Of a stretch of 64,000 bases of DNA, positions 1-64,000 are shown one piece after another. The stretch covers positions 11,421 to 75,420 of the forward strand of contig JADZEH010000032.1 of assembly GCA_020850635.1 (NCBI GenBank), in the 5' to 3' direction. The notes under the pieces are model-generated. The model worked only from the letters and a program-made list of their open reading frames with translations. It was not told the origin of the DNA and did not search any database. The position numbers were made by a program, and so were the translations under genes. Every line of letters starts with the position of its first letter. The first letter of the stretch is position 1. The DNA is from Candidatus Doudnabacteria bacterium. Its GTDB lineage: Bacteria; Patescibacteriota; Doudnabacteria; UBA920.

Positions 1-161
1 GCAAGGAAGAAATTGAAGCCGCTTGGAAATTTACCGACAGTCTGGTAAACAATTGGGATAACAAAAACGCGCCGATTCAAGCTTATGCTTCTGGAACTAC
101 CGGACCAAAACAAGCAGAGGCTATGATAGCAAAAGACGGCCGTAGGTGGTGGACTAAGTAA
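1..161 (+). CDS. zwf: glucose-6-phosphate dehydrogenase, C-terminal fragment (5' end outside the window)
   Basis: In-frame translation from position 3 gives KEEIEAAWKFTDSLVNNWDNKNAPIQAYASGTTGPKQAEAMIAKDGRRWWTK*. This matches the conserved G6PD C-terminus (Y..G(S/T)xGP...A..L....GR.W). The neighbouring gnd and pgl genes fit the same pathway. Confidence 0.7.
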   Translation, partial: KEEIEAAWKFTDSLVNNWDNKNAPIQAYASGTTGPKQAEAMIAKDGRRWWTK

Positions 162-173
162 TCAAAAAAATAT

Positions 174-758
174 ATGCAAAAGCGAGCTTTCATAATTCAC
201 GGATGGGAAGGCTTTCCTGAAGAAGGGTGGTTCCCATGGTTAAAGAATGAACTTGAGAAGCAGGGTTTTATAGTAGCAGTGCCTCAAATGCCCGATGCTG
301 AACAACCTAGAATTGAAAAGTGGATTCCCAAAATAGCCGAAGTAGTCGGTCAGCCCGATGATCAGACTTATTTCATTGGTCATAGCATGGGTTGCCAAGC
401 GATTGTTCGATACCTTGAGACTTTGCCACCAGAAGTAAAAGTTGGTGGTGCTGTCTTCGTTGCTGGATTTTTTAAACGCTTAACAAACATTGACGATGAT
501 CCTGCAAGCCAGGAAACTGAAAAGCATTGGTTACAGAGTCCTTTGGACTGGGAAAAGGTCATATCTCATATTGATAAAAGCGTAGCGATTTTTTCTGACA
601 ATGATCCATTCGTACCTTTGAATAATCAGGATGATTTTGTTCAGCACCTTAATTCAACAGTAATTATCGAACATGGCAAGGGTCATTTCAGTGGACCGAC
701 AGACAAAGTCACTGAGTTACCGGTGGCGTTAGAGGCATTATTAACCATATCTAAATAA
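174..758 (+). CDS. alpha/beta-fold serine hydrolase, YdeN/RBBP9-like family
   Basis: 194-aa ORF. It carries a GHSMG nucleophile-elbow motif (GxSxG), and its size and order fit the RBBP9/YdeN serine hydrolases. The start is within 5 nt of the gnd start. Confidence 0.7.
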   Translation: MQKRAFIIHGWEGFPEEGWFPWLKNELEKQGFIVAVPQMPDAEQPRIEKWIPKIAEVVGQPDDQTYFIGHSMGCQAIVRYLETLPPEVKVGGAVFVAGFFKRLTNIDDDPASQETEKHWLQSPLDWEKVISHIDKSVAIFSDNDPFVPLNNQDDFVQHLNSTVIIEHGKGHFSGPTDKVTELPVALEALLTISK

Positions 759-762
759 TCAT

Positions 763-1674
763 ATGCAACTCGCACTATTTGGGTTAGGGAAAATGGGGAT
801 GCAGATTGCTAAACGTCTGCATAAAAATGGCTTTGAGGTTTTGGCCTGGAATCGTTCGCCAGAGCCACGTCAAGCTTTTGTCGAATTTGGTGGAAAAGCT
901 TTTGAAACAGAAAAGGAAGTTATTGATGCGCTGACAGATTCACCGCGCGTGTTTTGGATAATGCTTCCCAACGATGTTGTCGAAGAATTTATTTTTGCTG
1001 ATCACGGTTTGCAACAATACCTACGTGAAGGTGATATTGTTATTGATGGTGGTAACTCGTTTTACAAAGACAGTGTGCGTCGGGCAAATACACTTCGTGA
1101 AAAAGGAATCCACTATTTTGATAGTGGAACTTCTGGGGGAGTGTGGGGCGAGAAAAATGGATTTGCTTTGATGGTTGGTGGTCCTGCCAATATTTGGCCA
1201 ACGGTTGAGCCAATTTTCAAAACCCTTTCTAGTGGAAGCAACTATGGTTTAGTCGGTGATAGTGGCGCTGGTCACTTTGTGAAAATGGTTCATAACGGGA
1301 TTGAATACGGCATGATGGAAGCCATTGCCGAAGGTTACAGCGTTATGCACGCTAGTCCGTTTAAAGTTGATCTACCTCAAGTCACCAAGATTTATCAGGA
1401 AGGTTCAGTTGTTCGTTCTTGGTTGATTGATTTGATGGCCAACATTTTTGCTAATGAAGATATTGAAAATACAACTGGCCTGGTGCGAGCAACTGGCGAA
1501 GGGGAGTGGACTATCAACGCTGGTAAAGAACTTGGGGTTGATGTCCGCGTAATTGAAGCATCACTTCAAGTTCGACGCGAGTCTGAACAACCAGAAAATC
1601 AAGACCAATTCCGTAACAAAATTTTAGCATTACTCCGTAAACAGTTCGGTGGTCATGCGGTTAATAAAAAGTAA
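763..1674 (+). CDS. gnd: 6-phosphogluconate dehydrogenase (decarboxylating), short NAD-binding form (YqeC/GndA-like)
   Basis: 303 aa with an N-terminal Rossmann motif GLGKMG and conserved 6PGDH blocks (GDSGAGHFVKMVHNGIEYGMMEAIAEGY). It is flanked by zwf and pgl. Confidence 0.85.
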   Translation: MQLALFGLGKMGMQIAKRLHKNGFEVLAWNRSPEPRQAFVEFGGKAFETEKEVIDALTDSPRVFWIMLPNDVVEEFIFADHGLQQYLREGDIVIDGGNSFYKDSVRRANTLREKGIHYFDSGTSGGVWGEKNGFALMVGGPANIWPTVEPIFKTLSSGSNYGLVGDSGAGHFVKMVHNGIEYGMMEAIAEGYSVMHASPFKVDLPQVTKIYQEGSVVRSWLIDLMANIFANEDIENTTGLVRATGEGEWTINAGKELGVDVRVIEASLQVRRESEQPENQDQFRNKILALLRKQFGGHAVNKK

Positions 1675-2284
1675 TATGGTAGCGTATTCTCCTCAAGAAA
1701 TCAAACTGTTTAAGAAGCTCAATAGTCCTGCGAAAATTCAGGACTATTTAAATACTTTAAAACACAATAAGAAAGATACGTGGCGATCTCCGCGAAACGT
1801 TATCAAACACAAAGAAGCCTATTGTATTGAAGGGGCCATTTTAGCTGCGGCAATCTTAGAGTTTCATGGCCATAAACCTTTGATTATGGACATTCGTGGC
1901 GCTCATCCTGATGTTGATCACGTTATTGCACCTTTCAAATTAAACGGTTATTGGGGAGCGATTAGTAAAACCAATTACGCCGTTCTGAGATATCGTGAGC
2001 CAATTTACAAAACACTCCGTGAATTAGTCATGTCATATTTCCATGAGTATTTCTTAGATAATGGCATTAAAACTTTACGCGATTATTCTGTGCCACTAAA
2101 CTTGAGAAAATTCAAGAAATACAACTGGCAAACTAGCGAACAAAGTTTGGAAGACATTGCGGAATACATCGATACAATCAAACACATCCCGATTATCAAT
2201 AAGAAGCAAATAAAAAATCTGCGTAAAGCAGATAGTTTAGAGATTGCGGTTGGTAAGCTCAGAGAGTGGCCAAAGAAACGTTAG
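1649..2284 (+). CDS. hypothetical protein with a possible transglutaminase-like Cys/His/Asp fold
   Basis: 211-aa ORF overlapping the gnd stop. The more likely start is the ATG at 1676 (MVAYSPQE...). Motifs YCIEGAILAAAIL ... HPDVDHVIAPF ... W are compatible with a papain/transglutaminase-like core. This reading is speculative. Confidence 0.55.
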   Translation: MVMRLIKSNMVAYSPQEIKLFKKLNSPAKIQDYLNTLKHNKKDTWRSPRNVIKHKEAYCIEGAILAAAILEFHGHKPLIMDIRGAHPDVDHVIAPFKLNGYWGAISKTNYAVLRYREPIYKTLRELVMSYFHEYFLDNGIKTLRDYSVPLNLRKFKKYNWQTSEQSLEDIAEYIDTIKHIPIINKKQIKNLRKADSLEIAVGKLREWPKKR

Positions 2285-3009
2285 TGCGAAAGCTTGAGTT
2301 CGCTACCGGCAGCATCATCGAGAAGCCAAATAACGTTGCCAGAGATTTGAGCAGCGGGAACGTTGACACTTTCGCCTTGGGTTAAAATTTTGTGAACCAT
2401 CTCAGCTTTGTCTTCTCCGGTAATGAGGAATATTACAATATAGGCGTTGTTGATAAGTTGAGAAGTAAATGACAGTCGTTCGGCTGGAGGCTTTGGTGAG
2501 TTTCGTTCAATGGCGATCATCCCCGTGCCTTCTGTAATTTCGTGATCGGGAAATAGGGAAGCGGTGTGACCATCAGGCCCCATGCCTAAATAGATAAGAT
2601 CAAGTTTTGGTAAATCACCACCAAAAACTTTTTGAATAGTTTTTGTGTAAGCATTAGCAGAATCTTCAAGTGTGGTCTCAGTTGGAATTGGGTGAACGTT
2701 TTCTGCTGGGATCGGAAGTTCATCTATAAATAGAGCTTTGGTTGAGCCGAAAGTGCTGTCGCTGTGGTCGTAGGGGACGAATCGTTCATCACTCCAAAAA
2801 ATATGAACAACACTCCAGTCAATCGCATCTTTATACTGCTGTTGTAGTAAATATTCATACATGGCTTTGGGAGTAGTGCCACCAGAAAGAGCGACTAAGA
2901 ATTTCCCTCGAGCTGCTATGGCTTCGATACCAATTTTCACGAAATGCTCAGCGCCATCACGGGCAACGCTATCGGGATTGGGGTGAAGAATGACAATTGG
3001 TCGGGCCAT
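2281..3009 (-). CDS. pgl: 6-phosphogluconolactonase
   Basis: 242 aa. The motifs LVALSGGTTPKAMYEYL and HIFWSDERFVP are hallmarks of the 6PGL/glucosamine-6-P deaminase family. It lies adjacent to gnd and zwf. Confidence 0.8.
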   Translation of the reverse strand: MARPIVILHPNPDSVARDGAEHFVKIGIEAIAARGKFLVALSGGTTPKAMYEYLLQQQYKDAIDWSVVHIFWSDERFVPYDHSDSTFGSTKALFIDELPIPAENVHPIPTETTLEDSANAYTKTIQKVFGGDLPKLDLIYLGMGPDGHTASLFPDHEITEGTGMIAIERNSPKPPAERLSFTSQLINNAYIVIFLITGEDKAEMVHKILTQGESVNVPAAQISGNVIWLLDDAAGSELKLSH

Positions 3010-3047
3010 GTGTTTTTAAATAAATATTGCTATAATAACTGTATTGT

Positions 3048-4238
3048 ATGCCATATATCCTTGCTTTGACAATTTTATTAGCACCGACTTATGTTCTTCG
3101 GTTTAATCTGTATGGACTTCCAACCAATGCGTTGATGGTTTGGCTAGGTTTGGTTTGGGTTTTCTTTGTTGTATGGTTGATGTTTACGAAGCGCGCCAAG
3201 AGTTTCTTTGCTAGTGTTTTGGGCCATGATCGACGTTTGTTGATAGCCATTGGGCTGTTCTTGTTGGCTGGACTCGTCTCACTATTTGTTGGTGGTTTCA
3301 CTGTTCCGAAGCTCGGTCAGTGTATTGTCTGGTTTATTCAGCCTATCGGCACGTACTTTATTGTAAGATTTGTGGTTACTGAAAAAGCTCGCACAAAAGA
3401 TTTACTGGTTAACGCGATGTACGCTGTTGTGGGATTGGCTGGAGCTTATGCCATCGCTCAATATTTTACTTTAGTCGGTTTGCCGTCTGATTGGTGGGGG
3501 AACAGCGCTGAGCCAAAACGAGCGATTAGTTTTTTTGCTCACCCTAATGCGTTCGCGCTTTTTATCACCCCTGTTCTTGCCTTTTTAATACCACATACGT
3601 TAGAAGCGTTTCAGCGCGTACGTCATCATAAAAATTCTGCATTTTTAGTCTTGGCTTGGGGGCTTGGTGCTGTGGGATTATTACTGTCACTGTCGCGTGG
3701 TGGTTGGCTGGGTTTACTGGCCGCCGCCGTTTTGTTCGTCATCATTAGTATGAACAAGCGCTTGATGCTTGCCGGCTTGGGTTTATTGATTGTCCTTGGG
3801 TTCATTGTGGTAGCTGTTCCGAATCTGCGCTATCGAGTCTTACTGCCGTTCCACGGTGAAAAATCTAGTGTAGCTCGTTTGAGTTTATGGGACACCGGTA
3901 CCAAGATGATTAAAGACAGTCCGCTAGTAGGGAAGGGCTTGCTTGGTTTTAATATGAACTGGGAGAAGTACAACACGGACCCAGGGCTTAATCCATACCC
4001 GGCGCCTCATAACATCTTCTTAAATTTTTGGATTGAAACTGGTCTTCTTGGTTTGATAAGTTTTTGCGCGATCTCGTTTTTTGCGTTTGTGAAGGGCGTG
4101 AAGAATCGTCGTAATTTGTTTGCGTTGGGACTCACATTGTCTATCGTGGCCATATTCGTTCATGGTCAGATTGATGTTCCTTACTTAAAGAATGACTTAG
4201 CTCTGCTGTTCTGGATTATGCTCGCAGCTTTCTTATGA
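3048..4238 (+). CDS. polytopic membrane protein, O-antigen ligase (Wzy_C/WaaL)-like
   Basis: 396 aa with at least 10 predicted TM helices. It has the characteristic LSLSRGGWLGLLAA loop motif of O-antigen polymerase/ligase family proteins. Confidence 0.55.
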   Translation: MPYILALTILLAPTYVLRFNLYGLPTNALMVWLGLVWVFFVVWLMFTKRAKSFFASVLGHDRRLLIAIGLFLLAGLVSLFVGGFTVPKLGQCIVWFIQPIGTYFIVRFVVTEKARTKDLLVNAMYAVVGLAGAYAIAQYFTLVGLPSDWWGNSAEPKRAISFFAHPNAFALFITPVLAFLIPHTLEAFQRVRHHKNSAFLVLAWGLGAVGLLLSLSRGGWLGLLAAAVLFVIISMNKRLMLAGLGLLIVLGFIVVAVPNLRYRVLLPFHGEKSSVARLSLWDTGTKMIKDSPLVGKGLLGFNMNWEKYNTDPGLNPYPAPHNIFLNFWIETGLLGLISFCAISFFAFVKGVKNRRNLFALGLTLSIVAIFVHGQIDVPYLKNDLALLFWIMLAAFL

Positions 4239-4960
4239 AATCAATTTCTAATACTGAAAAAGTTATTTATAGCGCTGGTGTGGTTTTGGCGATTATGGTT
4301 TATGTTATTACCATCCAGCAAAATCCAATTTTTGAGATAGCGTCATTACGTTTAGCTCGCAGTTTTGGTTTGATTTCTTTTGGCCTTTTGTTTTTGTCTT
4401 TAGTCGCATCGCCTTTGTACAAAGCTTTCCCCGAAGTTCCGGGCAAGCTGTGGTTTACCAAAGCGGCTAAACCTTTTGGAGTCTCTGCATTTTTCTTTGC
4501 TTTGCTTCACGGTCACTACGCGTTTTTCAAAGTTTTAAGAGGGTTTGAGGGACTATCATATCTCTCAACTCGGTATTTATTGGCAGTTGTAGTTTCAACT
4601 CTAACCTTAGGGTTGTTGGCAATTCTGACCGCAATCTCATTTGAGTTTGTGACTAAAAAACTTGGTGAAAGCTGGAAGTGGCTTCGCAAATTAGTGTATG
4701 TTGTGGCTTTCTTGGCACCATTGCATGCGTTGTTGATTGGAAGTCATTTCACGAGTGGAGATAGTCTAATCGGGCAGGTTTTTATTTTCTTGTGGTTGTT
4801 GTTGTTATTGCTTCAAGAGATTTGCTTACATCAGTATCTGTGTAAGCGGTATTCTCAAATCCATCCTAAAATTACCGGCGGTATTTTGATTATATTTTTC
4901 TCAGTAATATTTTATATAGTTCTCCTCACTGATACCTTTATTTCACATCATAATGTCTAA
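4235..4960 (+). CDS. integral membrane protein, possibly a ferric-reductase/MsrQ-like heme-binding TM domain
   Basis: 241 aa with 5-6 TM helices. Conserved His residues sit inside the helices (LLHGHYAFF, PLHALLIGSHF). The start overlaps the stop of the upstream gene (ATGA). Confidence 0.45.
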   Translation: MKSISNTEKVIYSAGVVLAIMVYVITIQQNPIFEIASLRLARSFGLISFGLLFLSLVASPLYKAFPEVPGKLWFTKAAKPFGVSAFFFALLHGHYAFFKVLRGFEGLSYLSTRYLLAVVVSTLTLGLLAILTAISFEFVTKKLGESWKWLRKLVYVVAFLAPLHALLIGSHFTSGDSLIGQVFIFLWLLLLLLQEICLHQYLCKRYSQIHPKITGGILIIFFSVIFYIVLLTDTFISHHNV

Positions 4961-5495
4961 TCAGAAACTGTCGTTATTACTTATCTGTGCTCTATTGTTT
5001 CTTCCAAACAACCTCTCGGCTCATACTCTGGAAAATGTTAGTAGTATTGGGGCAGTGTTACATATTAATCCCGATGATAACCCTGTGGTGAGACAGCCAG
5101 CGACTTTAGTTTTCTCGATGTCGGATCAAGAGAACCTTTTTAATGCAAAGCAGTGTGCTTGTACTTTAAGCATTAAGAGAGGAGAAGATGATTTAGGGAG
5201 TTTAGACGTTAGTGCTATTTCGCTTGATAAACTTGAATTGGTTTATACGTTTCCCGAAGTGGGTCTATACACTTTAACTTTAAACGGGATTCCAAAAGAT
5301 GGCGCAATTTTTGAACCATTTAATTTGGATTTTGATTTGCAAGTAGAGCGCACTGAGGCTGCTGTCGGTACAGATTTTAAAACTTTTTTACTCACGCATG
5401 GGCTTCACATTATTTTGTTTGGCGGAGCGTTTGCTGTAGTCTTTGCTATCCATTTGCGCGACTTGTATCGTAAACGAAAGCAGTCAAAACTCTAA
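4953..5495 (+). CDS. secreted protein with a C-terminal TM anchor, possibly a His-brace copper-binding YcnI/DUF1775-like protein
   Basis: 180 aa with a signal peptide ending ...NLSA|HTLENV. The mature N-terminal His is the arrangement seen in YcnI-like proteins. A C-terminal hydrophobic helix plus KRK follows. The family assignment is speculative. Confidence 0.4.
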   Translation: MSNQKLSLLLICALLFLPNNLSAHTLENVSSIGAVLHINPDDNPVVRQPATLVFSMSDQENLFNAKQCACTLSIKRGEDDLGSLDVSAISLDKLELVYTFPEVGLYTLTLNGIPKDGAIFEPFNLDFDLQVERTEAAVGTDFKTFLLTHGLHIILFGGAFAVVFAIHLRDLYRKRKQSKL

Positions 5496-5576
5496 ACTTC
5501 AGCCTTGTCTTAGAGCTATTGCAAGAATGGGGAATATGTTAAAATAGGAAGTAGATTTATTATTCACTGTGTTTTT

Positions 5577-6002
5577 ATGAAAAACTTGATAAAGCAGTAT
5601 GGTCTGTATGCCGCTTGGGGAGTCGCCGCTTTAGCGGTTATCGGGAGCCTGTATTTTAGTGAATTTTTAGACTTACCGCCGTGTGTGTTGTGTTGGTATC
5701 AGAGAGCTATGATGTACCCTATGGCTATAATTTTATTGATCGGCATGATTCGCAAAGATTTGAAAGTTTGGGTTTATGCTTTGCCGTTAAGTATTATCGG
5801 TTTACTCGTAGCTATTTACCATAACTTGTTGTACTTTAAGATTTTGCCAGAGAGTGCTGCGCCATGTGTTGCAGGTATTTCGTGTACTACTCAGTTTCTT
5901 CAATTTTTCGGATTCATAGATATCCCATTAATGTCATTAATCGCGTTTGTCGTTATAACTGCATTGCTTTCGGCTTACGCTTGGATTCAAAAGCATGACT
6001 AA
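5577..6002 (+). CDS. disulfide bond formation protein B (DsbB/BdbC family)
   Basis: 141 aa with 4 TM helices. It has the periplasmic CxxC pair CVLCWYQR and a second Cys pair CVAGISC, typical of BdbC/DsbB. It is translationally coupled to the downstream DsbA-like gene. Confidence 0.75.
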   Translation: MKNLIKQYGLYAAWGVAALAVIGSLYFSEFLDLPPCVLCWYQRAMMYPMAIILLIGMIRKDLKVWVYALPLSIIGLLVAIYHNLLYFKILPESAAPCVAGISCTTQFLQFFGFIDIPLMSLIAFVVITALLSAYAWIQKHD

Positions 6003-6648
6003 AGAAGTAAAGATTATCATTGTTGTCGCTGCGTTAGTATTGTTAGGTGGGGCCGCATTATTTATGTTTGGTAACCCTCAGCCAAAAGAGGCGGGGCAAG
6101 CGGTGGATAGCCAGTCTCTGGTTCGCGAAAATAGCCGCATGACAGGGAAACGCGATGCGAAGGTGACGGTAGTTGAGTTTGGTGATTTTCAGTGTCCAGG
6201 ATGTGCTTATGCCGATCCAATTCTGAAAGAAGTTATAGCAGCTTACAAAGACAATCCCAACTTTAACTTCGTGTTTAGAAACTTTCCTTTAAATGGTATC
6301 CATCCAAATGCGCAAGTTGCGGCTGAAGCGGCTGAAGCAGCGGGTGGGCAAGGTAAGTATTGGGAAATGCACTATCGTATTTACGAAACTCAGACCGATT
6401 GGGCTTCAAGTCAAGATGCGAAAGGCTACTTTGTGAACCTTGCTCGTGAACTTGGTCTAGATGTTGGAAAGTTTGAAAGTGAATTGAATCAAGGAATTTA
6501 TCGAGAAATTGTTCGCACTGACACTGCTGATGGTGAGTCTATCGGTGTTAACAGTACCCCAACCTTCTTTATCAATGGGGTGAAACAAACAGAAATTCCT
6601 ACATTTGAAGAATGGAAAACTTTAATCGACGCTGAGCTAGCTAAGTAA
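5995..6648 (+). CDS. thioredoxin-fold thiol:disulfide oxidoreductase (DsbA/BdbD-like)
   Basis: 217 aa with an N-terminal membrane anchor and the DsbA-type active site FQCPGCAY. The start overlaps the dsbB stop. Confidence 0.8.
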   Translation: MTKEVKIIIVVAALVLLGGAALFMFGNPQPKEAGQAVDSQSLVRENSRMTGKRDAKVTVVEFGDFQCPGCAYADPILKEVIAAYKDNPNFNFVFRNFPLNGIHPNAQVAAEAAEAAGGQGKYWEMHYRIYETQTDWASSQDAKGYFVNLARELGLDVGKFESELNQGIYREIVRTDTADGESIGVNSTPTFFINGVKQTEIPTFEEWKTLIDAELAK

Positions 6649-6710
6649 GTGATTCAAATTTAAAAAACGCTCCAGATTGAGCGTTTTTTTTCAAAGGAAA
6701 TATTTTTAGA

Positions 6711-7271
6711 TTAACGCAACTTTTTTCTTAAAGTAAAGTTGGCGAGTAAGCTTCCACAAATAATTAGAGCAACATAAATTCCAAGGAAGATAAACACAGA
6801 AGGGCGAACGGTGCGGGGGAGAATGCTAATGATGAAAATGCTGTACCAGGAGACTATTGAAATAGTTCCGCTAATAGCTAGTAACCAAATATTTTTTCCA
6901 AGAAGTCCGAGTGATAAAGTTTGACCGACTGCAGACCGTAAGACCGGAAAAATCTTTTTCATAAATACAAAACCGTTGATCAAGACAACCGCGACCATAA
7001 TTAACTTGGCTTGCCAACGTGGTGAAGCGAGCATAGGAATTGAACCACGTTCCATGTAGATTAGGGTAAACATGGTTGCGCCAGAGACAATCAAAATAAT
7101 TAATCCAATCCAAATTACACGAGATAGAGTTTTGAGTGTGTTGAACTTTTCTTGAGTGATCGTTTTTTCATTCACGCTTTTTAGAAACATGACATCGCTA
7201 ATTGTGGCACCGCCAAGTCCTAAAGCAAAACCAAGTAAATGAGCTGTGAGAGCAATGAGTTCGTAGTCCAT
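6711..7271 (-). CDS. hypothetical integral membrane protein
   Basis: 186 aa with 5 predicted TM helices and no recognisable catalytic motif. It is convergent with dsbA across a bidirectional terminator. Confidence 0.5.
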   Translation of the reverse strand: MDYELIALTAHLLGFALGLGGATISDVMFLKSVNEKTITQEKFNTLKTLSRVIWIGLIILIVSGATMFTLIYMERGSIPMLASPRWQAKLIMVAVVLINGFVFMKKIFPVLRSAVGQTLSLGLLGKNIWLLAISGTISIVSWYSIFIISILPRTVRPSVFIFLGIYVALIICGSLLANFTLRKKLR

Positions 7272-7461
7272 CTGGTTATAAAAGTTAGTGATTATAGTAT
7301 AAGCATATCAAAAATTTGCTAAATATTCAGTTTATACCGCCTAAAATTATAAATCTGCGCATAAATACAACCAAAATCTAAGTTAGAGACTAGCGGATAA
7401 GCTCTAACTTTGGGTATAATTATCAATACTGATTCGTAAACGAAAAGAAACGGAAACAAAA

Positions 7462-8973
7462 ATGACAAAAAAACATAGTTATACTATTTTTACCGCGATA
7501 TTAGCATTATCACTGCTTTTCCCAGCCTCAACCCCGGTTCGTGCTCAACTTAGCACTATCCGTACGATTGTTTTTCCGGTAATTGGTGCTGCGACATATA
7601 GTGATGACTTTGGTGATGGACGTTCTGGTGGTCGTACCCATGAAGGTAATGATATCTTCGGTAAAAAAATGTGGCCATTAGTTGCTGCTGTCGATGGTAC
7701 TATTTCGACCGTGGTTTATCCGCAAGCGACATGGGGATATAGTGTCACCATCCGTGATGCTGATGGCTATCGTTACAACTATTTGCACATTAATAACGAC
7801 AACCCTGGAACTGATGATGGGCAAGGCGGTGGGTTTTTCGCTTATGCTCCAGACGTGATGCGTGGTAATAAAGTTGTGAAGGGTCAGCTCATTGGTTGGA
7901 TGGGTGATAGTGGAAATGCCGAAACGACAACAGCGCATTTGCATTTTGAAATTCGCACTCCTGACGGCCAACCATTTAGCCCTTATCAAAGTTTGCGCAA
8001 CGCAACGAAGATAGCCGTTCCTATAAATCATCCTGCGTTACCTCACGAAATTTTACCTTTTGAATCGTTCAGTGGTGGTGCTTCTATTGCTCTTGGAAAT
8101 TTAGATGATGATAGTAGTGTAGAAGTTGTTGCTGGTGCGAGGGTTGGGGGTGGTCCTCTTGTTCGCACATACGAAACTACAAACAAAGTTATCGATTCAT
8201 GGTACGCTTACGACCCTAATTTTTTTGGTGGAGTTGATGTCGCCACAGGAGATGTAGATGATGACGGAGTTGATGATGTAATAGTGGCGCCTGGTCCTGG
8301 CGGTGGCCCTCATATCAAAGTTTACGAAGCCGATGGCAAGAAAATAATTACTGAATTCATGGCCTACGACCCGTTATTCAGGGGTGGGGTAAATGTGACT
8401 TCGGCCGATGTTTTAGGTGACGATGACGCTGAGATTATTACTTCTCCCGCAAGCAAGGGTGGTCCTCACGTGAAAGTTTTCGATAGTAAAGGAAAGTTGT
8501 TGAAAGAGTTCATGGCCTACGACGGGAATTTCACCGCCGGGATTGATATTGCCGCAGCCAAAGGACGAACTAAAAACGTCATTGCTACCGCGCCAAACGC
8601 TGGTGGGGGCCCGCACGTTAAACTTTTCGATGAAGACGGAAAAATGACTGAAGAACTCATGGCATATGATGGTAATTTTCATGGGGGAGTTCGCATTGCC
8701 GCAAGTGCAAGTAGTGCTCGTACTGAACCAACGATCCATGTAATGCCAGCGAGTAAAGGTGGTCCACATCATAGAACAATTTCGATGAGTGGGACGTTGA
8801 GTGATGGTAGTTTGGTTGCTTTTGAGCCGTGGTGGAATGGTGGTTATGATATTGCCGTTCGTGGTACTACGGTCTTTGTCAGTTCAGTTGGTGGACGCCG
8901 AACTACAATACGAAATATAAATTTCAATAGTAGTTTTAGTGACGAAGAGCCTCGTCGTCGTAGAAGTTATTAG
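7462..8973 (+). CDS. secreted M23-family metallopeptidase with C-terminal FG-GAP/VCBS-like repeats
   Basis: 503 aa with a signal peptide. The M23 motifs are HEGNDIFG (HxxxD) and HLHFEIR (HxH). Five repeats of the type D[DG]D...GGGPH[IV]KV[FY]..DGK...EFMAYD follow, in an integrin-alpha FG-GAP-like pattern. Confidence 0.8.
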   Translation: MTKKHSYTIFTAILALSLLFPASTPVRAQLSTIRTIVFPVIGAATYSDDFGDGRSGGRTHEGNDIFGKKMWPLVAAVDGTISTVVYPQATWGYSVTIRDADGYRYNYLHINNDNPGTDDGQGGGFFAYAPDVMRGNKVVKGQLIGWMGDSGNAETTTAHLHFEIRTPDGQPFSPYQSLRNATKIAVPINHPALPHEILPFESFSGGASIALGNLDDDSSVEVVAGARVGGGPLVRTYETTNKVIDSWYAYDPNFFGGVDVATGDVDDDGVDDVIVAPGPGGGPHIKVYEADGKKIITEFMAYDPLFRGGVNVTSADVLGDDDAEIITSPASKGGPHVKVFDSKGKLLKEFMAYDGNFTAGIDIAAAKGRTKNVIATAPNAGGGPHVKLFDEDGKMTEELMAYDGNFHGGVRIAASASSARTEPTIHVMPASKGGPHHRTISMSGTLSDGSLVAFEPWWNGGYDIAVRGTTVFVSSVGGRRTTIRNINFNSSFSDEEPRRRRSY

Positions 8974-9032
8974 TGAGTAAAACACCCCTAGGCAAGGGGT
9001 GTTTTATTTTAGAAAGATTTTAACTTTTTCTA

Positions 9033-9062
9033 TTGACTGTGGTTGCAGGGAATTGATAAGAT
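9033..9062 (+). promoter_or_regulatory. candidate sigma70-type promoter for the 9093 gene
   Basis: TTGACT at 9033-9038, an 18-nt spacer, then TAAGAT at 9057-9062. It lies about 30 nt upstream of the ATG. Confidence 0.35.
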
Positions 9063-9092
9063 CAAATCTTGTATTATTAACAAACAACATAT

Positions 9093-9353
9093 ATGCAAGA
9101 AACAACAACAGAGGTTCAGTCAGTAGCGACAGCAGTTCAGCCAGCAATTTTTTCCACAGTGGTTCAAGGAAGTGGAAAAACTTATTTCTTTGATGTTCGC
9201 CAGGCTAAGTCTGGCAAACAAAGCAAATATATTCAGATTACTGAGACTCGTTTGCACGAAGGCCAAAGAATTCGTCATAGCGTTACCGTGTTTTCCGATC
9301 ACTTAGACGCTTTCCTTGATGCTCTAGCCGCCGCTAAAGAGAATATGGTCTAG
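9093..9353 (+). CDS. small nucleic-acid-binding protein, bacterial PUR-alpha-like (DUF3276-like)
   Basis: 86 aa. The block KTYFFDVRQAKSGKQSKYIQITETR resembles the PUR repeat of bacterial DUF3276 proteins. This is a pattern match only. Confidence 0.5.
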   Translation: MQETTTEVQSVATAVQPAIFSTVVQGSGKTYFFDVRQAKSGKQSKYIQITETRLHEGQRIRHSVTVFSDHLDAFLDALAAAKENMV

Positions 9354-9409
9354 GATATTTGACTAGAGGTTGGCAATAATTTATCCTGAATAAAAGTAAG
9401 GCTACTGAA

Positions 9410-9637
9410 ATGAACGAAGAAAAAATCCTCTCCAAATTAATAGAACACGATGAACGCTTGGATCGCATCGAGCAGAACATGGCTACGAAAAGCGAGCTTG
9501 GTGCGCTTAGTAATGCCATAGATAAAGTTCTAGTAATTGTCCAAAAGCTTGATCAAGAGAGAATCTTTACATACAAGTGGATAAGCAGGATAGAGGGTGA
9601 TATAGATCGAATTAAACGACGATTAGATATAGCATAA
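9410..9637 (+). CDS. small coiled-coil hypothetical protein
   Basis: 75 aa, highly charged, with heptad-like spacing. An intrinsic terminator (GCCCCCAGCTGGGGGC + T-run, 9644-9665) follows it. Confidence 0.4.
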   Translation: MNEEKILSKLIEHDERLDRIEQNMATKSELGALSNAIDKVLVIVQKLDQERIFTYKWISRIEGDIDRIKRRLDIA

Positions 9638-9735
9638 ACAAAAGCCCCCAGCTGGGGGCTTTTTACATTGACCAAACCATCAAAAATAGCTATAATACTA
9701 GCACATATTCCGCAAGTCGCGGTATTTTTTAATCC

Positions 9736-11199
9736 ATGGCCAACAACAACGTCATCTTAAGATTCTCCGATGTAAGCTTCGATTACGGACACGACAAACA
9801 AGTCCTCGATGAAGCTAGTTTCAGCGTGCACGCTGGTAGTCGTATCACCCTCATGGGTCAGAACGGTGCGGGTAAAAGCTCTCTGTTTAAAATGATCATG
9901 GGTGAGCTTCAGCCTAAAGAGGGAAGTATCAATCGTACGCCAAACGACATCTCTGTGGCCATCGCACATCAGGTTATGCCTAAAGACATGAACGGCTTAA
10001 CTGTTCGTGAATTCTTCGCTACGGCTTTCAAAGAAACTAAATATAATCTCGACAAACTCATCGCTGAAGTGTTGGAAGTTGTTCATCTTACTGTTGACCT
10101 TGAAAAGAAAATTAGTGATTTGTCTGGTGGTCAGCAAGCCCGCCTTTTGTTAGCTCACGCACTTATTCAAAACCCCGACATCTTGTTACTCGATGAGCCA
10201 ACTAACAATTTAGATCAGCAAGGCATCGAACACCTGACAGGGTTTCTCATGATGTACGAAAAAACTTGTATTGTCATTTCGCATGATGCCGATTTCCTTA
10301 ACGCTTTCTCAGACGGCGTGTTGTATCTCGACGTGTTCACTCACAAGATCGAGCAGTATCAAGGTAACTACTATGATGTAGTCGAACAGATTGAAGAACG
10401 TATTAAGCGTGAAAATTTGCAGAATGCTCGAATGCAAATGCAGATAAAAGAAAAGCGTTCACAAGCTGAAGTCTTTGCCCACAAAGGTGGGAAGCTTCGT
10501 GCTGTGGCGAAGCGCATGCGCGAGTCTGCGGAAGAAGCCGAAGAGAGTATTGTTAGTGTTCGTCAGGAAGACAAAGTCATTCGTGAGTTTACCATTCCGG
10601 CACAAGAGTTTGATATTCACTTCAATGGTAAAGTTGCTGAGTTTACATCTGTCACAGCTTTGAAGAATGGCAAACCAGAAACAAAAGATATTGCTGTAAC
10701 ACTGCGTAAAAATACCCACCTGTTAATTGCTGGTCCGAACGGCATTGGTAAGAGTACTTTGTTAGAACAGATTGCTAGCGGTAAAGGCGAAGGGTTTAAA
10801 TTGGAGAAAGATGTAAAGCTTGGCTATTACAAACAAGATTTTAGTAACTTTGATTATAATCAAACTGCGTACGATTGTTTACTTGAAGTTATGCAGATAA
10901 AAGATGAGCATACGCTTCGTTCTACAGCTGCAGGGTTTTTGTTAACAGGGAAGTTGCTCGCTAACAAAATCGAAGCGCTCTCAGAAGGTCAAAAAGGTCT
11001 ACTCGCGTTCTGTCGATTATTGTTGATGAAACCAGGCTTACTTATTCTCGATGAGCCAACTAACCATATTAATTTCCGACATTTGCCCATAATTGCTAAA
11101 GCGCTGGATGAATACCAAGGCGCGATGATAATGGTCTCGCACGTTCCCGACTTCGTCTCCCAGATACGCATAGATGAAGTCATAGACTTAGATGCTTAA
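9736..11199 (+). CDS. ABC-F family ATPase (two tandem ABC domains, no TMD), EttA/Uup-like translation factor
   Basis: 487 aa. Walker A GQNGAGKSS and signature LSGGQQ with Walker B LLLDEPTN in domain 1. Walker A GPNGIGKST, signature LSEGQKG and Walker B LILDEPTNH in domain 2. A charged inter-domain linker separates them. Confidence 0.85.
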   Translation: MANNNVILRFSDVSFDYGHDKQVLDEASFSVHAGSRITLMGQNGAGKSSLFKMIMGELQPKEGSINRTPNDISVAIAHQVMPKDMNGLTVREFFATAFKETKYNLDKLIAEVLEVVHLTVDLEKKISDLSGGQQARLLLAHALIQNPDILLLDEPTNNLDQQGIEHLTGFLMMYEKTCIVISHDADFLNAFSDGVLYLDVFTHKIEQYQGNYYDVVEQIEERIKRENLQNARMQMQIKEKRSQAEVFAHKGGKLRAVAKRMRESAEEAEESIVSVRQEDKVIREFTIPAQEFDIHFNGKVAEFTSVTALKNGKPETKDIAVTLRKNTHLLIAGPNGIGKSTLLEQIASGKGEGFKLEKDVKLGYYKQDFSNFDYNQTAYDCLLEVMQIKDEHTLRSTAAGFLLTGKLLANKIEALSEGQKGLLAFCRLLLMKPGLLILDEPTNHINFRHLPIIAKALDEYQGAMIMVSHVPDFVSQIRIDEVIDLDA

Positions 11200-11200
11200 A

Positions 11201-11226
11201 ACACCCTAAAGATAGGGTGTTTTTGT
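11201..11226 (+). terminator. intrinsic terminator after the ABC-F gene
   Basis: ACACCCTAAAGATAGGGTGT stem-loop followed by TTTTTG. Confidence 0.7.
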
Positions 11227-11231
11227 ATGTA

Positions 11232-11260
11232 TTGACAAAAAAGGAAAAATGTGATACAAT
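11232..11260 (+). promoter_or_regulatory. strong sigma70-type promoter with an extended -10
   Basis: TTGACA at 11232-11237, a 17-nt spacer, then TGaTACAAT with the -10 at 11255-11260. A structured leader of about 120 nt follows, with hairpins GGCTAGAAAA...TTTTCTAGCC and AAGCGCATAGCGCTT, then GGAGG and a GTG/TTG start. Confidence 0.6.
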
Positions 11261-11366
11261 ATATATTATTTTTTATGACTAGTTTGGCTAGAAAAGCATG
11301 GAAAAAGTTCTTTGTTTTTCTAGCCTTTAATTAGGCGAAAAGCGCATAGCGCTTTATTCTGGTGGA

Positions 11367-13211
11367 TTGGAGGATACTATCGTGAAGTACTTTCTCACGA
11401 TCGTAATCATGATCGCTTGTCTCAGAGTGGACGTTGTTGCTGAGCCGGCATGGCTCCTGTGGGGTGACCCTCAGAACGTTCAGTTCGACGAACAGCGGCA
11501 AGTCTATCTCAACGGCAACACTGCTGTTGAGACGTGGCGATTTCTCACCTCTGATCCAGAACTCCGCAAGGAGTTGCTGAAACCAGAGGAAGTTCCGGTA
11601 CAGAAGACGTTCGTGCTCGTGTTCAGGTGTCCGAAAGGACTCAAGCCCGAAGACTGTTACGCTGCGATCTTCGCGGGGACGCAGTCCAGAAAGAATCGGT
11701 TTGTCTTGATCAACGTCGAGCAAACCGCGAATTACGAACGACAGTATCGCGTATGGCCACACCTCGGCGTGCTCTACGTCGGGACCGCTGTTCATCAGCA
11801 GGGGTGGGACGTGGTACTGTGGGACGAACTCGTTCAAGGCCACGTTTCGCTTGAGGAGCTCGTAGAGCCGGGCGATATTGTCGGCCTGAGTCTCGTTGTC
11901 ACGGGAATCGAACGTGGTCTTGAGTTGGCGCGACAAGCGAAGAGTTTGGGCGCTCGATATGTGATCGCGGGTAACGACTCGGCGATCTTCAGATCGAACC
12001 AGATCCTTCGACTGCCGGGTAAGCCGATTGACGTGGTGTTCACTTCCAACAGTCTCACGGCCGTGCGCCGGTTCTTTCGTGCAATCGAGTACGGAGAAAT
12101 CGGCAGCGTCAGTATCTCTGACGTAGAGACTGAGCCAATTGCCGTCCAACGTTCGAACGAACGCCAGCAGTTGTATGTCGAGATTGGGCAGCGAAATGGG
12201 CAGAGACGAGACGGGACGTTCGATAACGACGACGTCTTCGTCGTTCCACAGTTCGATCTGTTTCCTGCGAGCTACTGGAATGAGGTTTGGTCGAACTACC
12301 GCGAGGTCTTCGGACACAAGCATTCCAATCCGGAAACCGTAAAAAACGCGATCGCCTTGTTCGCTCAAGGGTGTACTCGGACGAAAGGCAAGGATGCCTG
12401 TACCTACTGCAGTATTGCAGGGGTCGCAGACGTCCGCGTTCCTTCCGAGCAGTATCTTCGAGCGACGGTGGAAGCCTATCAACGTTTTGGCATTGATGCG
12501 GTGTTTAACACCACAGACTCTGCCTACGAAATGAAGAAGGTCGTCGATCAACTTCAGAACGTTGGGGCGCGCTTCAAGGCCCTGACTATCTACGGTCGGG
12601 CTCAGGGGATTACGGAGAAGCCGGAATTGTTGGACGAGTGGCAGAAGGTCGTCAACGATCGACTGCTCATAAACGTCGGTATGGACTCTGGCGATTCGGA
12701 GTCACTCCACGCTGGCATCATCAAGTCGTCACTCAAGACGGGATCGAGAGTCAGTGAGAATCATCTGGCGGTGCGGTATATCGCTGCAAGCGATGCTCAC
12801 CTCCATTACTCTCTGATATTCGGTTCTCCTGGAGAGACGACCGACTCGTGCGAACGAAGCATCGAGTTCTTGGAGTGGTCAACGGCTACGCTTAGGCAGC
12901 AGTTGGACTTGGTTGAGACGGACATCTTCTGGCTCAACTACGGTTCACCGGCAGCCCGCGTGTTCCATGACTACCGCTATGCCCAGGAGCTCGCTGCGCT
13001 AGCGAACAAGTCGATCTCTCGAGAAGAGTGGCGTTCTACCTTCGCTCAGTATGCTGAGGAACTCGTTGTTCCCCCGCAGGCTCAGGAAGGCTGGTTCCGA
13101 CACTTCACACGAATCGACATGGACACGGCGCAGAGCTACAACCGGCGCGCCGCCGAAATCATGGCTCGACACGAAGGAGGGATATCGGGCCGTGCATTCA
13201 AGCCCTCGTAA
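11367..13211 (+). CDS. putative cobalamin (B12)-binding domain / radical-SAM-like enzyme, high-GC foreign-looking gene
   Basis: About 610 aa. The N-terminal segment (VLINVEQTANYERQYRVWPHLGVLYVGTAVHQQGWDVVLWDE) resembles the B12-binding Rossmann module of B12-rSAM proteins. A Cys cluster CTRTKGKDACTYC follows, though it is non-canonical (Cx8Cx2C, not Cx3Cx2C). GC is about 55% against about 37% in the flanks. A GGAGG Shine-Dalgarno lies 8 nt before the in-frame GTG at about 11382. The function is tentative. Confidence 0.65.
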   Translation: MEDTIVKYFLTIVIMIACLRVDVVAEPAWLLWGDPQNVQFDEQRQVYLNGNTAVETWRFLTSDPELRKELLKPEEVPVQKTFVLVFRCPKGLKPEDCYAAIFAGTQSRKNRFVLINVEQTANYERQYRVWPHLGVLYVGTAVHQQGWDVVLWDELVQGHVSLEELVEPGDIVGLSLVVTGIERGLELARQAKSLGARYVIAGNDSAIFRSNQILRLPGKPIDVVFTSNSLTAVRRFFRAIEYGEIGSVSISDVETEPIAVQRSNERQQLYVEIGQRNGQRRDGTFDNDDVFVVPQFDLFPASYWNEVWSNYREVFGHKHSNPETVKNAIALFAQGCTRTKGKDACTYCSIAGVADVRVPSEQYLRATVEAYQRFGIDAVFNTTDSAYEMKKVVDQLQNVGARFKALTIYGRAQGITEKPELLDEWQKVVNDRLLINVGMDSGDSESLHAGIIKSSLKTGSRVSENHLAVRYIAASDAHLHYSLIFGSPGETTDSCERSIEFLEWSTATLRQQLDLVETDIFWLNYGSPAARVFHDYRYAQELAALANKSISREEWRSTFAQYAEELVVPPQAQEGWFRHFTRIDMDTAQSYNRRAAEIMARHEGGISGRAFKPS

Positions 13212-13247
13212 CGGGGGAGTCGAGCAACCGACTAGATAGTTTTGCTG

Positions 13248-13280
13248 AGGAACAAGTTGCTTTGTTCCTCCCTTTTTTTA
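13248..13280 (+). terminator. intrinsic terminator after the high-GC gene
   Basis: GAGGAACAAGTTGCTTTGTTCCTC hairpin plus CCTTTTTTTT. A second hairpin (ACACTAGCTTAAGGCTAGTGT + T7) lies at 13321-13347. Confidence 0.65.
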
Positions 13281-13363
13281 ACTGATAACTTGGTTGTCAT
13301 TTGAAATACGGGACTTAAAAACACTAGCTTAAGGCTAGTGTTTTTTTGTTGAAGATTTTTATT

Positions 13364-13606
13364 TCAGAAGTTTCGATAAGTCTTCTCAGAACGTAAACCT
13401 ACTTGCAGGACTAGTAGTTTATCGTCGTCAATTTTAAAAATTATTCTTAGTTTCCCATGACGTACTCGAAATACATTTTTCTGACCTTTTAGATGTACTA
13501 TGTCTAAGCCCGAATAGTTTCTCGCTAACAATCTAACAATAAGATAATCAAAAGCTGTCTTATATTCTTTTGGTAGTTTTGCGAGAGCTTTTTTTATCTT
13601 GTCCAT
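13364..13606 (-). CDS. type II toxin, RelE/ParE superfamily
   Basis: 80 aa. The pattern LAKLPKEYK..F...I..L......LKG...FRVRHGKLRIIFKIDDDKLLVLQVGLRSEKTY matches RelE/StbE-type mRNA interferases. It sits downstream of a Phd/YefM-like gene. Confidence 0.7.
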   Translation of the reverse strand: MDKIKKALAKLPKEYKTAFDYLIVRLLARNYSGLDIVHLKGQKNVFRVRHGKLRIIFKIDDDKLLVLQVGLRSEKTYRNF

Positions 13607-13823
13607 TTCGTAGAGCGTTAGCTATGTCTTCTACAGGAATACCATCTTTTTTGATTTCTGTAAAATCGATGATAGTTTTCCAGTTTAGTTCGTCGCTAAT
13701 AGGGGATATTCTAAACAATGGCTTAGATTTTTTGAGCACTATAAATGACTGACCAGAATTAACTTTTTTGGTCACAGCTTCAACGTTTTCTCTAAATTCT
13801 TTTAATCCAATGAGTTTTTCCAT
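13560..13823 (-). CDS. type II antitoxin, Phd/YefM family
   Basis: 87 aa. The N-terminus LKEFRENVEAVTKKVNSGQSFIVLKKSKPLFRISP is typical of Phd/YefM antitoxins. Its 3' end overlaps the toxin ORF by 47 nt. Confidence 0.7.
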   Translation of the reverse strand: MEKLIGLKEFRENVEAVTKKVNSGQSFIVLKKSKPLFRISPISDELNWKTIIDFTEIKKDGIPVEDIANALRNGQDKKSSRKTTKRI

Positions 13824-13972
13824 ATATGGTACTTAATTATTTTAAGTTTATCTTAAGATTAACTTAGTGTCAAGTTGTTATTTTATAAAGATTTTAGAAA
13901 ATCTTTAGAATTTCTTGATTTGTTGTGGATTAGTATGCTAGGGTATTAAGATTTAACAATTTATCGAAATAT

Positions 13973-16900
13973 ATGAAAAGGACTCAATACCTTGGTTTGC
14001 GCAGGTTAGTAGTTAGTTTCCTAGTATTTTTGGTTATTGTAATGCCTTTAAGGCCAGTATTCGCTCAGGAAGTGGAAGCATCTGTTCCTGTGACCACAGA
14101 ACCCGTTCAGCAAGAACCTCAGGCGATTAGTGAGCCTGAGCCAACTTCTATGGCAGATGAAACTCCTATCCCAACTGAGCAAGCAGACGAATTAGGCACA
14201 GATAAAACCGAGGCTCCTATTGGAGACGAAGATCCTGTGTCAGAAGAAGCTGTGGTTAAAGAAGATGAACCAAAGCCGGAAGAAGAAGTCGCTAAAATCT
14301 TTGGAGGTACCCAGGGTGTTGGATTACAATTTAAAATTCCTTCTGAACCTCAAAACTCTGTTGATGAATCAACGGGAGCTTTGATTTATGAGTATCCAAT
14401 AGTGATGCCAGAGGGTCGTTTAGGTATGACCCCAGCGGTGTCATTAAAATATAATTCTCAGAATATTACCAAGGTAGATTCGATCGTTGGATTAGGCTGG
14501 GAGCTGACTATTCCTTACATTCAACGTGAACGTGCTAAGGGAGTAGAAGGTATTTATACAAAAGCTAATTTCGTAACGTCTTTTTCGGGGAATCTTGTCC
14601 CCACAACAGATATTAGTTCTAGCCCGTACACCGTGTATTATTCTGAGGTTGACGATGGAAGCTTTCAAAAGCACACATTCAATTCTGATAATACATGGAC
14701 AATGACAGATAAATCTGGAAGGGTTTATACTTTTGGCGCCACAGCTGCCTCACGGCAGGATAACCCTGTTGATACTAGTCAGGTTTATAAGTGGATGATC
14801 TCCAAGATTAGTGATGTTCATGGTAATGAGATTCAGTATTCTTACACAAAGGACAATGGCCAAATTTATCCCAGTCAAATAGTCTATACATATCATTCCA
14901 CTTCACCAGCTATTCACAACGTCTCGTTTACTTATAATTCTCCAAGTAGTTACGGAGCCACTACATATAATGCGGCTTTCCCAGTTGTTACTAGTAAGGT
15001 TTTGGCTACGATTGATGTCACTACAACGGCTATTAATGGTGTTAGTACAAACAGTTATTCTTTGGTAAATACCAATGCCCAATTTATTAAGCAAAAATTA
15101 GTTACACGCATTGACAGAAGCTACACAAGTACTATCACCGAATCAGTTCCATATAGTGAATCTACTAGTTTTTCTTACTCAACTAAAACTCCAGGGTGGC
15201 AGCAAGGTACTCATTCCTTAGAAGGGTATTTAGTAAGAAATTCAGATTATATTTACAAAGATATTTTTACTGCTGATTTTGATGCCAATGGGTTTACTGA
15301 TGTGTTAATTTCTCATCACGATATTCCCAGTCAAAAATATAATAGATTGATGATGAACAATGGCTCAACTTTCACTGAGTCTAGCTCCGCATGGTCTTTG
15401 CCCACACACGATTTGAGTTCAAATGCATTTATTGCAGATATTAATGGAGATAAGTACCCAGATTTATTACCTAGGCAGTCTGATCCAAACCCTGTTTATT
15501 TAAATACAGGAAGTGGTTTTTCCGTTGATAATTCAAATAATTGGAAAATTTCGACATATGTGCCTGAGGCGCTTATTTGTGGTGCCAATGTCGGTGATTC
15601 AAATTCATTTGATACCAATTCTTTCTTACATGATATTAATGAAGATGGAAAAAACGACATCGTATTCTTTGGGGGAAGTTCCGACTTCAGGGTTTTTCTA
15701 AATAATGGAAACGGTTTTACTCTCTCAAATAACTACACCTTTACTCCACAATCAGGAGCTAATTTTACTATCCCCACGGTGTGTACCGGGGATTTAGATG
15801 CGGACGGCTATCAGACATTGATAGATGTCAATAACGACGGATTAAAAGATTACTTCCATGTAACCCATGGTACTTACTTAAATACTGGTTCTGGCTTTGC
15901 TTACGCAGCATCTTACCAGATTGATACCGCGGAGATGGATCGGACTGGTTTGGGGGATGTGAATGGTGACGGATTATTAGATTATATAGGTTTTAAATGG
16001 ACAAGCGGGGGAAATTATTGCGCTCGCTTGTTATTTAATGATGGAAATGGTTTTAAACAAATCAACCCCACAAACTATCCAACAAATTGCGACAATTCCG
16101 GTGTTTGGGATTTTTCAAATCTTAGCTACACCGGGGGAAATTCCAGTTTTTTCGGTACTTTAATGGATCTCACCGCGGACGGTTTACCAGATATCGTTGG
16201 TAGATTCTCTTCTTATGATATAAGGGGAAAAGTAAGGGCTGTTAATGACGGGGTGAGTTCCTGGGTTAATAATTCAAATGCTGGAGATCAATGGGTTGAT
16301 GTTATAGCGCCCTCTTATGGAAAATATTTTGATATTAACTCTGATGGAGTATTGGATTTTATTACACCATTAACTAGTTGGGGTTATGGTACTATGCCTG
16401 CCTCGATGACGTATATGGGTAAGCCAAGTATCCCAAACAGACTTACTCAGATTACCAATAGACTTGGAGCTCAGACAGTTGTCGATTTTGATACTGCCCC
16501 CACAGATCTTTATGATCGAGATAGTGCGCCAATGCCTGTAGTAAAGAAAATTACGACTCAGAATCTTGGTAGTGGGCAACCTGATATGGTAACCCAGTAT
16601 GATTATGAAAAAGGTCATTACTCTACCAATCCACTTACTAGCCAAGTAAAATTTGCGGGATTCAGCAAAGTTACCGCCACTGAATCCGGAATTGATTTAA
16701 CACCTCTTCGTGTTACAGATACATATTTTCATCAAGGTGACAATTCTGATTCTGGAAATAGCGAATATCAAGATCACATCTCAAAAATTGGTAAAGCTTA
16801 CAGAATTGAGATAAAAGATGGAAGCGGAAATCTATATTCTAAAACCCTGAATACATGGGAGCATGATCAAATATATGAGGGTCGTGATTTTGTTAAGCTT

Positions 16901-19900
16901 GCTCAAACAATGGAATTTAGTTTTGATGGTAATACAAATCACAGAGATAAAGCTGTGAGTTATGAATATGATAACTTTCTTGGAAATACTACTAAGCGGA
17001 TAGATTGGGGTGAGGTTACTGGTTCAGCGGATGGGACGTTTACTGATGTAGGTAACGACAAAATAGTTACTGATTTAATATATGCCACTGGTAGTTCCCA
17101 CGACGTAGTAGAGATGATTTCCTCCGAAATATCTACCGACCAGTCTCTAAACAAAGTAAGCGAGACTCATTATTACTATGATAATTTGTCTCTAGGTTCG
17201 ATTGATAAAGGAAATGAAACAAAAGTAGAAAAGTGGAAATCTGGCTCTGATTATATTAACGAACAGAAGGCATATAACTCTCTTGGATTAGTAACGCAAA
17301 CAACTGATCCAAGAGGAAAGAATTTAGTTTATGCATATGATAGTCATAACCTGTTTCCAGCAACGGTTACAAATCATTTAAGTCAGGCAACGCAGTATCA
17401 ATACCATTATTTCTTTGGTAAGCCACTTCAAGTGACCGATGTAAATAACAGGGTATTTAAAACGCTTTATGATGGCGCGGGTCGTATAATTGAGCAAAGA
17501 GAGCCAGATTTAAGCAACCCTACAGCGTTGGTTTCTAAATTTGTAAACACTTATTCAACTTTTGCAGGTGGAGAATTGACACGTCATGTTGAGTACATGA
17601 GTGCTTCTGAATACATAGATTCGTATACTTACTCTGATGCCTTGGGACGTGAAGTTCAGCAACGACTAGCTACCGAAGATAGTGGTAACTATAGAGTAAA
17701 CGATAAAGCTTATGATGCGTTGGGACGTCTGCAAAAAGAGTCATCGCAGTATTTTTCATCCGGAGATGCTAAGACTGTAGCGACAACGACAACTAATCTT
17801 TACACAACCACCTCATATGATCCTCTTGATCGCGTTACTGCAATTGCCAATAATATTGGGATCATAACCAACACTTTCGATGATTGGACTACCACAGTAA
17901 CAGATGCAAGGGGTAAGGTTAAGGTTTTGTACAACGATGCTCGCGGTAATTTAGTTAAAGTTGATGAAAGTAATTCAGGTGCTGTATATACTACTAATTA
18001 CGAATACAATTCAAATAATAATCTTGTTAAAATCACAGATGCTTTGGGTAACGTCCGTAACTTTACCTATGATGCCTTAGGACGTCGTTTAACTGCTCAG
18101 GATTTACATGCCCCGACTGATGTTACTTTTGGTACTTGGACCTACACTTATGATAACAACGGTAATATTACGTCTGTTGTCGATCCTAATAATCAAACCA
18201 TTAATTATACCTACGACGATTTAGGTCGCCTACTTACAGAAGATTTTACTGGTCAGTCGGAAACAGAACTAACTTATACTTATGATTCAGGTACGGATGG
18301 TATGGGTCGGTTGTCTTCTGTAGTTTCTCCCGGAGCTAATACTAGTTACTTATACAACGCACATGGTGGCGTTAAGCAGGAGATAAAAACCATAAATTCC
18401 ACTTCGTATCAGACAGACTATACTTATGATCGTCAGGGAAATCAGCTAGAGATTACTAACCCAGATGGGTCGAAAGTTAAGTATACCTATAATTTCGGAG
18501 GACAACTGGAAACGGTGCAACGTAAAGAAACTACAGATACTTCATTTATAAATGTTGTAAATGATTTTGATTATGGTCCTCATGGAAAAATCACCCTTCA
18601 AGTAAACCAAAATGGTTCTCAAACCAGCAACATTTATGACGCTACTAAGCTTTATCGGCTATCCTCTAAAATAACTACTATTAGTGGCGGTTCTAAGGTG
18701 CAAGGACTTACATATAGTTATGATAATAATAGTAATATTACTCAGGCCGTAGATAATTCAAATACTAATTCAGTAAAAACTGTTGCATATACCTATGATG
18801 ATTTAAACCGGTTACTTAGTTCAACAGCAACAGGGGTTGCTGCTGGTCAGTCGACTTATACCGAAGTTTATAGTTACGATGCTATTGGAAACATTCTGAC
18901 TAAAGCTACTACCGTTGGGGGAGGGGCTACGATAAATACCACGTATTCTTATGCAGGAAGTGCAGGGTCAAGTTATGCAAATCCTCACGCAGTTACTAGT
19001 ATTTCCGATGGAATAAATACTACCAACTTTACGTATGACAATAATGGTAATATGATTGGAGAAGGAAGTAAGACCTTTGCGTTTGATTATAATAATCGTA
19101 TGACGCAGTCAGTTGGCGTAAGTGGTAGTGGTCCGACAACCGTTAGTTTTAATTCTCTAGCTGGCGATGGTGCTATTTATCATCAAAGTTCTTCTTGGGA
19201 TACCGCTCACGATGCTTCGGTGGGTTCGTATGCGTCGTTTACTGTTAATAATTTTTACGTTAGAGCTGGTAAGAATACAAGCACTTCAAATCGTATTGAG
19301 CGTGGGTTCTTACCTTTCGACACATCTTCGTTGCCAGACAGTGCAAATATTACGAGCGCAAAACTTAAAGTCTATGTTTATTCTAAATTGAATAATGATA
19401 ATGACGGTACAGATTGGGTAACTGTGACTCAAGCCACTCAACCCAGTACAACCGTTCTAACAACAGGGGACTACGATTTAGCAGGAAGTATAAATAATCC
19501 GGTTGAAGGGGTTGATGCAGGGCAGCGTAAAGATATTACCAATGTAAGTGTAGGTGGTTACTTAACCTTTGATCTAAATGTAACCGGCCGAGGTTGGGTA
19601 AACACCAGTGGTTCGACAAAGCTTAGTTTGCGTGAAGGCCATGACGCTACAGATAGCGCTTTTGTGGGAACTTCTGGTCAGTATAACGAGCTACGTATTA
19701 TATCATCAGAATATACGGGAACCAGCGTTGATCCAATTTTGGAAGTTACTTATGGCAGTGCCCCTCAGGTCGTTACAACAAATTATAAGTATGATCACAC
19801 TGGCCAGAGAGTTAGCTTATCCAATGGTACGAAAACGGATGTTTATCCGTCAGCTGACTACAATACGGACGGAACGACACCTGTAAAGCACATTTTTGGT

Positions 19901-20911
19901 GCTGGTCAGACCGTAGCTACAATAAAGGGTTCTGGTGTTGGCGCCACTGCGTACTTAGTTCACACTGATCACCTCACTGGGTCTAGTGCTGTAACTAACA
20001 GCGGCGGTACGCTTGAAGAATTGATGGATTACTTCCCATTTGGGAATATTCGTCTCGACCAAAAAGTAGGAAGTTTTGATGAACAGCGTAAATACACGGG
20101 GCATGAGTATGACGTGGATACCGGACTTTCCTATATGGAAGCGAGGTATTATAATCCAAATATCGGAAGATTCCTTAGCCAAGATCCGGTCTTTCTTGCT
20201 TTGGGAAATGAAGAGGGAGTACAACAGAAAACCCAACAAGAATTACAAGAAATATTATCTGATCCTCAGTTATTGAATAGTTATTCTTACGCACGAAATA
20301 ATCCGTTAGCCTACATTGACGAAAACGGAGAGTGGCCATCTTGGAGTCAAATCAAAACTGGCTTCCAGACAGCATGGAATGTAGCCAAGCCGTTTGTACA
20401 GAACAAGATCAACCAAGTACAAAACTCTTGGAACTCATACAATGCTTATATGGACACTCCCGAGGCGCAGCAGAAGTCTCGAGATGCAGCAATGGGTGGT
20501 ATGGCTTACCTTGGACCTATTGGCGGAACTGATAGATACTTTGGATTCGGAGTAGGAAGTATTAATTCTGTAGGTAGTGGCGTGAACCTAACGTCCAGAG
20601 GAGCACTCCATATACAGAAGGGTCATACTTTATCTGGCCAAGCGCCGGGTAATAATAAAAGTTACTTCTTTAATGATGTTGATTATAAAGGTATAATAAC
20701 TAAGTATGGCAATCAAGCTAAGGGTGCAATTCAGGGCAATGGCAATGTGCAAAGAATTCTTGATATGGGCCGTCCAGTAGGATGGGATGCTACTACCGGT
20801 GGAGCAACTTCATTTATGACTATTATTACCGATAAAGCAGGTACTGTAATTACAAGCCATCCTGGCTTACCAACAACAATCAAAGCTATAGTTAAAACCA
20901 TTAAAAAGTAG
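13973..20911 (+). CDS. RHS/YD-repeat polymorphic toxin (TcB/TcC-like), 2312 aa, secreted
   Basis: Signal peptide, then an acidic Pro/Glu-rich linker. An SpvB-like N-domain follows (YEYPIVMPEGRLGMTPAVSLKYNSQ). Several FG-GAP/VCBS-like Asp-rich repeats come next (DINGDKYPDLL, DINEDGKNDIVF, DLDADGY..DVNNDGLKDY, DVNGDGLLDY). A long YD-repeat shell contains many YxYDxxGRL units (YTYDDLGRLL, YDALGRL, YTYDDLNRLL). A non-YD domain of about 170 aa is inserted at about aa 1640-1800 (...YNELRIISSEY..., DNRLRE-like). The RHS core is YTGHEYDVDTGLSYMEARYYNPNIGRFLSQDPV...YSYARNNPLAYIDENGE. A C-terminal extension of about 190 aa, Cys-free, is of unknown family. Confidence 0.9.
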   Translation: MKRTQYLGLRRLVVSFLVFLVIVMPLRPVFAQEVEASVPVTTEPVQQEPQAISEPEPTSMADETPIPTEQADELGTDKTEAPIGDEDPVSEEAVVKEDEPKPEEEVAKIFGGTQGVGLQFKIPSEPQNSVDESTGALIYEYPIVMPEGRLGMTPAVSLKYNSQNITKVDSIVGLGWELTIPYIQRERAKGVEGIYTKANFVTSFSGNLVPTTDISSSPYTVYYSEVDDGSFQKHTFNSDNTWTMTDKSGRVYTFGATAASRQDNPVDTSQVYKWMISKISDVHGNEIQYSYTKDNGQIYPSQIVYTYHSTSPAIHNVSFTYNSPSSYGATTYNAAFPVVTSKVLATIDVTTTAINGVSTNSYSLVNTNAQFIKQKLVTRIDRSYTSTITESVPYSESTSFSYSTKTPGWQQGTHSLEGYLVRNSDYIYKDIFTADFDANGFTDVLISHHDIPSQKYNRLMMNNGSTFTESSSAWSLPTHDLSSNAFIADINGDKYPDLLPRQSDPNPVYLNTGSGFSVDNSNNWKISTYVPEALICGANVGDSNSFDTNSFLHDINEDGKNDIVFFGGSSDFRVFLNNGNGFTLSNNYTFTPQSGANFTIPTVCTGDLDADGYQTLIDVNNDGLKDYFHVTHGTYLNTGSGFAYAASYQIDTAEMDRTGLGDVNGDGLLDYIGFKWTSGGNYCARLLFNDGNGFKQINPTNYPTNCDNSGVWDFSNLSYTGGNSSFFGTLMDLTADGLPDIVGRFSSYDIRGKVRAVNDGVSSWVNNSNAGDQWVDVIAPSYGKYFDINSDGVLDFITPLTSWGYGTMPASMTYMGKPSIPNRLTQITNRLGAQTVVDFDTAPTDLYDRDSAPMPVVKKITTQNLGSGQPDMVTQYDYEKGHYSTNPLTSQVKFAGFSKVTATESGIDLTPLRVTDTYFHQGDNSDSGNSEYQDHISKIGKAYRIEIKDGSGNLYSKTLNTWEHDQIYEGRDFVKLAQTMEFSFDGNTNHRDKAVSYEYDNFLGNTTKRIDWGEVTGSADGTFTDVGNDKIVTDLIYATGSSHDVVEMISSEISTDQSLNKVSETHYYYDNLSLGSIDKGNETKVEKWKSGSDYINEQKAYNSLGLVTQTTDPRGKNLVYAYDSHNLFPATVTNHLSQATQYQYHYFFGKPLQVTDVNNRVFKTLYDGAGRIIEQREPDLSNPTALVSKFVNTYSTFAGGELTRHVEYMSASEYIDSYTYSDALGREVQQRLATEDSGNYRVNDKAYDALGRLQKESSQYFSSGDAKTVATTTTNLYTTTSYDPLDRVTAIANNIGIITNTFDDWTTTVTDARGKVKVLYNDARGNLVKVDESNSGAVYTTNYEYNSNNNLVKITDALGNVRNFTYDALGRRLTAQDLHAPTDVTFGTWTYTYDNNGNITSVVDPNNQTINYTYDDLGRLLTEDFTGQSETELTYTYDSGTDGMGRLSSVVSPGANTSYLYNAHGGVKQEIKTINSTSYQTDYTYDRQGNQLEITNPDGSKVKYTYNFGGQLETVQRKETTDTSFINVVNDFDYGPHGKITLQVNQNGSQTSNIYDATKLYRLSSKITTISGGSKVQGLTYSYDNNSNITQAVDNSNTNSVKTVAYTYDDLNRLLSSTATGVAAGQSTYTEVYSYDAIGNILTKATTVGGGATINTTYSYAGSAGSSYANPHAVTSISDGINTTNFTYDNNGNMIGEGSKTFAFDYNNRMTQSVGVSGSGPTTVSFNSLAGDGAIYHQSSSWDTAHDASVGSYASFTVNNFYVRAGKNTSTSNRIERGFLPFDTSSLPDSANITSAKLKVYVYSKLNNDNDGTDWVTVTQATQPSTTVLTTGDYDLAGSINNPVEGVDAGQRKDITNVSVGGYLTFDLNVTGRGWVNTSGSTKLSLREGHDATDSAFVGTSGQYNELRIISSEYTGTSVDPILEVTYGSAPQVVTTNYKYDHTGQRVSLSNGTKTDVYPSADYNTDGTTPVKHIFGAGQTVATIKGSGVGATAYLVHTDHLTGSSAVTNSGGTLEELMDYFPFGNIRLDQKVGSFDEQRKYTGHEYDVDTGLSYMEARYYNPNIGRFLSQDPVFLALGNEEGVQQKTQQELQEILSDPQLLNSYSYARNNPLAYIDENGEWPSWSQIKTGFQTAWNVAKPFVQNKINQVQNSWNSYNAYMDTPEAQQKSRDAAMGGMAYLGPIGGTDRYFGFGVGSINSVGSGVNLTSRGALHIQKGHTLSGQAPGNNKSYFFNDVDYKGIITKYGNQAKGAIQGNGNVQRILDMGRPVGWDATTGGATSFMTIITDKAGTVITSHPGLPTTIKAIVKTIKK

Positions 20912-20914
20912 TAT

Positions 20915-21226
20915 ATGCAACATATAGGAATTGAAATTGATAATGAGACATTTAGCAAAGAAAAAAGTAGTGAGAATAACTTTGCTAAGGTATTAGGGTA
21001 TGTGTGGGAGAATACTCAGAAAGAAGATTATCCGTGGATATGGGGCATAGATGCTTATGGTTTAACAGTATTTAATATTCAGCAAACCCCAAATCTCGTA
21101 AACGAGTTATCAAAACTGAAAGATAAAGTGCAAGAAGAAGATATTAAAGCAGATATTCAAAGTTTAATAGACTTTATTACAGAGAATATGGAGCAGCACT
21201 TATATTTAAAGTTTATTGGAGATTAA
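20915..21226 (+). CDS. putative immunity protein for the RHS C-terminal toxin
   Basis: 103-aa acidic protein. It starts 4 nt after the RHS stop and has no signal peptide. This is the usual position of the cognate immunity gene. Confidence 0.5.
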   Translation: MQHIGIEIDNETFSKEKSSENNFAKVLGYVWENTQKEDYPWIWGIDAYGLTVFNIQQTPNLVNELSKLKDKVQEEDIKADIQSLIDFITENMEQHLYLKFIGD

Positions 21227-21294
21227 TAGATTATAGATTGGTAAAGCAAACCACTCCGCACTATGTGCGGAGTGGTTTGACTCATGCAGAGCTT

Positions 21295-21678
21295 ATGGAT
21301 AAAAAGAAATATGTAATTGATGGAAATAATTTCGACACCTTAGAAGGGTTTTATGATGAGGTAAGTAATGTCTTAATCCCCGGTGCTTCTTGGGGAAGAA
21401 ACTTTGATGCATTTAATGACATATTATATGGTGGATTTGGTACCCCAGATGAAGGCTTTATCCTAATATGGAAAAATGTAAAGAGATCAAAGTCTGACTT
21501 GGGAGATACCGCAACCCTTAAATGGTTAGAAGGAAAATTGCATAATATTCATCCTTCAAATATACCGATATGGAAACAAAGAATAGCTATGCATAAATTA
21601 AGGTACGGCGAAACACTCTTTATGATACTAGTAGATATTATCTTAAACCATGAAGATATAGAGCTGAGATTTCAATAA
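21295..21678 (+). CDS. barstar-like immunity protein (barnase-inhibitor family)
   Basis: The tracked ORF begins at 21238, but a perfect hairpin (CCACTCCGCACTATGTGCGGAGTGG, 21251-21277) occupies its first codons, so the ATG at 21295 (MDKKKYVIDG) is the likely start. The block YVIDGNNFDTLEGFYDEVSNVLIPGASWGRNFDAFNDIL...ILIW parallels the barstar core (INGEQI..ISDLHQTL...LPEYYGENLDALWDCL...LVLEW). Confidence 0.6.
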   Translation: MDKKKYVIDGNNFDTLEGFYDEVSNVLIPGASWGRNFDAFNDILYGGFGTPDEGFILIWKNVKRSKSDLGDTATLKWLEGKLHNIHPSNIPIWKQRIAMHKLRYGETLFMILVDIILNHEDIELRFQ

Positions 21679-21681
21679 ATT

Positions 21682-21715
21682 AAAAACAGCTATCGTGATG
21701 TAATAGCTGTTTTTA
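21682..21715. terminator. bidirectional intrinsic terminator / left edge of the recombinase element
   Basis: AAAAACAGCTAT-CGTGATGTA-ATAGCTGTTTTT hairpin with A and T runs on both sides. It lies between the convergent barstar-like and recombinase genes. Confidence 0.55.
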
Positions 21716-23410
21716 ATTTGATTTTTTGCGGCCCATCCATTTATTCCCTCGTTTTATTTTACCTTCAATTTTGAATTGAATTGCGCTAGCATCAGATGTC
21801 TGATCGGGATCGTCGTATGCTTTTAGTTTTATTGGGATTGAGCCAATTACTTTCACTTCAGTGTTGTTATAAATTACTTCTTTAATGTAATCTTTTAAAA
21901 ATTCACGAGTCTTGTCGCTGTTGTTACAAAGATTTAATCTTGATCTTACTGATTCGCAATATCTTTTTATACTAGCTTCTATAACTTCTTCTTTATGAAG
22001 ACTAGGCACCTGATTAAGCAGCTTTGCTTTATTGACATTGTGATTAGTAAGTTCACTATCATAGCTTAAGCACCTTTTTACATATTCGGCTCTATTAATT
22101 TTACCGCTGGCATATTGATCAATTGTTTGTTTTCTTTTAGTAGCAAGATCAGCTATTCGCTTTCCATTCTCTTTCAGCTTAGATTCAATTTGTTTTCGGT
22201 TTTTCAATTGACCTACATTAGTAGTTAGGCATAACTCTAGTTTGCTCGAGTCAGTCATGCTTTCTTCGATCATATTCATTACGCAAGTGTCTAGTAGCTG
22301 AGTTAGTACCTCGGGATTGTTGCATCTCACCAACCCAGTATTCGCAGTTTGTGAATGCATTCGTTGTAAAGAAATTTGGCTACATCTGTAAGCAGTCTTA
22401 TGAAATATTTTATTTGGATCCGCAACTCTGCGCTTGTCTTTATAAGTCCGGAAGTATGAGGTGAAAAATCTACCACATATTCCGCAGTTAACTAAACCTG
22501 AAAGTAACTGTGTTTGCTTCGGGTTTCTATACTGTTCGCTGTTATATTTAATTCTTGCTTGTACCTTATTAAAAAGTTCCTGCGAGATGATCGCAGGAAC
22601 TTTCACTGGTATCCATTCAGATTTATTTTTGTAAACCTTCTTGCCGTACTTCAGTCCTCTTAGGGGACTATTTGGCTCTTTCACATAAGATCTCGTATTA
22701 TAGTATTTAATTCCGGTATAAGTGTGGTTTTGCAAAATGTTTTTTAGTTTAGAGGTATCCCAAAGTTTTCGACCCATCTTAGTAATAGCACCAATATTTT
22801 CCAGAGTTCGCACTAATTTTGCCCAACTAAATCCAGCAGCGTAGCTTTTGAAAATATATCTAACTGTTTTCGCTTCCTTTTCATTGATTATAAATTTACC
22901 TGGCTGAGTGTCGGTTCTGCGAATATATTCATACCCTAAAGCATTGTAACCGTAGTTTAATGGGATGCCTTGCCGTAGCTTGTGTAGCTTTCCTCGCTGG
23001 CTGCGTTCAATAATTTTAGCTCTTTCTAATTCTGATACTGCACCAAGTACTGTTAAGGTAAACTTGTTCTCAGGGTTATGGATGTAATCTTTGCCATTAA
23101 TTATTATTTGCTTTTTGTATTTGAGTATTTCCGCGATAATTAAGTTTTGGTAAGTAACATCTCTGGCTATGCGATCTGAATTTAAGAAGTAGATAGTATC
23201 AAACAGGGGAGTCTTAAGATCACTGCGTAGCTGATCAAGTGCAGGTCTGTCGATCTTGGCTCCACTATACCCATCGTCAATGTATTCTTTCGTTAACACA
23301 TCGCCACTTTTAGAAACTTGCTTTTTAAGTTCCTCAATTTGGCTTTCAATGGTTCGCTCTTTTTCTTGCAGAGCTGTACTTACTCTGGCATAGATCGCTG
23401 CTTTCTTCAT
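21713..23410 (-). CDS. large serine recombinase (resolvase/invertase catalytic domain + recombinase domain + zinc ribbon)
   Basis: 565 aa. The N-terminus MKKAAIYARVSTALQ carries the catalytic Ser. A long recombinase domain and a Cys-rich ribbon (CGICGRFF...C) follow. It overlaps the upstream paralogue by 4 nt (ATGA). Confidence 0.85.
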   Translation of the reverse strand: MKKAAIYARVSTALQEKERTIESQIEELKKQVSKSGDVLTKEYIDDGYSGAKIDRPALDQLRSDLKTPLFDTIYFLNSDRIARDVTYQNLIIAEILKYKKQIIINGKDYIHNPENKFTLTVLGAVSELERAKIIERSQRGKLHKLRQGIPLNYGYNALGYEYIRRTDTQPGKFIINEKEAKTVRYIFKSYAAGFSWAKLVRTLENIGAITKMGRKLWDTSKLKNILQNHTYTGIKYYNTRSYVKEPNSPLRGLKYGKKVYKNKSEWIPVKVPAIISQELFNKVQARIKYNSEQYRNPKQTQLLSGLVNCGICGRFFTSYFRTYKDKRRVADPNKIFHKTAYRCSQISLQRMHSQTANTGLVRCNNPEVLTQLLDTCVMNMIEESMTDSSKLELCLTTNVGQLKNRKQIESKLKENGKRIADLATKRKQTIDQYASGKINRAEYVKRCLSYDSELTNHNVNKAKLLNQVPSLHKEEVIEASIKRYCESVRSRLNLCNNSDKTREFLKDYIKEVIYNNTEVKVIGSIPIKLKAYDDPDQTSDASAIQFKIEGKIKRGNKWMGRKKSN

Positions 23411-25119
23411 AATTTTTCAATTACTAATTTCCCATATTCCTTCTTTGGAATTTCTTTGCCGTTAATGGTTTGATCATCTGTATTTAATTGCTTCACTCTA
23501 TTCAGTGCTTCTATTCGGTTGATTACTTGTTCAATCTTGAATTCAATTGGAACTGTTTCATCTTTTGAGACTTCAATCGCAATAGCACCTATCAGTTTGA
23601 TTTTGTCATCGGATTTGCCGTTTTTGCGGTATTCCACCTTGGCGATGTAGTCCAGTAAGAATTGTCGTTTAGAATTAAAATCTCCACATCTAGTAAATTG
23701 AGACTTTAAAGTTTTACAGTATTGTTCAGTACTCGCTTTGATAACTTCCGGTTTTTGAAATAGAGGTAGATATTTTAATAATTCAGCTCGCTTAGTTTGC
23801 AGGTTGCCAACTTCTTCATCATAGATAGAGATTCTCTTAACATATTCTTCTCGTTCCAAATCCCCAAAAGAGTAGAGATCAATTATCCGTTCTTTTTGTT
23901 TGCTAACTGTTTTGATTTTACTCTCCACATCTTTAATCTGTTTATCTAGTTTAGATTGATTCTTTTGATTATTGCCTAAGCTAATATAATTTCGGAGCTC
24001 ATTAGGTTTAAGTAATATACTCGTGACCATTTCAACTACCGTTGAATCTAGTACCCTGGTATCAATCTCAGGGTTATGGTTTATGCCTTTAGTTCTGCAT
24101 CGGTATACCGCTTTTTGATATAGCTTAATTCCAGACTTTCTTTCGACTTTGTAATACCTTCGATAGGCGAAGCATCTCAGTTTGCATTTACCGCAGAACA
24201 CTAGATTAGATAGTAGCTGGGTTCGCTGTGCATTTCTAAAACATTCATAGTTATATTTCATCCTTGCTTGCACTTGGTCAAATAATTTCTTTGGTACAAT
24301 TTGCGGTATTTTTATTCCAACCCATTCCGAGCGGTCTCTGTGGATTTTCTTGCCGCGCTTAGTTCTGCGGATTACATTTCCAACCGCATTCGTATCCGTC
24401 ATGGTATTGAAATACTTTGTGCCTGTATAGGTCTCGTTTTGTAGAATGTATTTTAGATGCCCATCACCAAGTTTGTTTCTTTGCTCTTTGGCTAGACCCT
24501 TCGTTTTTAGCTGTCTCGCTAATTCTTTCAGTCCAATATTTCCTTTTGCATACGTTTCAAAAATATACCTTACTATTTTTGCCTCGTGTTCGTTGATTGC
24601 ATAAGAGGGGGAAGAGTCTGTTGTTCTTGGCGTGTATATATAACCATAAATATGACAACCGTTGCTTAACAGATATCCTTGTTTTAATCTGTGCTGCGAT
24701 CCGCGCCTTGTTCTCTCTAACGTTTTAGCTCGCTCCAATTCTGATACCGCACCTAATACCGTGAGTGTGAATTTGTTTTCTGGGTTATTTACATAATCCT
24801 TCCCATTGATAATGATCTGCTTTTTGTAATGCAGAAATTCGCTGATAATAATATTCTGGTAAGTTACATCTCTGGCAATGCGATCAGCATTCAAAATGTA
24901 GATAGTCTGAAATCCCAGAGTTCTAATATCTCTCCTCAGGTCATTCATAGCTGGTCTATCCAGCAAGCATCCGCTGAATCCATCGTCGATGTATTTTTTT
25001 ACCAAAACATCCCCAGAAGCTCTAATTTGCCTTTTAAGCTCCGATATTTGGCTTTCTATAGTTCGCTCCTTCTGCTGGGCATCGGAGCTTACTCTTGCAT
25101 AAAATACTGCTCTTTTCAT
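23407..25119 (-). CDS. large serine recombinase (paralogue of the downstream gene)
   Basis: 570 aa with N-terminus MKRAVFYARVSSDAQ. It is about 60-65% identical to the 21713-23410 product over the first 150 aa (…IARDVTYQN.II.E.L.YKKQIIINGKDY.NPENKFTLTVLGAVSELERAK…). This is a tandem pair reminiscent of CcrA/CcrB-type two-recombinase elements. Confidence 0.85.
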   Translation of the reverse strand: MKRAVFYARVSSDAQQKERTIESQISELKRQIRASGDVLVKKYIDDGFSGCLLDRPAMNDLRRDIRTLGFQTIYILNADRIARDVTYQNIIISEFLHYKKQIIINGKDYVNNPENKFTLTVLGAVSELERAKTLERTRRGSQHRLKQGYLLSNGCHIYGYIYTPRTTDSSPSYAINEHEAKIVRYIFETYAKGNIGLKELARQLKTKGLAKEQRNKLGDGHLKYILQNETYTGTKYFNTMTDTNAVGNVIRRTKRGKKIHRDRSEWVGIKIPQIVPKKLFDQVQARMKYNYECFRNAQRTQLLSNLVFCGKCKLRCFAYRRYYKVERKSGIKLYQKAVYRCRTKGINHNPEIDTRVLDSTVVEMVTSILLKPNELRNYISLGNNQKNQSKLDKQIKDVESKIKTVSKQKERIIDLYSFGDLEREEYVKRISIYDEEVGNLQTKRAELLKYLPLFQKPEVIKASTEQYCKTLKSQFTRCGDFNSKRQFLLDYIAKVEYRKNGKSDDKIKLIGAIAIEVSKDETVPIEFKIEQVINRIEALNRVKQLNTDDQTINGKEIPKKEYGKLVIEKL

Positions 25120-25388
25120 ACCAACATTGATGACGCAGCTTCTTGATCTAGTCTAGGCCAGCTGTTGGTAACTTTCGACTTTACTTTAACTCCAACCCAA
25201 GCTAGGATGGACTGGATTATGCGCCCTAAATATCGTATAATTGCATTAACAACTTAATGCCTAACCCCTCAGGAATGAGGATATGGCGCTAAAACCTATC
25301 ACAGATACTGAACCCTCCGTTCAGCTACTGTGATAGGTCGTATCTGGAAACAGGTACGGGACCGCAAGGTCCATGCTGGCGGGGGGCT

Positions 25389-25997
25389 TTGTGTTTTCTG
25401 CCAGCAAGAAAGCCTATCACAAACATGGACAATCAATCTGCCTCACCAGAGGCAAAACAACCTTCCATTCTATGGAAGCGTATTAAGACTATCGCTAAAG
25501 GTATAGCTATTTTCATAGTCGTACTTATAGTTGCAGCTGTGTGGCAAAGTATGAATCAACCACAGTCACAAACGCAGTCGCAAGGCACGGCTCAACAAGC
25601 AGAAGAACCAAAAGAAGAACAAACTCCTGCTAAAGAACCTCCCGTTGAACCATTCAATATTGAAGTTACCAGTCAGATAGTCAAAAAAGTAGACGGCAAA
25701 TACCGCTACTTCTTTGACATCAGAAACAAAGACACTAAGAACTTTGAGGGAGCAGTGACTATTAATTTGCTAAGAGCAAATAACAGTAGGCTTGGCTCAG
25801 ATACGTTTACTACTACAAGAGCTATTGAACCTAATCTTGGTTTTGCTCAATACATTGAAATTAATTCAGGACCAATGCCGATGTTTGATTCAGAATCAGC
25901 AATTACTAAATTCACATACGAAGTGAAGATAGATAAGAAATCCGTGAAGAGCGGAGAAGGAGTTATTACAGATAAGTTTGAGAACTTAGATTATTAA
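25389..25997 (+). CDS. hypothetical secreted/membrane-anchored protein
   Basis: 202 aa. The likely start is the internal Met (MDNQSAS, about 25431). It has one N-terminal TM helix, then a Gln/Glu/Pro-rich linker and a beta-rich domain. Confidence 0.45.
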   Translation: MCFLPARKPITNMDNQSASPEAKQPSILWKRIKTIAKGIAIFIVVLIVAAVWQSMNQPQSQTQSQGTAQQAEEPKEEQTPAKEPPVEPFNIEVTSQIVKKVDGKYRYFFDIRNKDTKNFEGAVTINLLRANNSRLGSDTFTTTRAIEPNLGFAQYIEINSGPMPMFDSESAITKFTYEVKIDKKSVKSGEGVITDKFENLDY

Positions 25998-26560
25998 ATT
26001 GCATCTTCTTCCGTTTCTAGGCCACCAGACTCTAAATAACCTTTAACTGGTTTATCTGAGTATCTATCTTCATCATCTACATAATCAGGGTGAGTTGTAT
26101 CGTACCTATGAACTACCGCATTTGCAGCTCTAGTGAATAAATCAAAGACATTATCAATTTGCTCTTTAACTTCTTCTGTAACCTCTGGATGTTTGGCCTG
26201 TACCTTGAATTCATTAATCACAGTCCTGCGATCAGAAAATTTTGGATCACGACTCTTAAGCCAAAATATGGCAGCCGTCATATTGCCTTTACTCATTTCC
26301 TCAATGAGTTTTGATTGAGCAAGTTCATTAATAACCATAGAACCTTCACGGACTGCTTCTGTCGCAACTCTATCAAACTCAGCATCTTCCTCGCACCAGC
26401 GATAGTATGTAGACCTAGCTATGCCAACTTTCTTCACTGCTACTTGCACCACAGGCATCTTTAAAAGCACTTCTACTAATTGAAGTTTTTGTTCAGCGAT
26501 ACGCTTGGCAATCTTTTCTAGTTCCTTTTTATTCTTTGGAGTTTTGCTGGTCTTTACCAT
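25994..26560 (-). CDS. HTH DNA-binding protein, possibly a phage terminase small-subunit-like regulator
   Basis: 188 aa with the helix-turn-helix segment VGIARSTYYRWCEED and a charged N-terminus. Its context next to a phage-type methyltransferase suggests phage origin. Confidence 0.45.
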   Translation of the reverse strand: MVKTSKTPKNKKELEKIAKRIAEQKLQLVEVLLKMPVVQVAVKKVGIARSTYYRWCEEDAEFDRVATEAVREGSMVINELAQSKLIEEMSKGNMTAAIFWLKSRDPKFSDRRTVINEFKVQAKHPEVTEEVKEQIDNVFDLFTRAANAVVHRYDTTHPDYVDDEDRYSDKPVKGYLESGGLETEEDAI

Positions 26561-27893
26561 AGTCTTTATCGCTACTGATCTTAACCGCTTTAGAACCAGT
26601 TAACTTTTCCCAGCGTTTGATAATCACTTCAGTGTAAGTGGGAACTTTCTCCATTGTGTAGCAACGGCGAGCCATTTTCTCACAGGCTATGAGTGTACTG
26701 CCAGAGCCGCCATATGGTTCGACTACAAGCCCTCCGCGTTCAGTGAGTACTTTGATGTAGGGAATAAGGATTTCCACTGGTTTAGTACCAAAGATAATAC
26801 CTTGACCAGAAGACTTCTCGTCACTGGCTTTGTATTCAATAAAGTCAGTAGGACAAATCTTTTTACCTTTCTCATAGTTCTCCCAGTGCGGTTTTCCTGA
26901 AATGGCAAATAAAGCTGTTTCGTATTCTTCTTGAAGCAAAGCTTCTTCCTCAGCAGTATTAAGATGGGCATCGCCAGAAGTGCCAACCATAGCAATATCA
27001 TGCTTGTTAAAGAATTTATGTTTAGCTGCAAATCCTTGAGTACGATTGGGCAAGTGCCAGACAATCATGTTTTTCACTTTCCAATACTTTTCCATCTCAG
27101 ACCAAATGGTGCGAAGATTTTTCCAGTTCTCATATACGATGATACTGAAATCTTCTTTGGCGAATTTAGCAATGTTGGTCATCCAAAGCTCGGTGAAGTT
27201 ATCTGGCAATTCATCTGTTTCCATATACCTACGGTCGCGCTTCAAACCAAAGCCACTCTTGTCCTGACCTTTCTTTTTACCTTTCAGGTAATCCAAGATG
27301 TATGGCGGATCTGTTAAACACAAATCTGCTTTCTCGTTGTTCATCAAGCGGAGAAAATCTTTTTCAATGGTAGAGTCGCCGCACATCAGGCGGTGTTTGC
27401 CTAATTGATAAATATCTCCCTTTTGAACTTTCACTTCAGTGATATCCAACTTCTTGAGCTCTTTTTCCAGATCAAAGACTTCTGGATTTTCCTCAACAGC
27501 AAAGATCTCATCAAGTTCCTCGCTGATAAAGCCGATATCGCTCAGTAGCGATTCGTCAAAAGCAGAGAGGAGTTCCAAATCAAACTCACCACGGTTTTTA
27601 TTTAAGCGCAGGTTAAGTTCTTTTTCTTTTGTTTCATCAGGAATATTCAGATACACCACTGGTGCTTCTGTTTTCCCAAGTTCTTTTAATGCCGCAATGC
27701 GCATGTGTCCGCCGATGAGAATGTTCTTGCGGGTTTCTGCACTGTTCACGAGCAGTGCTTCTACTGTACCGAAGCGCTTAATGCTTTCCTTAAGCTGACT
27801 AAGTGCTTCTTTTGACCACTTGCGTGGGTTGTAGGTGGCAGTAATGAGCTCCTCAATTGGCACATACTGCACCTGAAGTTTTTCGTTTTTCAT
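26529..27893 (-). CDS. ParB-like nuclease domain fused to an N6-adenine/N4-cytosine DNA methyltransferase
   Basis: 454 aa. The N-terminal ParB/Srx-like segment is IEELITATYNPRKWSKEALSQLKESIKRFGTVEALLVN. The MTase motif IV is DPPY (LCLTDPPYILDY), and the C-terminal SAM-binding region is EPYGGSGST. This architecture is common in phage and plasmid orphan methyltransferases. Confidence 0.8.
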   Translation of the reverse strand: MKNEKLQVQYVPIEELITATYNPRKWSKEALSQLKESIKRFGTVEALLVNSAETRKNILIGGHMRIAALKELGKTEAPVVYLNIPDETKEKELNLRLNKNRGEFDLELLSAFDESLLSDIGFISEELDEIFAVEENPEVFDLEKELKKLDITEVKVQKGDIYQLGKHRLMCGDSTIEKDFLRLMNNEKADLCLTDPPYILDYLKGKKKGQDKSGFGLKRDRRYMETDELPDNFTELWMTNIAKFAKEDFSIIVYENWKNLRTIWSEMEKYWKVKNMIVWHLPNRTQGFAAKHKFFNKHDIAMVGTSGDAHLNTAEEEALLQEEYETALFAISGKPHWENYEKGKKICPTDFIEYKASDEKSSGQGIIFGTKPVEILIPYIKVLTERGGLVVEPYGGSGSTLIACEKMARRCYTMEKVPTYTEVIIKRWEKLTGSKAVKISSDKDYGKDQQNSKE

Positions 27894-28072
27894 GAACGTA
27901 AAGTTAATTATTTAACCTTTACAGTTCAATTTAAGTACAAGTTTAGTTCAGTCTTAGACAATTTAGGTACAAAAAAACCGCGAGCTGGGATAATCCAGTA
28001 TTCACAGTTAAGGTTCAAATAAAACAGTACTTAAAGTATATCACCATCGTCCTTTTATTGCCTGTGGAAAAG

Positions 28073-28081
28073 TGGTAAAAT
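28073..28081 (+). promoter_or_regulatory. extended -10 promoter element upstream of the 1132-aa gene
   Basis: TGgTAAAAT at 28073-28081, about 40 nt upstream of the TTG start at 28123. The preceding intergenic region carries direct repeats AATTTAAGTACAAG and AATTTAGGTACAAA plus a small hairpin CTGGGATAATCCAG. Confidence 0.4.
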
Positions 28082-28122
28082 ATAGATATTTATTGTTTTT
28101 TCCAGCATAAATTTTATAGATT

Positions 28123-31100
28123 TTGAACCCTGATCAAGAACAAAATATTGGCTCTAATGAGCCAACCCCAGTTGAAGATTTGCTATCTTCTGCTTCAGAT
28201 AAGCAGAAGAAAATTAGAGATGCCTTAATTAACCTTGACCCTGAGTTTGGAAAAAGATTGTCCCAGGTTTATGAGGGTTTAATCTTAGGATTTAATTATA
28301 AAGTTAATCCTGAGAGAATACCACAAGTTTGTCATTCTGCAAGAGAGTTATCGTCGATTCTGCCCAGGTATTTTCCTGGACTTCCAATATTAGAGCGCGT
28401 TGATAATAGAAAAAATCCTGATGAACCTAGACAAAGAGAATTACTGAAAGGGATTTTAGGCAATCATCCTGAGCGAAGCGCTTTGCCTGAATACCTCCAA
28501 GAGACATTTGTAGATGAGTGGATGAATGTTCATGACTATTTTAATAAATATTCAAAACACGATGATATCAAAAATAAAAATGGTTTAGAAATTTCAGAAC
28601 AAGAATTTGAAGCTAATGTTTGGAAGTTTGAGGACCTGCTTTACAGAACTTTAGTTGAGATACCATTCTTTGATTCGCTGGATGAGATCGAATCATTGTT
28701 AAAAATAGAAAACCCTACTGATTCTAATGTAGCAACATTATCACAGCTCATCGCTCAGCCTCAACACAACAGATATTTTTTTGAAAAATGTAACAACCCA
28801 GAATGGTTGGCACCTCTTAATAAAAGAGGGGCCTTTTCTAAACCCCAAGAGCCCCTTAAGCAGGATGGGTATGTACGTTTTATAGGATGGCCTGAATCGC
28901 AGTACTTAGTTCGTATTGTAGACAGGAAATCAAACGAGGTCTACGAGATCATAAAAACCCTAGATTCAGAAAATCAATCTGTCTTAGATGATTTTATTGA
29001 TGCAGCACTTAAGTCTCCAGTAGAAATCGCTGCTAAGTACGTGGAGTTAATAATAAAGAAGAAGTGGTTACAGAATCCGTATAATCTTTTACTGCCAGAC
29101 AAGGTCGCGGAATTAATGGAAAAGTTAGCAGCGGCTGGAAAAGTTGACGAAGCAATAAAATTAGCTAGGGTATTATTTGATGTCCATATTGTAAAACCAG
29201 TCAGTGAAACAAACGAAGAAATTCCATTGTCATGGATTCGACCCGAAGCGAAGCCTTACTTTGATGAGTGGAGATACAAAGAAGTAATTACCAAGAAAAC
29301 AAAAGAGATTGCTAAAGCAAGCCCAGTTTTATTATTTCAAACTTTGGCTACAATCCTTCATCAAGCTTTAGATTTGGAAAAAAGAGAAAATGTATCTGAT
29401 GATTTTTATGAGTATTCCCACATTTGGAGACCAAACCTCGGGCATACTAGAAACCCTAATAGAGAAGATGCTAAAAACGTTTTAATCGACGGTTTGATTG
29501 AGTTAATCGAAAATAATAAAAATGACACTACAGTTATGGAAGGATTTGTGGAAATTTTAAGTAAACATAATCAAGGTTTCTTCAGAAGGTTGGAGATGTT
29601 TCTTCACCTGAATGCAACTGAGCCGCAAACCGAAGCAATTGAAAAATTGCTTACCGAAAAAAAGATTATTACTTCGTATAATCTAAGACGTGAATATTTG
29701 CCATTGTTAGAGAAGTTCTTCTCAACAATAACCTCTCAAGGACAAAATACAATTCTTGAAGCCATAGATTCAGGCCCCAATCTAACAAAAACAGATGATA
29801 CTACAACTGAGCAATTTGATGCTATGAATAACCGATGGCGTAGTATGTATTATGGGTCAATAAAACAGGTATTGCTTTCACCGCACAAAGAAAAGTATGA
29901 AGAATTGCAGATATTAACTGGTCCAGTAGTAATTGATGATGGAGAGCTCAAAGTTACCGGTGGGTGGATTGGGGACGAAAGTCCTTTGTCTATGGAAGAT
30001 ATGAAAAGTATGAAACCAGATAAGGTAATTGATTACCTGAGAGATTTCAAGGATTCAGGCGACTTTTCTGAAAGAATGTCTTCCTCGGGGTTAGGCATTA
30101 TTTTTGGAAATGTGGTTGCAGAAAATCCAGAAACGTACATTTCAGTTGCCGGTGATTTACTAAGTAACAAATTAAAACCACTGTACATCTATCATTTTTT
30201 GAATGGCATTAAGCAAACCCTAAAAGAACCTAGGGTTTTAGATTGGAAACCTGTTATTGATTTGTGCTACTCAATTATCTTCGTTAAGTCAGGGGAATCG
30301 CTTACGAAACCTGGTAATGACAGTGAACAAAATTGGGATTCTGTGCATATGGCTATTGCTGATCTTTTAGGAGCAGCTTTGGGTGATAAAAATACTTCCG
30401 TTTCAGTAGACTTACAAAGTCCTATTTGGGATATTATTTTAGAATTGACCAAAAATGAAGAACCTACTATTGAAGATGAAGAACGGGATAATGGGGGAAA
30501 CCTTGATCCTATGACTCTCTCAATCAATACTGTGAGAGGAGAGGCATTGCATGCAGTGGTTAATTATGCACTGTGGTTAGATAGGTTTAGCGTAGATATT
30601 AAAAAACTGGGATCGAAAATTCCTAAAATTGTCGAGGATGTATTAGATTTTCATTTAGACACTAACAATGATCCTTCGCTAGCAATTAGATCTGTTTACG
30701 GATGGAGACTGCCCAACCTGTCTTACCTAAGTATGGAATGGGTTAAGTCTAGAAAAGATAAAATTTTCCCAAAAGAAAAAGGATCAGAAAAATTATTTTT
30801 ATCTGCTTTTGAAAGTTATCTGACTAATAATGTGTACCATGATCTGTTCGATCTGTTTATCGAAGAGTATCGTATTGGTATATCTCTGCTTGGAACGGTC
30901 GAAAAGGAAGGATATCATGGCGCTGATATAAACGAAAAATTACCTCAACATTTAATGATTACTTATGTGCATGATGCTAAGCACGATGATCTTATTCGTC
31001 ATTTTTTTGATGTGGCGCCTGTTAAGTCTAGAATACAAGCTATTAATTTTGTAGGAAGAGTAATCTTTGGAGAACTATCAAAATTAGATAATCCTAAATA

Positions 31101-31521
31101 CGCAATTGAACGGTCACTAAAATTATGGGATGATAGACTATCCGCAACAAATGCAAATATTGCAGAAGAGTTACAAGAATTTGGGTGGTGGTTTAAGCGT
31201 AGCCCTTTCTCTCGTCAGGATAACATTACCAGACTTGTAAAAACTCTAGAGCTCACCAATGGTTTAATTGATGCTCCTTATGAGGTGGCAGAAGAACTTC
31301 AGGAGTACTCAGCAACCTTTCCTCTGGAAGTAATTACGGCCTTGTCATTAATTGCGCATGGCATAAAAGAAGGTCATGAGATTTCTTATAAAATGAATGA
31401 GTACAGAGAAATTATTACTAAAGTAAAAGAATCTGGTAATACAGAAGCAGTCAACAAAGCAAATGAATTAATAAACTATCTTGGTTCCAGAGGCTTCATT
31501 GATTTTAGGGATTTACTCTAA
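28123..31521 (+). CDS. large hypothetical protein (1132 aa), predicted soluble and helical, no recognisable domain
   Basis: The long ORF has a TTG start, and the first in-frame ATG is more than 100 codons in. It has no signal peptide or TM segment, and no Walker, HExxH, DEAD, GxSxG or Cys-cluster motif. It is rich in Leu, Glu and Lys with heptad-like stretches, consistent with HEAT/ARM or TPR-like solenoids. It is translationally coupled to the next gene (TAATG). Confidence 0.6.
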   Translation: MNPDQEQNIGSNEPTPVEDLLSSASDKQKKIRDALINLDPEFGKRLSQVYEGLILGFNYKVNPERIPQVCHSARELSSILPRYFPGLPILERVDNRKNPDEPRQRELLKGILGNHPERSALPEYLQETFVDEWMNVHDYFNKYSKHDDIKNKNGLEISEQEFEANVWKFEDLLYRTLVEIPFFDSLDEIESLLKIENPTDSNVATLSQLIAQPQHNRYFFEKCNNPEWLAPLNKRGAFSKPQEPLKQDGYVRFIGWPESQYLVRIVDRKSNEVYEIIKTLDSENQSVLDDFIDAALKSPVEIAAKYVELIIKKKWLQNPYNLLLPDKVAELMEKLAAAGKVDEAIKLARVLFDVHIVKPVSETNEEIPLSWIRPEAKPYFDEWRYKEVITKKTKEIAKASPVLLFQTLATILHQALDLEKRENVSDDFYEYSHIWRPNLGHTRNPNREDAKNVLIDGLIELIENNKNDTTVMEGFVEILSKHNQGFFRRLEMFLHLNATEPQTEAIEKLLTEKKIITSYNLRREYLPLLEKFFSTITSQGQNTILEAIDSGPNLTKTDDTTTEQFDAMNNRWRSMYYGSIKQVLLSPHKEKYEELQILTGPVVIDDGELKVTGGWIGDESPLSMEDMKSMKPDKVIDYLRDFKDSGDFSERMSSSGLGIIFGNVVAENPETYISVAGDLLSNKLKPLYIYHFLNGIKQTLKEPRVLDWKPVIDLCYSIIFVKSGESLTKPGNDSEQNWDSVHMAIADLLGAALGDKNTSVSVDLQSPIWDIILELTKNEEPTIEDEERDNGGNLDPMTLSINTVRGEALHAVVNYALWLDRFSVDIKKLGSKIPKIVEDVLDFHLDTNNDPSLAIRSVYGWRLPNLSYLSMEWVKSRKDKIFPKEKGSEKLFLSAFESYLTNNVYHDLFDLFIEEYRIGISLLGTVEKEGYHGADINEKLPQHLMITYVHDAKHDDLIRHFFDVAPVKSRIQAINFVGRVIFGELSKLDNPKYAIERSLKLWDDRLSATNANIAEELQEFGWWFKRSPFSRQDNITRLVKTLELTNGLIDAPYEVAEELQEYSATFPLEVITALSLIAHGIKEGHEISYKMNEYREIITKVKESGNTEAVNKANELINYLGSRGFIDFRDLL

Positions 31522-32114
31522 TGCCACGGCAACAAGTTAAAGATATGTATATAGTACTTAAGGATTTTGAACCAATGGTAAAAGATCCGCGGTTCTTGAG
31601 GAATGGCCGTCCTATTCCTAACTTTTCTGTTTTACCTCGAGAGGCTTGGGCTAACTGGCTTTTGTGTGTGGTACTTAGAGATTTTTTTCAACATGATATT
31701 ACTTTCGCGGAAGATGATGAAACTGATGGAGTAATTTATGATAAGGATACTAACCAATGGTTTTTTACTGAACATGTCTGTGCGCTGCAAACTCCTGGAC
31801 CTCATGCTAGTCTAAAAGGCGAAGATCGGGTAATGTATGCAATACAACATAAAATAGATAGAGGTGTTGATTATGCTCGTGGAAAAAGGTTGGTTGTATT
31901 TATAGAAGATGCTGGTGAGTGGTTTCCTAATAGAGTAGGGAGGTCTATTCATGGAACGCATAGCTTTGATGCAGTGTACTGCATTGGTATTAGCTCGCTA
32001 ACAGATGATGGCTATACGTACTTCGTTACTCAGTTAGATCACCAAAATTCTCCAGCTTGGAAAGTTTTTATCAATATGGATTTCACTGATTGGCAAGTAA
32101 TCAGACTTCAATAA
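31521..32114 (+). CDS. hypothetical protein (197 aa), coupled to the upstream large protein
   Basis: Its start overlaps the stop of the 1132-aa ORF, and there is no recognisable motif. Confidence 0.5.
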   Translation: MPRQQVKDMYIVLKDFEPMVKDPRFLRNGRPIPNFSVLPREAWANWLLCVVLRDFFQHDITFAEDDETDGVIYDKDTNQWFFTEHVCALQTPGPHASLKGEDRVMYAIQHKIDRGVDYARGKRLVVFIEDAGEWFPNRVGRSIHGTHSFDAVYCIGISSLTDDGYTYFVTQLDHQNSPAWKVFINMDFTDWQVIRLQ

Positions 32115-32133
32115 TACTAAATTTTGATTCTAA

Positions 32134-32496
32134 ATGGACATTAATAGCTTATTAGATCAAATAATACATAATACAATATTAAATTTTTGGGCAATAATAA
32201 AAACAAGCTGGTCTTCACTTTGGCCTTATGTTTTAGGGCTTGCAGTACTTATACTTGGCGGTATAATTCTACAAATTATTATGCTACGCAGTGGTAGTCA
32301 TAATAAACTTTCTGCTGGTTTTAATAGTCTTGTTGGCAGCCTATTTTGGTTCATCTTCTTTGCCATCTTGTTAGGTATAGCTTACGTAGTATTTGGTCCT
32401 CAGGTTATTGATGAAATATGGTTCGGATTACTTAGCATGATCGCATTTTTTCTAGCAGGCGGGTTCCTCAGACTAATCGGCTTCTGGTATTATTAA
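32134..32496 (+). CDS. small integral membrane protein (3 TM)
   Basis: 120 aa and hydrophobic. It is the third gene of the cassette, 20 nt after the previous stop. Confidence 0.5.
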   Translation: MDINSLLDQIIHNTILNFWAIIKTSWSSLWPYVLGLAVLILGGIILQIIMLRSGSHNKLSAGFNSLVGSLFWFIFFAILLGIAYVVFGPQVIDEIWFGLLSMIAFFLAGGFLRLIGFWYY

Positions 32497-32763
32497 CCAG
32501 CCCTTTTTATACTGTCTCATTTGTCTCATTTTGGTGCTATACTAATCCTGAAAGCACATTCAAAATCTCTATATATTGTCTTCGGAGGATTGCAGGAATG
32601 GATCAACCCAAAATTCGGATTGCGAACCTCAAAAATGTCCTCACAGGGTCTCAAATTTCTTTCCAAGTTTGCGTTCTATGTCTCACTTTTACTCTTGCAG
32701 GAATGCGGAGCAGGTGAAGGGTAGTGTGGTTACGCAGGCTCAGAGCTAGATGCAGATACAGGC

Positions 32764-33585
32764 TTGAACTATATGCAAGCTAGGTACTATAATTCTAGTA
32801 TTGGTAGATTTATCAGCCAGGATCCAGCTTACTTGAATCTAAATAGATTAGATGTGCAGTTAAGTGATCCACAAAGTTGGAATAGTTATGCTTATGCCAG
32901 GAACAACCCACTTGCATTAGCTGATCCAACAGGGGAATTCTGGGATACTTTTATAGATGGTATATCTCTTGGGTACAGTCTGCATCAGACTTTATACAAT
33001 GGAACCAAAGCTTTGGGTGGATATGCTTCCATCGGTGCTGGGAAGGTGTTTAACAATCAGTATGCCATAAATGCTGGTAGAGCAGATGTAGCTCGGTATG
33101 GGGCAAAGACAGCCAATAGTGCTCAGGGTTTAGCGATTGATGCAGTTGGTACTGCAGTTCCTTTTGTTCCTGCTGCTGGTATTAAAGCGGCGGCTAAGGC
33201 TGATGCAGTTATAGATATAGCAAAATCTGTCAAACAGGCTGGGGTTGCTGAGGTGTCTCCACTTCTTCGTTCAGGGGATTCTTTTACACAGGCAGGAGAG
33301 CATGTGCTTAGAGATCACCCAAATCGATATCCTGGCATGTCAGCTGAGGATGTAGCAAACTTGGCAAGACAAACTCAGAAGACCGCGAATACAAAGGGAA
33401 CCATCAGAGGTATTGACCCAAGAACTGGACAACCAGTGAATAAAAATTATTATGGGAGTAAGTCTACTGGTCAAATGTTCATAAAAACTAACTTAGGGAA
33501 TTCAACTATTTTTCCTAAGCAAAATATTGGTAGTTATATATATAGACACATATCGAAAGATATTGGTAAATTTGGAAGGAGATAG
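32764..33585 (+). CDS. orphan RHS C-terminal toxin module (RHS core tail plus alternative toxin tip)
   Basis: The tracked start is TTG, but homology to the main RHS core begins at an in-frame stop near 32713. The conceptual translation there is YAGSELDADTGLNYMQARYYNSSIGRFISQDPAYL...SYAYARNNPLALADPTGE, against YTGHEYDVDTGLSYMEARYYNPNIGRFLSQDPVFL...SYSYARNNPLAYIDENGE in the main gene. A toxin domain of about 200 aa follows, Ala/Gly-rich and unlike the main tip. Confidence 0.7.
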   Translation: MNYMQARYYNSSIGRFISQDPAYLNLNRLDVQLSDPQSWNSYAYARNNPLALADPTGEFWDTFIDGISLGYSLHQTLYNGTKALGGYASIGAGKVFNNQYAINAGRADVARYGAKTANSAQGLAIDAVGTAVPFVPAAGIKAAAKADAVIDIAKSVKQAGVAEVSPLLRSGDSFTQAGEHVLRDHPNRYPGMSAEDVANLARQTQKTANTKGTIRGIDPRTGQPVNKNYYGSKSTGQMFIKTNLGNSTIFPKQNIGSYIYRHISKDIGKFGRR

Positions 33586-33586
33586 T

Positions 33587-33916
33587 ATGATTAAGTTTGA
33601 TCAATATACTTGGTTAGTTATAATTGAAGCTATCGATTCATGTTCAGAAGCTGATCCTGAGTTAATTGAAAAAGAAACTGGTTTTCAGTTACAACAATTT
33701 GAAGACTTTAAAGAAAAATACGTAAATTCTATTCAAAAGAGCATGAATCAAGATGATTTACCAATAGTAGTAGCAGCTTTAGAATGGATGTTGGTGACCA
33801 AGAATGATTCGGACATATTACAGATTCATAAGGAAGATGGATTACGTCTTCTTGAATTACTAAGTCAGAAAAGGGGTGAAATAAGAGAAGCGGCATGGTC
33901 ATTGCATTCTGTATAG
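33587..33916 (+). CDS. putative immunity protein for the orphan RHS toxin
   Basis: An ATG sits 1 nt after the orphan toxin stop, preceded by GGAAGGAG. It encodes about 109 acidic residues. The track gives a longer 33527 start that overlaps the toxin. Confidence 0.5.
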   Translation: MIKFDQYTWLVIIEAIDSCSEADPELIEKETGFQLQQFEDFKEKYVNSIQKSMNQDDLPIVVAALEWMLVTKNDSDILQIHKEDGLRLLELLSQKRGEIREAAWSLHSV

Positions 33917-34057
33917 TGATTGGATATAGTTAACCATAAAACAGGCCGTATGGCCTGTTTTAGTTTGCATCAAATAATAAAAGCCGCCGTGTCTATTTCT
34001 CCCGAGGGAAAATTAGAACACGGCGTTGTTCTGCTTGGTTCCCGAACAGTAGCGGGG

Positions 34058-34855
34058 TCATCGCTGTTTCAGTCCCTGTGTGAGACGGAAAACAGACAGT
34101 ATGCGGATGACGTACCAGTTGACGTCAAATTCGAACCACTTCCTCCCATGCTTGGCCGAAGTCGGCTGGTGATGATGGTTGTTGTGCCATCCTTCTCCGT
34201 GCGTGATCAGTGCAACCCACCAGTTGTTGCGGGAGTCGTCGTGGGTAGGGTATCGACGATAGCCCCAGCGGTGTGCTGCCGAGTTGACCAACCACGTCGA
34301 GTGCCAACAGCAGACCGTAGGTACACATATGCCCCAGCATATCGCTTGCCATCCACCGATGCTCCAGAGCATCATTGTAAGGAGCGCTGTCGGCGTCATC
34401 CAGTAGTGGTTGAGCAGGCGATAGAATGTACTTTTGAAAAGGTCGGGGGAGTACTTTTGCATCAGTGCGTGACTGTGCATAATGGCCGGTGGCTTTATGA
34501 TCCACCCTACGTGAGCCCACAGGACACCGTCCCGTGGTGTATGAGGGTCCTTGCCTGGCTTTTCTGTGGTGTTGTGATGTCTGCGGTGTGAGGTCACCCA
34601 CTTAAGCGGAGGACCTTGTAGTGCAAGGCATCCGCATAGGGCTAGGGTGTATTCAAACCACCTTGGTGTTTTGAAACCTCGGTGGGTGAGGAGTCGGTGA
34701 TAGCCTATCCCGATACCAAGACATGATATGGAAAACCACACGGTGCCCGCGATGATCAGCAGGCGAAGTTCGAAAGAGAAAAGAGCGATCACTGCTCCAA
34801 CGTGGAACAGGAGAAGAAAGAACGCGGTGAAGTAATTCACCTTGTATTTCATCAC
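34058..34855 (-). CDS. acyl-CoA/acyl-lipid delta-9-type fatty-acid desaturase (membrane di-iron)
   Basis: 265 aa. It has three His boxes, HRLLTH, HRRHH and HNNHHH, with the expected spacing and 4 TM helices. GC is about 58%, far above the flanks, and there is a strong SD (AAAGGAGG). Confidence 0.8.
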   Translation of the reverse strand: MMKYKVNYFTAFFLLLFHVGAVIALFSFELRLLIIAGTVWFSISCLGIGIGYHRLLTHRGFKTPRWFEYTLALCGCLALQGPPLKWVTSHRRHHNTTEKPGKDPHTPRDGVLWAHVGWIIKPPAIMHSHALMQKYSPDLFKSTFYRLLNHYWMTPTALLTMMLWSIGGWQAICWGICVPTVCCWHSTWLVNSAAHRWGYRRYPTHDDSRNNWWVALITHGEGWHNNHHHQPTSAKHGRKWFEFDVNWYVIRILSVFRLTQGLKQR

Positions 34856-34923
34856 AGAAGGCCTCCTTTGACCTTGGGGACTAAGTATACCAGTGAATTG
34901 GTTATTTAGTAATGGTTGGCCTT

Positions 34924-35601
34924 TTAGTCGTCTCTATGGCGTATTTTTCCAGTGATCTTGGCAGGAATTTGGCCTTTGGGGTCAATCCATAGCAGGAAAC
35001 GCATCACAAACTCTTTAGCCTTGTGAATTGTGACGTGAGCTGATGATGAGTATTCTTCCAAAAATCTTTTGTAGTGTTTGTTTCTTTCGATGAGATAGTC
35101 TTCGGCGGGGAAGGCTTTTGCGGAAATGCCTTCGTTCTCAAAAAGTCTTCTCGCTCGTTCGAGTTGGTAGCCAATGGCCATCAGTGCTACTTTTCCAGTA
35201 ATATTTTTGTCTTCTAACATCTTGGCGATGTTCTCAGCGTTCTGCACAGTGTCTGTAGCTTGCTCTTCCAAGATGAGGGAGTCATCCAGAGTAAACTTAC
35301 CGGCTTCTTCAGGATATTTTTGTAAAAGATATTCCATCATCTCATGAGACTCTGATGGTTTGTTAGCCCCAGCAGTTTTACCTCCTGTGATGATAATTTT
35401 GTCGGCCATATCTGCTTTAATCATTTCACCAATGGCCAAAGTCACCATTTTTGATTCCATACTTAATTTCAAAGGCTCGTCACCTTCATGTTTGGAGAGA
35501 TAGTCTTTCCAACCCTTGGCTAAAACTATCAGGGCGTCAAAATGTTCTGGGACTTCATGTTCTTCACGATTTGGGTCGCGTTCAAATGATCGTTCGTTCA
35601 T
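34924..35601 (-). CDS. DUF218 (YdcF/SanA/ElyC-like) domain protein
   Basis: 225 aa with the blocks IIITGGK...SESHEMMEYL...TDTVQNAENI, typical of DUF218. Confidence 0.65.
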   Translation of the reverse strand: MNERSFERDPNREEHEVPEHFDALIVLAKGWKDYLSKHEGDEPLKLSMESKMVTLAIGEMIKADMADKIIITGGKTAGANKPSESHEMMEYLLQKYPEEAGKFTLDDSLILEEQATDTVQNAENIAKMLEDKNITGKVALMAIGYQLERARRLFENEGISAKAFPAEDYLIERNKHYKRFLEEYSSSAHVTIHKAKEFVMRFLLWIDPKGQIPAKITGKIRHRDD

Positions 35602-35999
35602 GCGGTTGTGTGGTAAAAATCATCTTTAGCTTCCTCGGGTTCGTTTAAACTATTGTAATCAATGGTGATTTCTTCGCCTGCTTTGATATCTCGTGCCGCA
35701 TACCATTTATAATCCTCGTCATTGATAGCGTTAGCATTACTTGAGTGATTAAGATACCAACCCACTGGCATAGCAGAGAAGTCTTTAGGACAAATAAGTT
35801 TGTTGCCACGATTCATACAGTAGTCTTGGAATATCGTTGGAACATCATTAGAGTTTCTTTCTAAAGACCTTAGTTCCATGGTGTCTTCTGGTCCAAATAG
35901 GGCAAGGTGAGTATCTTTGGAAATATCGTGTGTTGCAAAAACCCCTACACCATGTTGAGCGGGTTTTAAAAGAAAAGAAAATTCGTTGGTTGTATTCAT
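35598..35999 (-). CDS. SET-domain protein (putative protein lysine methyltransferase)
   Basis: 133 aa. It has the SET core motifs NHSSNANA (the NHSxxPN class) and EEITIDY (ELxxDY class). Its stop is coupled to the downstream DUF218 start. Confidence 0.65.
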   Translation of the reverse strand: MNTTNEFSFLLKPAQHGVGVFATHDISKDTHLALFGPEDTMELRSLERNSNDVPTIFQDYCMNRGNKLICPKDFSAMPVGWYLNHSSNANAINDEDYKWYAARDIKAGEEITIDYNSLNEPEEAKDDFYHTTA

Positions 36000-36055
36000 G
36001 CTGTTATAGTATCAAATTATAGGGGTCTTGAAAAAGAAAAATGCCCCGATTTGTA

Positions 36056-36781
36056 TCAGGGCGGAGTCGTCGTAGTGGCCAGTTCTTTCAGGGCTTTCTC
36101 TCGGTAAGCCTTAGCACCTTCTCGAAGATTATCGTAGTGATACTCGATCGGGTGGGTGATGATGTAAACAAGCCCTTGTTCGCCGTACTGTTTGATGATC
36201 GGGGCAACAATCCACCTACCTCCCATGTACGAATAATGGATATTGTCCCAGGCCAGATCTTCGGGCCCACTTGGTAGCCAGTTGAAGCCATATTGGTCAT
36301 CGTCCTTGTAGGGTGGCTGTCCTTTGTACTCAAAATAGGTTCCGACTCCTTCCGACCTGATCTTTACTGAGACTTTCTCTTTGATGGTCATGTATATGAC
36401 ACACTCGTAGTCGGGCCATGGTCGGTTAGCAGATCTTCTGCTAACTTGGTCCATCAGGGCGTGTCCAAGCTCATGATCGAGTAACGATATCTCTTTTCCA
36501 TATCGATGCATTGGAGCAAAGAGAAATGATTGAGTTTCTGGTAAGTAACACCCATCCCAATCACTTCTTTCAGACATGCTCAGGTCGTCTGGAAATCCGA
36601 ATGACACTCGTGGTTTCCAGTTGTCATCGAATTCGATGCAGTGAAGTTCTTCGATGACGGCCATCCGTTCTATCATCAAAGACTCCATGGCGTCCTCAGC
36701 TGATGCACGCTGTGTGGTTTGGCCAAGGCCCAGAGTAGACACACACAGGGCCAAGAACAGTGCGAAGAGTAGCTTGGGCAT
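36056..36781 (-). CDS. secreted HExxH zinc metallopeptidase-like protein
   Basis: 241 aa with a signal peptide (MPKLLFALFLALCVSTLGLG) and an HELGHALMD zinc-binding motif. GC is elevated at about 50%, with a GGAGGA SD. Confidence 0.6.
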   Translation of the reverse strand: MPKLLFALFLALCVSTLGLGQTTQRASAEDAMESLMIERMAVIEELHCIEFDDNWKPRVSFGFPDDLSMSERSDWDGCYLPETQSFLFAPMHRYGKEISLLDHELGHALMDQVSRRSANRPWPDYECVIYMTIKEKVSVKIRSEGVGTYFEYKGQPPYKDDDQYGFNWLPSGPEDLAWDNIHYSYMGGRWIVAPIIKQYGEQGLVYIITHPIEYHYDNLREGAKAYREKALKELATTTTPP

Positions 36782-36847
36782 GATTTCCTCCTGCCGTCGA
36801 GATTGGGGTTATCATAACAAAAAATCGCCTTGGGGGCGATTGTACTG

Positions 36848-36876
36848 TTGACTTTTATTCAGAAATATGGTACTAT
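36848..36876 (+). promoter_or_regulatory. sigma70-type promoter with an extended -10 for the small zinc-ribbon ORF
   Basis: TTGACT at 36848-36853, a 17-nt spacer, then TGgTACTAT with the -10 at 36871-36876. GGTGGAGG lies 5 nt before the ATG at 36905. Confidence 0.45.
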
Positions 36877-36904
36877 GAGCAAATCCTGACGGTGGAGGAA
36901 AGTC

Positions 36905-37072
36905 ATGCCACGAATTCATTCGGCGAATTGCCGCTTTTGCGGTTATCCGAACGACGTGACAGGGATGGCACGTGGTTACAAGTTCAGATGTGACTACTGC
37001 AATGGAAAAACACCAGTGCCGAAGTACGTCAGCGTCATGAAAGTCTCAAAGAAGTACAAGAAGAAAAAGTGA
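36905..37072 (+). CDS. small zinc-ribbon protein (55 aa), absent from the ORF track because it is under 60 aa
   Basis: MPRIHSANCRFCGYPNDVTGMARGYKFRCDYCNGKTPVPKYVSVMKVSKKYKKKK. It has two CxxC pairs (CRFC...CDYC), a basic tail, and a clear promoter and SD. Confidence 0.45.
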   Translation: MPRIHSANCRFCGYPNDVTGMARGYKFRCDYCNGKTPVPKYVSVMKVSKKYKKKK

Positions 37073-37174
37073 CGTTAGCTTCGGCCGTTAGTCATCGAAT
37101 CAGAGGGGGACATAGTTTCGAATCAACGAAGGATGGTATACAGACTCGCGGCGCCAAACGGTTCCGCGGTCTTT

Positions 37175-37480
37175 TTATATATTAAGTCCTAAAGCTAGAA
37201 CAATCAAAGCAAAAACTATTAGCCAACCAATCGTGTAAATAAAGAGCTTGATAGCTTCTACCTTTTGTCCCTCAACGTACATTAATATTGGCTTACCCAG
37301 GACTAGTCCGCTGGTGATAGAAGCAGAAATAACAAAGACTAACAAAAATGCAATGGGGGCAAACATGTTATTTATCGTACCAAAGATTTTTTCGCCATTT
37401 AGCATAAGAGTTACTAGTGTTGCTACGTAAGCTCCAGTGCCTAAAGCATTTAAGAAACTGCGTTTGATAAGTTTTTTCAT
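37175..37480 (-). CDS. small membrane protein (3 TM)
   Basis: 101 aa and hydrophobic. It is preceded on the minus strand by an extended -10, TGTTATAAT. Confidence 0.45.
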   Translation of the reverse strand: MKKLIKRSFLNALGTGAYVATLVTLMLNGEKIFGTINNMFAPIAFLLVFVISASITSGLVLGKPILMYVEGQKVEAIKLFIYTIGWLIVFALIVLALGLNI

Positions 37481-37518
37481 ATGGTTAAATTAATTATAGT
37501 AGTATTATAACAAAAATT

Positions 37519-37923
37519 TTATTCTGCTAGCAGATCGTGGGGGAAATAGTTTGCGACTGGACGTTCGTTTAAAGTACCAAATCCGCAACCACCAGCTACA
37601 GGATCTGTAAGCACAACGCCGTTATTAACGGCAGTGACGGGTTCGTCAGTATGCCAGTGCTTTTCTGGACAGCCGGGGCCATCAGCGTGCTTAGGGTGAG
37701 GTTCACCAATGCGTAATTTATTGATCAACAAGTAATTGCCTTCATAGTCGATAATTTCAACAGCTTTACCGTCGCTAAAATCAACCCCGTGTTGGACCAT
37801 GCTTTTTACGGCTGGGGTTGGTTGTTCTGTCGATTCAACTCCCTTTTTGGAATTTGAAAAATAGATTATGCCAAGGATGATAATTACAACCAAGGGCATA
37901 AAAATCAATAGCATTTTTCTCAT
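37519..37923 (-). CDS. secreted/anchored hypothetical protein, possibly metal-binding
   Basis: 134 aa with an N-terminal TM/signal and a His/Cys-containing segment HPKHADGPGCPEKHWHTDEP. It is adjacent to the copper operon. Confidence 0.45.
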   Translation of the reverse strand: MRKMLLIFMPLVVIIILGIIYFSNSKKGVESTEQPTPAVKSMVQHGVDFSDGKAVEIIDYEGNYLLINKLRIGEPHPKHADGPGCPEKHWHTDEPVTAVNNGVVLTDPVAGGCGFGTLNERPVANYFPHDLLAE

Positions 37924-38098
37924 AGTTGTTTTTTAATGTCGTAGATTAATTGGTTTGATTATAACAAAAACGAGCCTAGTTTACGAGATTTTTTATTGAG
38001 CCGCTCCTTAAGCTGGGGAATGGAGGATTTGGGAATAGAAACCAGAAATAATCCAAAAGGACTTGACAGATACCCCCAGGGGGGTATAGACTTGAAAT

Positions 38099-38365
38099 AT
38101 GATAAATCCCAACAAAGAAAAGCTTGTACGCAGGCTCAAAATTATTGAAGGTCAAATTCGAGGTCTTCAAGACTTGGTAAACAAAGATACTTATTGTATC
38201 GACGTTATCACTCAAACTTCTGCAGTTAAACAAGCCTTAACTAACGTCGAGGATATTTTAATGGAAAGTCATTTAAGTACTTGTGCTATTGATCAGGTTA
38301 AAAGTGGTCAAGAGAAAAAAGCTATTGCTGAAATTTTGAAAGTCTACCGCGTAAAACGAAAGTAA
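38099..38365 (+). CDS. csoR: CsoR/RcnR-family metal-sensing transcriptional repressor
   Basis: 88 aa with the DUF156 pattern RLKIIEGQIRGLQ..V......C.DVI.Q..AV..AL......L...HL..C. It lies directly upstream of copA. Confidence 0.75.
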   Translation: MINPNKEKLVRRLKIIEGQIRGLQDLVNKDTYCIDVITQTSAVKQALTNVEDILMESHLSTCAIDQVKSGQEKKAIAEILKVYRVKRK

Positions 38366-38392
38366 TTTATCTAATTTTAAATAGTTAAAATT

Positions 38393-40714
38393 ATGGAAAA
38401 TTCACAAACGTATCGAGTTAAAGGAATGCACTGCGCATCTTGTGCTGGTATTATTGAGAAAACACTGAAGAAAACAGCAGGAGTAGATTCGGTGGAAGTT
38501 AATTATGGTACTGAAACTTGCAAGATTGCATTTGATGAAAATAAAATCAATCCCCAAGACCTTTCTCAGAAAATTGAAAAGTTTGGATACTCTTTGGCTA
38601 CGCCAGCAGAGCAGGGGATGAACCATGAGATGACCGCAGAACAAATGGGTCATAGCCCATCAGAGCATGCCGAGCATTTAGGTTTGAATCAATCAAAAGA
38701 AGAAAAGCTTGCTGAGCTCAAAGATTTAAAGTATAAAATTATTTCTGTAATCCCATTAGCGGTTTTTAGTATCGTGTTAATGAGTTGGGATATTTTAGTG
38801 CAGTTTGGGTATGTCGGAGAAATGTCTTACACGATGAAAGAGTTTTTCCATCATCTCTTGCCAATTTTCGCGACTTATACTTTGTTTGTGGTAGGCAAAC
38901 CTTACTTACTTGGTTTTTATCGATTTCTTCGATACGGAGTTGCTAATATGGAAAGTTTGATTGGGATTGGGACTACGGCCGCATTTGTCTACAGTTTCGC
39001 TGTCACTGCTTTTGAAGAAGTCCTAGCTCCTTACCTTAACGTTGAACACACATACTATGATGTCACGATTGTTGTCATCGCTTTTATTACTCTAGGTAAA
39101 TACCTTGAAGTTCGTTCCAAGATGAAAACTGGTGATGCAATTGAGCAATTACTTAATCTTCAAGCAAAAACCGCGTTAGTAATTCGTGATGGAAAAGAGA
39201 TCGAAATTCCAGCTGACCAGGTTGTGATCGGAGATTTAGTTGTTGTTAAGCCGGCTGGGAAGTTACCAGTAGACGGTATCATTACAGACGGATCGTCCTT
39301 TGTAGATGAGGCCATGGTAAGCGGAGAACCCATTCCAGTGGAGAAACAGGTTGGTGACAAGGTTGTAGCCGGGACGGTTAATACTAGCGGTACGTTTACT
39401 TTTAAAGCTACTGGTGTTGGTTCTGAAACTTTACTTGCCCATATTGTCAAAATGGTTCAGGAAGCCCAAGGCAGCAGGGCACCAATTCAGGCTTTGGCAG
39501 ATAAAATTTCTGCGGTGTTTGTGCCGATAGTGATTGTCTTGGCATTTGTTTCACTAGGGCTATGGTTAGTGATTGGTACTCAGTATCTTGGCTTTTCCCA
39601 AGCCTTATCGTATGGTTTAGTTTCCTTTGTTGGGATTCTAGTTATTGCTTGTCCTTGTGCTTTGGGTTTGGCTACGCCAACGGCAATTATTGTCGGTGTT
39701 GGCAAAGGTGCTAAAGAAGGCATCTTAATTAAAGATGCAGGTACACTACAAAAGTTACATAAAGTAAATACTGTGGTGGTTGATAAAACAGGCACTATAA
39801 CAAAAGGAAAACCAGAATTAGGAGCTATTAAGAATTACTCTGCTGAAAGCGATAATGATCTGATTGCAATTCTAGCAACTTTGGAAAATAAATCTGAACA
39901 TCCAATTGCTCACGCAGTAGTCCAATACGCTAAAGCACATTCTGTGGAACTATTAAAACTAGATAAATTTGAAGCGATTAAAGGTAAGGGTTTGCGAGGA
40001 GTGGTAGCTGGAGAAGAATATTTTGCTGGTAGTTTGAAGTTAATTTCTGATTTAGGTTTAGAATTTAATTCTGCCGAAATTGAATCGGAAACACTTACTG
40101 GTAAAACTCCTGTGGTTTTGGCGACTAAGACTGGTGTGGTGGGTGTGGTGTTCGTGGCAGATCCAATTAAGCCAGAAGCAGTGGCCGCGGTTGCAAAGCT
40201 TCATCAGCTTGGTATAGATGTTGTTATGCTTACCGGTGACAACAAAAATACAGCAGAATTTATTGCAAAACAGGTTGGTATTGATCAAGTCCAAGCAGAG
40301 GTGTCGCCTGAAGATAAATTGAACAAGATAAAAGCACTGCAAGCTGAAGGTAAAATAGTCGCAATGGCAGGGGATGGTGTGAATGACGCACCGGCACTCG
40401 CGCAAGCCGATGTTGGTATCGCTATGGCAACTGGTACAGACGTTGCTATTGAAAGTGCTGGAATCACCTTGCTTCATGGTGATATCAGTAAACTAGTAAA
40501 AGCAATTCGCTTGTCTAAATTAACCATGCGTGGGATTAAGCAGAATTTGTTTTGGGCGTTTTTCTACAATGTTGTTGGTATACCGCTAGCAGGTGGGGCT
40601 TTCTTCCCATTGTTTGGGTGGTTATTAAATCCAATTTTTGCTGGACTGACTATGGCCTTTTCTAGTGTTTCGGTGGTCGCCAACTCACTGCGATTAAAAG
40701 TTAAGAAATTATAA
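38393..40714 (+). CDS. copA: copper-translocating P1B-type ATPase
   Basis: 773 aa. It has an N-terminal HMA domain (GMHCASCAG), a CPC transmembrane metal site ([11 protein letters not shown]), the phosphorylation motif DKTGTITKG, and hinge motifs [10 protein letters not shown] and MLTGDN. Confidence 0.9.
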
Positions 40715-40718
40715 ATCC

Positions 40719-41741
40719 ATGAATAAAACCTACACCTTTCATGTTAAGGGGATGCACTGTAAAGCTTGCGTGTTAATGATTGATAGTGAGTTAGAAGATT
40801 TGCCGAATGTAGAGAGTGTTAGCGCAAGCCTCCAAAAACATCAGGTTGAAGTGAGTGGTGATTTTGGTGAAAAAACCCCTGAGCAAATTGCAGAGGAGTT
40901 AAGTCTTCCACTCGCAAATCGTGGTTATAATCTCACCGTTGAAAAGCATGCCACGAAAAAGAATTGGTCAGAATTTATTTATGCGGTGCCAATTGCTGCA
41001 GTCTTCGCTCTGTTGTTCGTGTTGTTGCAAAAATCTGGAGTTGTAAATTTAGTAGATGCTAGTGAAATGTCTTACGGCACTGCGTTTTTAATTGGCGTGA
41101 TCGCTTCGGTTTCTACTTGTATGGCAGTGGTTGGTGGGCTAATTCTTTCCATGTCCGCCAGTTATGCAAAAACAGGTGACACGATGAAACCTCAAATTTT
41201 ATTTCACATTGGCCGAATCGTATCTTTTTTTAGTCTTGGTGGAATTATTGGGGCGATAGGTTCAGCTTTTGCATTGAATCAAGCAAGCACCTTTGTTCTA
41301 GGCTTAGTAATCGGTCTTGTGATGTTAGTGCTCGGTCTTAATTTGTTAGAAGTATTTCATTTTACCAAGAAACTTCAACCAGCTATGCCCAAGTTTATCT
41401 CTAGGCATGTTATGGGAATTTCGAAGTTTAATCATCGCTTTACGCCAATCGTGGTAGGTGTCGCGACCTTCTTCTTACCCTGTGGATTTACTCAATCCAT
41501 GCAGATTTATACTTTATCAACTGGTAACTTTTTAAGTGGTGGTTTGACGATGCTAGCTTTTGCTTTAGGAACCTTGCCGGTATTGGCATTGATCAGTTTT
41601 AGCTCTTTCAGCATCAAAAATAGTTCGAAGTCAGGAATATTCTTCAAAACTGCAGGTTTGATAGTTATATTATTTGCGTTATTTAATCTCATCAGCAGTT
41701 TTGTCGCAATTGGCTGGATACAACCTGTATTTAATTTTTAA
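40719..41741 (+). CDS. HMA-domain protein fused to a polytopic membrane domain (DsbD/CcdA- or TauE-like)
   Basis: 340 aa. The N-terminal HMA domain has GMHCKACV, and a 6-TM hydrophobic domain follows. Confidence 0.6.
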   Translation: MNKTYTFHVKGMHCKACVLMIDSELEDLPNVESVSASLQKHQVEVSGDFGEKTPEQIAEELSLPLANRGYNLTVEKHATKKNWSEFIYAVPIAAVFALLFVLLQKSGVVNLVDASEMSYGTAFLIGVIASVSTCMAVVGGLILSMSASYAKTGDTMKPQILFHIGRIVSFFSLGGIIGAIGSAFALNQASTFVLGLVIGLVMLVLGLNLLEVFHFTKKLQPAMPKFISRHVMGISKFNHRFTPIVVGVATFFLPCGFTQSMQIYTLSTGNFLSGGLTMLAFALGTLPVLALISFSSFSIKNSSKSGIFFKTAGLIVILFALFNLISSFVAIGWIQPVFNF

Positions 41742-41755
41742 TTTAGAGTATTCTT

Positions 41756-42229
41756 ATGAAGAAGTGGAAATTAAAACATCAGTACAAAATGGAACAACCA
41801 GTAGAAAATAATAAAAAAACTATTGCCGTATTAGTCTCAATTACGGTGCTTGTTATTGGCCTATTTGGAATGATAATATTTCTTAGTAAAGATAAGTCAA
41901 ATCCTAGTAGTTCTAATCAAACAAAATCAGAAACTTCAGTGAATAATGTATCTATTATAGACGGCAAACAAGTTATTGAAATTTTTGCTAAGGGAGGATA
42001 TTCTCCCAAGCAAAGCGTTGCTAAAGCGGGTGTACCCACGATTCTAAAATTTAAAACCAATGGAACTTACGATTGCTCTTCTTCATTACGAATTCCTAGT
42101 TTGAATATCAGTAAAAATTTGCCAGGCACAGGTGAGACAGAGATTGAGATTGGACCGCAGGAAGTAGGAAAATTTGCAGGAACTTGCAGCATGGGCATGT
42201 ATTTTTTTGAAATCAATTTTCAAGCCTAG
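41756..42229 (+). CDS. membrane-anchored cupredoxin-like protein
   Basis: 157 aa with an N-terminal TM helix. The C-terminal beta-domain has the motif Cys...Met (GTCSMGMYFF), which resembles type-1 copper sites. This reading is tentative. Confidence 0.45.
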   Translation: MKKWKLKHQYKMEQPVENNKKTIAVLVSITVLVIGLFGMIIFLSKDKSNPSSSNQTKSETSVNNVSIIDGKQVIEIFAKGGYSPKQSVAKAGVPTILKFKTNGTYDCSSSLRIPSLNISKNLPGTGETEIEIGPQEVGKFAGTCSMGMYFFEINFQA

Positions 42230-42247
42230 CTAAGTACTATTAAAAAA

Positions 42248-42271
42248 ATCGCCAGAAGGGCGGTTTTTTTT
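42248..42271. terminator. bidirectional intrinsic terminator
   Basis: A7 + CGCCAGAAGGGCG + T8. Confidence 0.7.
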
Positions 42272-42272
42272 G

Positions 42273-42301
42273 TGGGGTCGCATAGTGGAGGATGTTCGCA
42301 C
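42273..42301 (+). repeat. conserved 29-nt intergenic motif, copy 1 (TGGGGTCGCATAGTGGAGGATGTTCGCAC)
   Basis: Near-identical copies occur at 46891-46919 and 49564-49592. Each is directly adjacent to an intrinsic-terminator hairpin, and all three are in the same orientation. Confidence 0.7.
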
Positions 42302-42374
42302 TGCGGTTATGTCGATAATTTAATTTAGGAAGCCATATTATTTAATTCTTTTAGGGAGGGTGGTTTATAATGAT

Positions 42375-42403
42375 TTGACATGTACAGAAGAACGGTGTAT
42401 TGT
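42375..42403 (+). promoter_or_regulatory. candidate promoter of the 42469 operon
   Basis: TTGACA at 42375-42380, a 17-nt spacer, then TATTGT at 42398-42403 preceded by TG. The SD AAAGGAGG lies upstream of the TTG start. Confidence 0.4.
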
Positions 42404-42468
42404 ACAAAGATTTCTCAGTTATATAGGATATAACGAGAAGTTAGGTTGCTGAAAAGGAGGAAAAACCC

Positions 42469-42954
42469 TTGGAAAAGTTATATTTTACCAAGAAAGGGTA
42501 TGTATCGCTCAGGCAAAAAGGGCTTGAAATGGAAAAGAAGCTTTCTGAGTTGCAAGCTCAAACGGCGCACGTAGCTGACGTTGGGGGTAATCAGTATCAT
42601 GATAATTCATCCTATGAGATGTTAATTATCGATATACGAGCTGCGGACTTCCAATTGAAGCAAATACGCAACACCCTAAACAAGGCGGTAATCGTCGAGC
42701 TTCCCAGGGATAACTCGTTTGTTACTTTAGGGACTCGTGTAACCTGTGTAGTCAACGGCGAGACCAGAGTTTACACAGTAGTGGGCTATGAGGAATCGAA
42801 CCCAGAAAAAAATCGAATTGCCTACAATACTCCACTAGCCAAACTGATGTTGCGTTGCGCAGTGGGGGATGAGATAGAAGGGTCTATTTCTGGGAGACCT
42901 GTTTGCATTGAGATACTGAAAATCGAGGTCTTAGAGGAGGAAGGTGATGCATAA
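42469..42954 (+). CDS. GreA/GreB-family protein (Rnk-like regulator, nucleoside-diphosphate-kinase regulator type)
   Basis: 161 aa. It has an N-terminal coiled-coil segment and a C-terminal FKBP-like GreA domain (VVGYEESNPEKNRIAYNTPLAKLMLRCAVGDEIEG). Confidence 0.6.
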   Translation: MEKLYFTKKGYVSLRQKGLEMEKKLSELQAQTAHVADVGGNQYHDNSSYEMLIIDIRAADFQLKQIRNTLNKAVIVELPRDNSFVTLGTRVTCVVNGETRVYTVVGYEESNPEKNRIAYNTPLAKLMLRCAVGDEIEGSISGRPVCIEILKIEVLEEEGDA

Positions 42955-43507
42955 GATTGTGTGTCTAACAGGACCATCTGGAGTAGGAAAGACATCCTAT
43001 GCAAAGAGGTTGTGTCACATGAAAGGGTTTTCTGTACCAAGGGTCGCCACAACCAGACAGAGACGTGCTGATGACGGACCACAGTATGTATATGTTTGCA
43101 GGGATGTGTTTCTTAGAATGGTGGGCGATTCAACGTTTATTGAGCACGATGCATATTTGAGCTATTATTATGGGACTTTCAGAGAAGATGTAATTAGCCC
43201 CGTAATAGGTTCTCAAGCAGTTGTGCTTGATCTCACTCCGAGAGGTGTTGAGCAGGTAGTTCGAGTAATTCCTGATGCCATCGTGATTGTTATCCAGCCT
43301 GACGATCCTACCTGGTTGTTGACTCGATTGAGAGAACGTGGTACTCAAGAGGAGTCAGAGATTCTTGATAGGCAGAAAAACCTGATTGAATTTCTCAAAC
43401 AACTCGATAGACTTCCAGGCACGAGAGTGAGCGCTAGTTACAGCCCAAGTTCTTGGGACCAAACGTTCCAGGAAATTCTTGACTCAATCGGGGTGGTAAC
43501 TTTTTAA
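42944..43507 (+). CDS. guanylate-kinase-like P-loop kinase
   Basis: 187 aa. P-loop GPSGVGKTS. The Gmk-like blocks are ATTRQRRADDGPQYVYVCRDVF ... FIEHDAYLSYYYGT. It overlaps the upstream gene by 11 nt. Confidence 0.6.
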   Translation: MMHKIVCLTGPSGVGKTSYAKRLCHMKGFSVPRVATTRQRRADDGPQYVYVCRDVFLRMVGDSTFIEHDAYLSYYYGTFREDVISPVIGSQAVVLDLTPRGVEQVVRVIPDAIVIVIQPDDPTWLLTRLRERGTQEESEILDRQKNLIEFLKQLDRLPGTRVSASYSPSSWDQTFQEILDSIGVVTF

Positions 43508-43535
43508 AGGAAACCACCCCATACAATTTTATTAT

Positions 43536-44276
43536 ATGAATACCATAGAATCTATAGAAAATTTAATAAATGAAAAGGGTTTTAAAGTTGACAGGAAGGA
43601 TTTAGAAAATATATGGAACAAGGTTTGGAAAGGTATCGAGCCTGATAATTATTCAAGTTTACGTTTATATAAAACTTTGGATAAAGTAAGAAATATTGAA
43701 AATTTAGGAGTGGATTTTACAAATAAAAATATTTTAGATATTGGTTGTGGTGATGGGACTTTGATTAAATACCTAAGTAGTAAATATCAGGCTCAGTGTG
43801 TTGGAATTGATATTTCTAAAGATGTGATAAATCAAAATAAAGAAAAAAGTCTTATTAACGTACAATTTTCTATTGGCGACCATAGAGATCTTAGAGATTT
43901 TGAGTCAGAAACATTTGATCTAGTAATTAGTTTAGGTGTGGTTGAACATTTTCAAGAATACGGCTTAGCTTTGTCTGAAGCTAGGAGGGTATTAAAAACT
44001 GGGGGGAAGCTTATTTTAATACAACCTCATCTATTATCGTTTGGTGTTATCCAAGAGTTTTTGTTAAGATTAACTCAAAAATGGAAGTTTGGTAAACAGT
44101 ATGATTTTAGTTATTTCTATTATCGAAAACTATTAAAAATTTTAGGTTTTAGATTTATTCAAACGCAAACACAACCACCCTATTTTGATATGAGGGTGGT
44201 AAGAACGTTAGATATTCTTATAAAAAGATTCATCGTTAGTTGGGGACACTATCTATATATAATTGCTCAAAAATAA
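43536..44276 (+). CDS. class I SAM-dependent methyltransferase
   Basis: 246 aa. Motif I is ILDIGCGDGTL, with an acidic residue at the end of beta-2 (GIDIS) and motif IV LVISLGVVEH. It is very AT-rich. Confidence 0.7.
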   Translation: MNTIESIENLINEKGFKVDRKDLENIWNKVWKGIEPDNYSSLRLYKTLDKVRNIENLGVDFTNKNILDIGCGDGTLIKYLSSKYQAQCVGIDISKDVINQNKEKSLINVQFSIGDHRDLRDFESETFDLVISLGVVEHFQEYGLALSEARRVLKTGGKLILIQPHLLSFGVIQEFLLRLTQKWKFGKQYDFSYFYYRKLLKILGFRFIQTQTQPPYFDMRVVRTLDILIKRFIVSWGHYLYIIAQK

Positions 44277-44613
44277 TATGGAAATTTCAAAAGCCCAAGA
44301 AAATTTAAAATCTTTATTATCAAGGGTCGCTTACCCTAGAATCGGCACAATTATTGGATTACAAGAAGAGGTCGGAAAGCTTTCTAAGGTTATCATGGAT
44401 ATCGAAATTTATAATAGGGAATTAAATAAAGCAGAGTTGGACAAGAGATGTGCTAATGTCTTTGTTGCTGTTATGGATATGTGTAATTCTTATGATATAG
44501 ATTTGGAGTTAGTTATAGAAAAACGTATAGAAGAAGTTAATTCTAAAATAAAAATGTGGGAAAGTCAGTACGGTGAAGAGTTAAGAAACAAAAGAGAAAG
44601 ATTCGATGAATAG
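44263..44613 (+). CDS. MazG-like nucleoside triphosphate pyrophosphohydrolase (small all-alpha NTP-PPase)
   Basis: 116 aa. It has the EExxE/K motif in helix 1-2 (GLQEEVGKLSKVIMDIE) and a second acidic cluster (DMCNSYDIDLE). The start overlaps the upstream stop. Confidence 0.55.
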   Translation: MLKNNMEISKAQENLKSLLSRVAYPRIGTIIGLQEEVGKLSKVIMDIEIYNRELNKAELDKRCANVFVAVMDMCNSYDIDLELVIEKRIEEVNSKIKMWESQYGEELRNKRERFDE

Positions 44614-45328
44614 ACAAAACCAGAAAATATATAAGAACTCTTTCAGCCTTTTTTTAAAAAGTACTAACGAAAAGAAGGTAATTTTGGATTTTGTTAAAAA
44701 AAATATATCATTGGGAAAAGTTAAGAATGTATTAGATATTGGTGGTGGAAATGGTGCCTTGGCTTTACCGCTAGCCCGTTTAAAAAAAAATGTTACCGTA
44801 GTGGAACCCAATAAACAACTAGCTGGTAAATTAAATTCACGACGAATTAAGTATGTAAACAAAACATGGGAGAACTATAAATCATCTAAAAAATTTGATC
44901 TTGTTGTGGCTGCATACGTAGTCACTTATTTTAAAAAGAAAGATTTGCCTAAGTTAATAGATAAGATGTATGAGTTAGTTTTACCGGGAGGATGCTTGAT
45001 TATTTTTACTATTGATCCTAAAAGGGGTTCGTGGCGAGGAATACACACCTATTTTTACCAGTTGTTAGGGATTGAGCATAAATCTTCTACGTATTTACTC
45101 AAATCATATCTTTCTAAATATAAGCATGTATGTTCAAGATCAATAAAAACTCTAGTAAAGACTAAAAATATTTCTGAAATGCTCAAGATTTTAGCGTTTG
45201 ATTTTTATCAATATGAACCAAATTTTACTAAATATAAAATTGAACTTGAGAAGTACTTAAAGAAACATCTTGTAGGCAAGGGTGTGGTACTAAAAATGGT
45301 ACACGAGGTATTTATTATCAAAAAATAA
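44606..45328 (+). CDS. class I SAM-dependent methyltransferase (second)
   Basis: 240 aa. Motif I is VLDIGGGNGALALPLA and the post-I acidic residue is VVEPN. The start overlaps the upstream stop. Confidence 0.65.
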   Translation: MNRQNQKIYKNSFSLFLKSTNEKKVILDFVKKNISLGKVKNVLDIGGGNGALALPLARLKKNVTVVEPNKQLAGKLNSRRIKYVNKTWENYKSSKKFDLVVAAYVVTYFKKKDLPKLIDKMYELVLPGGCLIIFTIDPKRGSWRGIHTYFYQLLGIEHKSSTYLLKSYLSKYKHVCSRSIKTLVKTKNISEMLKILAFDFYQYEPNFTKYKIELEKYLKKHLVGKGVVLKMVHEVFIIKK

Positions 45329-45331
45329 TAT

Positions 45332-45940
45332 ATGAATAAAAATATTGAATTAGAGTTTCGTGCGAATTTGACAAAAAAACTAGCAGAGAGAGTAGATCGC
45401 CAACTGACCGCCCTAGCAAAGAGAAAAGAAGTTACAAAAAGGATTTCATTTATGTCCTTTGGTTCTCAGGGTTCAAATAATATTGACATTAGAGTGCGTT
45501 TAACAAATGGAAAATCAGAGGTCGTTATAAAGACGGGTGAATTACATTCTCATAAACGAATCGAGCTTTCACAAACCATTGGGACTGAACAATTTATGGG
45601 ATTTGTTAAACTATTTACATTATTCAATTATGAAACTAAAATAGCTGAACGGGTAACAACTAATTATTATTTGAAAAATAATATCGTAGTATCTATTGTA
45701 CAAGCTAAAAGCATTTTTTATCTAGAAATAGAAAAATTAAGTCATATAAGTGAAATTGAAAAAAACACAAAAATTTTAAAAGATATTTTGAAGAAGCTTG
45801 GCTTGAGTGATCATATAATTAATACCAAGGCAGCGTTTGATCAACTCTGCTCTTTACTATCGAAGAAAACCGATTGGACGTATAAGGGGTCCATGAGAGA
45901 TGAAAAAAGATTAAAAATGTTAATTAAGAGGTTTATTTAG
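45332..45940 (+). CDS. CYTH-like (CyaB/thiamine-triphosphatase fold) triphosphate tunnel metalloenzyme, putative
   Basis: 202 aa. The N-terminus has the ExExK/R motif (IELEFRANL), and the C-terminus has the acidic ExE cluster (FYLEIEKL). These are the two signature motifs of CYTH domains. Confidence 0.45.
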   Translation: MNKNIELEFRANLTKKLAERVDRQLTALAKRKEVTKRISFMSFGSQGSNNIDIRVRLTNGKSEVVIKTGELHSHKRIELSQTIGTEQFMGFVKLFTLFNYETKIAERVTTNYYLKNNIVVSIVQAKSIFYLEIEKLSHISEIEKNTKILKDILKKLGLSDHIINTKAAFDQLCSLLSKKTDWTYKGSMRDEKRLKMLIKRFI

Positions 45941-46048
45941 AAAAATAAAAGACATCTTTAACTAATAGATGTCTTTTATCGGTGCAGCTAGTCTAATTGG
46001 TGGAATTGAGGATACTTTAATTACCACACTTTTAGAAAATTGGTTACA

Positions 46049-46816
46049 TTAATTTAGTAGTTCTTTCAGCGCTACTCGGTACTGTTCTCTTACTACTTCT
46101 TCTTTACGCTCTTTTCCATGTTTAAAATTTTCATCTAGTACTGTTTCTTCTTTAATGAGGTTGTCGGTCATATAAATTAGACCTGCGCTTGGAACACCAA
46201 AATGCTCCGACACCGCAAAAACTGTTGAGGCTTCCATTTCGACTCCCAAAAACCCTTCCTCCGACCACTTTTTAATGTGCTCTAAAGTTTCGCCCATCAT
46301 AGCTTGTGATGTAGTAGTCGCTCCTCGATGTACTTTAAAATCTGGTTTAATCTTTTCCTGCAGACTTTGTGAAAGCTCTTCGTCGGGAAAGTGTTTATTA
46401 TCTGTCTCATCAGGACCATACATTCGTGTTGAGCTTTCATTACCAAAGCTATATGTGGGAATGATTAAGTCACCAGGGTTTACGTCTAGTGAAAGTCCGC
46501 CACAACTCCCGAGTACAATATTTTTCTTTGAGCCGAATAAACAGGCGAGGTGTAAATATTCTGACAACAAGGCACCGCCGTATGAGATGTCAAACCAATA
46601 ACGCTTACCGTCTATAACAAACTCAGTCATGCGCCCCAAGAATTCAGGTAGGGAATTAAATTCGGCTTGCTTGCCTAAGTCTGTCATGGCTTGTTTGAAA
46701 ATGGGAATTTGTTTTTGTTTGTTCCAAGTACCATAACAAAGCATGCCCTCGATCTGATAGTCTTCAGAAAAACCTAAGTATTTTTTGTAATCACTAGCGC
46801 TGAATGTTTTATACAT
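46049..46816 (-). CDS. nucleoside phosphorylase (PNP/UDP family 1)
   Basis: 255 aa. The conserved segment is IVLGSCGGL, followed by an acidic/Met-rich region typical of purine/uridine phosphorylase and MTA nucleosidase family proteins. Confidence 0.65.
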   Translation of the reverse strand: MYKTFSASDYKKYLGFSEDYQIEGMLCYGTWNKQKQIPIFKQAMTDLGKQAEFNSLPEFLGRMTEFVIDGKRYWFDISYGGALLSEYLHLACLFGSKKNIVLGSCGGLSLDVNPGDLIIPTYSFGNESSTRMYGPDETDNKHFPDEELSQSLQEKIKPDFKVHRGATTTSQAMMGETLEHIKKWSEEGFLGVEMEASTVFAVSEHFGVPSAGLIYMTDNLIKEETVLDENFKHGKERKEEVVREQYRVALKELLN

Positions 46817-46890
46817 AGCAGTATTATATCTGAAAGATTAGCGGTTTAAAAGCTTACGAAAAACACCCAGCAAAAGCTGGGTGAAATTCG

Positions 46891-46919
46891 TGGGGTCGCA
46901 TAGTGGAGGATGTCCGCAC
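46891..46919 (+). repeat. conserved 29-nt motif, copy 2 (TGGGGTCGCATAGTGGAGGATGTCCGCAC)
   Basis: 28 of 29 positions are identical to copy 1. It sits between the trmH-like stop (46922) and the hairpin CACCCAGCAAAAGCTGGGTG. Confidence 0.7.
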
Positions 46920-46921
46920 TA

Positions 46922-47746
46922 TCATTCAGTGTTCCGTCTCTGGCGGTCAATCTCATAAAGTACTATAGAGGAAGCAGCTGTTACGTTGAGGGAAGAGGCG
47001 GAACCATACATTGGTATTTTTACTATTGTATCGGCAATTTCTCGATAAGCTTCACTTAGACCTTTTGTTTCATTTCCTACTAACAATATGGTTGGCTTTT
47101 TAAAATCGTGTTGATCAATTGCGACTTTACCATTTTCGTCAGTAGCAATCACTTGGAGTGTTGTATACTGCTTTTTTAATTTATCAATCCATGGTAGTAG
47201 CTCCTTATGGGAGGGGAGTCGGACAGTTGGGACAACAAAGCTTGAACCACGTGATGCGCTAATGACCTCAGGATCGTATAAATCTGCAGCGTGACCTGTA
47301 ACAATTAGACTGTTAACTTTTAGAGCGTCCGCAGATCTAATGAGACTTCCTAAGTTACCTGGGCTTACTGGACGGTCAAAAACAATGACTAGTAAATCTT
47401 TGCTTACTGGAATTTTATCTAAGTTATCTTTAGGTATCGTGAGAACTGCTAGCAGTTCAGAGCCTTCTTCTTTTAAGCTTAGTTTATGCAGAAGGGTAGA
47501 GGAGAGCTCATAATGAATTTCTGCTTTAGAGCTATGTAAGATATCATGTGCCCAACTTGATAACTTGGAAGGGTTGTAAATAAAGGCGTGGATGTTCCAG
47601 TCGTGAGCTAGAGCTTGATTAATCGGACGCACGCCTTCAACAAAAAACAAACCTTGTTTACTCCGCTTTTCACGATTGCGTCTCAAGGTTTCAATTAATT
47701 GAAAGTCGCTATTCTCGCTATATATCTTTTTAATTTTGGGCTTCAT
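46922..47746 (-). CDS. TrmH/SpoU-family RNA 2'-O-methyltransferase (RlmB-like)
   Basis: 274 aa. The SPOUT motifs are LVIVFDRPVSPGNLGSLIRSADALKVNSLIV, IPMYGSASSLNVTAASSIVLYEI, and an N-terminal substrate-binding domain. Confidence 0.8.
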   Translation of the reverse strand: MKPKIKKIYSENSDFQLIETLRRNREKRSKQGLFFVEGVRPINQALAHDWNIHAFIYNPSKLSSWAHDILHSSKAEIHYELSSTLLHKLSLKEEGSELLAVLTIPKDNLDKIPVSKDLLVIVFDRPVSPGNLGSLIRSADALKVNSLIVTGHAADLYDPEVISASRGSSFVVPTVRLPSHKELLPWIDKLKKQYTTLQVIATDENGKVAIDQHDFKKPTILLVGNETKGLSEAYREIADTIVKIPMYGSASSLNVTAASSIVLYEIDRQRRNTE

Positions 47747-47749
47747 ATT

Positions 47750-48299
47750 CTAAGAAAGTTTTTTGATGGTTTCAATAACTCGCTCTGCTACTCGCGATGG
47801 TTCTAAGTCGCTGGTATTAATCACTTCGTATCCGTGTTTTTGAGCTTCCTCTCGGAGAATCCGAGCAAAGTTAATACTGTCTCCAATAAATTGTTCAACT
47901 GGCTTACCAGTAACCATCACTTCCGATTCAACTCCACTTCGGACCTGATACCGTCTTTCAAGTCTACTTCGAAGTACTTCGGGATTGGCGTCTAAAAGAA
48001 AGGCTCCCACCATATCTGTACTTACTTGTAGTTTGTCTAAGGCAGCATGAAGTTCCTCTGGGCGCGTGATGCCAAAGATAATTGTTTTTGATATGATGCT
48101 CAGAGTTTTTAGTACCTTCCTTGATCCAATTTTCTGTTTGTTCGATTCTCCATTGCTCATCAACGTCGTCAGGTACCCCTACTTCATCCATATCGTGGAT
48201 GTGGTACTCGGAATGGGGAAGTTTGTTTTTCACAAGATCCATAACCGTTGATTTTCCCGCCCCAGAACCCCCTGATATAAAGAAAATTTGTTTGTTCAT
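47750..48299 (-). pseudogene. P-loop nucleoside/nucleotide kinase split by a frameshift into two overlapping ORFs
   Basis: ORF 47964-48299 begins MNKQIFFISGGSGAGKSTVMD (Walker A) but degenerates after about 70 aa. ORF 47750-48163 encodes the remaining kinase body (…IIFGITRPEELHAALDKL…). The frame switch lies near 48080-48130. The cause could be a genuine mutation, a sequencing error, or programmed frameshifting. Confidence 0.5.
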
Positions 48300-48386
48300 A
48301 GACTTAGGATAACAAAAAACACCTGCTATTAACAGGTGTCTTTTGCTTGGATCATAGGGTGGGGGATGTGGAAACCATAGTTCGTT

Positions 48387-48926
48387 CTAAACACCTGATA
48401 ACTGATTTGGCAGATCACTAATCTTATTTAGAATTTTAATTCTACTAGCTTTGCTGTCTGGAATTTCTAAATATGAAGTACTCAACAGCATGCATTCAAT
48501 ACCTACAGTTTTTGCTGAAAGGTAATCATAAGTGTAATTGTCTCCAATTAAGATAGCCCTAGATTTAGGGATGTGTAATCTCTTCAGCACAGAAACCATT
48601 ACTTTTCCTTTTCCCCAAGGATATGGCCTAGCTGTATAAATGGCATCAAACAGTTTGTTAAGTTTTAGATGTTCCATTTTTGCATTCATATGAATATCCG
48701 CTTCAAGTCGAGGATGGGGATGGGTGGAGAGGGCGATTAGAGTTTTGCCCTGAGACTTTAATTTTTTGAGAGTGGCAATAATTGAAGGTGTTGCTTTTAG
48801 ATGGGGGATGTATTTTACGAATTTAGGGTGCTCCTTGTAAATCCAGTGAGGCTTCATTTTCCACTTAGTACTCTTGGGGTACCAGAGTGTTCCATCACCA
48901 TCAAAAAATATTACTTCTTTTTTCAT
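48387..48926 (-). CDS. HAD-superfamily hydrolase
   Basis: 179 aa. Motif I is FFDGDGTLW (DxDxT), and a motif IV-like segment is ILIGDNYTYD. Confidence 0.7.
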   Translation of the reverse strand: MKKEVIFFDGDGTLWYPKSTKWKMKPHWIYKEHPKFVKYIPHLKATPSIIATLKKLKSQGKTLIALSTHPHPRLEADIHMNAKMEHLKLNKLFDAIYTARPYPWGKGKVMVSVLKRLHIPKSRAILIGDNYTYDYLSAKTVGIECMLLSTSYLEIPDSKASRIKILNKISDLPNQLSGV

Positions 48927-49018
48927 GAGTTAAGTTTAACAAAAAAACATCGCAAAGGCGATTAATCGCTGGGTCGCTCCGCCAACTGGCGGGGTGGAAG
49001 ACGTGTGCACCATTGTTA

Positions 49019-49510
49019 TCAATTCACCTCACTTAGTATCTTATCTATGACCGTCTGTAACGGCTTGGTGGCATCCACTAAAATAGTTCCTGTGTCTTTG
49101 GAATGCTGTTCAGCTATTTGATTCATTTTTAGCTGAAAAGCTAACTCCTCTGGCTTTTTACCGTAGTCGTTATTGGTTCGAGTTGCAAGTCTATGTTTTA
49201 AAGTTTCGTCGTCAAGGTGTAAAGTGAAAACTTTGGTAAAATTATGCAAGAAGTCTGGCTTATTCATTGCCCCACCGCAGATAAATATTATACCGTCATC
49301 AGCTTGCTCAACAGCGTGATAGAATTTTTCTTCATTCCACAACCAGTTTTTATAATTATGGTCATCAGTAGGTAGCCCTGTTTCTGGGTCTGTGAAGCTT
49401 GCCAGTTCTTCATCTGCATCGATTACTGTATATCCTAATTTGTGCAATTCTTCACCAACCGTTGTTTTACCAGCTCCTGATACACCTTCAACAAGATAAA
49501 TCTTTTTCAT
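49019..49510 (-). CDS. P-loop kinase (AAA_33/deoxynucleoside- or adenylate-kinase-like)
   Basis: 163 aa with Walker A VEGVSGAGKTTV. Its small size and order fit nucleoside/nucleotide monophosphate kinases. Confidence 0.6.
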   Translation of the reverse strand: MKKIYLVEGVSGAGKTTVGEELHKLGYTVIDADEELASFTDPETGLPTDDHNYKNWLWNEEKFYHAVEQADDGIIFICGGAMNKPDFLHNFTKVFTLHLDDETLKHRLATRTNNDYGKKPEELAFQLKMNQIAEQHSKDTGTILVDATKPLQTVIDKILSEVN

Positions 49511-49563
49511 GAATATATTCTAACAAAAAACTGCCCAAAAGGGCAGTTTCATCTTCCTATTCA

Positions 49564-49592
49564 TGGGGTCGCATTGTGGAGGATGTTCGTGC
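49564..49592 (+). repeat. conserved 29-nt motif, copy 3 (TGGGGTCGCATTGTGGAGGATGTTCGTGC)
   Basis: 26 of 29 positions are identical to copy 1. It sits next to the hairpin CTGCCCAAAAGGGCAG at 49533-49548. Confidence 0.65.
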
Positions 49593-49687
49593 TTATTTTA
49601 TAGCCTCAAATCGGGACATAAGTCCATTCGAGTTTGGTTTCCCTTCATAACCGTAGGCGTTCAGAATGCTCGTTATGATTGAGCGAG

Positions 49688-50341
49688 TTAGAAAATCGAC
49701 AATAAGTCATTAAGGGAGCGGATTTTATAATCAACAATATTAGCTTGCACATCACGATCTTCTAACTGATACCATACTGTAGTCATGCCAATTTGTTTTG
49801 CAGGAATTAAACTTCTTTCGATGTTATCATCAATCATGACTGAGTTTGAAGCATCTGCTCCTACCTCATTTAGCGTGATACGAAAAATCTCTGGGTTAGG
49901 CTTTTCCAATTTGTAATCATCGGAAATACTTGTATGTTGGAAGTATTTCAAAACACCAGCTGTGGTTAGTTTTTCTTTAATAGCATTATGTTGATTAGCG
50001 ATCAATCCCAGTTTATATTTTTTTGATAGTTCATACGCCACTGCAGCGGCTTCAGGTCTAATTTGTTGTTGTTCAGTATATGAAGGTCCCGATTGTTTCC
50101 TTTCTCTCATTTCTGCAATAGCTTCGTCAGCTGCTTCAGGTATAAACCATCTGAACACACTTTCATCTAGCTCTGATTGAATTGCGCTAATTTTAGGCCA
50201 TATATTTAGAATGTCTTGTCGGGTTACTTCGGGTTTATACTTCTTAATTATATCTAGATCAATATTTACCCTAAAGTTAAAATAACGACTTTCATCAGAC
50301 AATACACCACCAACGTCAAAAAATATCCAATTTATATTCAT
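49688..50341 (-). CDS. HAD-superfamily hydrolase (5'-nucleotidase/phosphatase-like)
   Basis: 217 aa. Motif I is FFDVGGV (DxGxV variant of DxDxT/V), motif II is LIAN, and motif IV is MIDDN. Confidence 0.65.
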   Translation of the reverse strand: MNINWIFFDVGGVLSDESRYFNFRVNIDLDIIKKYKPEVTRQDILNIWPKISAIQSELDESVFRWFIPEAADEAIAEMRERKQSGPSYTEQQQIRPEAAAVAYELSKKYKLGLIANQHNAIKEKLTTAGVLKYFQHTSISDDYKLEKPNPEIFRITLNEVGADASNSVMIDDNIERSLIPAKQIGMTTVWYQLEDRDVQANIVDYKIRSLNDLLSIF

Positions 50342-50409
50342 AGGTTAAGCATAACAAAAAACACCTGCGATTAACAGATGTCGTCTGCTGGGTTGGATTG
50401 TGAGAGTGT

Positions 50410-50898
50410 TTACAGTTGCTTAATCCAAGCTTTCAACATCTCTCTACCGTTTTTAAAAGCAATATCAGTAGGTAGTTCGTTGTAATTGAACCATTGTAGT
50501 TCCTCTATGTCATCTCCGGCAACAGGTTCTCCATCTGCAATTGTGACAATGTAACCAACGTTTAGAATTGAAATTTTATCTGGACCATATTCGTCCATAA
50601 AGATACCTAAAAACTTTTCTATTTTAACATTTAGACCTGTTTCTTCTTTTGCTTCCCTCTTGGCGCCATCTTCTGGGTGTTCGCCATACTCTAAGAATCC
50701 GCCTATTACATCCCATTTTCCTTTTTCTGGCTCATTACGTCTTTTGCCCAGCAAAATTCTATCGTCATCAATTATCAATGTGCTGGCAGTGGGTTTTGAG
50801 TTCAAATAAACAATATGTTTGCACTTTGAACAAATGAACATTTCGGTATCTGTTTTGTCATACTTATGACCGCATTTTGAACAATATTCGTAAATCAT
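50410..50898 (-). CDS. NUDIX hydrolase with an N-terminal zinc ribbon (NudC-like architecture)
   Basis: 162 aa. The zinc ribbon is CSKCGH...CSKCKH. The Nudix box is GGFLEYGEHPEDGAKREAKEETGL (Gx5Ex7REUxEExGU). Confidence 0.8.
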   Translation of the reverse strand: MIYEYCSKCGHKYDKTDTEMFICSKCKHIVYLNSKPTASTLIIDDDRILLGKRRNEPEKGKWDVIGGFLEYGEHPEDGAKREAKEETGLNVKIEKFLGIFMDEYGPDKISILNVGYIVTIADGEPVAGDDIEELQWFNYNELPTDIAFKNGREMLKAWIKQL

Positions 50899-51064
50899 AA
50901 TTACAGCATAACAAAAAACAATAATTGAAGCTAACGGCTTTAATGCCTAGACAAAATCAATTATTCTCGGTATACTGCTATATTCATCTTGAAGCTTGGC
51001 ATGTGCTTATGCAAAAAGATGTCCTGACCAGAGGAGCTGGATTTCGGATCAACGGAGGAGAGCT

Positions 51065-51334
51065 ATGAAATGGTTCATCGGATTTCTCAGCATCGTCGGT
51101 AGTCTTGTGGTTTTCTTCTGCGGGTTGCAAATCAAGGACTATTCAACTCCTGACGCGGATTTGATGTTCGTGACGGCATTGTTCAGTTTCATCGCGGGCC
51201 TGACCTTTCTGTTTTTGGCTTTCTCGGAGTATAGGGAAGAGCGACAGCGTGCTTCCCTGACTCCCGCGGAGCTGAGAGAGGCAACCATCGCTCAGAGACT
51301 TTCTGATCGGGATTCTATTCCACCGCAGGCGTAG
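51065..51334 (+). CDS. small membrane protein in a high-GC island
   Basis: About 90 aa from the ATG at 51065, preceded by GGAGGAG. It has two TM helices, and local GC is about 55%. Confidence 0.45.
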   Translation: MKWFIGFLSIVGSLVVFFCGLQIKDYSTPDADLMFVTALFSFIAGLTFLFLAFSEYREERQRASLTPAELREATIAQRLSDRDSIPPQA

Positions 51335-51400
51335 AATGGTCTTACGCGAGAAACTGATGGGCTGGCAAACCGGCGTGGAATCGCCAAGGAGGAATAAACG

Positions 51401-51868
51401 ATGATCCAGTGGATCAAACAGTTTTTCACGATCAAGCCGCGGTCTCTGGAGGAGTTCATGAGCATTCTCCAGCGCGAAGACTGCACATACGTCAACGCAG
51501 TTGCTGACCGCAGGCTGGCAACATGGAGGGAGCGTTGGATCTTCGGAGTCGCTGGTTCCATCAGAATCGGTAACTGGGAAGACTACAATCTCTATGGTTC
51601 GAGGGCGAGAGACGGGAGACCCATCATCTACAAGGAGAGCTTCGGAGTAAGCTTCTACAGCTTGAGTGGCTATGCTGACGCAGAGAAGCGTGGCAAGCTC
51701 ACCATGAAGTGTATGATTACGGCATGGGCTCGTTTGTCTTTGATCAAGCAATGCATCCCGACGATCACCTGCAATTACGTGGCCGGAGGAGTTTCCATGG
51801 ATGAAGTGACCAAGTGGCGCTTGTTTGAGGAAGCACACGAGCACGGAATCGAGCCATTTCCTTTGTGA
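51401..51868 (+). CDS. hypothetical protein (155 aa) in a high-GC island
   Basis: A strong SD, AAGGAGG, lies 7 nt before the ATG. There is no recognisable motif. High GC, and the opposite-strand 233-aa ORF looks like an artefact of composition. Confidence 0.55.
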   Translation: MIQWIKQFFTIKPRSLEEFMSILQREDCTYVNAVADRRLATWRERWIFGVAGSIRIGNWEDYNLYGSRARDGRPIIYKESFGVSFYSLSGYADAEKRGKLTMKCMITAWARLSLIKQCIPTITCNYVAGGVSMDEVTKWRLFEEAHEHGIEPFPL

Positions 51869-51954
51869 GGTAATTCTTTCAGGCTCAGATGCAGTATTCT
51901 CAGAGGCGCTCTACGGCGATTGGTAGTAGCACGAAAGTGTTTCCCGATCGCCGT

Positions 51955-52824
51955 TTATTTTTCTGCACCTGTGTTGATAAGTTCTTGTACTTTGTTTCTG
52001 ATTCCGAATATTTCTGGGATCGTATCCAATTCTTCAGGGTTACTCCTTACCATCCAGATAAGTTTGACCATCTGTCCTGAAGTATACGATTGATCTCTGT
52101 CATGGATAGGCCCCACTACTCTAATAATTTTGTGAAGAGCACTATACAGTTCTCTATATGACTGCACTTGAGATATTAATAAGTCAGGGTTTAATTCATT
52201 TATCTCTTGTTCTCTTTTTTGATTTTGTTGCTTTCGTCCATTAATTAATCGTTGTACATCTTCAATACGCATCAGATGCCCGTGTATCCACACTCGAACC
52301 TTATACTTTTCATTTTCATGGGAAAAAGGAATGTAGAATTCTGCACCAAGAGTAACTCCTTTTTTATAGTTTATATTCTGACTATATTTTATATTGAAAT
52401 TTTCAATTATTTTTTTAATTGATTCTAGGTCATTTTTGGAAGCGGCTTCTAAAATCTCGTCTTTGGCTGTGTAGAAGTCTTGTGTCTCTTGAGCGCTTTG
52501 AAATATTTCGTCGTTCTCATCGTCATCTAATCCACCTTCAGAAGTGTTGATATTTGAGGTTAGTGTATCGTAAGCGTCGTTGATTTTCTTTGAAATTTCT
52601 TCTGCTGAAGAATGACTATTGATGTCAGGGTGATATTGTTTGATTAATTGAAGATAAGCTTGTCTTAGTTCCTTCAAAGATGTATTACGGCTTACTCCTA
52701 AAATTTTGTAGGGATCAGTCTCTGTCTCAATGCTCCTGTGTTCTGAATCATGACTGCCACCTTCAAACCGGCTTCTATTTACCATATAAGAGATGTTAAT
52801 TGTGTTTATCATAACAAAAAACAC
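51955..52824 (-). CDS. J-domain (DnaJ-like) protein
   Basis: The J-domain is DPYKILGVSRNTSLKELRQAYLQLIKQYHPD, with the HPD motif. The rest is acidic and coiled-coil. The true start is probably the Met preceding VNRSRFE (about 52776) rather than the GTG inside the terminator T-run. Confidence 0.7.
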   Translation of the reverse strand: MFFVMINTINISYMVNRSRFEGGSHDSEHRSIETETDPYKILGVSRNTSLKELRQAYLQLIKQYHPDINSHSSAEEISKKINDAYDTLTSNINTSEGGLDDDENDEIFQSAQETQDFYTAKDEILEAASKNDLESIKKIIENFNIKYSQNINYKKGVTLGAEFYIPFSHENEKYKVRVWIHGHLMRIEDVQRLINGRKQQNQKREQEINELNPDLLISQVQSYRELYSALHKIIRVVGPIHDRDQSYTSGQMVKLIWMVRSNPEELDTIPEIFGIRNKVQELINTGAEK

Positions 52825-52848
52825 CTGCTATTAACAGATGTCTTTTGC

Positions 52849-52923
52849 TGGGGTGCCTAACGGGGATCGAACCCGTGATTACTCTGCCACAGAGAGTCGT
52901 GTTACCACTACACCATAAGCACC
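52849..52923 (-). tRNA. tRNA-His (anticodon GUG)
   Basis: The reverse complement folds as G(-1)-GTGCTTA acceptor / TAGGCAC-C-CCA, a D-arm GGTGTAGTGGTAACAC, an anticodon stem ACTCT/AGAGT with loop CTGTGGC (GTG), and a T-arm ACGGG-TTCGATC-CCCGT. The extra 5' G pairing with discriminator C and the encoded CCA are the His hallmarks. Confidence 0.85.
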
Positions 52924-52931
52924 ATGTTGTA

Positions 52932-53207
52932 TTATTTTCCTAGTCCGTTTACTAGATAATTATAGGCTTCCTCTGAAAGTAACTTACCTGATTGAATTCT
53001 TCTTAATCCTAATTCTTGTTTTTGCCTCGCTCTGCTTTTACTAGAGAGTTTTAACTCATCCGCAACTTCTTGCAAGGTCATTTTTTCTGAAAACCTCAAT
53101 TCTAAAACTTTTGCTTCGATCTCTGGTAAAGATTCAAATGCGGTTTTGATTTTTTCAATTGTTTCTTTTATCGCATACTCTTTTTCTGGCGATTCACCGT
53201 ATTCCAT
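52932..53207 (-). CDS. small sigma-70 region-4-like HTH protein
   Basis: 91 aa. EAKVLELRFSEKMTLQEVADELKLSSKSRARQKQELGLRRI resembles the region 4.2 HTH of sigma-70/ECF factors, but the protein lacks region 2. Confidence 0.55.
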   Translation of the reverse strand: MEYGESPEKEYAIKETIEKIKTAFESLPEIEAKVLELRFSEKMTLQEVADELKLSSKSRARQKQELGLRRIQSGKLLSEEAYNYLVNGLGK

Positions 53208-53311
53208 AACCTATGAAATTAAAAATCCCGCACAGAATGCAGGAGTGCTGATACCTGCTGTGTCAGGTAGGATTAAATCCAAACCAATTATAGCTTATTT
53301 TAGCCGTTTAG

Positions 53312-54283
53312 TCAATCTTGATTTCTTAGAAGTTTGTTAAAGACGGTCTTTACGATTTCTAGTTTTTTGAAATCTTTCTTATCAAAAGCGTAGTAATGCA
53401 TCTGTCTAACTTGGCGAAGTATTTGTAAAGTCTTTTCAGTATCTATGATTTGTTGTTCGGTAAACTTTGTTTTTCCGTAGCCTTGGAAAAAAGCGTTTCT
53501 GGCTCGTGTGGCGCGCGCAGGATTTGTGGACCAAGACTTATCAAATAACTGTCTTCGAGAGAGTTCGATAAAATCGGCTAACCAAATTCCAGATCGAGCA
53601 TTATCCCAGTCAATCAGTATAACTTTATTCTTTTTGGTTACAATAAGATTAGTTTCGCTCATGTCACCATGTAATAATACCGGGTGAATTTTGTTTCGTA
53701 GTGGTTTGAAAGTTTGTCTAATATTTCTTGCGATGGCGGGATAGGGATCTGAATCTAACAATTTTTTATTAATCAATTGTTTTAGCACCTTTTTTATGCC
53801 AAGCAGTTGCATTTTAATGTAATCATTAAATTCGCCTTTCCCATTATTAATTAGCCCATATCGTTTTATTCGAACTCGATGTATTTTACTTGCTAAGGAA
53901 CCGAGCTCGAAATAGAGTTTGGTTTCGGTGATGATTTTCTTTTTGATTGCCGTTGTCCCATCTATGCCTGGTATGAATTCAGAAATCATAAAACCGTTTG
54001 GGAAAAAAGTTTTACTTTTGGAATAGTAAACCATCTTGGCGTGGGGGACTTTGAGCTTGCTTAGTTGTTTTTCTATCCATTCCAATTTGCCGTTTTCTGG
54101 CCAATCATGGTAGCGGAAGACGCGAGCTATAAAAAGGCCCTTGGAAGTTGATATCTTGTAAACGTGATTGATTTCACCGCTTTTAATTTTGTGAGCGGTT
54201 AAGACTTTGGTATCAAGAACCTTGGCAACCGCCACTTTTATTTTTTTATCGATTGATTTATTGTATGGAAAAATATCAGGCAT
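53312..54283 (-). CDS. aminoglycoside-phosphotransferase/choline-kinase-like kinase (APH fold)
   Basis: 323 aa. The Brenner motif is HGDMSETNLIV and the metal-binding motif is IDWDNARSG. The N-terminal Lys-containing lobe fits the APH fold. Confidence 0.75.
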   Translation of the reverse strand: MPDIFPYNKSIDKKIKVAVAKVLDTKVLTAHKIKSGEINHVYKISTSKGLFIARVFRYHDWPENGKLEWIEKQLSKLKVPHAKMVYYSKSKTFFPNGFMISEFIPGIDGTTAIKKKIITETKLYFELGSLASKIHRVRIKRYGLINNGKGEFNDYIKMQLLGIKKVLKQLINKKLLDSDPYPAIARNIRQTFKPLRNKIHPVLLHGDMSETNLIVTKKNKVILIDWDNARSGIWLADFIELSRRQLFDKSWSTNPARATRARNAFFQGYGKTKFTEQQIIDTEKTLQILRQVRQMHYYAFDKKDFKKLEIVKTVFNKLLRNQD

Positions 54284-54327
54284 GAGATAAGCATATCAAA
54301 AAATCGCTTCAGGGGCGATTTAAATAA

Positions 54328-54681
54328 TTATCTTTGTAGTTTTTGATAGTGATTTAATTCAGGGATGATTATAACCTCTTCTCCTAGAGGTATTGTGACT
54401 GTAAAAAAGGAGTGATTGGCAGAAATTTTGGCTTCGACAGATTTGAGGTCCTTCGATTTTTCCAATCTAGCCATTGCGGTATGAAATTTTTTAGATATTT
54501 CTTCTATCTGATTTTTACCTAACCAATTGTCATAGATGTTATTAAGTAAGTCATCTAATCTTTGAATGTTCTCTTCAATTTCATTTGGATCATTACGGAT
54601 AATCCATTTTTCATGAATAGGTAGATGGACTAATTTTTCTTTCTCTTGCTCTGGAACGTGACCTTTTTCAGATTCGCTCAT
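54328..54681 (-). CDS. hypothetical protein
   Basis: 117-aa charged protein with no motif. It is preceded by an extended -10 after a hairpin. Confidence 0.4.
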   Translation of the reverse strand: MSESEKGHVPEQEKEKLVHLPIHEKWIIRNDPNEIEENIQRLDDLLNNIYDNWLGKNQIEEISKKFHTAMARLEKSKDLKSVEAKISANHSFFTVTIPLGEEVIIIPELNHYQKLQR

Positions 54682-54690
54682 ATATTCTAG

Positions 54691-57372
54691 TTAATGTTTT
54701 CTATGGATAGCGCGGTATACCAACTTTCTCATTTCTTCTACAAGTATAATAGAGCTGGCGACGGCGGTGCAAATAAGCCATTCATTTGATGTCAGGGGAG
54801 TAGTGTGGAGAAGCTTGTTCATAAATGGACTGTAAATCGCAAAGACTTGCAGTGAAATAACAATTGCAGTTGCAGCTAGAAGGTATAAATTAGAAAATGG
54901 ATTCATAGCGAAGACTGATTTAGTATCACTACGACTATTCCATGCGTTAAACCATTGGTAGATTGCTAAAGTAGTCATGGCGATGGTTCCAGCAAGCGCA
55001 GGTTGTGTCCCTAAGTAGTAGTTAAACAAAACCAGAGTACCCACGGCCATGGTTAGCGCCATGATGAGAATGCGTTTGCCCATGAGCCAATCAACCAATA
55101 ACTTAGAGCGTGAATTAAAAGTTGATTGAAGTAGTCCCGATTCTTTTGGCTCCATTCCTAATGCCACAACCAAAAATCCATCGGTGACAAAGTTTAGCCA
55201 AATAATTTGTGAGGGTGTAACTGGTAAGGGAAGAGCAAGAAGAAGTGCTCCGGTAATAGTAAAGACTTCACCGATGCCAGTGGAGAACAAGTATAGAATA
55301 ACTTTCTTGATAGTTTTGTAGATACTGCGACCTTCTTCAATGGCTGAGACAATGCTGCCAAAGTTGTCATCAAGAAGAATGATGTCTGAGGCTTCTTTGG
55401 CGACTTCGGTACCAATCAGTCCCATGGACACACCAAGGTCAGCCGCAACTAAAGACGGTGCATCGTTAACTCCATCACCAGTCATGGCGATGATTTTCCC
55501 AGAGTGACGGTAAGCTTCGATGATCTTTAATTTATGTTCTGGAGTCACCCGTGCGAATACCGAAGTCTTGCGAAGTTTTTGAGCGAGTTGTTTGGCTGTG
55601 AGTGTATCAAGTTCTGGGCCGGTGATAACGTTATCGCCCTTTTTGAATATTCCCGCTTCGGTAGCGATAGCCTCTGCGGTTACAACATGATCTCCAGTGA
55701 TCATAACCACACGAATCCCAGCATTACGGGCTTTGAATAGTGCCGCTTCGACTTCAGGACGGAGTGTATCACGAATCCCAAACAAACCAATGAATGACAG
55801 TTTTTCAACATCATTAATTTCAATGGTTTTGGTATTCTTTTTCAATTCTGCAGCTATGCCGAGAACGCGTAAACCTTTTTTGGAAAATTTGTGGATCTGG
55901 GCCTCAATAGCTCGCTTGTCTTTGGGGGTGAGGTTGTGGAAAGAGTGATTGCTAAAAAATCGATTTGATTTGTCGAGAATGACTTCAGGAGCACCAATGG
56001 CGATTAACAAGTTACCATTGTCTTGTTGATGAAGTGTGGCGTGGTATTTGGTTTTTGATGAGAATGGTAGTTCGGCAAGAAGAGGTGAGTGTTTTTCGAG
56101 TGTATCTTTGTAAATCCCAAGTTTTTCAGCAAAGACTAACATAGAAGCTTCAGTAGGATCTCCTGTAACTTGCCATTGTTTAGTGTCTTCATTAAACGAA
56201 GCTCTAGCGTTGGCACAGTAAGCGGCGTAGCGTGCGACGGCAGCTAAAGAAGAATCTTTGTTAATGTGTACTTCAGAGCCGTTTAATTCAATTGCGCCAA
56301 CTGGTTCGTAACCAGAGCCTTCTATGTCGTAAGTTTTACCATCAACAAAAACTTTTTGCACAGTCATTTCGTTTTTGGTAATCGTTCCAGTTTTGTCGAC
56401 CGCAATAATTTGCGCTTCACCTAAACTTTCCACGGCTTGGAGTTTTTTGACGAGTGCGTTTTGTTTACTCATGCGACGAACACCGGTGGCGAGCACTAAA
56501 GTAATGACAACTGGTAAACCCTCCGGAATTATTGAGACTGAGAGTGAAACAACCGTCGCTAAAATGGTTAGGAATGTTAAACCTTGAATCAAGCCGATTA
56601 TCATCAAAATAGAGGCGATACTGGCCGCGACGATAATTATCAGCCTAGAAAGTTTGGCAATGCTTTTTTTGAGGGGGTCTTCGGTATCGATATTGCTGAT
56701 GGTCTCAGAGATTTTCCCGATGACTGTATTCAGACCAGTTTCTACTACTATGGCGTGTCCGTTGCCAGCGACAACATGAGTGCCCTTAAAGATCATGTTG
56801 TGTTGTTCGGTGTCTGCTAAGTTTTTGCGAGTAATCGTCTCAACAGTTTTCTTTACTGGTTCAGATTCACCAGTTAAAGAAGCTTCATCAATTGTGAGGT
56901 TGTTAGAGAGGAAGAGGCGAGCATCAGCTGGAACTTTATCACCTTCGTGAAGGAGGATAATGTCACCAACCACCACTTCCGTGTCAGAAATAATGATGTC
57001 TTTGTCATCGCGTAAGACTGTGGCTTTGGTGCTGACGAATTGTTTGAGCGCGGCAAGAGCATTTTGAGCCCGGCCTTCTTGGAACGTGCCAATAACCGCG
57101 TTAATGCTTAGAACGGAGAGTACAACAATACTATCGCTGATATCACCGATGAAGTAGACAATAACTGAAGCGCTGAACAGCAAGTAGATTAAAGGACTTT
57201 GAAATTGACGCGCAAAAATTTTAAGCAGGCTATCTGCTTTGGGTTCTGGTAATGCGTTGGGGCCATTTTCGCGCAAACGTTTGCGAGCAATGGCGGCGCT
57301 TAAGCCTTTTTTGTTTGTTTCAAGTTCGCGAAAGATCTGCTGAGCAGATTTAGCGTACCAATTTGGTCTCAT
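54691..57372 (-). CDS. P-type cation-transporting ATPase (type II, Ca2+/Mg2+-like)
   Basis: 893 aa. The motifs are [22 protein letters not shown] and [10 protein letters not shown], and there are 10 predicted TM helices. Confidence 0.9.
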   Translation of the reverse strand: MRPNWYAKSAQQIFRELETNKKGLSAAIARKRLRENGPNALPEPKADSLLKIFARQFQSPLIYLLFSASVIVYFIGDISDSIVVLSVLSINAVIGTFQEGRAQNALAALKQFVSTKATVLRDDKDIIISDTEVVVGDIILLHEGDKVPADARLFLSNNLTIDEASLTGESEPVKKTVETITRKNLADTEQHNMIFKGTHVVAGNGHAIVVETGLNTVIGKISETISNIDTEDPLKKSIAKLSRLIIIVAASIASILMIIGLIQGLTFLTILATVVSLSVSIIPEGLPVVITLVLATGVRRMSKQNALVKKLQAVESLGEAQIIAVDKTGTITKNEMTVQKVFVDGKTYDIEGSGYEPVGAIELNGSEVHINKDSSLAAVARYAAYCANARASFNEDTKQWQVTGDPTEASMLVFAEKLGIYKDTLEKHSPLLAELPFSSKTKYHATLHQQDNGNLLIAIGAPEVILDKSNRFFSNHSFHNLTPKDKRAIEAQIHKFSKKGLRVLGIAAELKKNTKTIEINDVEKLSFIGLFGIRDTLRPEVEAALFKARNAGIRVVMITGDHVVTAEAIATEAGIFKKGDNVITGPELDTLTAKQLAQKLRKTSVFARVTPEHKLKIIEAYRHSGKIIAMTGDGVNDAPSLVAADLGVSMGLIGTEVAKEASDIILLDDNFGSIVSAIEEGRSIYKTIKKVILYLFSTGIGEVFTITGALLLALPLPVTPSQIIWLNFVTDGFLVVALGMEPKESGLLQSTFNSRSKLLVDWLMGKRILIMALTMAVGTLVLFNYYLGTQPALAGTIAMTTLAIYQWFNAWNSRSDTKSVFAMNPFSNLYLLAATAIVISLQVFAIYSPFMNKLLHTTPLTSNEWLICTAVASSIILVEEMRKLVYRAIHRKH

Positions 57373-57408
57373 CTATGTTATTATAGCAGGTCTTTAACAA
57401 AAAACCGC

Positions 57409-58275
57409 CTAAACAGAGGCGGAGTTTTGAGAGTTTTGTAATTCTTGAAGTTTTTGGGCAGCTTCAAGTGGTACCCAGCGATAATGCTGATGCCCAGCTT
57501 TATCTTTTATCTTGGTAAGAAAGAGGTCTTTGGCGCCAATTTGGAAAGAAAATACTAAAGTGTTGATCATAAACAAGATTAACTCTTGAGTAGCGCGGTT
57601 CATAAAGTTGAGTACTGGTTCTTGGTAACCATCGGAGTGGGTAAAGAGTTGAGGAATAACCGTGCGATGTTTTTGTTCAAAGACAAAGGGAGTAATTGCC
57701 GTTAAATTTCCTTGCTCATCTTTTTTGTCGACAACCGTGGTTAAGTAGCCGAGCCATCGAGTGTTGCTAGAAATAAATTGTTCTAAATCTTTACCGAACT
57801 GTAATTTATTTTCTGGAGTGTTGGCTTTAATGTATTCGCCAATGGCTTTACCGCTGTGGGGGATGCTGTCTTCACCGGTTGAAGTTTCCCATTCTTTGAA
57901 AGAACTACCGAGAATGACATTCATAGCTTTGCTTAATGCGTCGAGACTAGGCTTGATCTCAGAGAAAAAGCCAATAATGTATTGTTGCAATTCTGGAACG
58001 TTCTTGGAAATGTTTTCGTCTTTAGCTTTAGTCTTTTGGCCTTCGCGTTTAAACTCTTTCCACGACGCTTTTTCATTAATCTTGTAGTTACGACGATGCT
58101 CATTCATAGCAAAGAGTCCTGTGCCGAGAGCTTCGAGCGCTTCTTCGAGTGCGGTTTCTTGTTCTGGCTTGTCTTTGTACAGAGTTTCTTTAGTGTTGAG
58201 CTGGTCGGGTAAAGATAAAAGTTCGCCAACAATTAAAGCATCTGCTAAGTCGATAGGTTTTAAAGATGTGTTCAT
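57409..58275 (-). CDS. hypothetical protein
   Basis: 288 aa, soluble, with no recognisable motif. Confidence 0.45.
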   Translation of the reverse strand: MNTSLKPIDLADALIVGELLSLPDQLNTKETLYKDKPEQETALEEALEALGTGLFAMNEHRRNYKINEKASWKEFKREGQKTKAKDENISKNVPELQQYIIGFFSEIKPSLDALSKAMNVILGSSFKEWETSTGEDSIPHSGKAIGEYIKANTPENKLQFGKDLEQFISSNTRWLGYLTTVVDKKDEQGNLTAITPFVFEQKHRTVIPQLFTHSDGYQEPVLNFMNRATQELILFMINTLVFSFQIGAKDLFLTKIKDKAGHQHYRWVPLEAAQKLQELQNSQNSASV

Positions 58276-58445
58276 AGATTGATCTATTATATGGAAAAAT
58301 ATGGCTTAAGTCAATGCTCGCGATTGACGCGACCTCATCTTGGGCAGTACTATATAGTTATGAAAAAGTTTTTTAAAGCCGTGTGGCGACAATTGGAAGT
58401 TATCATCGGAGGCATCATCAATTTTATTGGAGATAAGTTGGGTTA

Positions 58446-59624
58446 ATGCGCGTCGCTAGCAATAAATTTTATATTGGGTTTGTCGTTGTGGTCACAGCAT
58501 TTTTAGCTGTGGCTTTTGTTAAACACGATACTTCTCGTTTTGCAGAGATTCCTTTAGAAGCAGTGGCCCCAAATGTTTCGCCATTTTCTGAATACGAACG
58601 AGGAAAGGTGGTGGAAATAATTGATGAACAACGCGATGACTTAGGTGATGATTCTTCATTAGAGCGAATTGTTCAAACGGCTAAAGTTGAATTAACCACA
58701 GGAGAAAAAGCAGGGGAGACAACCGAAGTTACTCATGAGGTTGTTGACCCACGACAGGTGTTAAAGGTTAACAGTAAGGTTGTGTTGGCGTATTTAGGTG
58801 AAGAACAGATTATCTCTGGAAACGAGTACGTGGTGATTGATATCTATCGACTTCCCGGCATTGGTATTTTTGTGTTACTGTTCATTGCCTTGGCGATTAT
58901 TTTTGGAAGATGGCATGGTTTGACTGCTATTTTGGGTTTGGCTTTCAGTTTAGTTGTCTTGTTGTATTATTTAGCTCCACAAATTTTGTCAGGAGCAAAT
59001 CCTGTTGTGGCAGCGATTATTGCTGCTGTGGTGATTGCTATCGTTTCAATTTATGTGGCGCATGGATTTAATAGACGAACGACTCTCGCTGTTGTTTCTA
59101 CTATAGTTGTATTATTTTTAGCTGAAGGCTTGGCTGCCGTTGCAGTTAAAATTTTTCATTTGTTTGGCAATGGTTCGGAAGAAGTCTTTTTACTACAAGC
59201 CACATCTTTAGGCGCACTCGACTTACAAGGGGTTCTCCTTGCTAGCATTATTATTGGTACTCTAGGAATTTTGGATGATATTACGACAGCGCAAAGTGCC
59301 GCAGTCGAAGAGCTTTATTTAGCAAATTCTAGCGTTAGTTTGCGCGAGCTTTATAATAAAGCTATGTCGATTGGTCGAGAACACATTGCGTCTTTGATCA
59401 ACACCTTAGTTTTAGTTTATGCCGGAGCGTTTTTCCCGCTATTCCTTGTGATCGTCTTAAACTTTCACCAGCCAATTTGGGTGGTTATGAATAGTGAATT
59501 CATTGCCGAAGAAATTGTCAGGGCGTTGGTGGGAAGCACTGCCTTAGTTCTAGCCGTGCCTTTATCTAGTATTTTAGCTTCGTGGTATTTTACTCGACGT
59601 CATAAAAAAACAACCCCAAGTTAG
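58446..59624 (+). CDS. YibE/F-like integral membrane protein
   Basis: 392 aa. It has an N-terminal TM, an extracytoplasmic domain of about 110 aa, then 6-7 TM helices. This architecture and composition are typical of the YibE/F family. Confidence 0.55.
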   Translation: MRVASNKFYIGFVVVVTAFLAVAFVKHDTSRFAEIPLEAVAPNVSPFSEYERGKVVEIIDEQRDDLGDDSSLERIVQTAKVELTTGEKAGETTEVTHEVVDPRQVLKVNSKVVLAYLGEEQIISGNEYVVIDIYRLPGIGIFVLLFIALAIIFGRWHGLTAILGLAFSLVVLLYYLAPQILSGANPVVAAIIAAVVIAIVSIYVAHGFNRRTTLAVVSTIVVLFLAEGLAAVAVKIFHLFGNGSEEVFLLQATSLGALDLQGVLLASIIIGTLGILDDITTAQSAAVEELYLANSSVSLRELYNKAMSIGREHIASLINTLVLVYAGAFFPLFLVIVLNFHQPIWVVMNSEFIAEEIVRALVGSTALVLAVPLSSILASWYFTRRHKKTTPS

Positions 59625-59652
59625 GGGTTGTTTTTTTATGACTTACATTACG

Positions 59653-60483
59653 TTACTCGTTAGAGTCTTCTGGGCTTTCGGGTTCACCCAAGGTGGCCTT
59701 TAGTGTATCACGAGCCGCTGTCGATTCGGTTTTAAATGTTTCGATAGCCGCTTTGATAGCAGCTTGTCTCGTGTTCTTAAGTTCTTCTAATTCTGAACTT
59801 GAGCTTTCAAAAGTTTTGCGTTCAGCTGCAAACTTTTCTTTAGCCGCTTTTATAGATGCTTGTAGAGTTTGAAATACAGTTTGCTTGTCGACACCAGAAG
59901 CACAGTCGGCTTTTGCTTGTGTCACGGCGGCGTCAATAGAAGCCTTCATAGTTGCTAAAGCTGAAGCCATTTTGTCTTGGCGGCTGCCCAAGATTTCTTG
60001 TACTCCTTGGAGGTAAGCTGTAAGTGCGGTATCAATTGCTGCACGTCGTTTTGCTACTGCGGCTTCGATTTGAGCCTGGAATACTTTTATAGCAGCTTGA
60101 TCATCGCTCTCAGGATATTTTTCTAAAAGCTTGGCGATAAGTTCTTCGCGATTGTCATCGGCTTTGCCACGAAAAGTATCAAGTTTTTCGCGACCATTAC
60201 CTTTGCGAGCGATAAGTTCCTCGCGACGATGAATTTTTCGTTCTTGCCATTCTGTGCGCTTACCTTCAAGTCGTTTCTTTATACTCTCAGCGCCTTGCTC
60301 AAGGCGTAAACAAGCTTGAGCATCTTTGGGGCGTTTTTCCTCAGAGTCTTTATTTTTTAGCTGTTCAAATCTTCTTCGTTCAAGATTGCTTTTATCATCA
60401 GTACTTTCTTCGTTGGCATAAGCCGGTAAAGCTAAAGCAAACAGGAATAGTCCGACAATAAGTTGTTTAGAAGTTGATGTCAT
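59653..60483 (-). CDS. secreted coiled-coil protein
   Basis: 276 aa with a signal peptide (MTSTSKQLIVGLFLFALALPAYA). It is highly charged with Ala/Lys/Glu repeats. Confidence 0.5.
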   Translation of the reverse strand: MTSTSKQLIVGLFLFALALPAYANEESTDDKSNLERRRFEQLKNKDSEEKRPKDAQACLRLEQGAESIKKRLEGKRTEWQERKIHRREELIARKGNGREKLDTFRGKADDNREELIAKLLEKYPESDDQAAIKVFQAQIEAAVAKRRAAIDTALTAYLQGVQEILGSRQDKMASALATMKASIDAAVTQAKADCASGVDKQTVFQTLQASIKAAKEKFAAERKTFESSSSELEELKNTRQAAIKAAIETFKTESTAARDTLKATLGEPESPEDSNE

Positions 60484-60787
60484 AGTTGTCGTTGCTTGTG
60501 CTGTTAATAATCTCTTGGTCTTTAGTCACGCTTTCGTTGGCATCGGTATCAGCGCTAGCGTTAGCTGTTTCTTGTTCTTTTACAGCATCATTTGTAATTT
60601 GATCGAGAGTGCTATCAATACTTATTGGTACATTATCTTCTGAAGATGCTTCAGTTGATGATTGTTTTGTAGAATCAGAAACTGTCGTGTCTGATGCTGT
60701 CTTTTGTTTGATAGAGAGCCCAATTGCTGTTGCGGTGATTAAAACCACAAGGATAATTGGTCCCCAGATCATCACTTTTTTGTTCAT
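60467..60787 (-). CDS. small membrane-anchored Ser/Thr/Asp-rich protein
   Basis: 106 aa with an N-terminal TM helix and a low-complexity tail. It overlaps the downstream gene by 17 nt. Confidence 0.4.
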   Translation of the reverse strand: MNKKVMIWGPIILVVLITATAIGLSIKQKTASDTTVSDSTKQSSTEASSEDNVPISIDSTLDQITNDAVKEQETANASADTDANESVTKDQEIINSTSNDNYDINF

Positions 60788-61008
60788 ATATATTTAGTTA
60801 ATTTTTCTAGGTGCAAAGCGCCTAGATACATTATACCGTACTTCCCAAGTATTTATTGATTCAATGGGGGATATGCCATAACTAACCCTAAAAATCTTTA
60901 ATTTTACTAATGAAAGGAAATATGCTATAATATACGCATATTACTACTGCGGAGGGGCATGTAGTTTTTTATTTTCGATATTTTAGATTTTGAGAAAGGG
61001 AATGTCTT

Positions 61009-61500
61009 ATGGTCAAAAAAGTTAAACCAGTTCCAACTGGCTTTCCAGCTATTTCTTTGAAGTTCACGAATTGGATCGGATCAGTGTCCTCACTTATTTT
61101 ACACACGATATTTTTTGTGGGTAGTTTTGTTTTGTATTTTTGGGGTGTTGATTTGGAGAAGATTTTATTAGTGTTAACAACTGTGGTCTCACTCGAAGCG
61201 ATTTATTTAGCAATCTTTATTCAAATGACGGTCAATCGTAATACTCAAAGTTTGGAAGAAGTTGAAGAAGACATCGATGAAATTCAAGAAGACGTTGAAG
61301 AAATTGAAAAAGATATTGATGAGATGGAAAAAGATATCGATGAAATTCAAGAAGACGTTGAAGAAATTGAAAAAGATGATGAAGAGGATGACAAGCATGA
61401 CAACGCCACGATGCAATCTCTAACCGAGATTCAAACAAACTTAGTGAGACTGATGGGTGATATTGAAGTTTTAAAACAAGAGAAACAAGAAAAGAAATAA
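61009..61500 (+). CDS. membrane protein with a tandemly repeated acidic coiled-coil tail
   Basis: 163 aa with two TM helices. The repeat is (EEDIDEIQEDVEEIEKDIDEM) x2, encoded by a 63-bp tandem repeat. Confidence 0.5.
   Translation: MVKKVKPVPTGFPAISLKFTNWIGSVSSLILHTIFFVGSFVLYFWGVDLEKILLVLTTVVSLEAIYLAIFIQMTVNRNTQSLEEVEEDIDEIQEDVEEIEKDIDEMEKDIDEIQEDVEEIEKDDEEDDKHDNATMQSLTEIQTNLVRLMGDIEVLKQEKQEKK
61273..61398 (+). repeat. 63-bp tandem repeat (2 copies) inside the 61009-61500 CDS
   Basis: ATCGATGAAATTCAAGAAGACGTTGAAGAAATTGAAAAAGAT recurs with a period of 63 nt. Confidence 0.7.
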
Positions 61501-61512
61501 TATATTTAAAAG

Positions 61513-61537
61513 GCCCCCAGCTGGGGGCTTTTATTTT
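61513..61537. terminator. bidirectional intrinsic terminator
   Basis: The hairpin GCCCCCAGCTGGGGGC + T-run is identical to the one at 9644-9659. Confidence 0.7.
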
Positions 61538-63285
61538 TAACTATCTCGGCTGGCAATTTGTTGACGCCATAGCGCAGCGTACAAACCTTTTTGCTCAAGG
61601 AGGTTGCTGTGACTTCCTTGTTCCACAATTTTTCCTTTTTCTAGAACAAAAATATTTTTGGCATGAATGATAGTTGAGAGACGATGAGCGACTAAGACTG
61701 TAATAAGCCCTGGTTTTAACTTTTCGATATCGCGGATAGTTGCGGTAATTTCTTCTTCCGTTAGGGAATCCAAACTGCTTGTGGCTTCGTCAAAAATAAT
61801 TAAGTCTGGATCACGAAGTAGGGCACGGGCAATAGCCAGTCGTTGCTTTTCACCACCGGAAAGTTTCAGGCCACCTTCGCCAATTTTAGTTTCCAATCCT
61901 TGTCCACCACGTTCAATTATGGTAGTAGCCGACGCCGCTTTGAGAGCGTTGAGGCAATCTGCATCGCTGGCATCTGGTGAGGCAAATAATAGGTTTTCTC
62001 GAATCGTTCCGGCGAATAACTGGGTGTCTTGGCTGACTAAACCAATTTGTTTACGGAAGTCAGCAATATCAATAGTTTGGTTATCGGTTCCATTGATTAA
62101 AATTTTACCAGTAGTTGGTTTATACAAGCCGACAAGTAATTTAATTAAAGTAGTTTTACCGCTGCCAGAAGGTCCGACAAAGGCAACAGTGTCTCCTGGA
62201 CAGATGTTAATGTTGATATCGTTCACAGCGATTTCTGGTCCCGACTCATATTTAAAGCTCACCGCATTAAAAGCGATGTTTTTGACATCACCAATACTTA
62301 CAGGATTTTCTGGCTTTGGTTCTTTTGGTGTGTTTAGAATTCCTTCCAATCTTTCCATGCTCGCTTTGGTTTCTTGGTAAGTCGTGGTTAAATTGCCAAA
62401 CTCAGAAAGCGGATTGAATATCATGAAAGAGTAAAACAATAAAGTGAAGAACTCACCCAAACTAATGGCTGTGGTGAAGACTAGCCATAACATGAGGAGC
62501 ATTAACACAGAGCGGAGAGCATTGATGAGGGTACCTTGAATAAACGAAAATTTTCGAATTAAGCGAATCTTCTTTAATTCCAGCTGTAAAATTGTTTCGT
62601 TGACGGTATTGAGGTGAGTAATTTCTTGCTGTTCTAACCCCAAAGATTTGACAAGCTCAACGTTACGCAAGGTTTCGGTAGTGGATCCCGCTAAACTCGA
62701 GGTTTCTTTGATAATGATTTCCTGAGCACCCTTAATTTTCTTAGAAATTAAATAGGTGGCAGTTCCTAAAATCGGAATAATTAAGATATAACCAACACCG
62801 ATTGACCAGTGAACAAAGAAAGCATAGCCAATTACAAAAATTATTCCTACGAGAGATAAAAATAAAATGCCAATACTTTGGCCGATTAAAAGTTGGCTAT
62901 CGTTACGAGCTTTTTGAAGTTTGTTTAAAAATTCGCCACTGCGCTGATCTTCAAACACGGCAAAAGGTAGAGAAAAAGAATGTTCAACGCTATGGTTGTA
63001 CATTCGTGCGCCAAGTCGTTGAGTGATGACGTTGACGAAATAGTCTTGAAAGTTTTTAGCAATGCGAGAGATAAAAGCGACTCCCATGGTTGCTAATAAG
63101 AGCAGCCCCACACCCTTTAAAAATTGGTTTTGAGGGATTTTATCAATCTGGGTAGCGTAATTATCAATAATGTATCGAAAAATCTGTGGGTCGAGCAAGG
63201 AAAATAATTGGTTGGTTGTGGCTAAAACCAAAGCAATAGCCAGCAGCTTTTTGTAGTTTTTGAGGTAATTCCAAAGTAATTTCAT
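61537..63285 (-). CDS. ABC exporter, fused permease and ATPase (MsbA/LmrA-like)
   Basis: The N-terminal 6-TM domain is followed by the NBD. Walker A is GPSGSGKTT, the signature is LSGGEKQR and Walker B is IIFDEATS. The start is set at the internal Met (MKLLWNYLKNY, 63285), because the longer tracked ORF overlaps the upstream gene. Confidence 0.8.
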   Translation of the reverse strand: MKLLWNYLKNYKKLLAIALVLATTNQLFSLLDPQIFRYIIDNYATQIDKIPQNQFLKGVGLLLLATMGVAFISRIAKNFQDYFVNVITQRLGARMYNHSVEHSFSLPFAVFEDQRSGEFLNKLQKARNDSQLLIGQSIGILFLSLVGIIFVIGYAFFVHWSIGVGYILIIPILGTATYLISKKIKGAQEIIIKETSSLAGSTTETLRNVELVKSLGLEQQEITHLNTVNETILQLELKKIRLIRKFSFIQGTLINALRSVLMLLMLWLVFTTAISLGEFFTLLFYSFMIFNPLSEFGNLTTTYQETKASMERLEGILNTPKEPKPENPVSIGDVKNIAFNAVSFKYESGPEIAVNDININICPGDTVAFVGPSGSGKTTLIKLLVGLYKPTTGKILINGTDNQTIDIADFRKQIGLVSQDTQLFAGTIRENLLFASPDASDADCLNALKAASATTIIERGGQGLETKIGEGGLKLSGGEKQRLAIARALLRDPDLIIFDEATSSLDSLTEEEITATIRDIEKLKPGLITVLVAHRLSTIIHAKNIFVLEKGKIVEQGSHSNLLEQKGLYAALWRQQIASRDS

Positions 63286-63350
63286 ATCTCTTAGTATGCA
63301 TTGCTTAGGAAATTTGGTCAAAAAATAGCCACCGAGCGTGAGCGAGGTGG

Positions 63351-63989
63351 CTATCGTAGCATTCTTTGCGTTTGCAGTGCTGTCTGATCTTCTGCCAGAA
63401 ATTTGCCGTGACTCTTGTCCGCGTTCCAAAACATGATCGAGTCTTCAGAGTTGTTGTGGTCAACTCCAAAGTAGTGGAGGATTTCATGCTTAAGTGTGCA
63501 AGTCGCGACATTTTTCAGTCCCGCATTTGATAGATTCGCTTGCAGGTTAAAGTCAAACATGGCAATAGTCCTTATGTCCTTTCTAGTCAGTCCATAGAAC
63601 CTTGTAGAGTTGTCGGCGTTTCTTTTCCATCCGCCAAAGAAATCAATAAGTTGCATAACTTTGACTTCAGTTGAAATTTCTGTTCGATTGCTTACAAACA
63701 GGTGACCATCCCACTTGATGATAGAGTTTCGCATGTCGGAGCGAAGTCGTATTTCATCAAGGCTTGACCATGGACTAACTCGCATAGGCTGTGGTTTTGT
63801 AAACAAGATCCTGTAGCCCGTCTCGGCTTCAAATTCTTGAGACCCTTGATCAAGAGTTTTTTGAAGCTTTTCAAGTGACAGTGGGTTTTGGACGTCGTAG
63901 TAGACCGCGAACAGAAATATGTCCGGTGTTGATTGGTTCACTCTAAAACCTTTCGAATGCGGAAAGGAAATAGAATTCGGTGTGCTCAA
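63351..63989 (-). CDS. metzincin-like zinc peptidase (archaemetzincin/M54-like)
   Basis: 212 aa. It has the extended zincin motif HEILHYFGVDH (HExxHxxGxxH) followed by a Met-turn candidate, SIMF. Confidence 0.65.
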   Translation of the reverse strand: MSTPNSISFPHSKGFRVNQSTPDIFLFAVYYDVQNPLSLEKLQKTLDQGSQEFEAETGYRILFTKPQPMRVSPWSSLDEIRLRSDMRNSIIKWDGHLFVSNRTEISTEVKVMQLIDFFGGWKRNADNSTRFYGLTRKDIRTIAMFDFNLQANLSNAGLKNVATCTLKHEILHYFGVDHNNSEDSIMFWNADKSHGKFLAEDQTALQTQRMLR

Positions 63990-64000
63990 CAGATAGAACA

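What the first reader, a model, noticed from the sequence alone, without database searches (positions are those of the whole stretch)
32716..33916. Orphan RHS C-terminal toxin and immunity module displaced about 11 kb from the main RHS gene
Homology to the RHS core (…DxDTGLxYMxARYYNxxIGRFxSQDP…SYxYARNNPLA…) starts exactly at an in-frame stop near 32713 and continues into a completely different tip of about 200 aa, followed 1 nt later by a small acidic ORF. This is the classic signature of a displaced toxin tip left by recombination in the conserved core. Here it is separated from the main gene by a recombinase-bearing mobile element rather than lying directly downstream.
Basis: seen in the sequence. 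Interest (0 to 1): 0.55.

Follow-up and report, generated by a model that had tools for sequence, protein, structure and literature searches.

The report
RHS toxin tip displaced by recombinase element
The "spare" toxin-and-antidote gene pair is the original end of a giant RHS toxin gene, cut off when a 12.6-kb mobile element carrying its own serine recombinases inserted a different toxin end into the gene; this looks like a site-specific way of swapping bacterial weapons and recurs across Patescibacteria.

Summary
After an in-frame TAG (32722-24), an open frame encodes an RHS core end (51% identical to the main RHS, E 3e-25), an unrelated basic tip, and 1 nt later an acidic 109-aa ORF.

The mechanism differs from classic homologous tip displacement. 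Two metagenome contigs from different samples are 100% identical to the window, but they join the RHS body (…20095) directly and in frame to the orphan (32731…) at a shared 3-bp TAC. The window therefore carries a 12,638-bp insertion (20096-32733). Its left end supplies the current core end, tip Y, an immunity gene and a Barstar-like gene. It also carries two large serine recombinases (LSRs), a LOOT RNA, a TerS-like HTH protein, a ParB-methyltransferase and a Dsr1-like gene.

In 18 of 25 informative loci holding related LSRs, an RHS 3' end lies convergently 1.1-3.7 kb after the recombinase. A conserved ~23-nt element-end motif abuts displaced tips at the same codon in nine contigs.

Best reading: an LSR integrative element targets the RHS core-coding sequence and swaps the toxin tip. 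The toxin domain is a rare family with weak similarity to colicin D/CdiA-CT RNase folds.

I rate it a new variant of a known kind, interest about 0.75. No recombination activity or circular form was shown.

The parts
13973..20095 (+). Resident RHS gene body: signal peptide, SpvB, FG-GAP and RHS repeats, up to the Tyr codon of ...EQRKY.
   Evidence: Translation and Pfam. Positions 17432-20095 are 100% identical to the element-free contigs L001/L002.
20093..20095 (+). Left junction (attL-like): the TAC shared with the right junction. RHS body on the left, element-borne sequence on the right.
   Evidence: Four-way alignment and coordinates.
20096..20911 (+). Element-borne replacement 3' end of the RHS gene: core end (TGHEYDVDTGL...DENGEW) plus tip Y.
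   Evidence: Absent from L001/L002. A tip Y-like sequence (45% identity) is also linked to an LSR-A remnant in L003. Weak sub-threshold Ntox50 hit.
20915..21226 (+). Candidate immunity protein for tip Y (103 aa, pI 4.5).
   Evidence: Position and charge. A 41%-identical homologue sits in the same position in L003.
21238..21678 (+). Barstar-like protein (orphan RNase-inhibitor-type immunity gene).
   Evidence: Pfam PF01337, E 1.9e-9.
21713..23410 (-). Large serine recombinase LSR-A (565 aa).
   Evidence: Resolvase + Recombinase + Zn-ribbon domains. PHROG integrase, 9.6e-81.
23407..25119 (-). Large serine recombinase LSR-B (570 aa). It overlaps LSR-A by 4 nt.
   Evidence: Pfam. 100% identical to a Candidatus Doudnabacteria MAG protein.
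25258..25372 (+). LOOT RNA (RF03000), divergent from LSR-B. A hallmark of the element family.
   Evidence: Rfam 83.6 bits against a gathering score of 46.4. Present in 11 of 13 related loci.
25389..32496 (.). Element cargo and backbone: a 202-aa protein, a TerS-like HTH protein (25994-26560, minus strand), a ParB_N + N6/N4 methyltransferase (26529-27893, minus strand), a Dsr1-like 1132-aa protein (28123-31521), and 197-aa and 120-aa proteins.
   Evidence: Pfam, PADLOC and PHROGs. The HTH and ParB-methyltransferase genes are each shared by 17 related loci.
32497..32730 (+). Non-coding right end of the element. It ends in the conserved P-arm motif GAGCAGGTGAAGGGTAGTGTGGT (32708-32730), which contains the in-frame TAG at 32722-24.
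   Evidence: About 72% identical to the right end in L003. The P-arm motif is aligned across 10 junctions.
32731..32733 (+). Right junction (attR-like): the shared TAC.
32731..32940 (+). Orphan RHS core end (YAGSELDADTGLNYMQARYYNSSIGRFISQDP...NNPLALADPTGEF).
   Evidence: BLASTP E 3e-25 against the main RHS. It is the attached 3' end of the RHS gene in L001/L002.
32941..33252 (+). Pre-toxin linker region. The same linker precedes other toxin types in other RHS tips (EndoU, RNase PF00545) and ends ...AGVAEVSPLL.
   Evidence: Alignment A2.
33253..33585 (+). Toxin domain X (110 aa, pI 10.3). A rare family found only at the C-termini of RHS proteins, with a probable colicin D/CdiA-CT-like (BECR) RNase fold.
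33587..33916 (+). Candidate immunity protein X (109 aa, pI 4.5).
   Evidence: 1 nt after the toxin stop, with a Shine-Dalgarno sequence. A 66%-identical homologue lies 1 nt after a full-length RHS carrying a 62%-identical tip in L027.
33938..33961 (.). Perfect hairpin AAAACAGGCC-GTAT-GGCCTGTTTT between immX and the convergent desaturase gene. Probably a bidirectional terminator.
   Evidence: Read directly from the sequence. The simple terminator scan did not list it.

Best explanation
The orphan is the native 3' end of the RHS gene at 13973, together with its native immunity gene. It was split off by a 12,638-bp integrative element (window 20096-32733).

The element encodes two large serine recombinases. 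Its left end carries a ready-made replacement: the last ~80 codons of an RHS core, toxin tip Y and its immunity gene.

Inferred mechanism:
1. A circular form of the element carries an attP made of the conserved right-end arm (…GAGCAGGTGAAGGGTAGTGTGGT), TAC, and the RHS-core-like left arm.
2. It recombines with an attB inside the RHS core-coding sequence, at the Tyr codon of …EQRK-Y-xGxExD….
3. The RHS shell is then fused in frame to tip Y.
4. The old tip X and immX end up 12.6 kb downstream, behind a stop codon supplied by the element arm.

After integration the cell would fire toxin Y. It keeps immX (and immY), so it remains protected from element-free kin that still fire X. Excision would restore tip X.

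Tip X is most likely a small basic RNase of the colicin D/CdiA-CT (BECR) fold, neutralised by the acidic helical protein encoded 1 nt downstream.

Shown: the simple insertion, its exact boundaries, the in-frame empty site, the recombinase genes, and the family-wide linkage and end motif.
Inferred: catalysis by the LSRs, a circular intermediate, the direction and reversibility of the event, and the toxin and immunity activities.
For: 1. Empty site. L001 (ERZ15185638) and L002 (ERZ28620071) come from two samples and two assemblers. They have 0 differences from window 17432-20095 and from 32731-34388 apart from N gaps, and they join the two segments at a shared TAC with the ORF in frame.

2. Not homologous recombination and not an assembly chimera. 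The longest exact match between the two core copies is 10 nt and lies elsewhere. The first 105 nt after the junction are 65% identical.

3. Recombinases. Both proteins have Resolvase + Recombinase + Zn-ribbon domains.

4. Family-wide geometry. In 18 of 25 informative non-duplicate loci found through LSR homology alone, an RHS core end lies on the opposite strand 1.1-3.7 kb after the LSR. In many of these it is the 3' end of an ORF of more than 2000 codons (L010, L011, L014, L020, L023, L024). Several also have a second, truncated core end 8-13 kb away on the other side.

5. Conserved end motif. GAGCRGGTGtcGG... lies 9-23 nt before the same codon at 11 displaced-tip junctions in nine contigs. 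Sequence further upstream is unrelated between them.

6. The tip travels with the element. L003 has a tip Y-like gene (45%), an immY-like gene (41%), an LSR-A remnant (79%) and a right end like the window's. Its displaced orphan is a different, EndoU-type tip.

7. Toxin and immunity.
- The toxin domain occurs only at RHS C-termini.
- The toxin-immunity gene pair is conserved after a full-length RHS in L027.
- pI is 10.3 for the toxin domain and 4.5 for the immunity protein.
- The top fold hit is CdiA-CT, with colicin D also listed.
Against: - No circular or attP junction was found in exact-match scans of JGI metagenomes and IMG/VR. None of the element's proteins that were looked up is indexed elsewhere.
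- I saw no dyad symmetry between the two attP arms when I compared them by eye. Classical LSR att sites do show such symmetry. Two different recombinases could explain this, but I did not test it.
- The empty-site contigs have low coverage (0.58x for L001) and carry N gaps 150-280 nt after the junction.
- Integration cannot be told apart from excision.
- Some related loci hold orphans with long core fragments (219-280 codons) and no end motif (L010, L023, L015). A homologous route therefore also seems to operate.
- In relatives where only one LSR gene was detected, the motif abuts a position about 17 codons further into the core.
Confidence: 0.75

Rival explanations
1. Classic C-terminal displacement by homologous recombination (the Jackson et al. 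2009 model). A circle carrying a core fragment plus tip Y crossed over with the resident core by RecA-type recombination. The recombinases are passengers.
For: This is the accepted model for enterobacterial rhs arrays (PMC2935791). Some related loci do have orphans with long, near-identical core fragments and no end motif (L023, L010).
Against: - The join is at 3 bp of identity.
- The element side upstream of the join matches the RHS body at only 11 of 24 positions.
- The longest exact match in the repeat is 10 nt.
- The body is 100% identical to the empty site right up to the TAC.
- The same codon and the same end motif recur in unrelated genomes.
Confidence: 0.08
2. Two separate events. A small tip Y cassette displaced tip X earlier, and an unrelated LSR island later landed between them. 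L001/L002 would then be secondary deletions.
For: LSR-less mini-cassettes bounded by the same end motif exist. L006 has a 2.1-kb cassette and L008 has tandem cassettes.
Against: - The flanks are 100% identical in the empty-site contigs, so both events plus a codon-precise deletion would have to be very recent.
- A tip Y-like/immY-like pair is adjacent to the same LSR lineage in L003.
- The convergent RHS-tip/LSR geometry is conserved in 18 of 25 loci.
Confidence: 0.08
3. Assembly artefact. Either the window contig or the short contigs are chimeric across the repeated RHS core.
For: All of these are metagenome assemblies. L001/L002 are low-coverage scaffolds with N gaps near the junction.
Against: - No shared k-mer longer than 10 nt exists to mislead an assembler.
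- The junction lies in contiguous sequence, with 147-278 nt of orphan-specific DNA after it.
- It was recovered in two independent samples.
- The occupied geometry recurs in many independent MAGs.
Confidence: 0.03
4. The orphan is a working stand-alone toxin-antitoxin-like module, translated from an internal start (TTG 32764 or ATG 32773), rather than a silent reserve.
For: - The ORF is intact.
- In L003 the orphan EndoU tip stays open although the element's recombinase has decayed.
- Promoter-like hexamers are somewhat enriched in 32100-34100: 11 found against 6.1 expected.
- The abstract of PMC7043789, listed, reports TA-like behaviour of a Salmonella orphan.
Against: - There is no Shine-Dalgarno sequence before either internal start.
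- The insertion is too recent (100% identical flanks) for an intact ORF to say anything about selection here.
- This reading is compatible with the best explanation rather than exclusive of it.
Confidence: 0.2

Closest known systems
RHS orphan tip/immunity arrays formed by C-terminal displacement (Jackson et al. 2009, PMC2935791; Salmonella orphan rhs, PMC7043789)
   Same: A truncated core end, a variable toxin and an immunity gene lie downstream of a full-length RHS of the same clade. The new tip displaces the old one without deleting it.
   Different: - The published model uses homologous recombination with variable-length core fragments. [quoted passage not shown]
- Here the breakpoint is a fixed codon with 3 bp of identity.
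- Here a conserved element-end motif abuts the orphan.
- Here the incoming tip is physically part of a recombinase-encoding element.
SCCmec-type elements with paired large serine recombinases (ccrA/ccrB) that integrate in the 3' end of rlmH/orfX (from my own knowledge)
   Same: Two adjacent LSR genes. Integration is inside the 3' part of a conserved host gene, and the element supplies the replacement 3' end.
   Different: - In SCCmec the replaced codons keep the host protein essentially unchanged. Here the replaced part is a different toxin domain, so integration changes the gene's function.
- I did not test whether these LSRs are related to CcrA/CcrB.
Gene-interrupting LSR elements whose excision restores the gene (B. 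subtilis skin/SpoIVCA in sigK, SPbeta/SprA in spsM, Anabaena XisF) (from my own knowledge)
   Same: An LSR element sits inside a coding sequence. The element-free allele is an intact in-frame gene.
   Different: Those elements inactivate the gene until they excise. Here both states encode a complete RHS toxin, each with a different warhead.
Integron cassettes and recombinase-associated immunity-gene arrays in Bacteroidales (rAID) (from my own knowledge)
   Same: Site-specific recombinase-linked stacking of small cassettes. Possible LSR-less mini-cassettes bounded by the same motif occur in L006 and L008.
   Different: - Those systems use tyrosine recombinases and attC-type sites, and they insert promoterless whole genes.
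- Here a serine recombinase family is involved and the insertion point is inside an ORF, creating protein fusions.
C-terminal switching of phage tail-fibre genes by serine invertases (Gin/Cin/Pin) (from my own knowledge)
   Same: A serine recombinase exchanges the C-terminal, specificity-determining part of a long protein at a site inside the coding sequence.
   Different: That system uses inversion by a small invertase between resident alternatives. Here a 12.6-kb mobile element is integrated and brings a foreign alternative.
BECR-fold RNase toxins: colicin D and CdiA-CT (PDB 8ey4, 5i4q, 1tfk/5znm)
   Different: No sequence similarity, Foldseek not significant, catalytic residues not mapped. 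At the sequence level it is a distinct, uncharacterised family with 11 representatives.

Membership tests
RHS orphan (displaced) toxin/immunity module | A fragment homologous to the 3' end of an RHS core (…TGL.Y..ARYY….GRF.S.DP…NNP…DP.G) without the YD-repeat shell or N-terminal region. | tested here: met
   BLASTP E 3e-25, starting 2 codons after an in-frame stop.
RHS orphan (displaced) toxin/immunity module | A C-terminal tip unrelated to that of the adjacent full-length gene. | tested here: met
   No alignment beyond DPxGEF/W. The tip families differ.
RHS orphan (displaced) toxin/immunity module | A small cognate immunity gene immediately downstream. | tested here: met
   109-aa acidic ORF 1 nt after the stop. 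The pairing is conserved (66% and 62% identity) after a full-length RHS in L027. Neutralisation itself was not tested.
RHS orphan (displaced) toxin/immunity module | Located downstream of a full-length RHS gene of the same clade. | tested here: met
   Main gene 13973-20911, with SpvB, FG-GAP and RHS repeats. The orphan starts 11.8 kb after its stop.
RHS orphan (displaced) toxin/immunity module | Origin by homologous recombination within the core (the classic model). | tested here: not met
   3-bp junction, longest shared exact stretch 10 nt, body identical to the empty site up to the junction.
Large-serine-recombinase integrative element | Encodes an LSR with resolvase catalytic, recombinase and zinc-ribbon domains. 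| tested here: met
   Two such genes. PHROG integrase hits of 1e-76 to 1e-80.
Large-serine-recombinase integrative element | Discrete boundaries shown by occupied-site versus empty-site comparison, without long target duplication. | tested here: met
   A 12,638-bp simple insertion with only TAC shared at both ends.
Large-serine-recombinase integrative element | A conserved element-end (attP arm) sequence next to the crossover in related elements. | tested here: met
   P-arm motif at 11 junctions in nine contigs.
Large-serine-recombinase integrative element | Imperfect dyad symmetry of the att sites around a 2-bp crossover. | tested here: inconclusive
   No symmetry was seen when I compared the P and P' arms by eye. 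The crossover dinucleotide cannot be resolved within TAC.
Large-serine-recombinase integrative element | A circular intermediate (attP junction) and recombinase-dependent integration and excision. | tested here: inconclusive
   An exact attP query found nothing in two collections. Activity is not testable with these tools.
BECR-fold (colicin D / CdiA-CT) RNase toxin | Fold similarity to solved members. | tested here: inconclusive
- Foldseek probability 0.89 for 8ey4 but E 0.09.
BECR-fold (colicin D / CdiA-CT) RNase toxin | Catalytic residues and RNase activity. | not testable with these tools
   Invariant H17, K64, Y66, T85, F87, Y95 and D103 in the family alignment are candidates only.
Integron-type cassette system | A tyrosine integrase (IntI) with attI/attC sites. 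| tested here: not met
   The recombinases are serine-type. I did not look for attC-like structures.

The most novel reading that the evidence does not exclude
Patescibacteria may carry a dedicated, integron-like system for exchanging RHS warheads. In this reading, a clade of (often paired) large serine recombinases uses a conserved stretch of the RHS core-coding sequence as its attB.

Autonomous 8-13-kb elements would carry the recombinases, a LOOT RNA, a TerS-like protein, a ParB-methyltransferase and defence cargo. Recombinase-less mini-cassettes would carry the same end motif. Both kinds would be inserted one after another.

Each insertion would re-arm the RHS shell with a new toxin and push the previous toxin/immunity pair into a growing orphan array. 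Excision would be able to re-arm an older tip.

This would supply the 'missing integrase' of the 2009 circular-intermediate model. It would also give the orphan LOOT RNA a biological context.
Probability: 0.45. Interest if true: 0.85.

Novelty: new variant of a known kind. Interest (0 to 1): 0.75.

Why it matters
How polymorphic-toxin genes acquire new tips, and why old tips pile up as orphans, has been explained by homologous recombination with hypothetical circles. No dedicated enzyme has been identified.

Here a natural occupied/empty pair at 100% identity shows one event in which a recombinase-encoding element delivers the new tip at a fixed codon. The same linkage recurs across several Patescibacteria lineages. 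If the recombinases are responsible, four things follow.

1. Toxin exchange becomes a programmed, possibly reversible, site-specific reaction that can be reconstituted with defined attP and attB sequences.
2. The element gains an obvious selfish advantage. Its host can kill element-free kin with toxin Y while staying immune to their toxin X.
3. Orphan arrays become readable as insertion histories.
4. A new set of serine integrases with predicted att sites, and a context for the LOOT RNA, become available.

It also shows that contact- or secretion-based antagonism is actively evolving in ultra-small epibiotic bacteria.

Tried and rejected
- **Pfam on the orphan, immX, tip Y and immY:** no significant family, even at E up to 5. 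The only hit was a sub-threshold Ntox50 match for tip Y.
- **Profile search of the toxin family against PDB sequences:** nothing meaningful.
- **Foldseek against the PDB:** no hit with E below 0.001.
- **Exact look-ups of element proteins** (immY, the 120-aa protein, LSR-B): no contigs returned, so no second copy or alternative context of this exact element was found.
- **Exact attP junction searches** in JGI metagenomes and IMG/VR: empty.
- **Read-through or pseudogene idea:** I considered that the upstream in-frame ORF (MSSQGLKFLSK…, 32635-32721) is a signal peptide of a short secreted RHS interrupted by a nonsense mutation. I rejected this because the stretch is the conserved non-coding right end of the element. 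It is also present in L003, where stops interrupt the corresponding frame.
- **Recent internal duplication of the core:** rejected, since nucleotide identity is only 65-71%.
- **Literature searches** combining rhs/polymorphic toxin with serine recombinase, attB, Patescibacteria or CPR found no description of this arrangement. The library does not cover most subscription journals.
- **LOOT RNA:** it is not discussed in the main text of the paper that I recalled as its source.
Full report
**1. The observation**

Translating the frame that contains the finding gives …QECGAGEG*CGYAGSELDADTGLNYMQARYYNSSIGRFISQDP…NSYAYARNNPLALADPTGEFWDTF….
- The in-frame stop is TAG at 32722-24.
- The frame then stays open for 286 codons, to TAG 33583-85.
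- BLASTP against the C-terminal part of the 2312-aa RHS protein (13973-20911) gives 51% identity over 97 residues, E 3e-25. The match starts at orphan residue 3 (Tyr, 32731-33) and ends just after DPTGEF / DENGEW. Nothing aligns beyond that.
- ATG 33587 lies 1 nt after the stop, behind GGAAGGAG. It opens a 109-aa ORF of pI 4.5. The last 110 residues of the orphan have pI 10.3.
- The two candidate immunity proteins are unrelated to each other.
- The main protein has a signal peptide, SpvB, FG-GAP and RHS repeats.

**2. What lies between the main gene and the orphan**

Downstream of the main RHS stop (20911) lie, in order:
- a 103-aa acidic ORF
- a Barstar-like ORF (PF01337, E 1.9e-9)
- two overlapping large serine recombinase genes on the minus strand, each with Resolvase + Recombinase + Zn-ribbon domains
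- a LOOT RNA (RF03000, 83.6 bits)
- a 202-aa ORF
- a TerS-like HTH protein
- a ParB_N + N6/N4 methyltransferase
- a 1132-aa protein matching the C-terminal 900 positions of the PADLOC Dsr1 model (E 3e-46)
- two small ORFs
- 234 nt of non-coding DNA

LSR-B is 100% identical to a protein of a Candidatus Doudnabacteria MAG. The 109-aa protein is also found there. The host is therefore a member of the Patescibacteria.

**3. The decisive result: element-free copies of the same locus**

An exact-sequence look-up of the 109-aa protein, and of a 179-aa gene% identical to the tip, returned two short contigs from two different ENA samples: L001 and L002.
- BLASTN and global alignment show 0 differences between L001 1-2664 and window 17432-20095.
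- They also show 0 differences, apart from a run of N, between L001 2662-4324 and window 32731-34388. L002 behaves the same way.
- In both contigs the RHS body therefore runs straight into the 'orphan': …GAACAGCGTAAA-TAC-GCAGGCTCAGAG…, reading …EQRKYAGSELDADTGL… in frame.
- The only sequence common to the two window junctions is TAC (20093-95 and 32731-33).

Relative to these contigs the window has one simple insertion of 12,638 bp (20096-32733).

The join cannot be an assembler's shortcut or a RecA-type crossover:
- The longest exact match between the two core copies is 10 nt and lies 180 nt away.
- The first 105 nt after the junction are 65% identical.
- The 24 nt before it match at 11 positions.
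- The junction lies inside contiguous sequence, followed by 147-278 nt of orphan-specific DNA before the N gaps.

**4. Consequence for the interpretation**

The inserted block begins with the present core end, tip Y, its putative immunity gene and the Barstar-like gene, and it contains the recombinases. So the 'main' gene's current tip is the newcomer, and it arrived as part of the recombinase-bearing element. The orphan is the native end of this very gene. The stop codon that truncates the orphan lies in the last 23 nt of the element.

**5. Is this a one-off?**

I aligned LSR-B with 19 homologues and used the alignment to fetch loci from one-genome-per-species contigs and from JGI metagenomes. 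No RHS information went into that search.
- Among non-duplicate loci with at least 2 kb of sequence after the last recombinase gene, 18 of 25 have an RHS core end on the opposite strand 1.1-3.7 kb downstream. This is the window's geometry.
- In L010, L011, L014, L020, L023 and L024 that core end belongs to an ORF with more than 2000 codons upstream.
- L011, L014, L020 and L024 also have a truncated core end 8-13 kb away on the other side of the recombinase, i.e. in the orphan position.
- The HTH and ParB-methyltransferase genes are each found in 17 loci.
- LOOT RNA is found in 11 of 13 loci scanned.

**6. A conserved element end**

I took the DNA just upstream of the truncated core ends and aligned it. 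This reveals a shared motif, GAGCRGGTGtcGGnCA…, ending at the same Tyr/Phe codon. It occurs in the window, L003, L006, L008 (twice), L011, L013 (twice, one of them weaker), L015, L021 and L034. Sequence further upstream is unrelated between lineages.

In a second group (L014, L018/L026, L020, L024, L039), mostly loci where only one LSR gene was detected, the same motif abuts a position about 17 codons later, just before (Y)[LM]xARYY.

L006 has a 2.1-kb cassette bounded by the RHS body and the motif but with no recombinase. L008 has two motif-bounded tips in tandem next to the recombinases. This suggests stacking and perhaps mobilisation in trans. That is inference only.

**7. The tip travels with the element**

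L003 carries, in order:
- an RHS end with a tip 45% identical to tip Y
- an ORF 41% identical to immY
- a 143-aa remnant 79% identical to the C-terminus of LSR-A
- inserted genes, including a retroelement (bAvd + RT)
- a right end about 72% identical to window 32511-32730
- a displaced orphan whose tip is an EndoU nuclease with its own small downstream ORF

So the same element lineage has displaced a different resident tip in another genome.

**8. What the orphan encodes**

Alignment with homologues shows three parts:
- the core end (32731-32940)
- a ~105-aa linker, which also precedes EndoU and PF00545 RNase domains in other proteins and ends …AGVAEVSPLL
- a 110-aa terminal domain

An exhaustive HMMER search of 1.84 billion representatives found only 11 relatives of that terminal domain. 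Those I inspected (P0173, P0174, P0176, P0179, P0182) carry it at the C-terminus, directly after an RHS core end; P0173 is a 2317-aa protein.

Toxin domain fold:
- The AF2 model has pLDDT 87.9 and pTM 0.80. It has two helices, a four-stranded sheet and a C-terminal helix.
- Foldseek gives 8ey4 a probability of 0.89 but no significant E-value.
- There is no sequence match in the PDB.

I read this as a probable, unproven BECR-type RNase.

Immunity protein:
- The 109-aa protein has only two other clusters of relatives.
- One of them, at 66% identity, lies 1 nt after a full-length 1682-aa RHS whose tip is 62% identical to tip X. This supports a cognate pair.
- Its model is helical (pLDDT 74), with only generic hits.

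**9. Mechanism proposed, and its status**

Shown:
- a simple 12.6-kb insertion at a fixed codon
- an in-frame empty allele
- paired LSR genes inside the insertion
- family-wide linkage of this LSR clade to RHS 3' ends
- a conserved element-end motif
- co-travel of the tip with the recombinase

Inferred:
- The LSRs catalyse attP x attB recombination at the TAC.
- A circular form exists.
- Integration re-arms the RHS with tip Y while immX is kept.
- Excision could restore tip X.

Against, or open:
- No attP junction was found.
- No dyad symmetry was seen in the arms.
- Some loci show long core duplications that fit the homologous model better.
- The empty-site contigs have low coverage.

**10. 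Comparison with what is known**

Jackson et al. 2009 proposed circular intermediates integrated by homologous recombination. [quoted passage not shown]

Full-text searches combining rhs or polymorphic toxins with serine recombinases, attB, Patescibacteria or CPR found no description of this arrangement.

Functionally the closest analogues are, from my own knowledge:
- SCCmec (paired LSRs, integration in the 3' end of a host gene)
- LSR elements that interrupt sigK or spsM
- invertase-driven switching of tail-fibre C-termini

None of these swaps a toxin domain. I therefore file the orphan itself as an ordinary member of the RHS orphan class, and its mode of origin as a new variant.

**11. Verdict**

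- Observation: confirmed.
- Best explanation: LSR-element-mediated tip replacement, confidence 0.75. Within that, my estimates are about 0.95 for the single-insertion origin of the orphan, about 0.7 for LSR catalysis, and about 0.5 for RNase activity.
- Interest: 0.75.

Noticed in passing
window 25258-25372 (+); also L007, L008, L010, L011, L014, L020, L023, L024 (two copies), L032, L034, L055: LOOT RNA (Rfam RF03000) is listed in Rfam as an sRNA gene, and I know of no reported function for it. It occurs in the window's element and in 11 of 13 related recombinase loci scanned, often 150-350 nt upstream of the recombinase gene and divergent from it. It appears to be a hallmark of this element family.
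   Followed up: partly
window 28123-31521 (+): The 1132-aa cargo protein has no Pfam hit. It matches positions 291-1215 of the PADLOC Dsr1 (defence-associated sirtuin) model (E 3e-46), i.e. without the N-terminal effector part. The element therefore also seems to carry an anti-phage defence gene with a different or missing N-terminus. Its only other weak homologue among the fetched loci is in L019.
   Followed up: partly
window 25994-26560 (-) and 26529-27893 (-): A terminase-small-subunit-like HTH protein and a ParB_N + N6/N4 DNA methyltransferase form a conserved backbone with the recombinases (17 related loci each). This is reminiscent of phage satellites and may hint at how the element moves between cells.
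   Followed up: partly
window 21238-21678 (+): A Barstar-like protein with no barnase-type toxin next to it. It looks like an orphan immunity gene carried as element cargo, between immY and the recombinases.
   Followed up: no
window 32511-32537; also L015, L021 and L013 just before the end motif: The repeated motif TACTGTCTCATTTGTCTCATTTTGGTG lies about 170 nt before the end motif in the window but directly abuts it in three other loci. A related copy (TGTCTCACTTTTACTCTTGCAGG) sits at 32680-32702. It could be an accessory binding site or an outward-facing promoter.
   Followed up: no
L006 7847-9959; L008 14857 and 16493: RHS tip cassettes bounded by the RHS body, or another cassette, on one side and the conserved end motif on the other, with no recombinase inside. 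These are possible non-autonomous cassettes, and tandem stacking of tips.
   Followed up: partly
L003 3378-4772: A diversity-generating retroelement (bAvd + reverse transcriptase) sits inside a decayed copy of the element family, between the RHS tip and the displaced EndoU orphan.
   Followed up: no
window 11331-13211: A GC-rich island (0.49-0.55 against about 0.40) just upstream of the RHS gene. It has long overlapping ORFs on both strands (614 aa on the plus strand, 406 aa on the minus strand). The plus-strand ORF has no Pfam hit and the region has no Rfam hit.
   Followed up: no
window 34058-34855 (-), and 33938-33961: The fatty-acid desaturase gene convergent with immX has GC 0.52, well above its surroundings, so it is possibly horizontally acquired. 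A perfect 10-bp-stem hairpin flanked by A and T runs lies between the two genes.
   Followed up: no
one search hits (P0002-P0049): Many Patescibacteria 'RHS repeat-associated' proteins of 250-500 aa begin at or near the Met of …YM.ARYY. They are probably gene calls on displaced tips of the same kind. Some (P0002, P0033) appear to have hydrophobic N-termini that may just be translated element ends.
   Followed up: no

Follow-up and report, generated by a model that had tools for sequence, protein, structure and literature searches.

A putative flexible islet of GC-rich, Shine-Dalgarno-led genes at the edge of an Rhs toxin locus in Candidatus Doudnabacteria

We consider it rather likely that a group of five genes of Candidatus Doudnabacteria represents a real flexible, i.e., accessory and recombination-prone, islet of the chromosome that borders an Rhs polymorphic-toxin locus, and that its genes were acquired before the strains diverged and have been remodeled by recombination since. 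The islet lies in the window, i.e., the whole stretch of 64,000 nucleotides that was analyzed, which belongs to a Candidatus Doudnabacteria contig with a GC content of about 40%. The source organism has been characterized as tiny, symbiotic, and soil-dwelling. All five genes were found where the original prediction had placed them (33990-37075), while the proposed start at 33990 falls into the 3' flank of the desaturase gene. In the islet, DUF218 and SET would be the host-like genes, and the other three genes would be transcription units of foreign composition, each with a separate promoter, a GGAGG Shine-Dalgarno motif, and a leader of about 25 nt. The genes and signals of the islet and the genes of two further islands of the window are the following:

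33938-33961, no strand: hairpin with a GC stem and A and T runs on either side (AAAACAGGCC-GTAT-GGCCTGTTTT), just downstream of the desaturase gene, read from the sequence
34058-34855, minus strand: membrane fatty-acid desaturase, SCD1/DesC-like (putatively delta-9 type), 264-265 aa, start ATG 34852 or GTG 34855; GC 0.532, GC3 0.623 (z = 5.2)
34862-34866, minus strand: GGAGG Shine-Dalgarno motif of the desaturase gene, leader identical in L003/L004
34924-35601, minus strand: DUF218 gene; GC 0.423, GC3 0.425
35598-35999, minus strand: SET gene; GC 0.391, GC3 0.328
36043-36062, minus strand: terminator-like hairpin at the end of the peptidase gene, from a terminator scan
36056-36781, minus strand: small gluzincin-like metallopeptidase of the HExxH type, putatively secreted, Pfam-less, 241 aa, HELGH at residues 103-107, invariant Glu 144; GC 0.490, GC3 0.533 (z = 3.5)
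36787-36791, minus strand: GGAGG Shine-Dalgarno motif of the peptidase gene
36848-36898, plus strand: sigma-70-like promoter (TTGACT, 17 nt spacer, TACTAT) and leader with GGAGG (36894-36898) of the zinc-ribbon ORF
36905-37072, plus strand: zinc-ribbon ORF, 55 aa; GC 0.464, GC3 0.589 (z = 4.6)
11382-13211, plus strand: B12-binding radical-SAM gene with a GGAGG Shine-Dalgarno motif; GC 0.55, GC3 0.65
51065-51334 and 51401-51868, plus strand: two ORFs of the third island; GC3 0.61 and 0.67

The background composition was derived from 57 genes of the window (GC 0.384 ± 0.042, GC3 0.336 ± 0.056). Calculated per gene, GC3 identifies the desaturase, peptidase, and zinc-ribbon genes as outliers, 3.5-5.2 standard deviations above the background of 0.34, and places DUF218 and SET at background, as had been predicted. 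Such an atypical composition compared to the host (z 3.5-5.2) is one hallmark of genomic islands. The predicted GC content of about 50% for the peptidase gene agrees with the computed value of 0.490, while that of about 58% for the desaturase gene was too high (computed: 53%). GGAGG is present 6-9 nt upstream of all three outlier genes (3/3). In the set of about 68 window genes used for the Shine-Dalgarno count, most host genes lack a strong motif, in agreement with the original prediction; GGAGG precedes 2 of the 63 remaining ORFs, namely, GreA at 42469 and Gmk at 42944. When the radical-SAM gene and the ORF at 51401-51868, which has an AAGGAGG motif, are counted, 5/5 GC-elevated genes versus 2/63 others carry GGAGG (Fisher p = 2e-6). 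The third island had been predicted at 50996-51870, and its real genes are the two plus-strand ORFs listed above.

Metagenomic contigs from six other samples (L001, L002, L003, L004, L006, and L007) were used for comparison; they are short and represent only three or four haplotypes. L006 and L007 are 100% identical and L003 and L004 are 99.6% identical, in both cases in different samples, and L001 and L002 are 99.9% identical to positions 35014-37192 of the window. L003/L004 have diverged from the window at a dS of about 0.45-0.55, yet they match it in gene order, in GC pattern (GC3 of 0.60 for the desaturase, 0.50 for the peptidase, and 0.65 for the zinc ribbon), and in their Shine-Dalgarno leaders, which are identical. 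Because relatives share the cluster, its acquisition predates the divergence of the sampled strains, and its genes are not fresh imports. Absence from close relatives, another hallmark of genomic islands, was not observed, as the cluster and its composition occur in L003/L004 as well as in L006/L007. An identical composition in relatives had been named beforehand as an argument against recent uptake, and it was found, at least among the relatives sampled.

A new result is that the GC-rich genes of the islet exist as deeply diverged alleles among strains with near-identical flanks. The blocks and the region between two of them are:

34216-34755, minus strand: hyperdivergent desaturase core, 53-72% nucleotide identity to L004
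36016-36793, minus strand: peptidase allele block, 80-98% nucleotide identity to L004, 42-72% (53% aa identity) to L006/L007
36794-36853, no strand: conserved divergent-promoter region with a recombination breakpoint inside
36854-37151, plus strand: zinc-ribbon allele block, 87-100% nucleotide identity between L004 and L006, each about 50-60% identical to the window

Among strains, the flanks are 93-100% identical at the nucleotide level versus 42-72% in the allele blocks, and no indels occur. The background has a dS of 0.09-0.55 and a dN/dS of about 0.1, whereas pS is saturated (0.79-0.86) in the peptidase, the zinc ribbon, and the desaturase core; the deep alleles of these three share 53, 44, and 61% of their amino acids, respectively. 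The desaturase core (aa 26-214) has a pS of 0.86 and a dN of 0.30, in contrast to a dS of 0.06 and 0.17 at the two ends of the gene, which are 84-100% identical to L004 at the nucleotide level (3' end 98-100%). Around the peptidase block, the identity to L006/L007 is 88-98% on the SET side and 93-100% in the far flank, and the 30-nt peptidase leader is identical in L004 and L006 although the coding sequences diverge. The breakpoint in the divergent-promoter region is highly significant, with informative sites of 116:0:0 on the left and 32:248:28 on the right (Fisher p = 6e-71). By homologous recombination, deeply diverged versions would replace one another as whole alleles or as gene cores, with crossovers in conserved leaders, gene termini, and the intergenic promoter. 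The saturated alleles still have a high GC3, which requires either separate imports or a GC-maintaining force.

The neighborhood contains an Rhs toxin, a Barstar-like immunity gene, and an orphan Rhs tip, in an arrangement that differs in L003, and the Rhs locus together with this rearrangement marks a recombination-prone region. Neither an integrase nor a tRNA, flanking direct repeats, or mobility genes were found at the borders of the islet; the nearest recombinases (21713-25119) lie in a separate segment, which is missing from L003.

The first foreign unit encodes the desaturase, which matches PF00487 (FA_desaturase) with 76.6 bits (cut-off 29.7). The three His boxes of the original prediction are present, i.e., HRLLTH at residue 52, HRRHH at residue 89, and HNNHH at residue 223. 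In enzymes of the SCD1/DesC type, the His boxes and the Asn/His of the NSAAH motif bind the di-iron center. The alignment with mouse SCD1 (PDB 4YMK; E = 2.4e-27) includes all His boxes and the NSAAH motif, and SCD1 and bacterial DesC have the same PF00487 domain, HxxxxH/HxxHH/HxxHH boxes, and ligand motif. Enzymes of this type have four transmembrane helices in two hairpins; a simple hydropathy scan revealed only the N-terminal hairpin (residues 4-51) above the threshold, and the second hairpin is below it, yet it aligns with SCD1. Length and architecture match DesC-type proteins of Acidobacteriota (about 280 aa); in contrast to SCD1/DesC, the protein is short (264 aa), lacks a fused cytochrome b5, and is encoded in a CPR genome. 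An assignment as DesA equivalog (NCBIfam NF049918) was ruled out by a score of 94.9 bits, far below the curated cut-off of 400. An electron donor for the desaturase was not recognized within the window. Judged by its sequence, the hairpin at 33938-33961 is probably a bidirectional terminator; it was not listed by the consensus terminator scan. The homology of L003 to the window stops at about 33932, close to this hairpin.

NCBI lists a protein with 100% identity to the desaturase from a Candidatus Doudnabacteria MAG, on a contig of 77,330 bp that also encodes a protein with 100% identity to the peptidase. The best 80 matches among GTDB species representatives are almost all from Acidobacteriota, with identities of 48-53%, in a genome scan based on exact peptide words, which Patescibacteria homologs could escape. 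The Acidobacteriota genes have a GC content of 0.51-0.62 and a mean GC3 of 0.72 (range 0.53-0.86). Doudnabacteria alleles aside, nothing above about 55% identity was present among 5.8 billion proteins, and the top matches include no Patescibacteria homolog besides this Doudnabacteria. Phylogenies of the desaturase and the metalloprotease had been proposed as a check; in a rough NJ tree, the Doudnabacteria desaturase pair branches next to the Acidobacteriota clade as its sister group and not from within it, and the nearest relatives of the peptidase are other CPR/Patescibacteria. The identity of 48-53% to the nearest identified relatives fits a non-CPR ancestry and not a recent transfer, and as the clade is otherwise almost entirely composed of Acidobacteriota, the di-iron membrane desaturase would be a xenolog from outside the CPR.

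The second foreign unit is predicted to encode a secreted-type MA-clan (MA(E)) gluzincin-like zinc metallopeptidase. H103, E104, and H107 are invariant across 60 family sequences, as are E144 and G145. The HExxH motif is part of helix 98-118; E144 follows in helix 133-151 and may be the third zinc ligand. The catalytic fold would be thermolysin-like. The N-terminus is signal-like (MPK, a 15-residue hydrophobic core with a KD of 2.45, then polar residues). Pfam and NCBIfam contain no match for the window peptidase, and 3 of the 60 relatives give weak matches to DUF4344 or M1. Compared to MA(E) gluzincins such as thermolysin (M4) and the catalytic domain of M1 aminopeptidase/LTA4H, and to the uncharacterized Chloroflexus protein 3CMN, the protein of about 240 aa consists of the catalytic core alone, and solved structures share 10-15% sequence identity with it. 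With the NCBI protein from the Candidatus Doudnabacteria MAG it shares 100% identity, and the family of this small, putatively Sec-exported peptidase would circulate mainly among CPR-like low-GC genomes. The peptidase and radical-SAM families are CPR-resident, and their GC excess might not stem from transfer.

The third foreign unit would encode a tiny zinc-ribbon protein, with C9xxC12, C29xxC32, and a Lys-rich tail. Both Cys pairs are kept in the 44%-identical allele, and the Pfam and NCBIfam matches are below their cut-offs. The divergent-promoter region contains a host-type T-run and extended -10 motif (TTTTTGTTATGATA, minus strand, 36810-36823) and a hairpin at 36823-36841. Of the two host-like genes, DUF218 (PF02698, 49.0 bits, cut-off 27.6) and SET (PF00856, 45.2 bits, cut-off 22.4) both pass the Pfam gathering score. 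The DUF218 product is of the SanA/ElyC-like, envelope-associated type and is 92% identical in L004 at the amino acid level. The SET gene and the start of the DUF218 gene share 4 nt, and a -10-like box immediately precedes the SET ATG; L004 has an unrelated 131-aa gene in place of SET.

As a minor possibility, the GC-rich genes, at least those for the peptidase, the zinc ribbon, and the radical-SAM protein, could be native, and GC-biased gene conversion at a recombination hotspot or mRNA/codon selection on Shine-Dalgarno-dependent genes could have raised their GC3. The GC-rich segments are exactly those with recombination mosaics, and a high GC3 is retained by alleles whose divergence has reached saturation. 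Furthermore, the peptidase gene is GC-elevated in three genomic contexts, i.e., in the window, in L005 (0.478 versus 0.28-0.39 in its neighbors), and in Yanofskybacteria (0.451 versus 0.407), and homologs of the radical-SAM gene with 50-60% identity occur CPR-wide. However, the excess is very large (+0.2 to +0.3 GC3) with sharp, gene-bounded edges, and a background GC is found in SET, although it is also a replaced cassette, and in DUF218, although recombining genes lie on either side of it. In the desaturase gene, GC3 is 0.60-0.66 both in the ends, which were exchanged recently, and in the old core, and the lack of another Patescibacteria homolog among its top matches does not fit a native gene either.

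Several recent, independent uptakes from high-GC donor bacteria, with DNA that is still unameliorated, are unlikely. They would account for a GC3 of 3.5-6 standard deviations above background, for the foreign-style leaders, and for a desaturase nearest to GC-rich Acidobacteriota, with a GC3 of 0.62 in the lower part of their range; the deep alleles could be separate imports. Yet the desaturase identity outside of Doudnabacteria is just 48-55% (about 50-55% for the best match), and the relative at a dS of about 0.5 also has the cluster, at the same GC3 and with leaders that are identical. In addition, the island edges lack mobility genes and flanking repeats, and the swaps at conserved leaders and gene termini imply donors that already had the same locus architecture. 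The nearest relatives of the peptidase and radical-SAM proteins belong to the CPR, and donors of these two genes, if they were transferred, were probably CPR lineages and not high-GC phyla. The original prediction of repeated uptake from high-GC donors holds for the outlier genes with their own Shine-Dalgarno leaders, the Acidobacteriota affinity of the desaturase, and the repeated exchange of DNA, but not for recency and not for high-GC donors of the peptidase and radical-SAM genes. An assembly or binning artefact, i.e., GC-rich fragments of another organism joined into the CPR contig, is highly improbable, for although the composition shifts abruptly at gene boundaries and L001 and L002 both stop at window position 35014, each internal junction recurs in independent samples and assemblers (peptidase-SET-DUF218 in L001, L002, L006, and L007; TM101-zinc ribbon-peptidase in L004 and L006; DUF218-desaturase in L003 and L004, with 100% identity over 34846-34935), and a host-type promoter motif drives the peptidase. 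Contigs from six other samples thus reproduce the gene junctions and exclude chimerism; a check of assembly support had been suggested beforehand.

Our preferred reading is an old, recombining islet. A tentative extension, to which we assign a low probability, is that the whole GC-rich, Shine-Dalgarno-led class (desaturase, gluzincin, zinc ribbon, B12 radical-SAM, and the genes at 51.0-51.9 kb) circulates horizontally in this population as a pool of deeply diverged alleles, and that conserved leaders and termini serve as sites of homologous recombination by which the alleles are repeatedly swapped into a core genome largely devoid of Shine-Dalgarno motifs and maybe partly leaderless. The DNA might then come from the physical host, for which Acidobacteriota are a candidate because of the desaturase affinity, and the desaturase might be a CPR tool for remodeling stolen host lipids in oxic soil.

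According to the prevailing view, CPR/Patescibacteria have no fatty-acid synthesis, are largely anaerobic, and live on host-derived lipids. The desaturase would introduce a cis double bond into acyl chains using O2 and a reduced electron carrier, and as a fatty-acid-auxotrophic CPR cell must scavenge acyl chains, it would serve to adjust the fluidity of the membrane in oxic or cold soil. Host or environmental proteins outside the cell may be the targets of the peptidase, and diversifying selection at the interface with the host would be in line with the deep diversity of its alleles.

Flexible islands and mosaic genes that are kept by homologous recombination are known, e.g., the pneumococcal mosaic pbp genes, O-antigen and capsule loci, and Rhs tip displacement. 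The islet shares with them near-identical flanks around saturated blocks, breakpoints in conserved segments, cassette replacement (SET versus the unrelated 131-aa gene), and the adjacency to Rhs. In contrast, its units are single small GC-rich, Shine-Dalgarno-led genes in a genome otherwise largely without such motifs, and an integrase, tRNA, or repeat boundary is lacking.

Soil CPR, including Doudnabacteria, Saccharibacteria, and Parcubacteria, have laterally acquired O2-using cyo ubiquinol oxidase operons, and CPR genomes of this kind have been described as lacking lipid synthesis (Nicolas et al., 2021; PMC8407418). As is predicted for the desaturase, the cyo operons encode an O2-dependent membrane enzyme of non-CPR affinity in the same phylum-level lineage; the desaturase is a different gene, and the allele-swapping population structure is not part of that paper. 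No report of a CPR fatty-acid desaturase was found in the literature searched. The desaturase adds to the published evidence of lateral aerobic functions in soil Doudnabacteria, and a complete, predicted O2-dependent enzyme of probable non-CPR ancestry, conserved in two lineages, suggests active remodeling of scavenged lipids by some soil CPR. A high GC3 together with a Shine-Dalgarno leader marks accessory genes in this genome but is no evidence of a high-GC donor; the families of two of the three islands are CPR-resident. The near-identical flanks, the saturated alleles, and the mapped breakpoint show that recombination-driven flexible loci can occur in small CPR genomes, here beside an Rhs toxin locus, and the genes of the islet are candidates for host-interaction functions.

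The five genes of the islet were all found where the original prediction had placed them:

34058-34855, minus strand: desaturase (PF00487)
34924-35601, minus strand: DUF218 gene (PF02698)
35598-35999, minus strand: SET-domain gene (PF00856), overlapping the start of the DUF218 gene by 4 nt
36056-36781, minus strand: HELGH (HExxH) protein of 241 aa with a hydrophobic N-terminus
36905-37072, plus strand: double-CxxC ORF of 55 aa, a zinc ribbon

The GC content of the whole window is 40.0%, and 57 background genes have a GC3 of 0.336 +/- 0.056. Against this baseline the predicted GC elevation was confirmed for the desaturase (GC3 0.623, z = 5.2), the peptidase (0.533, z = 3.5) and the zinc-ribbon ORF (0.589, z = 4.6), and the DUF218 and SET genes are ordinary, as had been proposed (0.425 and 0.328). 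Only the GC content of 58% claimed for the desaturase was too high, the measured value being 53%. The association of GC elevation with strong Shine-Dalgarno (SD) sequences also held: GGAGG precedes the three genes (each at a distance of 6-9 nt), ORF 51401 and, if its start is the GTG at 11382, the radical-SAM gene, compared to just 2/63 other genes (GreA and Gmk; Fisher p = 2e-6 versus the GC-rich genes). The minus-strand ORFs 51143-51844 and 11331-12551 were rejected as genes, because they are shadow frames of GC-rich plus-strand genes.

Comparison with the loci of relatives yielded a new result, namely, that parts of the islet exist as deeply divergent alleles that are swapped by recombination. 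Contig L006 (ENA) matches the window with 93-100% identity at the far side (37178-37717) and with 88-98% across the SET gene, but with just 42-72% over the zinc ribbon and peptidase block. The two peptidases share 53% of their amino acids, while their coding sequences align without indels and the 30-nt leader is identical. In contig L004 (Logan), the peptidase is 80-98% identical to that of the window and the zinc ribbon about 50-60%, and the SET position is occupied by an unrelated gene. The ends of the L004 desaturase gene are 84-100% identical to those of the window (3' end 98-100%), in contrast to a core of 53-72% nucleotide identity (61% aa identity, residues 26-214); the closest outside sequence is 54% identical in this core. 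Nei-Gojobori estimates gave a background dS of 0.09-0.55 with a dN/dS of about 0.1, versus saturated synonymous sites in the divergent blocks (pS 0.79-0.86, dN 0.30-0.52). A three-way comparison of the window, L004 and L006 placed a breakpoint at 36794-36853, within the conserved intergenic promoter region: to its left the informative sites join L004 and L006 (116:0:0), to its right they join the window and L004 (32:248:28; Fisher p = 6e-71). The divergent blocks are positional alleles shuffled by homologous recombination, and not the result of local rate acceleration. Rate acceleration or positive selection in situ alone was rejected, because dS and not only dN is saturated and because gene ends are 98-100% identical. 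A diversity-generating retroelement was rejected on the basis of the whole-gene divergence over 0.3-0.8 kb, the saturated synonymous sites and the recombination-like boundaries.

The high GC could also have arisen in place, by biased gene conversion or selection. All alleles stay at a GC3 of 0.50-0.64, and even those of saturated divergence keep their high GC3 within a genome of 34% GC3. We regard an origin in situ as doubtful for the islet as a whole; the case for it is best for the peptidase and the radical-SAM gene. Recent uptake from high-GC donors seems somewhat less likely still; the original prediction had favored repeated uptake from such donors. The Logan contigs L003 and L004 have the gene order zinc ribbon, peptidase, a 131-aa gene, DUF218 and desaturase, the same GC3 pattern (desaturase 0.60, peptidase 0.50, zinc ribbon 0.65) and leaders that are letter-identical to those of the window, at a dS of 0.55 (DUF218) and 0.44 (peptidase). 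The acquisitions therefore predate the split between the window and L003/L004, and the composition is shared at least among the relatives sampled, an outcome that the prediction had named as evidence against its reading. Assembly support, proposed as a check in the prediction, was obtained for the gene junctions of the islet, and chimerism is highly improbable, because contigs from six other samples span the junctions between TM101 (the 101-aa TM protein beside the zinc ribbon), zinc ribbon and peptidase, between peptidase, SET and DUF218, and between DUF218 and desaturase, and because the peptidase is preceded by a T-run and an extended -10 motif (TTTTTGTTATGATA), as are neighboring host genes. 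The ENA contigs L001 and L002 are 99.9% identical to window 35014-37192, L006 and the Logan contig L007 are identical to one another (1421 bp), and L003 and L004, from two Logan runs, are 99.6% identical across 1391 bp. L001 and L002, independent assemblies of one strain, both end exactly at window position 35014 inside DUF218, which may reflect a point where strain variation makes the assembly graphs branch.

Many host genes are preceded, in this order, by a hairpin, a T-run and an extended -10-like box (TTTTTTGTTATGCT / TGTTATAAT) that ends a few nucleotides before the start codon, and lack an SD (36810-36823, 37503-37516 and 37957-37970; upstream of 48926, 49510, 50341, 50898 and 54283). 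At 11/57 genes, the end of a strict -10 hexamer lies 3-14 nt ahead of the start, versus 7.5% of random positions. This suggests that core-gene mRNAs are leaderless or have very short leaders.

The HExxH protein belongs to no Pfam or NCBIfam family. A word-indexed search retrieved five relatives, an exhaustive profile search 325 cluster representatives, and in a 60-sequence alignment H103, E104, H107, E144 and G145 are invariant. With this alignment the AlphaFold model reached a pLDDT of 91.8, compared to an unusable 39.6 with five sequences. Neither Foldseek with the model nor phmmer with the sequence found a (significant) match in the PDB. The protein is best described as a small, predicted Sec-exported MA(E) gluzincin-like peptidase of an uncurated family. 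Its nearest relative outside the Doudnabacteria is from Candidatus Yanofskybacteria (38% identity), the closest family members show the low GARP/FYMINK ratios that are usual in low-GC genomes, and a distant member is also found on a 60% GC soil contig. Scans of JGI metagenomes with the peptidase alignment returned only short contigs, and a scan with DUF218 gave no match. In L005/L094 (ENA ERZ1749613), a peptidase allele of 60% identity lies between an APH kinase on its upstream side and a TM protein on its downstream side. This allele has a GGAGG SD and is GC-elevated (0.478 versus 0.28-0.39) in a different context, and therefore the peptidase gene keeps its composition across genomes. The zinc-ribbon ORF is a genuine gene: a sigma-70-like promoter precedes it (TTGACT, 17-nt spacer, TACTAT), and the 44%-identical allele of the relatives retains both CxxC pairs. 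The leaders of the divergent peptidase (36782-36806, CCAATCTCGACGGCAGGAGGAAATC) and zinc ribbon (36880-36904, CAAATCCTGACGGTGGAGGAAAGTC) are alike, possibly representing a shared regulatory element, and the L005 peptidase allele has a related leader in another genome context. An Rfam search for structured RNAs and riboswitches found no match in the islet leaders even at E <= 1.

Upstream of the islet lies a 2312-aa SpvB/FG-GAP/RHS toxin gene (13973-20911) with a Barstar-like immunity gene downstream (21238-21678), followed by a segment with these features:

21713-23410: large serine recombinase 1
23407-25119: large serine recombinase 2
25258-25372, plus strand: LOOT RNA (Rfam RF03000, 83.6 bits), directly downstream of the recombinase pair
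26529-27893: ParB-N/DNA-methylase fusion

About 12 kb beyond the giant toxin locus there is an orphan Rhs core/toxin tip (32764-33585), and after it a short ORF that may encode an immunity protein (33527-33916). The Rhs gene of L003 carries an EndoU nuclease tip instead; together with small genes it directly adjoins the desaturase, and it matches window 17468-20197 at 92.6%. The islet is thus adjacent to a locus of a kind known to be prone to recombination. The approximately 12-kb segment missing from L003 (20911-32731), which also encodes a 1132-aa protein without Pfam match, resembles either a mobile element that has integrated here or an insertion by Rhs tip displacement; the LOOT RNA lies within this putative insert. 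The islet borders have no flanking direct or inverted repeats suggestive of an att site, and neither a tRNA nor an integrase delimits the islet itself. A phage origin was rejected, as no viral contig encodes the peptidase and a single distant desaturase (32% identity) was found; PADLOC had no defence-system match for any cluster gene. On the other side, a copper or metal homeostasis block (37519-41741), including a 134-aa His/Cys-rich protein, flanks the islet:

38099-38365: CsoR-type repressor
38393-40714: CopA-like P-type ATPase
40719-41741: HMA-DsbD_2 protein

Four consecutive plus-strand genes at 43536-45940 (29-31% GC, GC3 0.21-0.29) form an AT-rich island, a compositional outlier below background and thus opposite in direction to the islet.

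A 'Candidatus Doudnabacteria bacterium' MAG in NCBI encodes proteins with 100% identity to the desaturase and the HExxH protein, so that the host belongs to the CPR/Patescibacteria; exact-sequence look-ups of the desaturase (both candidate starts), a 134-aa neighbor and the 101-aa TM protein returned no record. The desaturase aligns with mouse SCD1 (4ymk, E = 2.4e-27) and keeps HRLLTH, HRRHH, HNNHH and the NSAAH motif, and thus all di-iron ligands expected in a membrane desaturase of the O2-dependent delta-9 type, and it falls short of the NCBIfam DesA equivalog cut-off. The best 80 GTDB species-representative matches are almost all from Acidobacteriota (Pyrinomonadaceae, Acidobacteriaceae, Bryobacteraceae, Blastocatellia; 48-53% identity) and include no Patescibacteria, and the named matches of a search of 5.8 billion proteins agree. 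The acidobacterial genes have a GC content of 0.51-0.62 and a mean GC3 of 0.72, so that the composition of the desaturase fits such an origin; this assignment is qualified by the low identity, by a rough NJ tree, which places the Doudnabacteria pair beside the Acidobacteriota clade as its sister group and not within it, and by the reliance of the GTDB scan on exact peptide words. A 264-aa desaturase of the same length (54% identity), preceded by a TATACT -10 and an AAGGAGG SD, was found in L102/L103 (Logan ERR11593882, ERR11523672) on a contig of 47% GC that also holds small genes (Nramp, ABC exporter, RluB-like), and may come from a broader set of small-genome bacteria that have a desaturase of this type. 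No report of a CPR fatty-acid desaturase was found in the searchable literature. Homologs of the radical-SAM island (11.4-13.2 kb) are 50-60% identical and come from Microgenomates, Parcubacteria, Berkelbacteria, Uhrbacteria and 'Patescibacteria group'. Because the relatives of this island and of the peptidase are CPR bacteria, the proposed high-GC donor phyla are plausible for the desaturase alone.

On balance, we favor the view that this is a flexible accessory islet, the GC-rich, SD-led transcription units of which would be xenologous or pool-circulating genes that were probably gained before the divergence of the sampled strains and have undergone allelic exchange since then. Judged from family membership, the peptidase would work extracellularly, and the desaturase would use O2 to introduce double bonds into acyl chains that the cell scavenges, a role that would match the published finding that soil Doudnabacteria obtained cyo oxidases by lateral transfer (PMC8407418).

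Follow-up and report, generated by a model that had tools for sequence, protein, structure and literature searches.

A six-gene cluster in two units

Six genes on one strand of the window (the whole 64,000-nucleotide stretch of Candidatus Doudnabacteria DNA analyzed here) encode a Gre-like protein of the RNA-polymerase-binding type, a GMP-kinase-like enzyme, two methyltransferases, a MazG-like protein, and a triphosphatase (Table 1). The cluster is rare and is kept across the ultra-small bacteria of the CPR/Patescibacteria. All six open reading frames of the original prediction were recovered at exactly the predicted coordinates, including 44263-44613 for MazL. Neighboring frames abut or overlap, as had also been predicted, except at the junction of MT1 and MazL. 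There, MazL probably starts at ATG 44278 instead of TTG 44263, because the 111-aa NCBI call and the N-termini of homologs agree on this start; the ATG lies one base past the MT1 stop codon (TAA, 44274-44276), and the two genes probably do not overlap. The overlap of the GKL start with the GreL stop suggests translational coupling.

Table 1. Genes and transcription signals of the cluster, in window coordinates
Feature	Coordinates	Strand	Description
Upstream intrinsic terminator	42242-42270	+	12-bp stem and U8; dG -13.1, z -4.1
Promoter-like site	42375-42403	+	TTGACA-17 nt-TATTGT 5' of GreL; consensus scan, 10/12 matches
Leader stem-loop	42409-42442	+	Predicted 5' end of GreL mRNA; dG about -14.9, z -2.8
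GreL	42469-42954	+	Gre-factor paralog, 161 aa
GKL	42944-43507	+	Guanylate-kinase-like P-loop NMP kinase, 187 aa
Inter-unit hairpin	43490-43520	+	GGGGTGGT-N15-ACCACCCC; dG -16.8, z -3.5
MT1	43536-44276	+	Class I SAM-dependent methyltransferase, 246 aa
MazL	44278-44613	+	MazG-like four-helix protein, 111 aa; longest ORF from TTG 44263
MT2	44606-45328	+	Second class I SAM-dependent methyltransferase, 240 aa; start overlaps MazL stop
CYTH	45332-45940	+	CYTH/TTM-type triphosphatase, 202 aa
Terminal hairpin	45945-45979	+	13-bp stem, flanking A-/U-tracts; dG -14.2, z -5.4

On the left, the module is bounded by the intrinsic terminator of a cupredoxin gene that lies upstream. At the right boundary, the terminator expected at the cluster end was present as a hairpin with a U-tract; it resembles a bidirectional terminator and lies opposite a convergent PNP-like gene. 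The TTGACA site proposed to drive all six genes does lie upstream of GreL, and by its match to the consensus it is a candidate GreL promoter. Sites of this type also precede GreL in most related loci; promoter-type matches in the region (20, versus 17.7 expected from shuffled sequence) were not in excess. A strong Shine-Dalgarno sequence (AAGGAGG, 42455-42461) precedes the TTG start of GreL. Many loci carry a hairpin at the position of the GreL leader stem-loop, with a different stem sequence and often followed by a AGCACATTCACAA-like tract.

Between GKL and MT1 we found a strong hairpin that the original prediction had missed. It spans the GKL stop codon, ends 15 nt before the MT1 start, and marks the boundary of two units and of two GC regimes; it is a candidate terminator or attenuator. 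A GKL/MT1 hairpin is present in every collinear locus, and equivalents were identified in L001, L045, and L028, with clean T-runs in the latter two. Rather than a single operon, the cluster is better described as two units, GreL-GKL (unit A) and MT1-MazL-MT2-CYTH (unit B), with a hairpin between them and usually convergent in relatives. The units differ in GC content, Shine-Dalgarno use, and transcription. GC content was 44-45% in genes 1 and 2 and 29-31% in genes 3 to 6, close to the predicted values (about 45-48% and below 30%), and 40% in the remaining window. The mosaic does not reflect a local insertion; it is repeated in about 25 loci whatever the GC content of the host, and is a property of the module in every host.

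Proteins of units A and B

GreL carries the C-terminal, RNA-polymerase-binding domain of GreA and GreB (PF01272 at residues 82-153; E 7.5e-15, 55 bits with a cut-off of 26.9), and its N-terminal coiled coil aligns from end to end with that of E. coli GreA; PF03449 was not detected in the Pfam search. Its scores lie below the cut-offs of all NCBIfam GreA, GreB, and Rnk models (57 versus 145 bits for GreA and 46 versus 188 for GreB). Rnk, the other family named in the original prediction, is distinguished by a shortened coiled coil in a protein of about 136 aa that exceeds the cut-off of the Rnk model. We rejected this assignment for GreL, whose coiled coil is not shortened within its 161 aa and which reached 19 bits where the model asks for 109. 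The family is rare: among 5.8 billion proteins, eight close homologs were found, followed by canonical GreA at 27% identity.

The most conserved stretch of GreL is a nearly invariant tip motif, VGG[D/N]QYHDN[A/S]SYE, in a loop two residues longer than that of E. coli GreA. Gre-type cleavage requires acidic tip residues (PMC4598747), which in E. coli are D41 and E44. GreL does not keep this pair: a conserved Asp takes the place of E44, and D41 corresponds to D or N, with N in about half of the family, including the window. Judged from its sequence, GreL is a rare, dedicated Gre paralog with a non-canonical tip, and we assume that it binds RNA polymerase (RNAP). Paralogs whose tip likewise departs from the canonical cleavage tip are Gfh1 and Rv3788, which, like Rnk, are secondary-channel factors of RNAP without a cleavage function; a link to guanine-nucleotide metabolism has its parallel in DksA/ppGpp and Rnk/Ndk (PMC4598747). 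GreL resembles this group in its C-terminal GreA/GreB domain and in its coiled coil; it differs in being partnered by a GMP-kinase-like enzyme and four further enzymes, which is unreported for Gfh1, Rv3788, Rnk, and DksA. Unlike DksA/ppGpp, it is not accompanied by a RelA/SpoT-type synthetase in its cluster.

GKL matched the guanylate kinase family PF00625 (9e-21) and fell below the NCBIfam equivalog cut-off for guanylate kinase (TIGR03263, 92 bits versus 160). When 22 family members were aligned with E. coli Gmk, to which GKL is 28% identical, the invariant or nearly invariant residues were GPSGVGKT, T37-R38, R41, Y48/Y50, E67, Y76-G77-T78, D96, R128, R132, and R143. GKL and Gmk thus have in common the P-loop NMP-kinase fold, the phosphate-binding Arg and Tyr residues, the lid arginines, and a Glu for recognition of guanine N1/N2. 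By contrast, the guanine contacts of Gmk are not all retained. Throughout the family, V or A stands at the Ser of S-x-T-T-R (-4 of TTR) and Thr at the second Asp of L-D-I-D, two positions that we take to be guanine contacts, as in the yeast Guk1-GMP structure. GKL further differs from Gmk by deletions around the TTR motif and a family-specific C-terminal SFSPDSWD motif. No canonical greA or gmk was found within the 64-kb window or in the retrieved flanks of related loci. The E. coli gmk-rpoZ-spoT-trmH operon is a precedent for linkage of a GMP kinase to genes of transcription and nucleotide signaling.

In unit B, MT1 matched Methyltransf_11 (2.6e-22) and MT2 matched Methyltransf_23 (1.7e-13). 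MT1 has family-specific N- and C-terminal regions and 57 invariant columns among 21 sequences. Its closest solved structures are small-molecule methyltransferases, and weak matches to mRNA_G-N7_MeTrfase (E 0.015) and FtsJ (E 1.5e-4) lie under the Pfam cut-offs. The structures closest to MT2 are MM_2633, TehB, CmoA-like proteins, and phosphoethanolamine N-methyltransferase; ArsM-like and CFA-synthase enzymes are also among the solved relatives of the pair. Both methyltransferases are closer to small-molecule than to nucleic-acid enzymes. Their matches fall mainly on the generic SAM-binding core. In one genome (L007) MT1 and MT2 form a single fusion, and in L025 MT2 is joined to what remains of MT1.

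MazL, predicted to be a MazG-like NTP pyrophosphohydrolase, has the all-alpha four-helix MazG fold and no Pfam match; 30 representatives were found at E<=1e-10 among 1.84 billion. The enzymatic label is uncertain because two canonical metal ligands are lost. In place of the metal-binding motif EExxE(12-28)ExxD, the window protein has EEVGK...RCAN, and the cluster-type motif is EExGK (EExxK) followed by [K/R/N]-C-[A/S]-[E/N]; two ligands are therefore charge-reversed, relative to YpjD/Bacillus MazG, S. solfataricus MazG, DCTPP1, and phage MazZ. K or R at the third position, together with K, R, or N where the second motif begins, was found in 19 of the 20 homolog loci tabulated; the canonical motif is kept in L045 and in distant family members. 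Four residues (D46, C63, D72, and C74) are newly invariant in cluster MazL and not in the MazG-family pyrophosphohydrolases named. The role of MazL, which is also absent from some loci, may be minor or non-catalytic.

The CYTH-like call held and could be refined. PF01928 gives no score for the window protein, and its AF2 model (pLDDT 92.7) matched 2een, 1yem, 7nsd, 5a60, and 2fjt in Foldseek (E 1e-8 to 1e-6). The top matches are all CYTH/TTM proteins (CyaB-type proteins and TTMs from archaea and bacteria); Cet1 is not among them. Invariant residues are E6xE8xR10, R37, R54/R56, K67, R76/E78, E106/R107, and E132xE134-K135, which provide the N-terminal ExExK motif of the tunnel fold (with R for K), its basic residues, and the C-terminal ExE. 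C173 and D181-W182 are invariant in a C-terminal helical extension. Class IV adenylyl cyclases (CyaB) have an HF motif four residues before ExExK and a small residue in place of the central Arg of the xRxR strand, and thiamine triphosphatases have a WxRxR motif whose Trp stacks on the thiazolium (PMC8233210). We rejected both assignments, as the N-terminus (MNKNIELEFR) lacks HF and the central R54 is kept, and the corresponding strand reads I-D-I-R-V-R, without Trp. By the same published criteria, the signature is that of triphosphatases such as SaTTM, CthTTM, NeuTTM, YgiF, and AtTTM3, which share with CYTH the eight-stranded tunnel fold, N-terminal acidic motif, opposing basic residues, and C-terminal ExE; CYTH differs from them in ExExR, the helical extension, and its setting in a six-gene module. 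Its residue pattern is that of a triphosphatase with intact tunnel residues, not of a cyclase or thiamine triphosphatase.

Distribution and linkage of the module

Searches begun independently from CYTH, MazL, and GreL all returned the same six-family cluster, in at least 26 loci from about 20 lineages, most of them labeled Patescibacteria; at least five of the six genes were present in 26 loci. The genes were thus not scattered in relatives, and none of the six proteins had to be moved to another family. Flanking genes are unrelated between loci, and three gene orders occur: convergent units in the majority, collinear units in the window, L001, L045, and L049, and GKL-GreL-MT1::MT2-CYTH in L007. 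The pairwise-identity matrices of the six families are correlated (rho 0.61-0.89). In three context look-ups of new GreL homologs, GKL or a truncated GKL adjoined GreL each time; unit B genes adjoined in L049 and L051 and were not recognized in L050. These results indicate that the six-gene association is not due to chance.

Decay of the module is frequent. MazL is absent from L007, L012, and L025. L016/L035 have no GreL and L045 has no CYTH, so not every part is obligatory. IS200-like genes lie on both sides of the cluster in L018, and in high-GC hosts the GC content of the cluster departs from that of the host. NUDIX genes recur next to the cluster or to CYTH homologs (L005, L010, L011, L015, L029, and L051), some with weak matches of the Nudt16-like, decapping-enzyme type.

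Possible functions of the module

The six-gene composition, thought from the outset to be undescribed, was not found in PADLOC, PHROGs, viral contigs, or the full-text literature, and we found no described system of such make-up. PADLOC-DB 2.0 returned generic methyltransferase-core matches (mad2 and Type II MTase), and none for GreL or MazL. With the eukaryotic and viral capping apparatus the cluster shares a TTM enzyme, two SAM methyltransferases, and a link to RNAP. We rejected identity with that apparatus, which consists of a TTM RNA triphosphatase, a guanylyltransferase, and N7- and 2'-O-methyltransferases: the six proteins contain no nucleotidyltransferase or ligase domain, the cap N7 and FtsJ models stay below their cut-offs, and the GMP-kinase-like and MazG-like proteins have no counterpart in it.

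A cap-like processing of RNA 5' ends is an unlikely alternative, in which the enzymes would act on the 5'-terminal guanosine of transcripts and not on free nucleotides. CYTH would convert pppG-RNA to ppG-RNA, MazL or a neighboring NUDIX enzyme would remove pyrophosphate, GKL would re-phosphorylate pG ends, MT1 and MT2 would methylate the end, and GreL would aid RNAP at initiation or promoter escape. The Cet1-type RNA triphosphatases that take part in capping do belong to the TTM enzymes (PMC8233210), the recurring NUDIX genes and weak cap-methyltransferase matches point the same way, and the RppH literature still calls unidentified the bacterial enzyme responsible for turning triphosphorylated RNA ends into diphosphorylated ones. 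However, no guanylyltransferase-like or ligase-like domain lies within or beside the cluster, which also has no RNA-binding domain. The cap-methyltransferase matches are far weaker than those to small-molecule enzymes, the top structural matches of the CYTH model do not include Cet1, and Gre factors work in the secondary channel at the RNA 3' end, not the 5' end.

Somewhat more doubtful is a conflict system (defense, or toxin with immunity), in which unit B would make a methylated guanine nucleotide as an antimetabolite, such as a chain terminator or a poison of RNAP, against phage or the host cell of these episymbionts, while CYTH and MazL would detoxify the producer's own pool and GreL would resolve its stalled RNAP complexes. 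Sporadic distribution, frequent decay, variable flanks, IS200 genes, and a unit B that is AT-rich at any host GC content are typical of an accessory island. The combination of a kinase with nucleotide-modifying enzymes may be compared to the nucleotide-based defense logic of prokaryotic viperin-type systems. Gre factors do rescue stalled or misincorporated complexes (PMC4598747), but the tip N of GreL speaks against rescue by cleavage. Moreover, PADLOC matches are generic, viral contigs hold no copies, no sensor, effector nuclease, or abortive-infection component is recognizable, and defense genes are not enriched in the flanks of the sample of loci examined.

It is improbable that MT1 and MT2 methylate a phospho-base or metalloid, with CYTH as an inorganic triphosphatase and unit B beside a divergent greA-gmk pair for no functional reason: relatives such as phosphoethanolamine N-methyltransferases (two-domain in plants), TehB, ArsM-like and CFA-synthase enzymes, the frequent preference of TTMs for PPPi, and the dissimilarity of the units would fit, but GreL and GKL equal unit B in rarity, GKL, in full or truncated, adjoined all three new GreL homologs looked up, with unit B genes beside two of them, the adjacency of the units outlasts inversion and reordering, and both the MazG-like and GMP-kinase-like folds indicate nucleotides.

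Our tentative preference is that the cluster is an accessory module of Patescibacteria, dispensable and horizontally mobile, which synthesizes and turns over a guanine nucleotide bearing two methyl groups, and that this nucleotide acts at RNAP. Counted in its favor were the linkage, the dedicated GreL and MazL, the enzymology of GKL, CYTH, and the methyltransferases, the GreL tip, the accessory character, and the precedent that an NMP kinase can alter the nucleotide used by RNAP at transcript 5' ends (PMC8565310). Counted against it were the generic SAM-core matches, the ligand loss and absences of MazL, the non-obligatory parts, and the frequent preference of TTM enzymes for inorganic triphosphate over nucleotides (PMC8233210).

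We infer a methylated-nucleotide product as follows. Unit B would carry out chemistry on a phosphorylated small molecule, most likely a guanine nucleotide, which would receive two methyls from the paired, sometimes fused, MT1 and MT2. CYTH would set its phosphorylation state by taking the terminal phosphate off the triphosphate form, or would clear PPPi, and the divergent MazL would hydrolyze the nucleotide or simply bind it. In unit A, GKL, as a GMP-type kinase, would add phosphate back to the monophosphate form, and GreL would insert a specialized, non-cleavage-type tip into the RNAP secondary channel, the route of nucleotides to the active site. The methylated guanine nucleotide might modulate RNAP or be used by it as an unusual initiating nucleotide. 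With these roles assigned to its two co-inherited units, the module would link transcription to a methylated guanine-nucleotide pool of its own.

Conservation and rarity of the six-gene cluster

Relatives of the cluster were gathered by context look-ups and collection scans begun separately from CYTH (a CYTH/triphosphate tunnel, or TTM, protein), MazL (MazG-like) and GreL (a Gre-like factor), which yielded 51 loci (L001 to L051). At least five of the six families, the others being GKL (guanylate-kinase-like) and the class I SAM methyltransferases MT1 and MT2, are adjacent in 26 loci, representing about 20 lineages once near-identical contigs are collapsed, and all six genes are full length in 15 loci, including the window. 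In the most frequent arrangement, a convergent GKL-GreL pair comes after MT1-MazL-MT2-CYTH. A collinear order is found in the window, L001, L045 and L049, and the order in L007 is GKL-GreL-MT1::MT2-CYTH. Genes flanking the cluster are unrelated between loci. Most genomes are labelled as Patescibacteria lineages (Giovannoni-, Falkow-, Doudna- and Parcubacteria); seven loci come from TPA MAGs labelled 'uncultured Gammaproteobacteria', some of which have flanking gene families in common with CPR-labelled loci. Pairwise identities of all six families correlate (rho 0.61-0.89), indicating that GreL-GKL (unit A) and MT1-MazL-MT2-CYTH (unit B) have a common history.

A GreL query against 5.8 billion proteins returned eight homologues of 44-96% identity, the next match being canonical GreA at 27%, and an exhaustive MazL profile search over 1.84 billion entries gave 30 cluster representatives at E<=1e-10. 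Wherever the context of a GreL homologue was readable, GKL was adjacent, and unit B usually was as well. No canonical greA or gmk paralogue was found in the window or in the flanks fetched for the related loci. Because their families are rare, GreL and GKL appear to be dedicated parts of the module rather than the housekeeping greA and gmk, as judged from the loci gathered here. A housekeeping greA-gmk pair with a parked island was rejected as the main reading, since GreL and unit B are equally rare and, in the contexts that could be read, GreL always adjoined GKL and usually unit B.

Several copies of the cluster are incomplete. MazL and MT2 are frameshifted in L008 and L046, only a fragment of GKL is left in L023, GreL is absent from L016 and L035, and CYTH is absent from L045. 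MazL is missing from L007, L012 (which has also lost MT2) and L025 (where CYTH is frameshifted). In L018 the complete cluster lies between two IS200-like (Y1 transposase) genes that belong to one family, at 1637-2065 and 5981-6319, an arrangement resembling a composite transposon. A small MerR/excisionase-type HTH gene of ~61 aa lies directly upstream of MT1 in L012, L013, L026, L027, L034, L044, L047 and L048, which form one subclade; it often contains stop codons or frameshifts, and may be what is left of a mobile element or a regulator undergoing decay. In L035, a 2408-aa ORF, different from the window's 2312-aa ORF, adjoins the cluster.

Some CYTH homologues without partner genes adjoin NUDIX hydrolase genes (L005, L010, L011 and L015), a canonical Pfam-CYTH gene as second copy (L011, L020) or cytochrome-b5-like genes (L020, L022), and CYTH and NUDIX may form a separate recurring pair. 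In L051 and L029, the full cluster likewise has NUDIX genes at its flanks. Cluster-linked and solo CYTH homologues did not form separate clades in an NJ tree but were intermixed, so that the solo copies look like derivatives or relocations.

Scans of IMG/VR with CYTH and MazL profiles found no relatives, and a viral origin was rejected. PHROGs gave generic kinase and methyltransferase matches and nothing else. A known defence system was likewise rejected, as PADLOC detected methyltransferase cores only and nothing specific. The original prediction knew of no described system with this composition, and our literature searches for the gene combination returned nothing usable. Each of the six folds is known by itself. 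What is novel is their conserved combination and linkage, above all a dedicated Gre paralogue amid nucleotide chemistry; the module matched none of the systems found or compared, and we regard it as new at the level of the system.

Two units and their boundaries in the window

The window comes from a Candidatus Doudnabacteria (CPR/Patescibacteria) MAG. All six ORFs were confirmed exactly as originally placed on the plus strand, and the products of ORF6 (CYTH) and ORF4 (MazL) are identical to NCBI proteins IT410_04160 and IT410_04150, respectively, which are encoded on a 77-kb contig. An overlap of MazL with MT1, from a TTG at 44263, had been proposed; the most likely start is instead the ATG at 44278, one base past the MT1 stop. 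Pfam supported four of the six predicted domains, namely the GreA_GreB C-terminal domain in GreL (7.5e-15), Guanylate_kin in GKL (9e-21) and class I SAM methyltransferases in both MT1 and MT2. MazL and CYTH had no match in Pfam or NCBIfam, and a CYTH profile matched none of the PDB sequences. The folds of these two proteins were resolved by structure prediction, and they represent two protein families outside Pfam coverage.

Coordinates of the cluster and of other features in the window
Feature	Position	Strand	Remark
ORF, 406 aa	11331-12551	-	
ORF, 614 aa	11367-13211	+	
Very large ORF, 2312 aa	13973-20911	+	
LOOT RNA (RF03000), full-length	25258-25372	+	83.6 bits; gathering score 46.4
ORF downstream of LOOT RNA	25389-25997		
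Copper/heavy-metal cluster	38393-42229	+	
Terminator of upstream cupredoxin gene	42242-42270	+	left limit of region
Promoter-like TTGACA-17-TATTGT	42375-42403	+	upstream of GreL
GreL leader stem-loop	42409-42442		predicted mRNA 5' end
GreL	42469-42954	+	unit A
GKL	42944-43507	+	unit A
GKL/MT1 hairpin	43490-43520	+	dG -16.8, z -3.5
MT1	43536-44276	+	unit B
MazL	44278-44613	+	unit B
MT2	44606-45328	+	unit B
CYTH	45332-45940	+	unit B
13-bp hairpin + U-tract	45945-45979	+	z -5.4; right limit, facing convergent PNP-like gene
Genes past the module	46049-48926	-	
P-loop kinase-like gene, split	47750-48299	-	ORFs 47964-48299 and 47750-48163

The genes had been taken for a single operon. We found two units instead, with a strong hairpin between GKL and MT1. 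Such a hairpin is present in all four loci in which MT1 directly follows GKL; those of L045 and L028 are textbook examples with a T-run. Where the units are convergent, CYTH and GKL have a hairpin in common at their 3' ends, GCGGCTAAGT...ACTTAGCCGC, which is conserved in sequence as well as in structure and partly overlaps the GKL C-terminus; it was observed in the CYTH/GKL intergenic region of L006 (8604-8661), L009, L012, L029, L030, L034, L038 and others.

GreL nearly always has a strong Shine-Dalgarno sequence and a leader stem-loop; MT1 usually lacks a Shine-Dalgarno. In the window, AAGGAGG precedes GreL, whose start codon is TTG. Leader stem-loops were also seen in L003, L013, L029, L030, L031, L034, L049 and L051; their stem sequence varies by locus and is often followed by a AGCACATTCACAA-like tract and the strong Shine-Dalgarno. 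The leaders are too short and divergent for covariation analysis. A riboswitch was rejected, since Rfam at gathering threshold identified in the window only LOOT and a tRNA, both elsewhere. Promoter-like matches in the window are not enriched relative to shuffled sequence; TTGACA-type sites recur ahead of GreL orthologues in other loci.

The two units also differ in mean GC, which is 42 and 41% for GreL and GKL versus 31, 32, 29 and 34% for MT1, MazL, MT2 and CYTH. Recent local HGT was rejected as the source of this mosaic, because the offset repeats in about 25 loci (e.g. L006, L030 and L040) and is present at all three codon positions. Since flanks in these loci range from 26 to 53% GC, the mosaic is a stable property of the module.

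A copper/heavy-metal cluster lies directly upstream and is closed by a clean terminator; its genes encode a CopA-like P-type ATPase that contains an HMA domain, an HMA-domain membrane protein and a cupredoxin-like protein. Past the module, on the opposite strand, lie genes for a PNP/UDP-phosphorylase-family protein, a SpoU-type RNA 2'-O-methyltransferase, a split kinase and a HAD hydrolase; none of these nucleoside/RNA-related neighbours is conserved in the other loci. The P-loop kinase-like gene (N-terminus MNKQIFFISGGSGAGKST) appears to be divided between two overlapping ORFs in different frames, for which a frameshift, pseudogene formation or an error in the assembly could account. Farther away, the 406- and 614-aa ORFs overlap almost entirely in opposite orientation, and probably no more than one of them is real.

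Active-site patterns of the six proteins

Among the residues that GKL retains are the P-loop, TTR and YYGT motifs, the Arg and Tyr residues that bind phosphate, the Glu of FLE, the first Asp of LDxx and three arginines of the lid. GKL is thus predicted to be an active NMP kinase whose substrate is guanine-like. At the Ser of the Gmk S-x-TTR it has V/A, and at the second Asp of the Gmk LDID it has Thr. We take both positions to be guanine contacts in Gmk, in which case the changes would suggest an altered base. A literature search for residue roles in GMP kinase gave nothing usable.

CYTH is invariant at E6xE8xR10, R37, R54/R56, K67, R76/E78, E106/R107 and E132xE134-K135. Class IV cyclases are marked by an HF motif and ThTPases by a Trp (Vogt et al., PMC8233210). 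By these criteria, CYTH differs from the cyclases in lacking HF while keeping the central Arg, and from the ThTPases in lacking their Trp, a combination that identifies it as a predicted triphosphatase. Distant members of the MazL family carry the canonical EExGE...ExAD; all cluster-linked copies except that of L045 carry EExGK (R in L033) and [K/R/N]-C-[A/S]-[E/N]. With two metal ligands charge-reversed, MazL, a MazG subfamily whose active site has been re-wired, may have changed its chemistry or become a binding subunit.

The nearest solved relatives of MT1 and MT2 are small-molecule methyltransferases (PH0226, phosphoethanolamine N-MT, CFA synthase, TehB and NodS). In L007 the two are fused into a single 470-aa protein, an argument that one pathway includes two methylation steps. 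The whole of GreL can be aligned with E. coli GreA, but its tip is two residues longer. This tip, VGG[D/N]QYHDN[A/S]SYE, is its best-conserved segment; the position equivalent to D41 is D or N, and N in the window. Cleavage-type Gre factors typically need two acidic tip residues, and the Gre paralogues Gfh1 and Rv3788 inhibit RNAP instead (PMC4598747).

Possible products of the module

The folds, the residue patterns, the linkage and rarity of the families, the fusion and the two-unit structure are shown by the data, whereas the product of the module is inferred. The likeliest reading, though a tentative one, is that the module provides a private pathway for a guanine nucleotide carrying two methyl groups, coupled to RNA polymerase via GreL. 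GKL would phosphorylate this nucleotide, CYTH and MazL would turn it over, and the GreL coiled coil would occupy the channel by which nucleotides reach the RNA polymerase active site. There is precedent for an NMP kinase shaping what RNAP puts at transcript 5' ends (PMC8565310).

It is a less probable extension that the Patescibacteria have a private transcription-control or RNA-marking system, in which the Gre-like factor would present the dimethylated guanine nucleotide to RNAP, or let it act there, via the secondary channel. Such a system might be an alarmone pair resembling ppGpp/DksA but built from unrelated parts, or might use a non-canonical initiating nucleotide so that transcripts receive a methylated 5' end resembling a cap.

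Cap-like processing of G-initiated RNA 5' ends is an unlikely alternative: the TTM-NUDIX association favours it, but a guanylyltransferase is absent and the methyltransferases are small-molecule in character. We consider it quite unlikely that the module is a conflict system that produces a nucleotide antimetabolite and in which GreL protects the producer. Least credible is a non-nucleotide methylation chemistry parked by an unrelated GreL-GKL pair.

CPR/Patescibacteria have tiny genomes and rely on scavenged nucleotides, and to our knowledge little has been learned of their transcription regulation; this makes it notable that about 20 lineages have retained a module of six genes. It joins an RNAP secondary-channel factor to a kinase, two methyltransferases and two triphosphate-acting proteins, and even the conservative reading gives a clear protein set for biochemistry. 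If a methylated guanine nucleotide does act at RNAP, the module would constitute a new nucleotide-signalling or RNA 5'-end-marking system, and GreL would become the first paralogue in the Gre family for which a small-molecule partner is defined.
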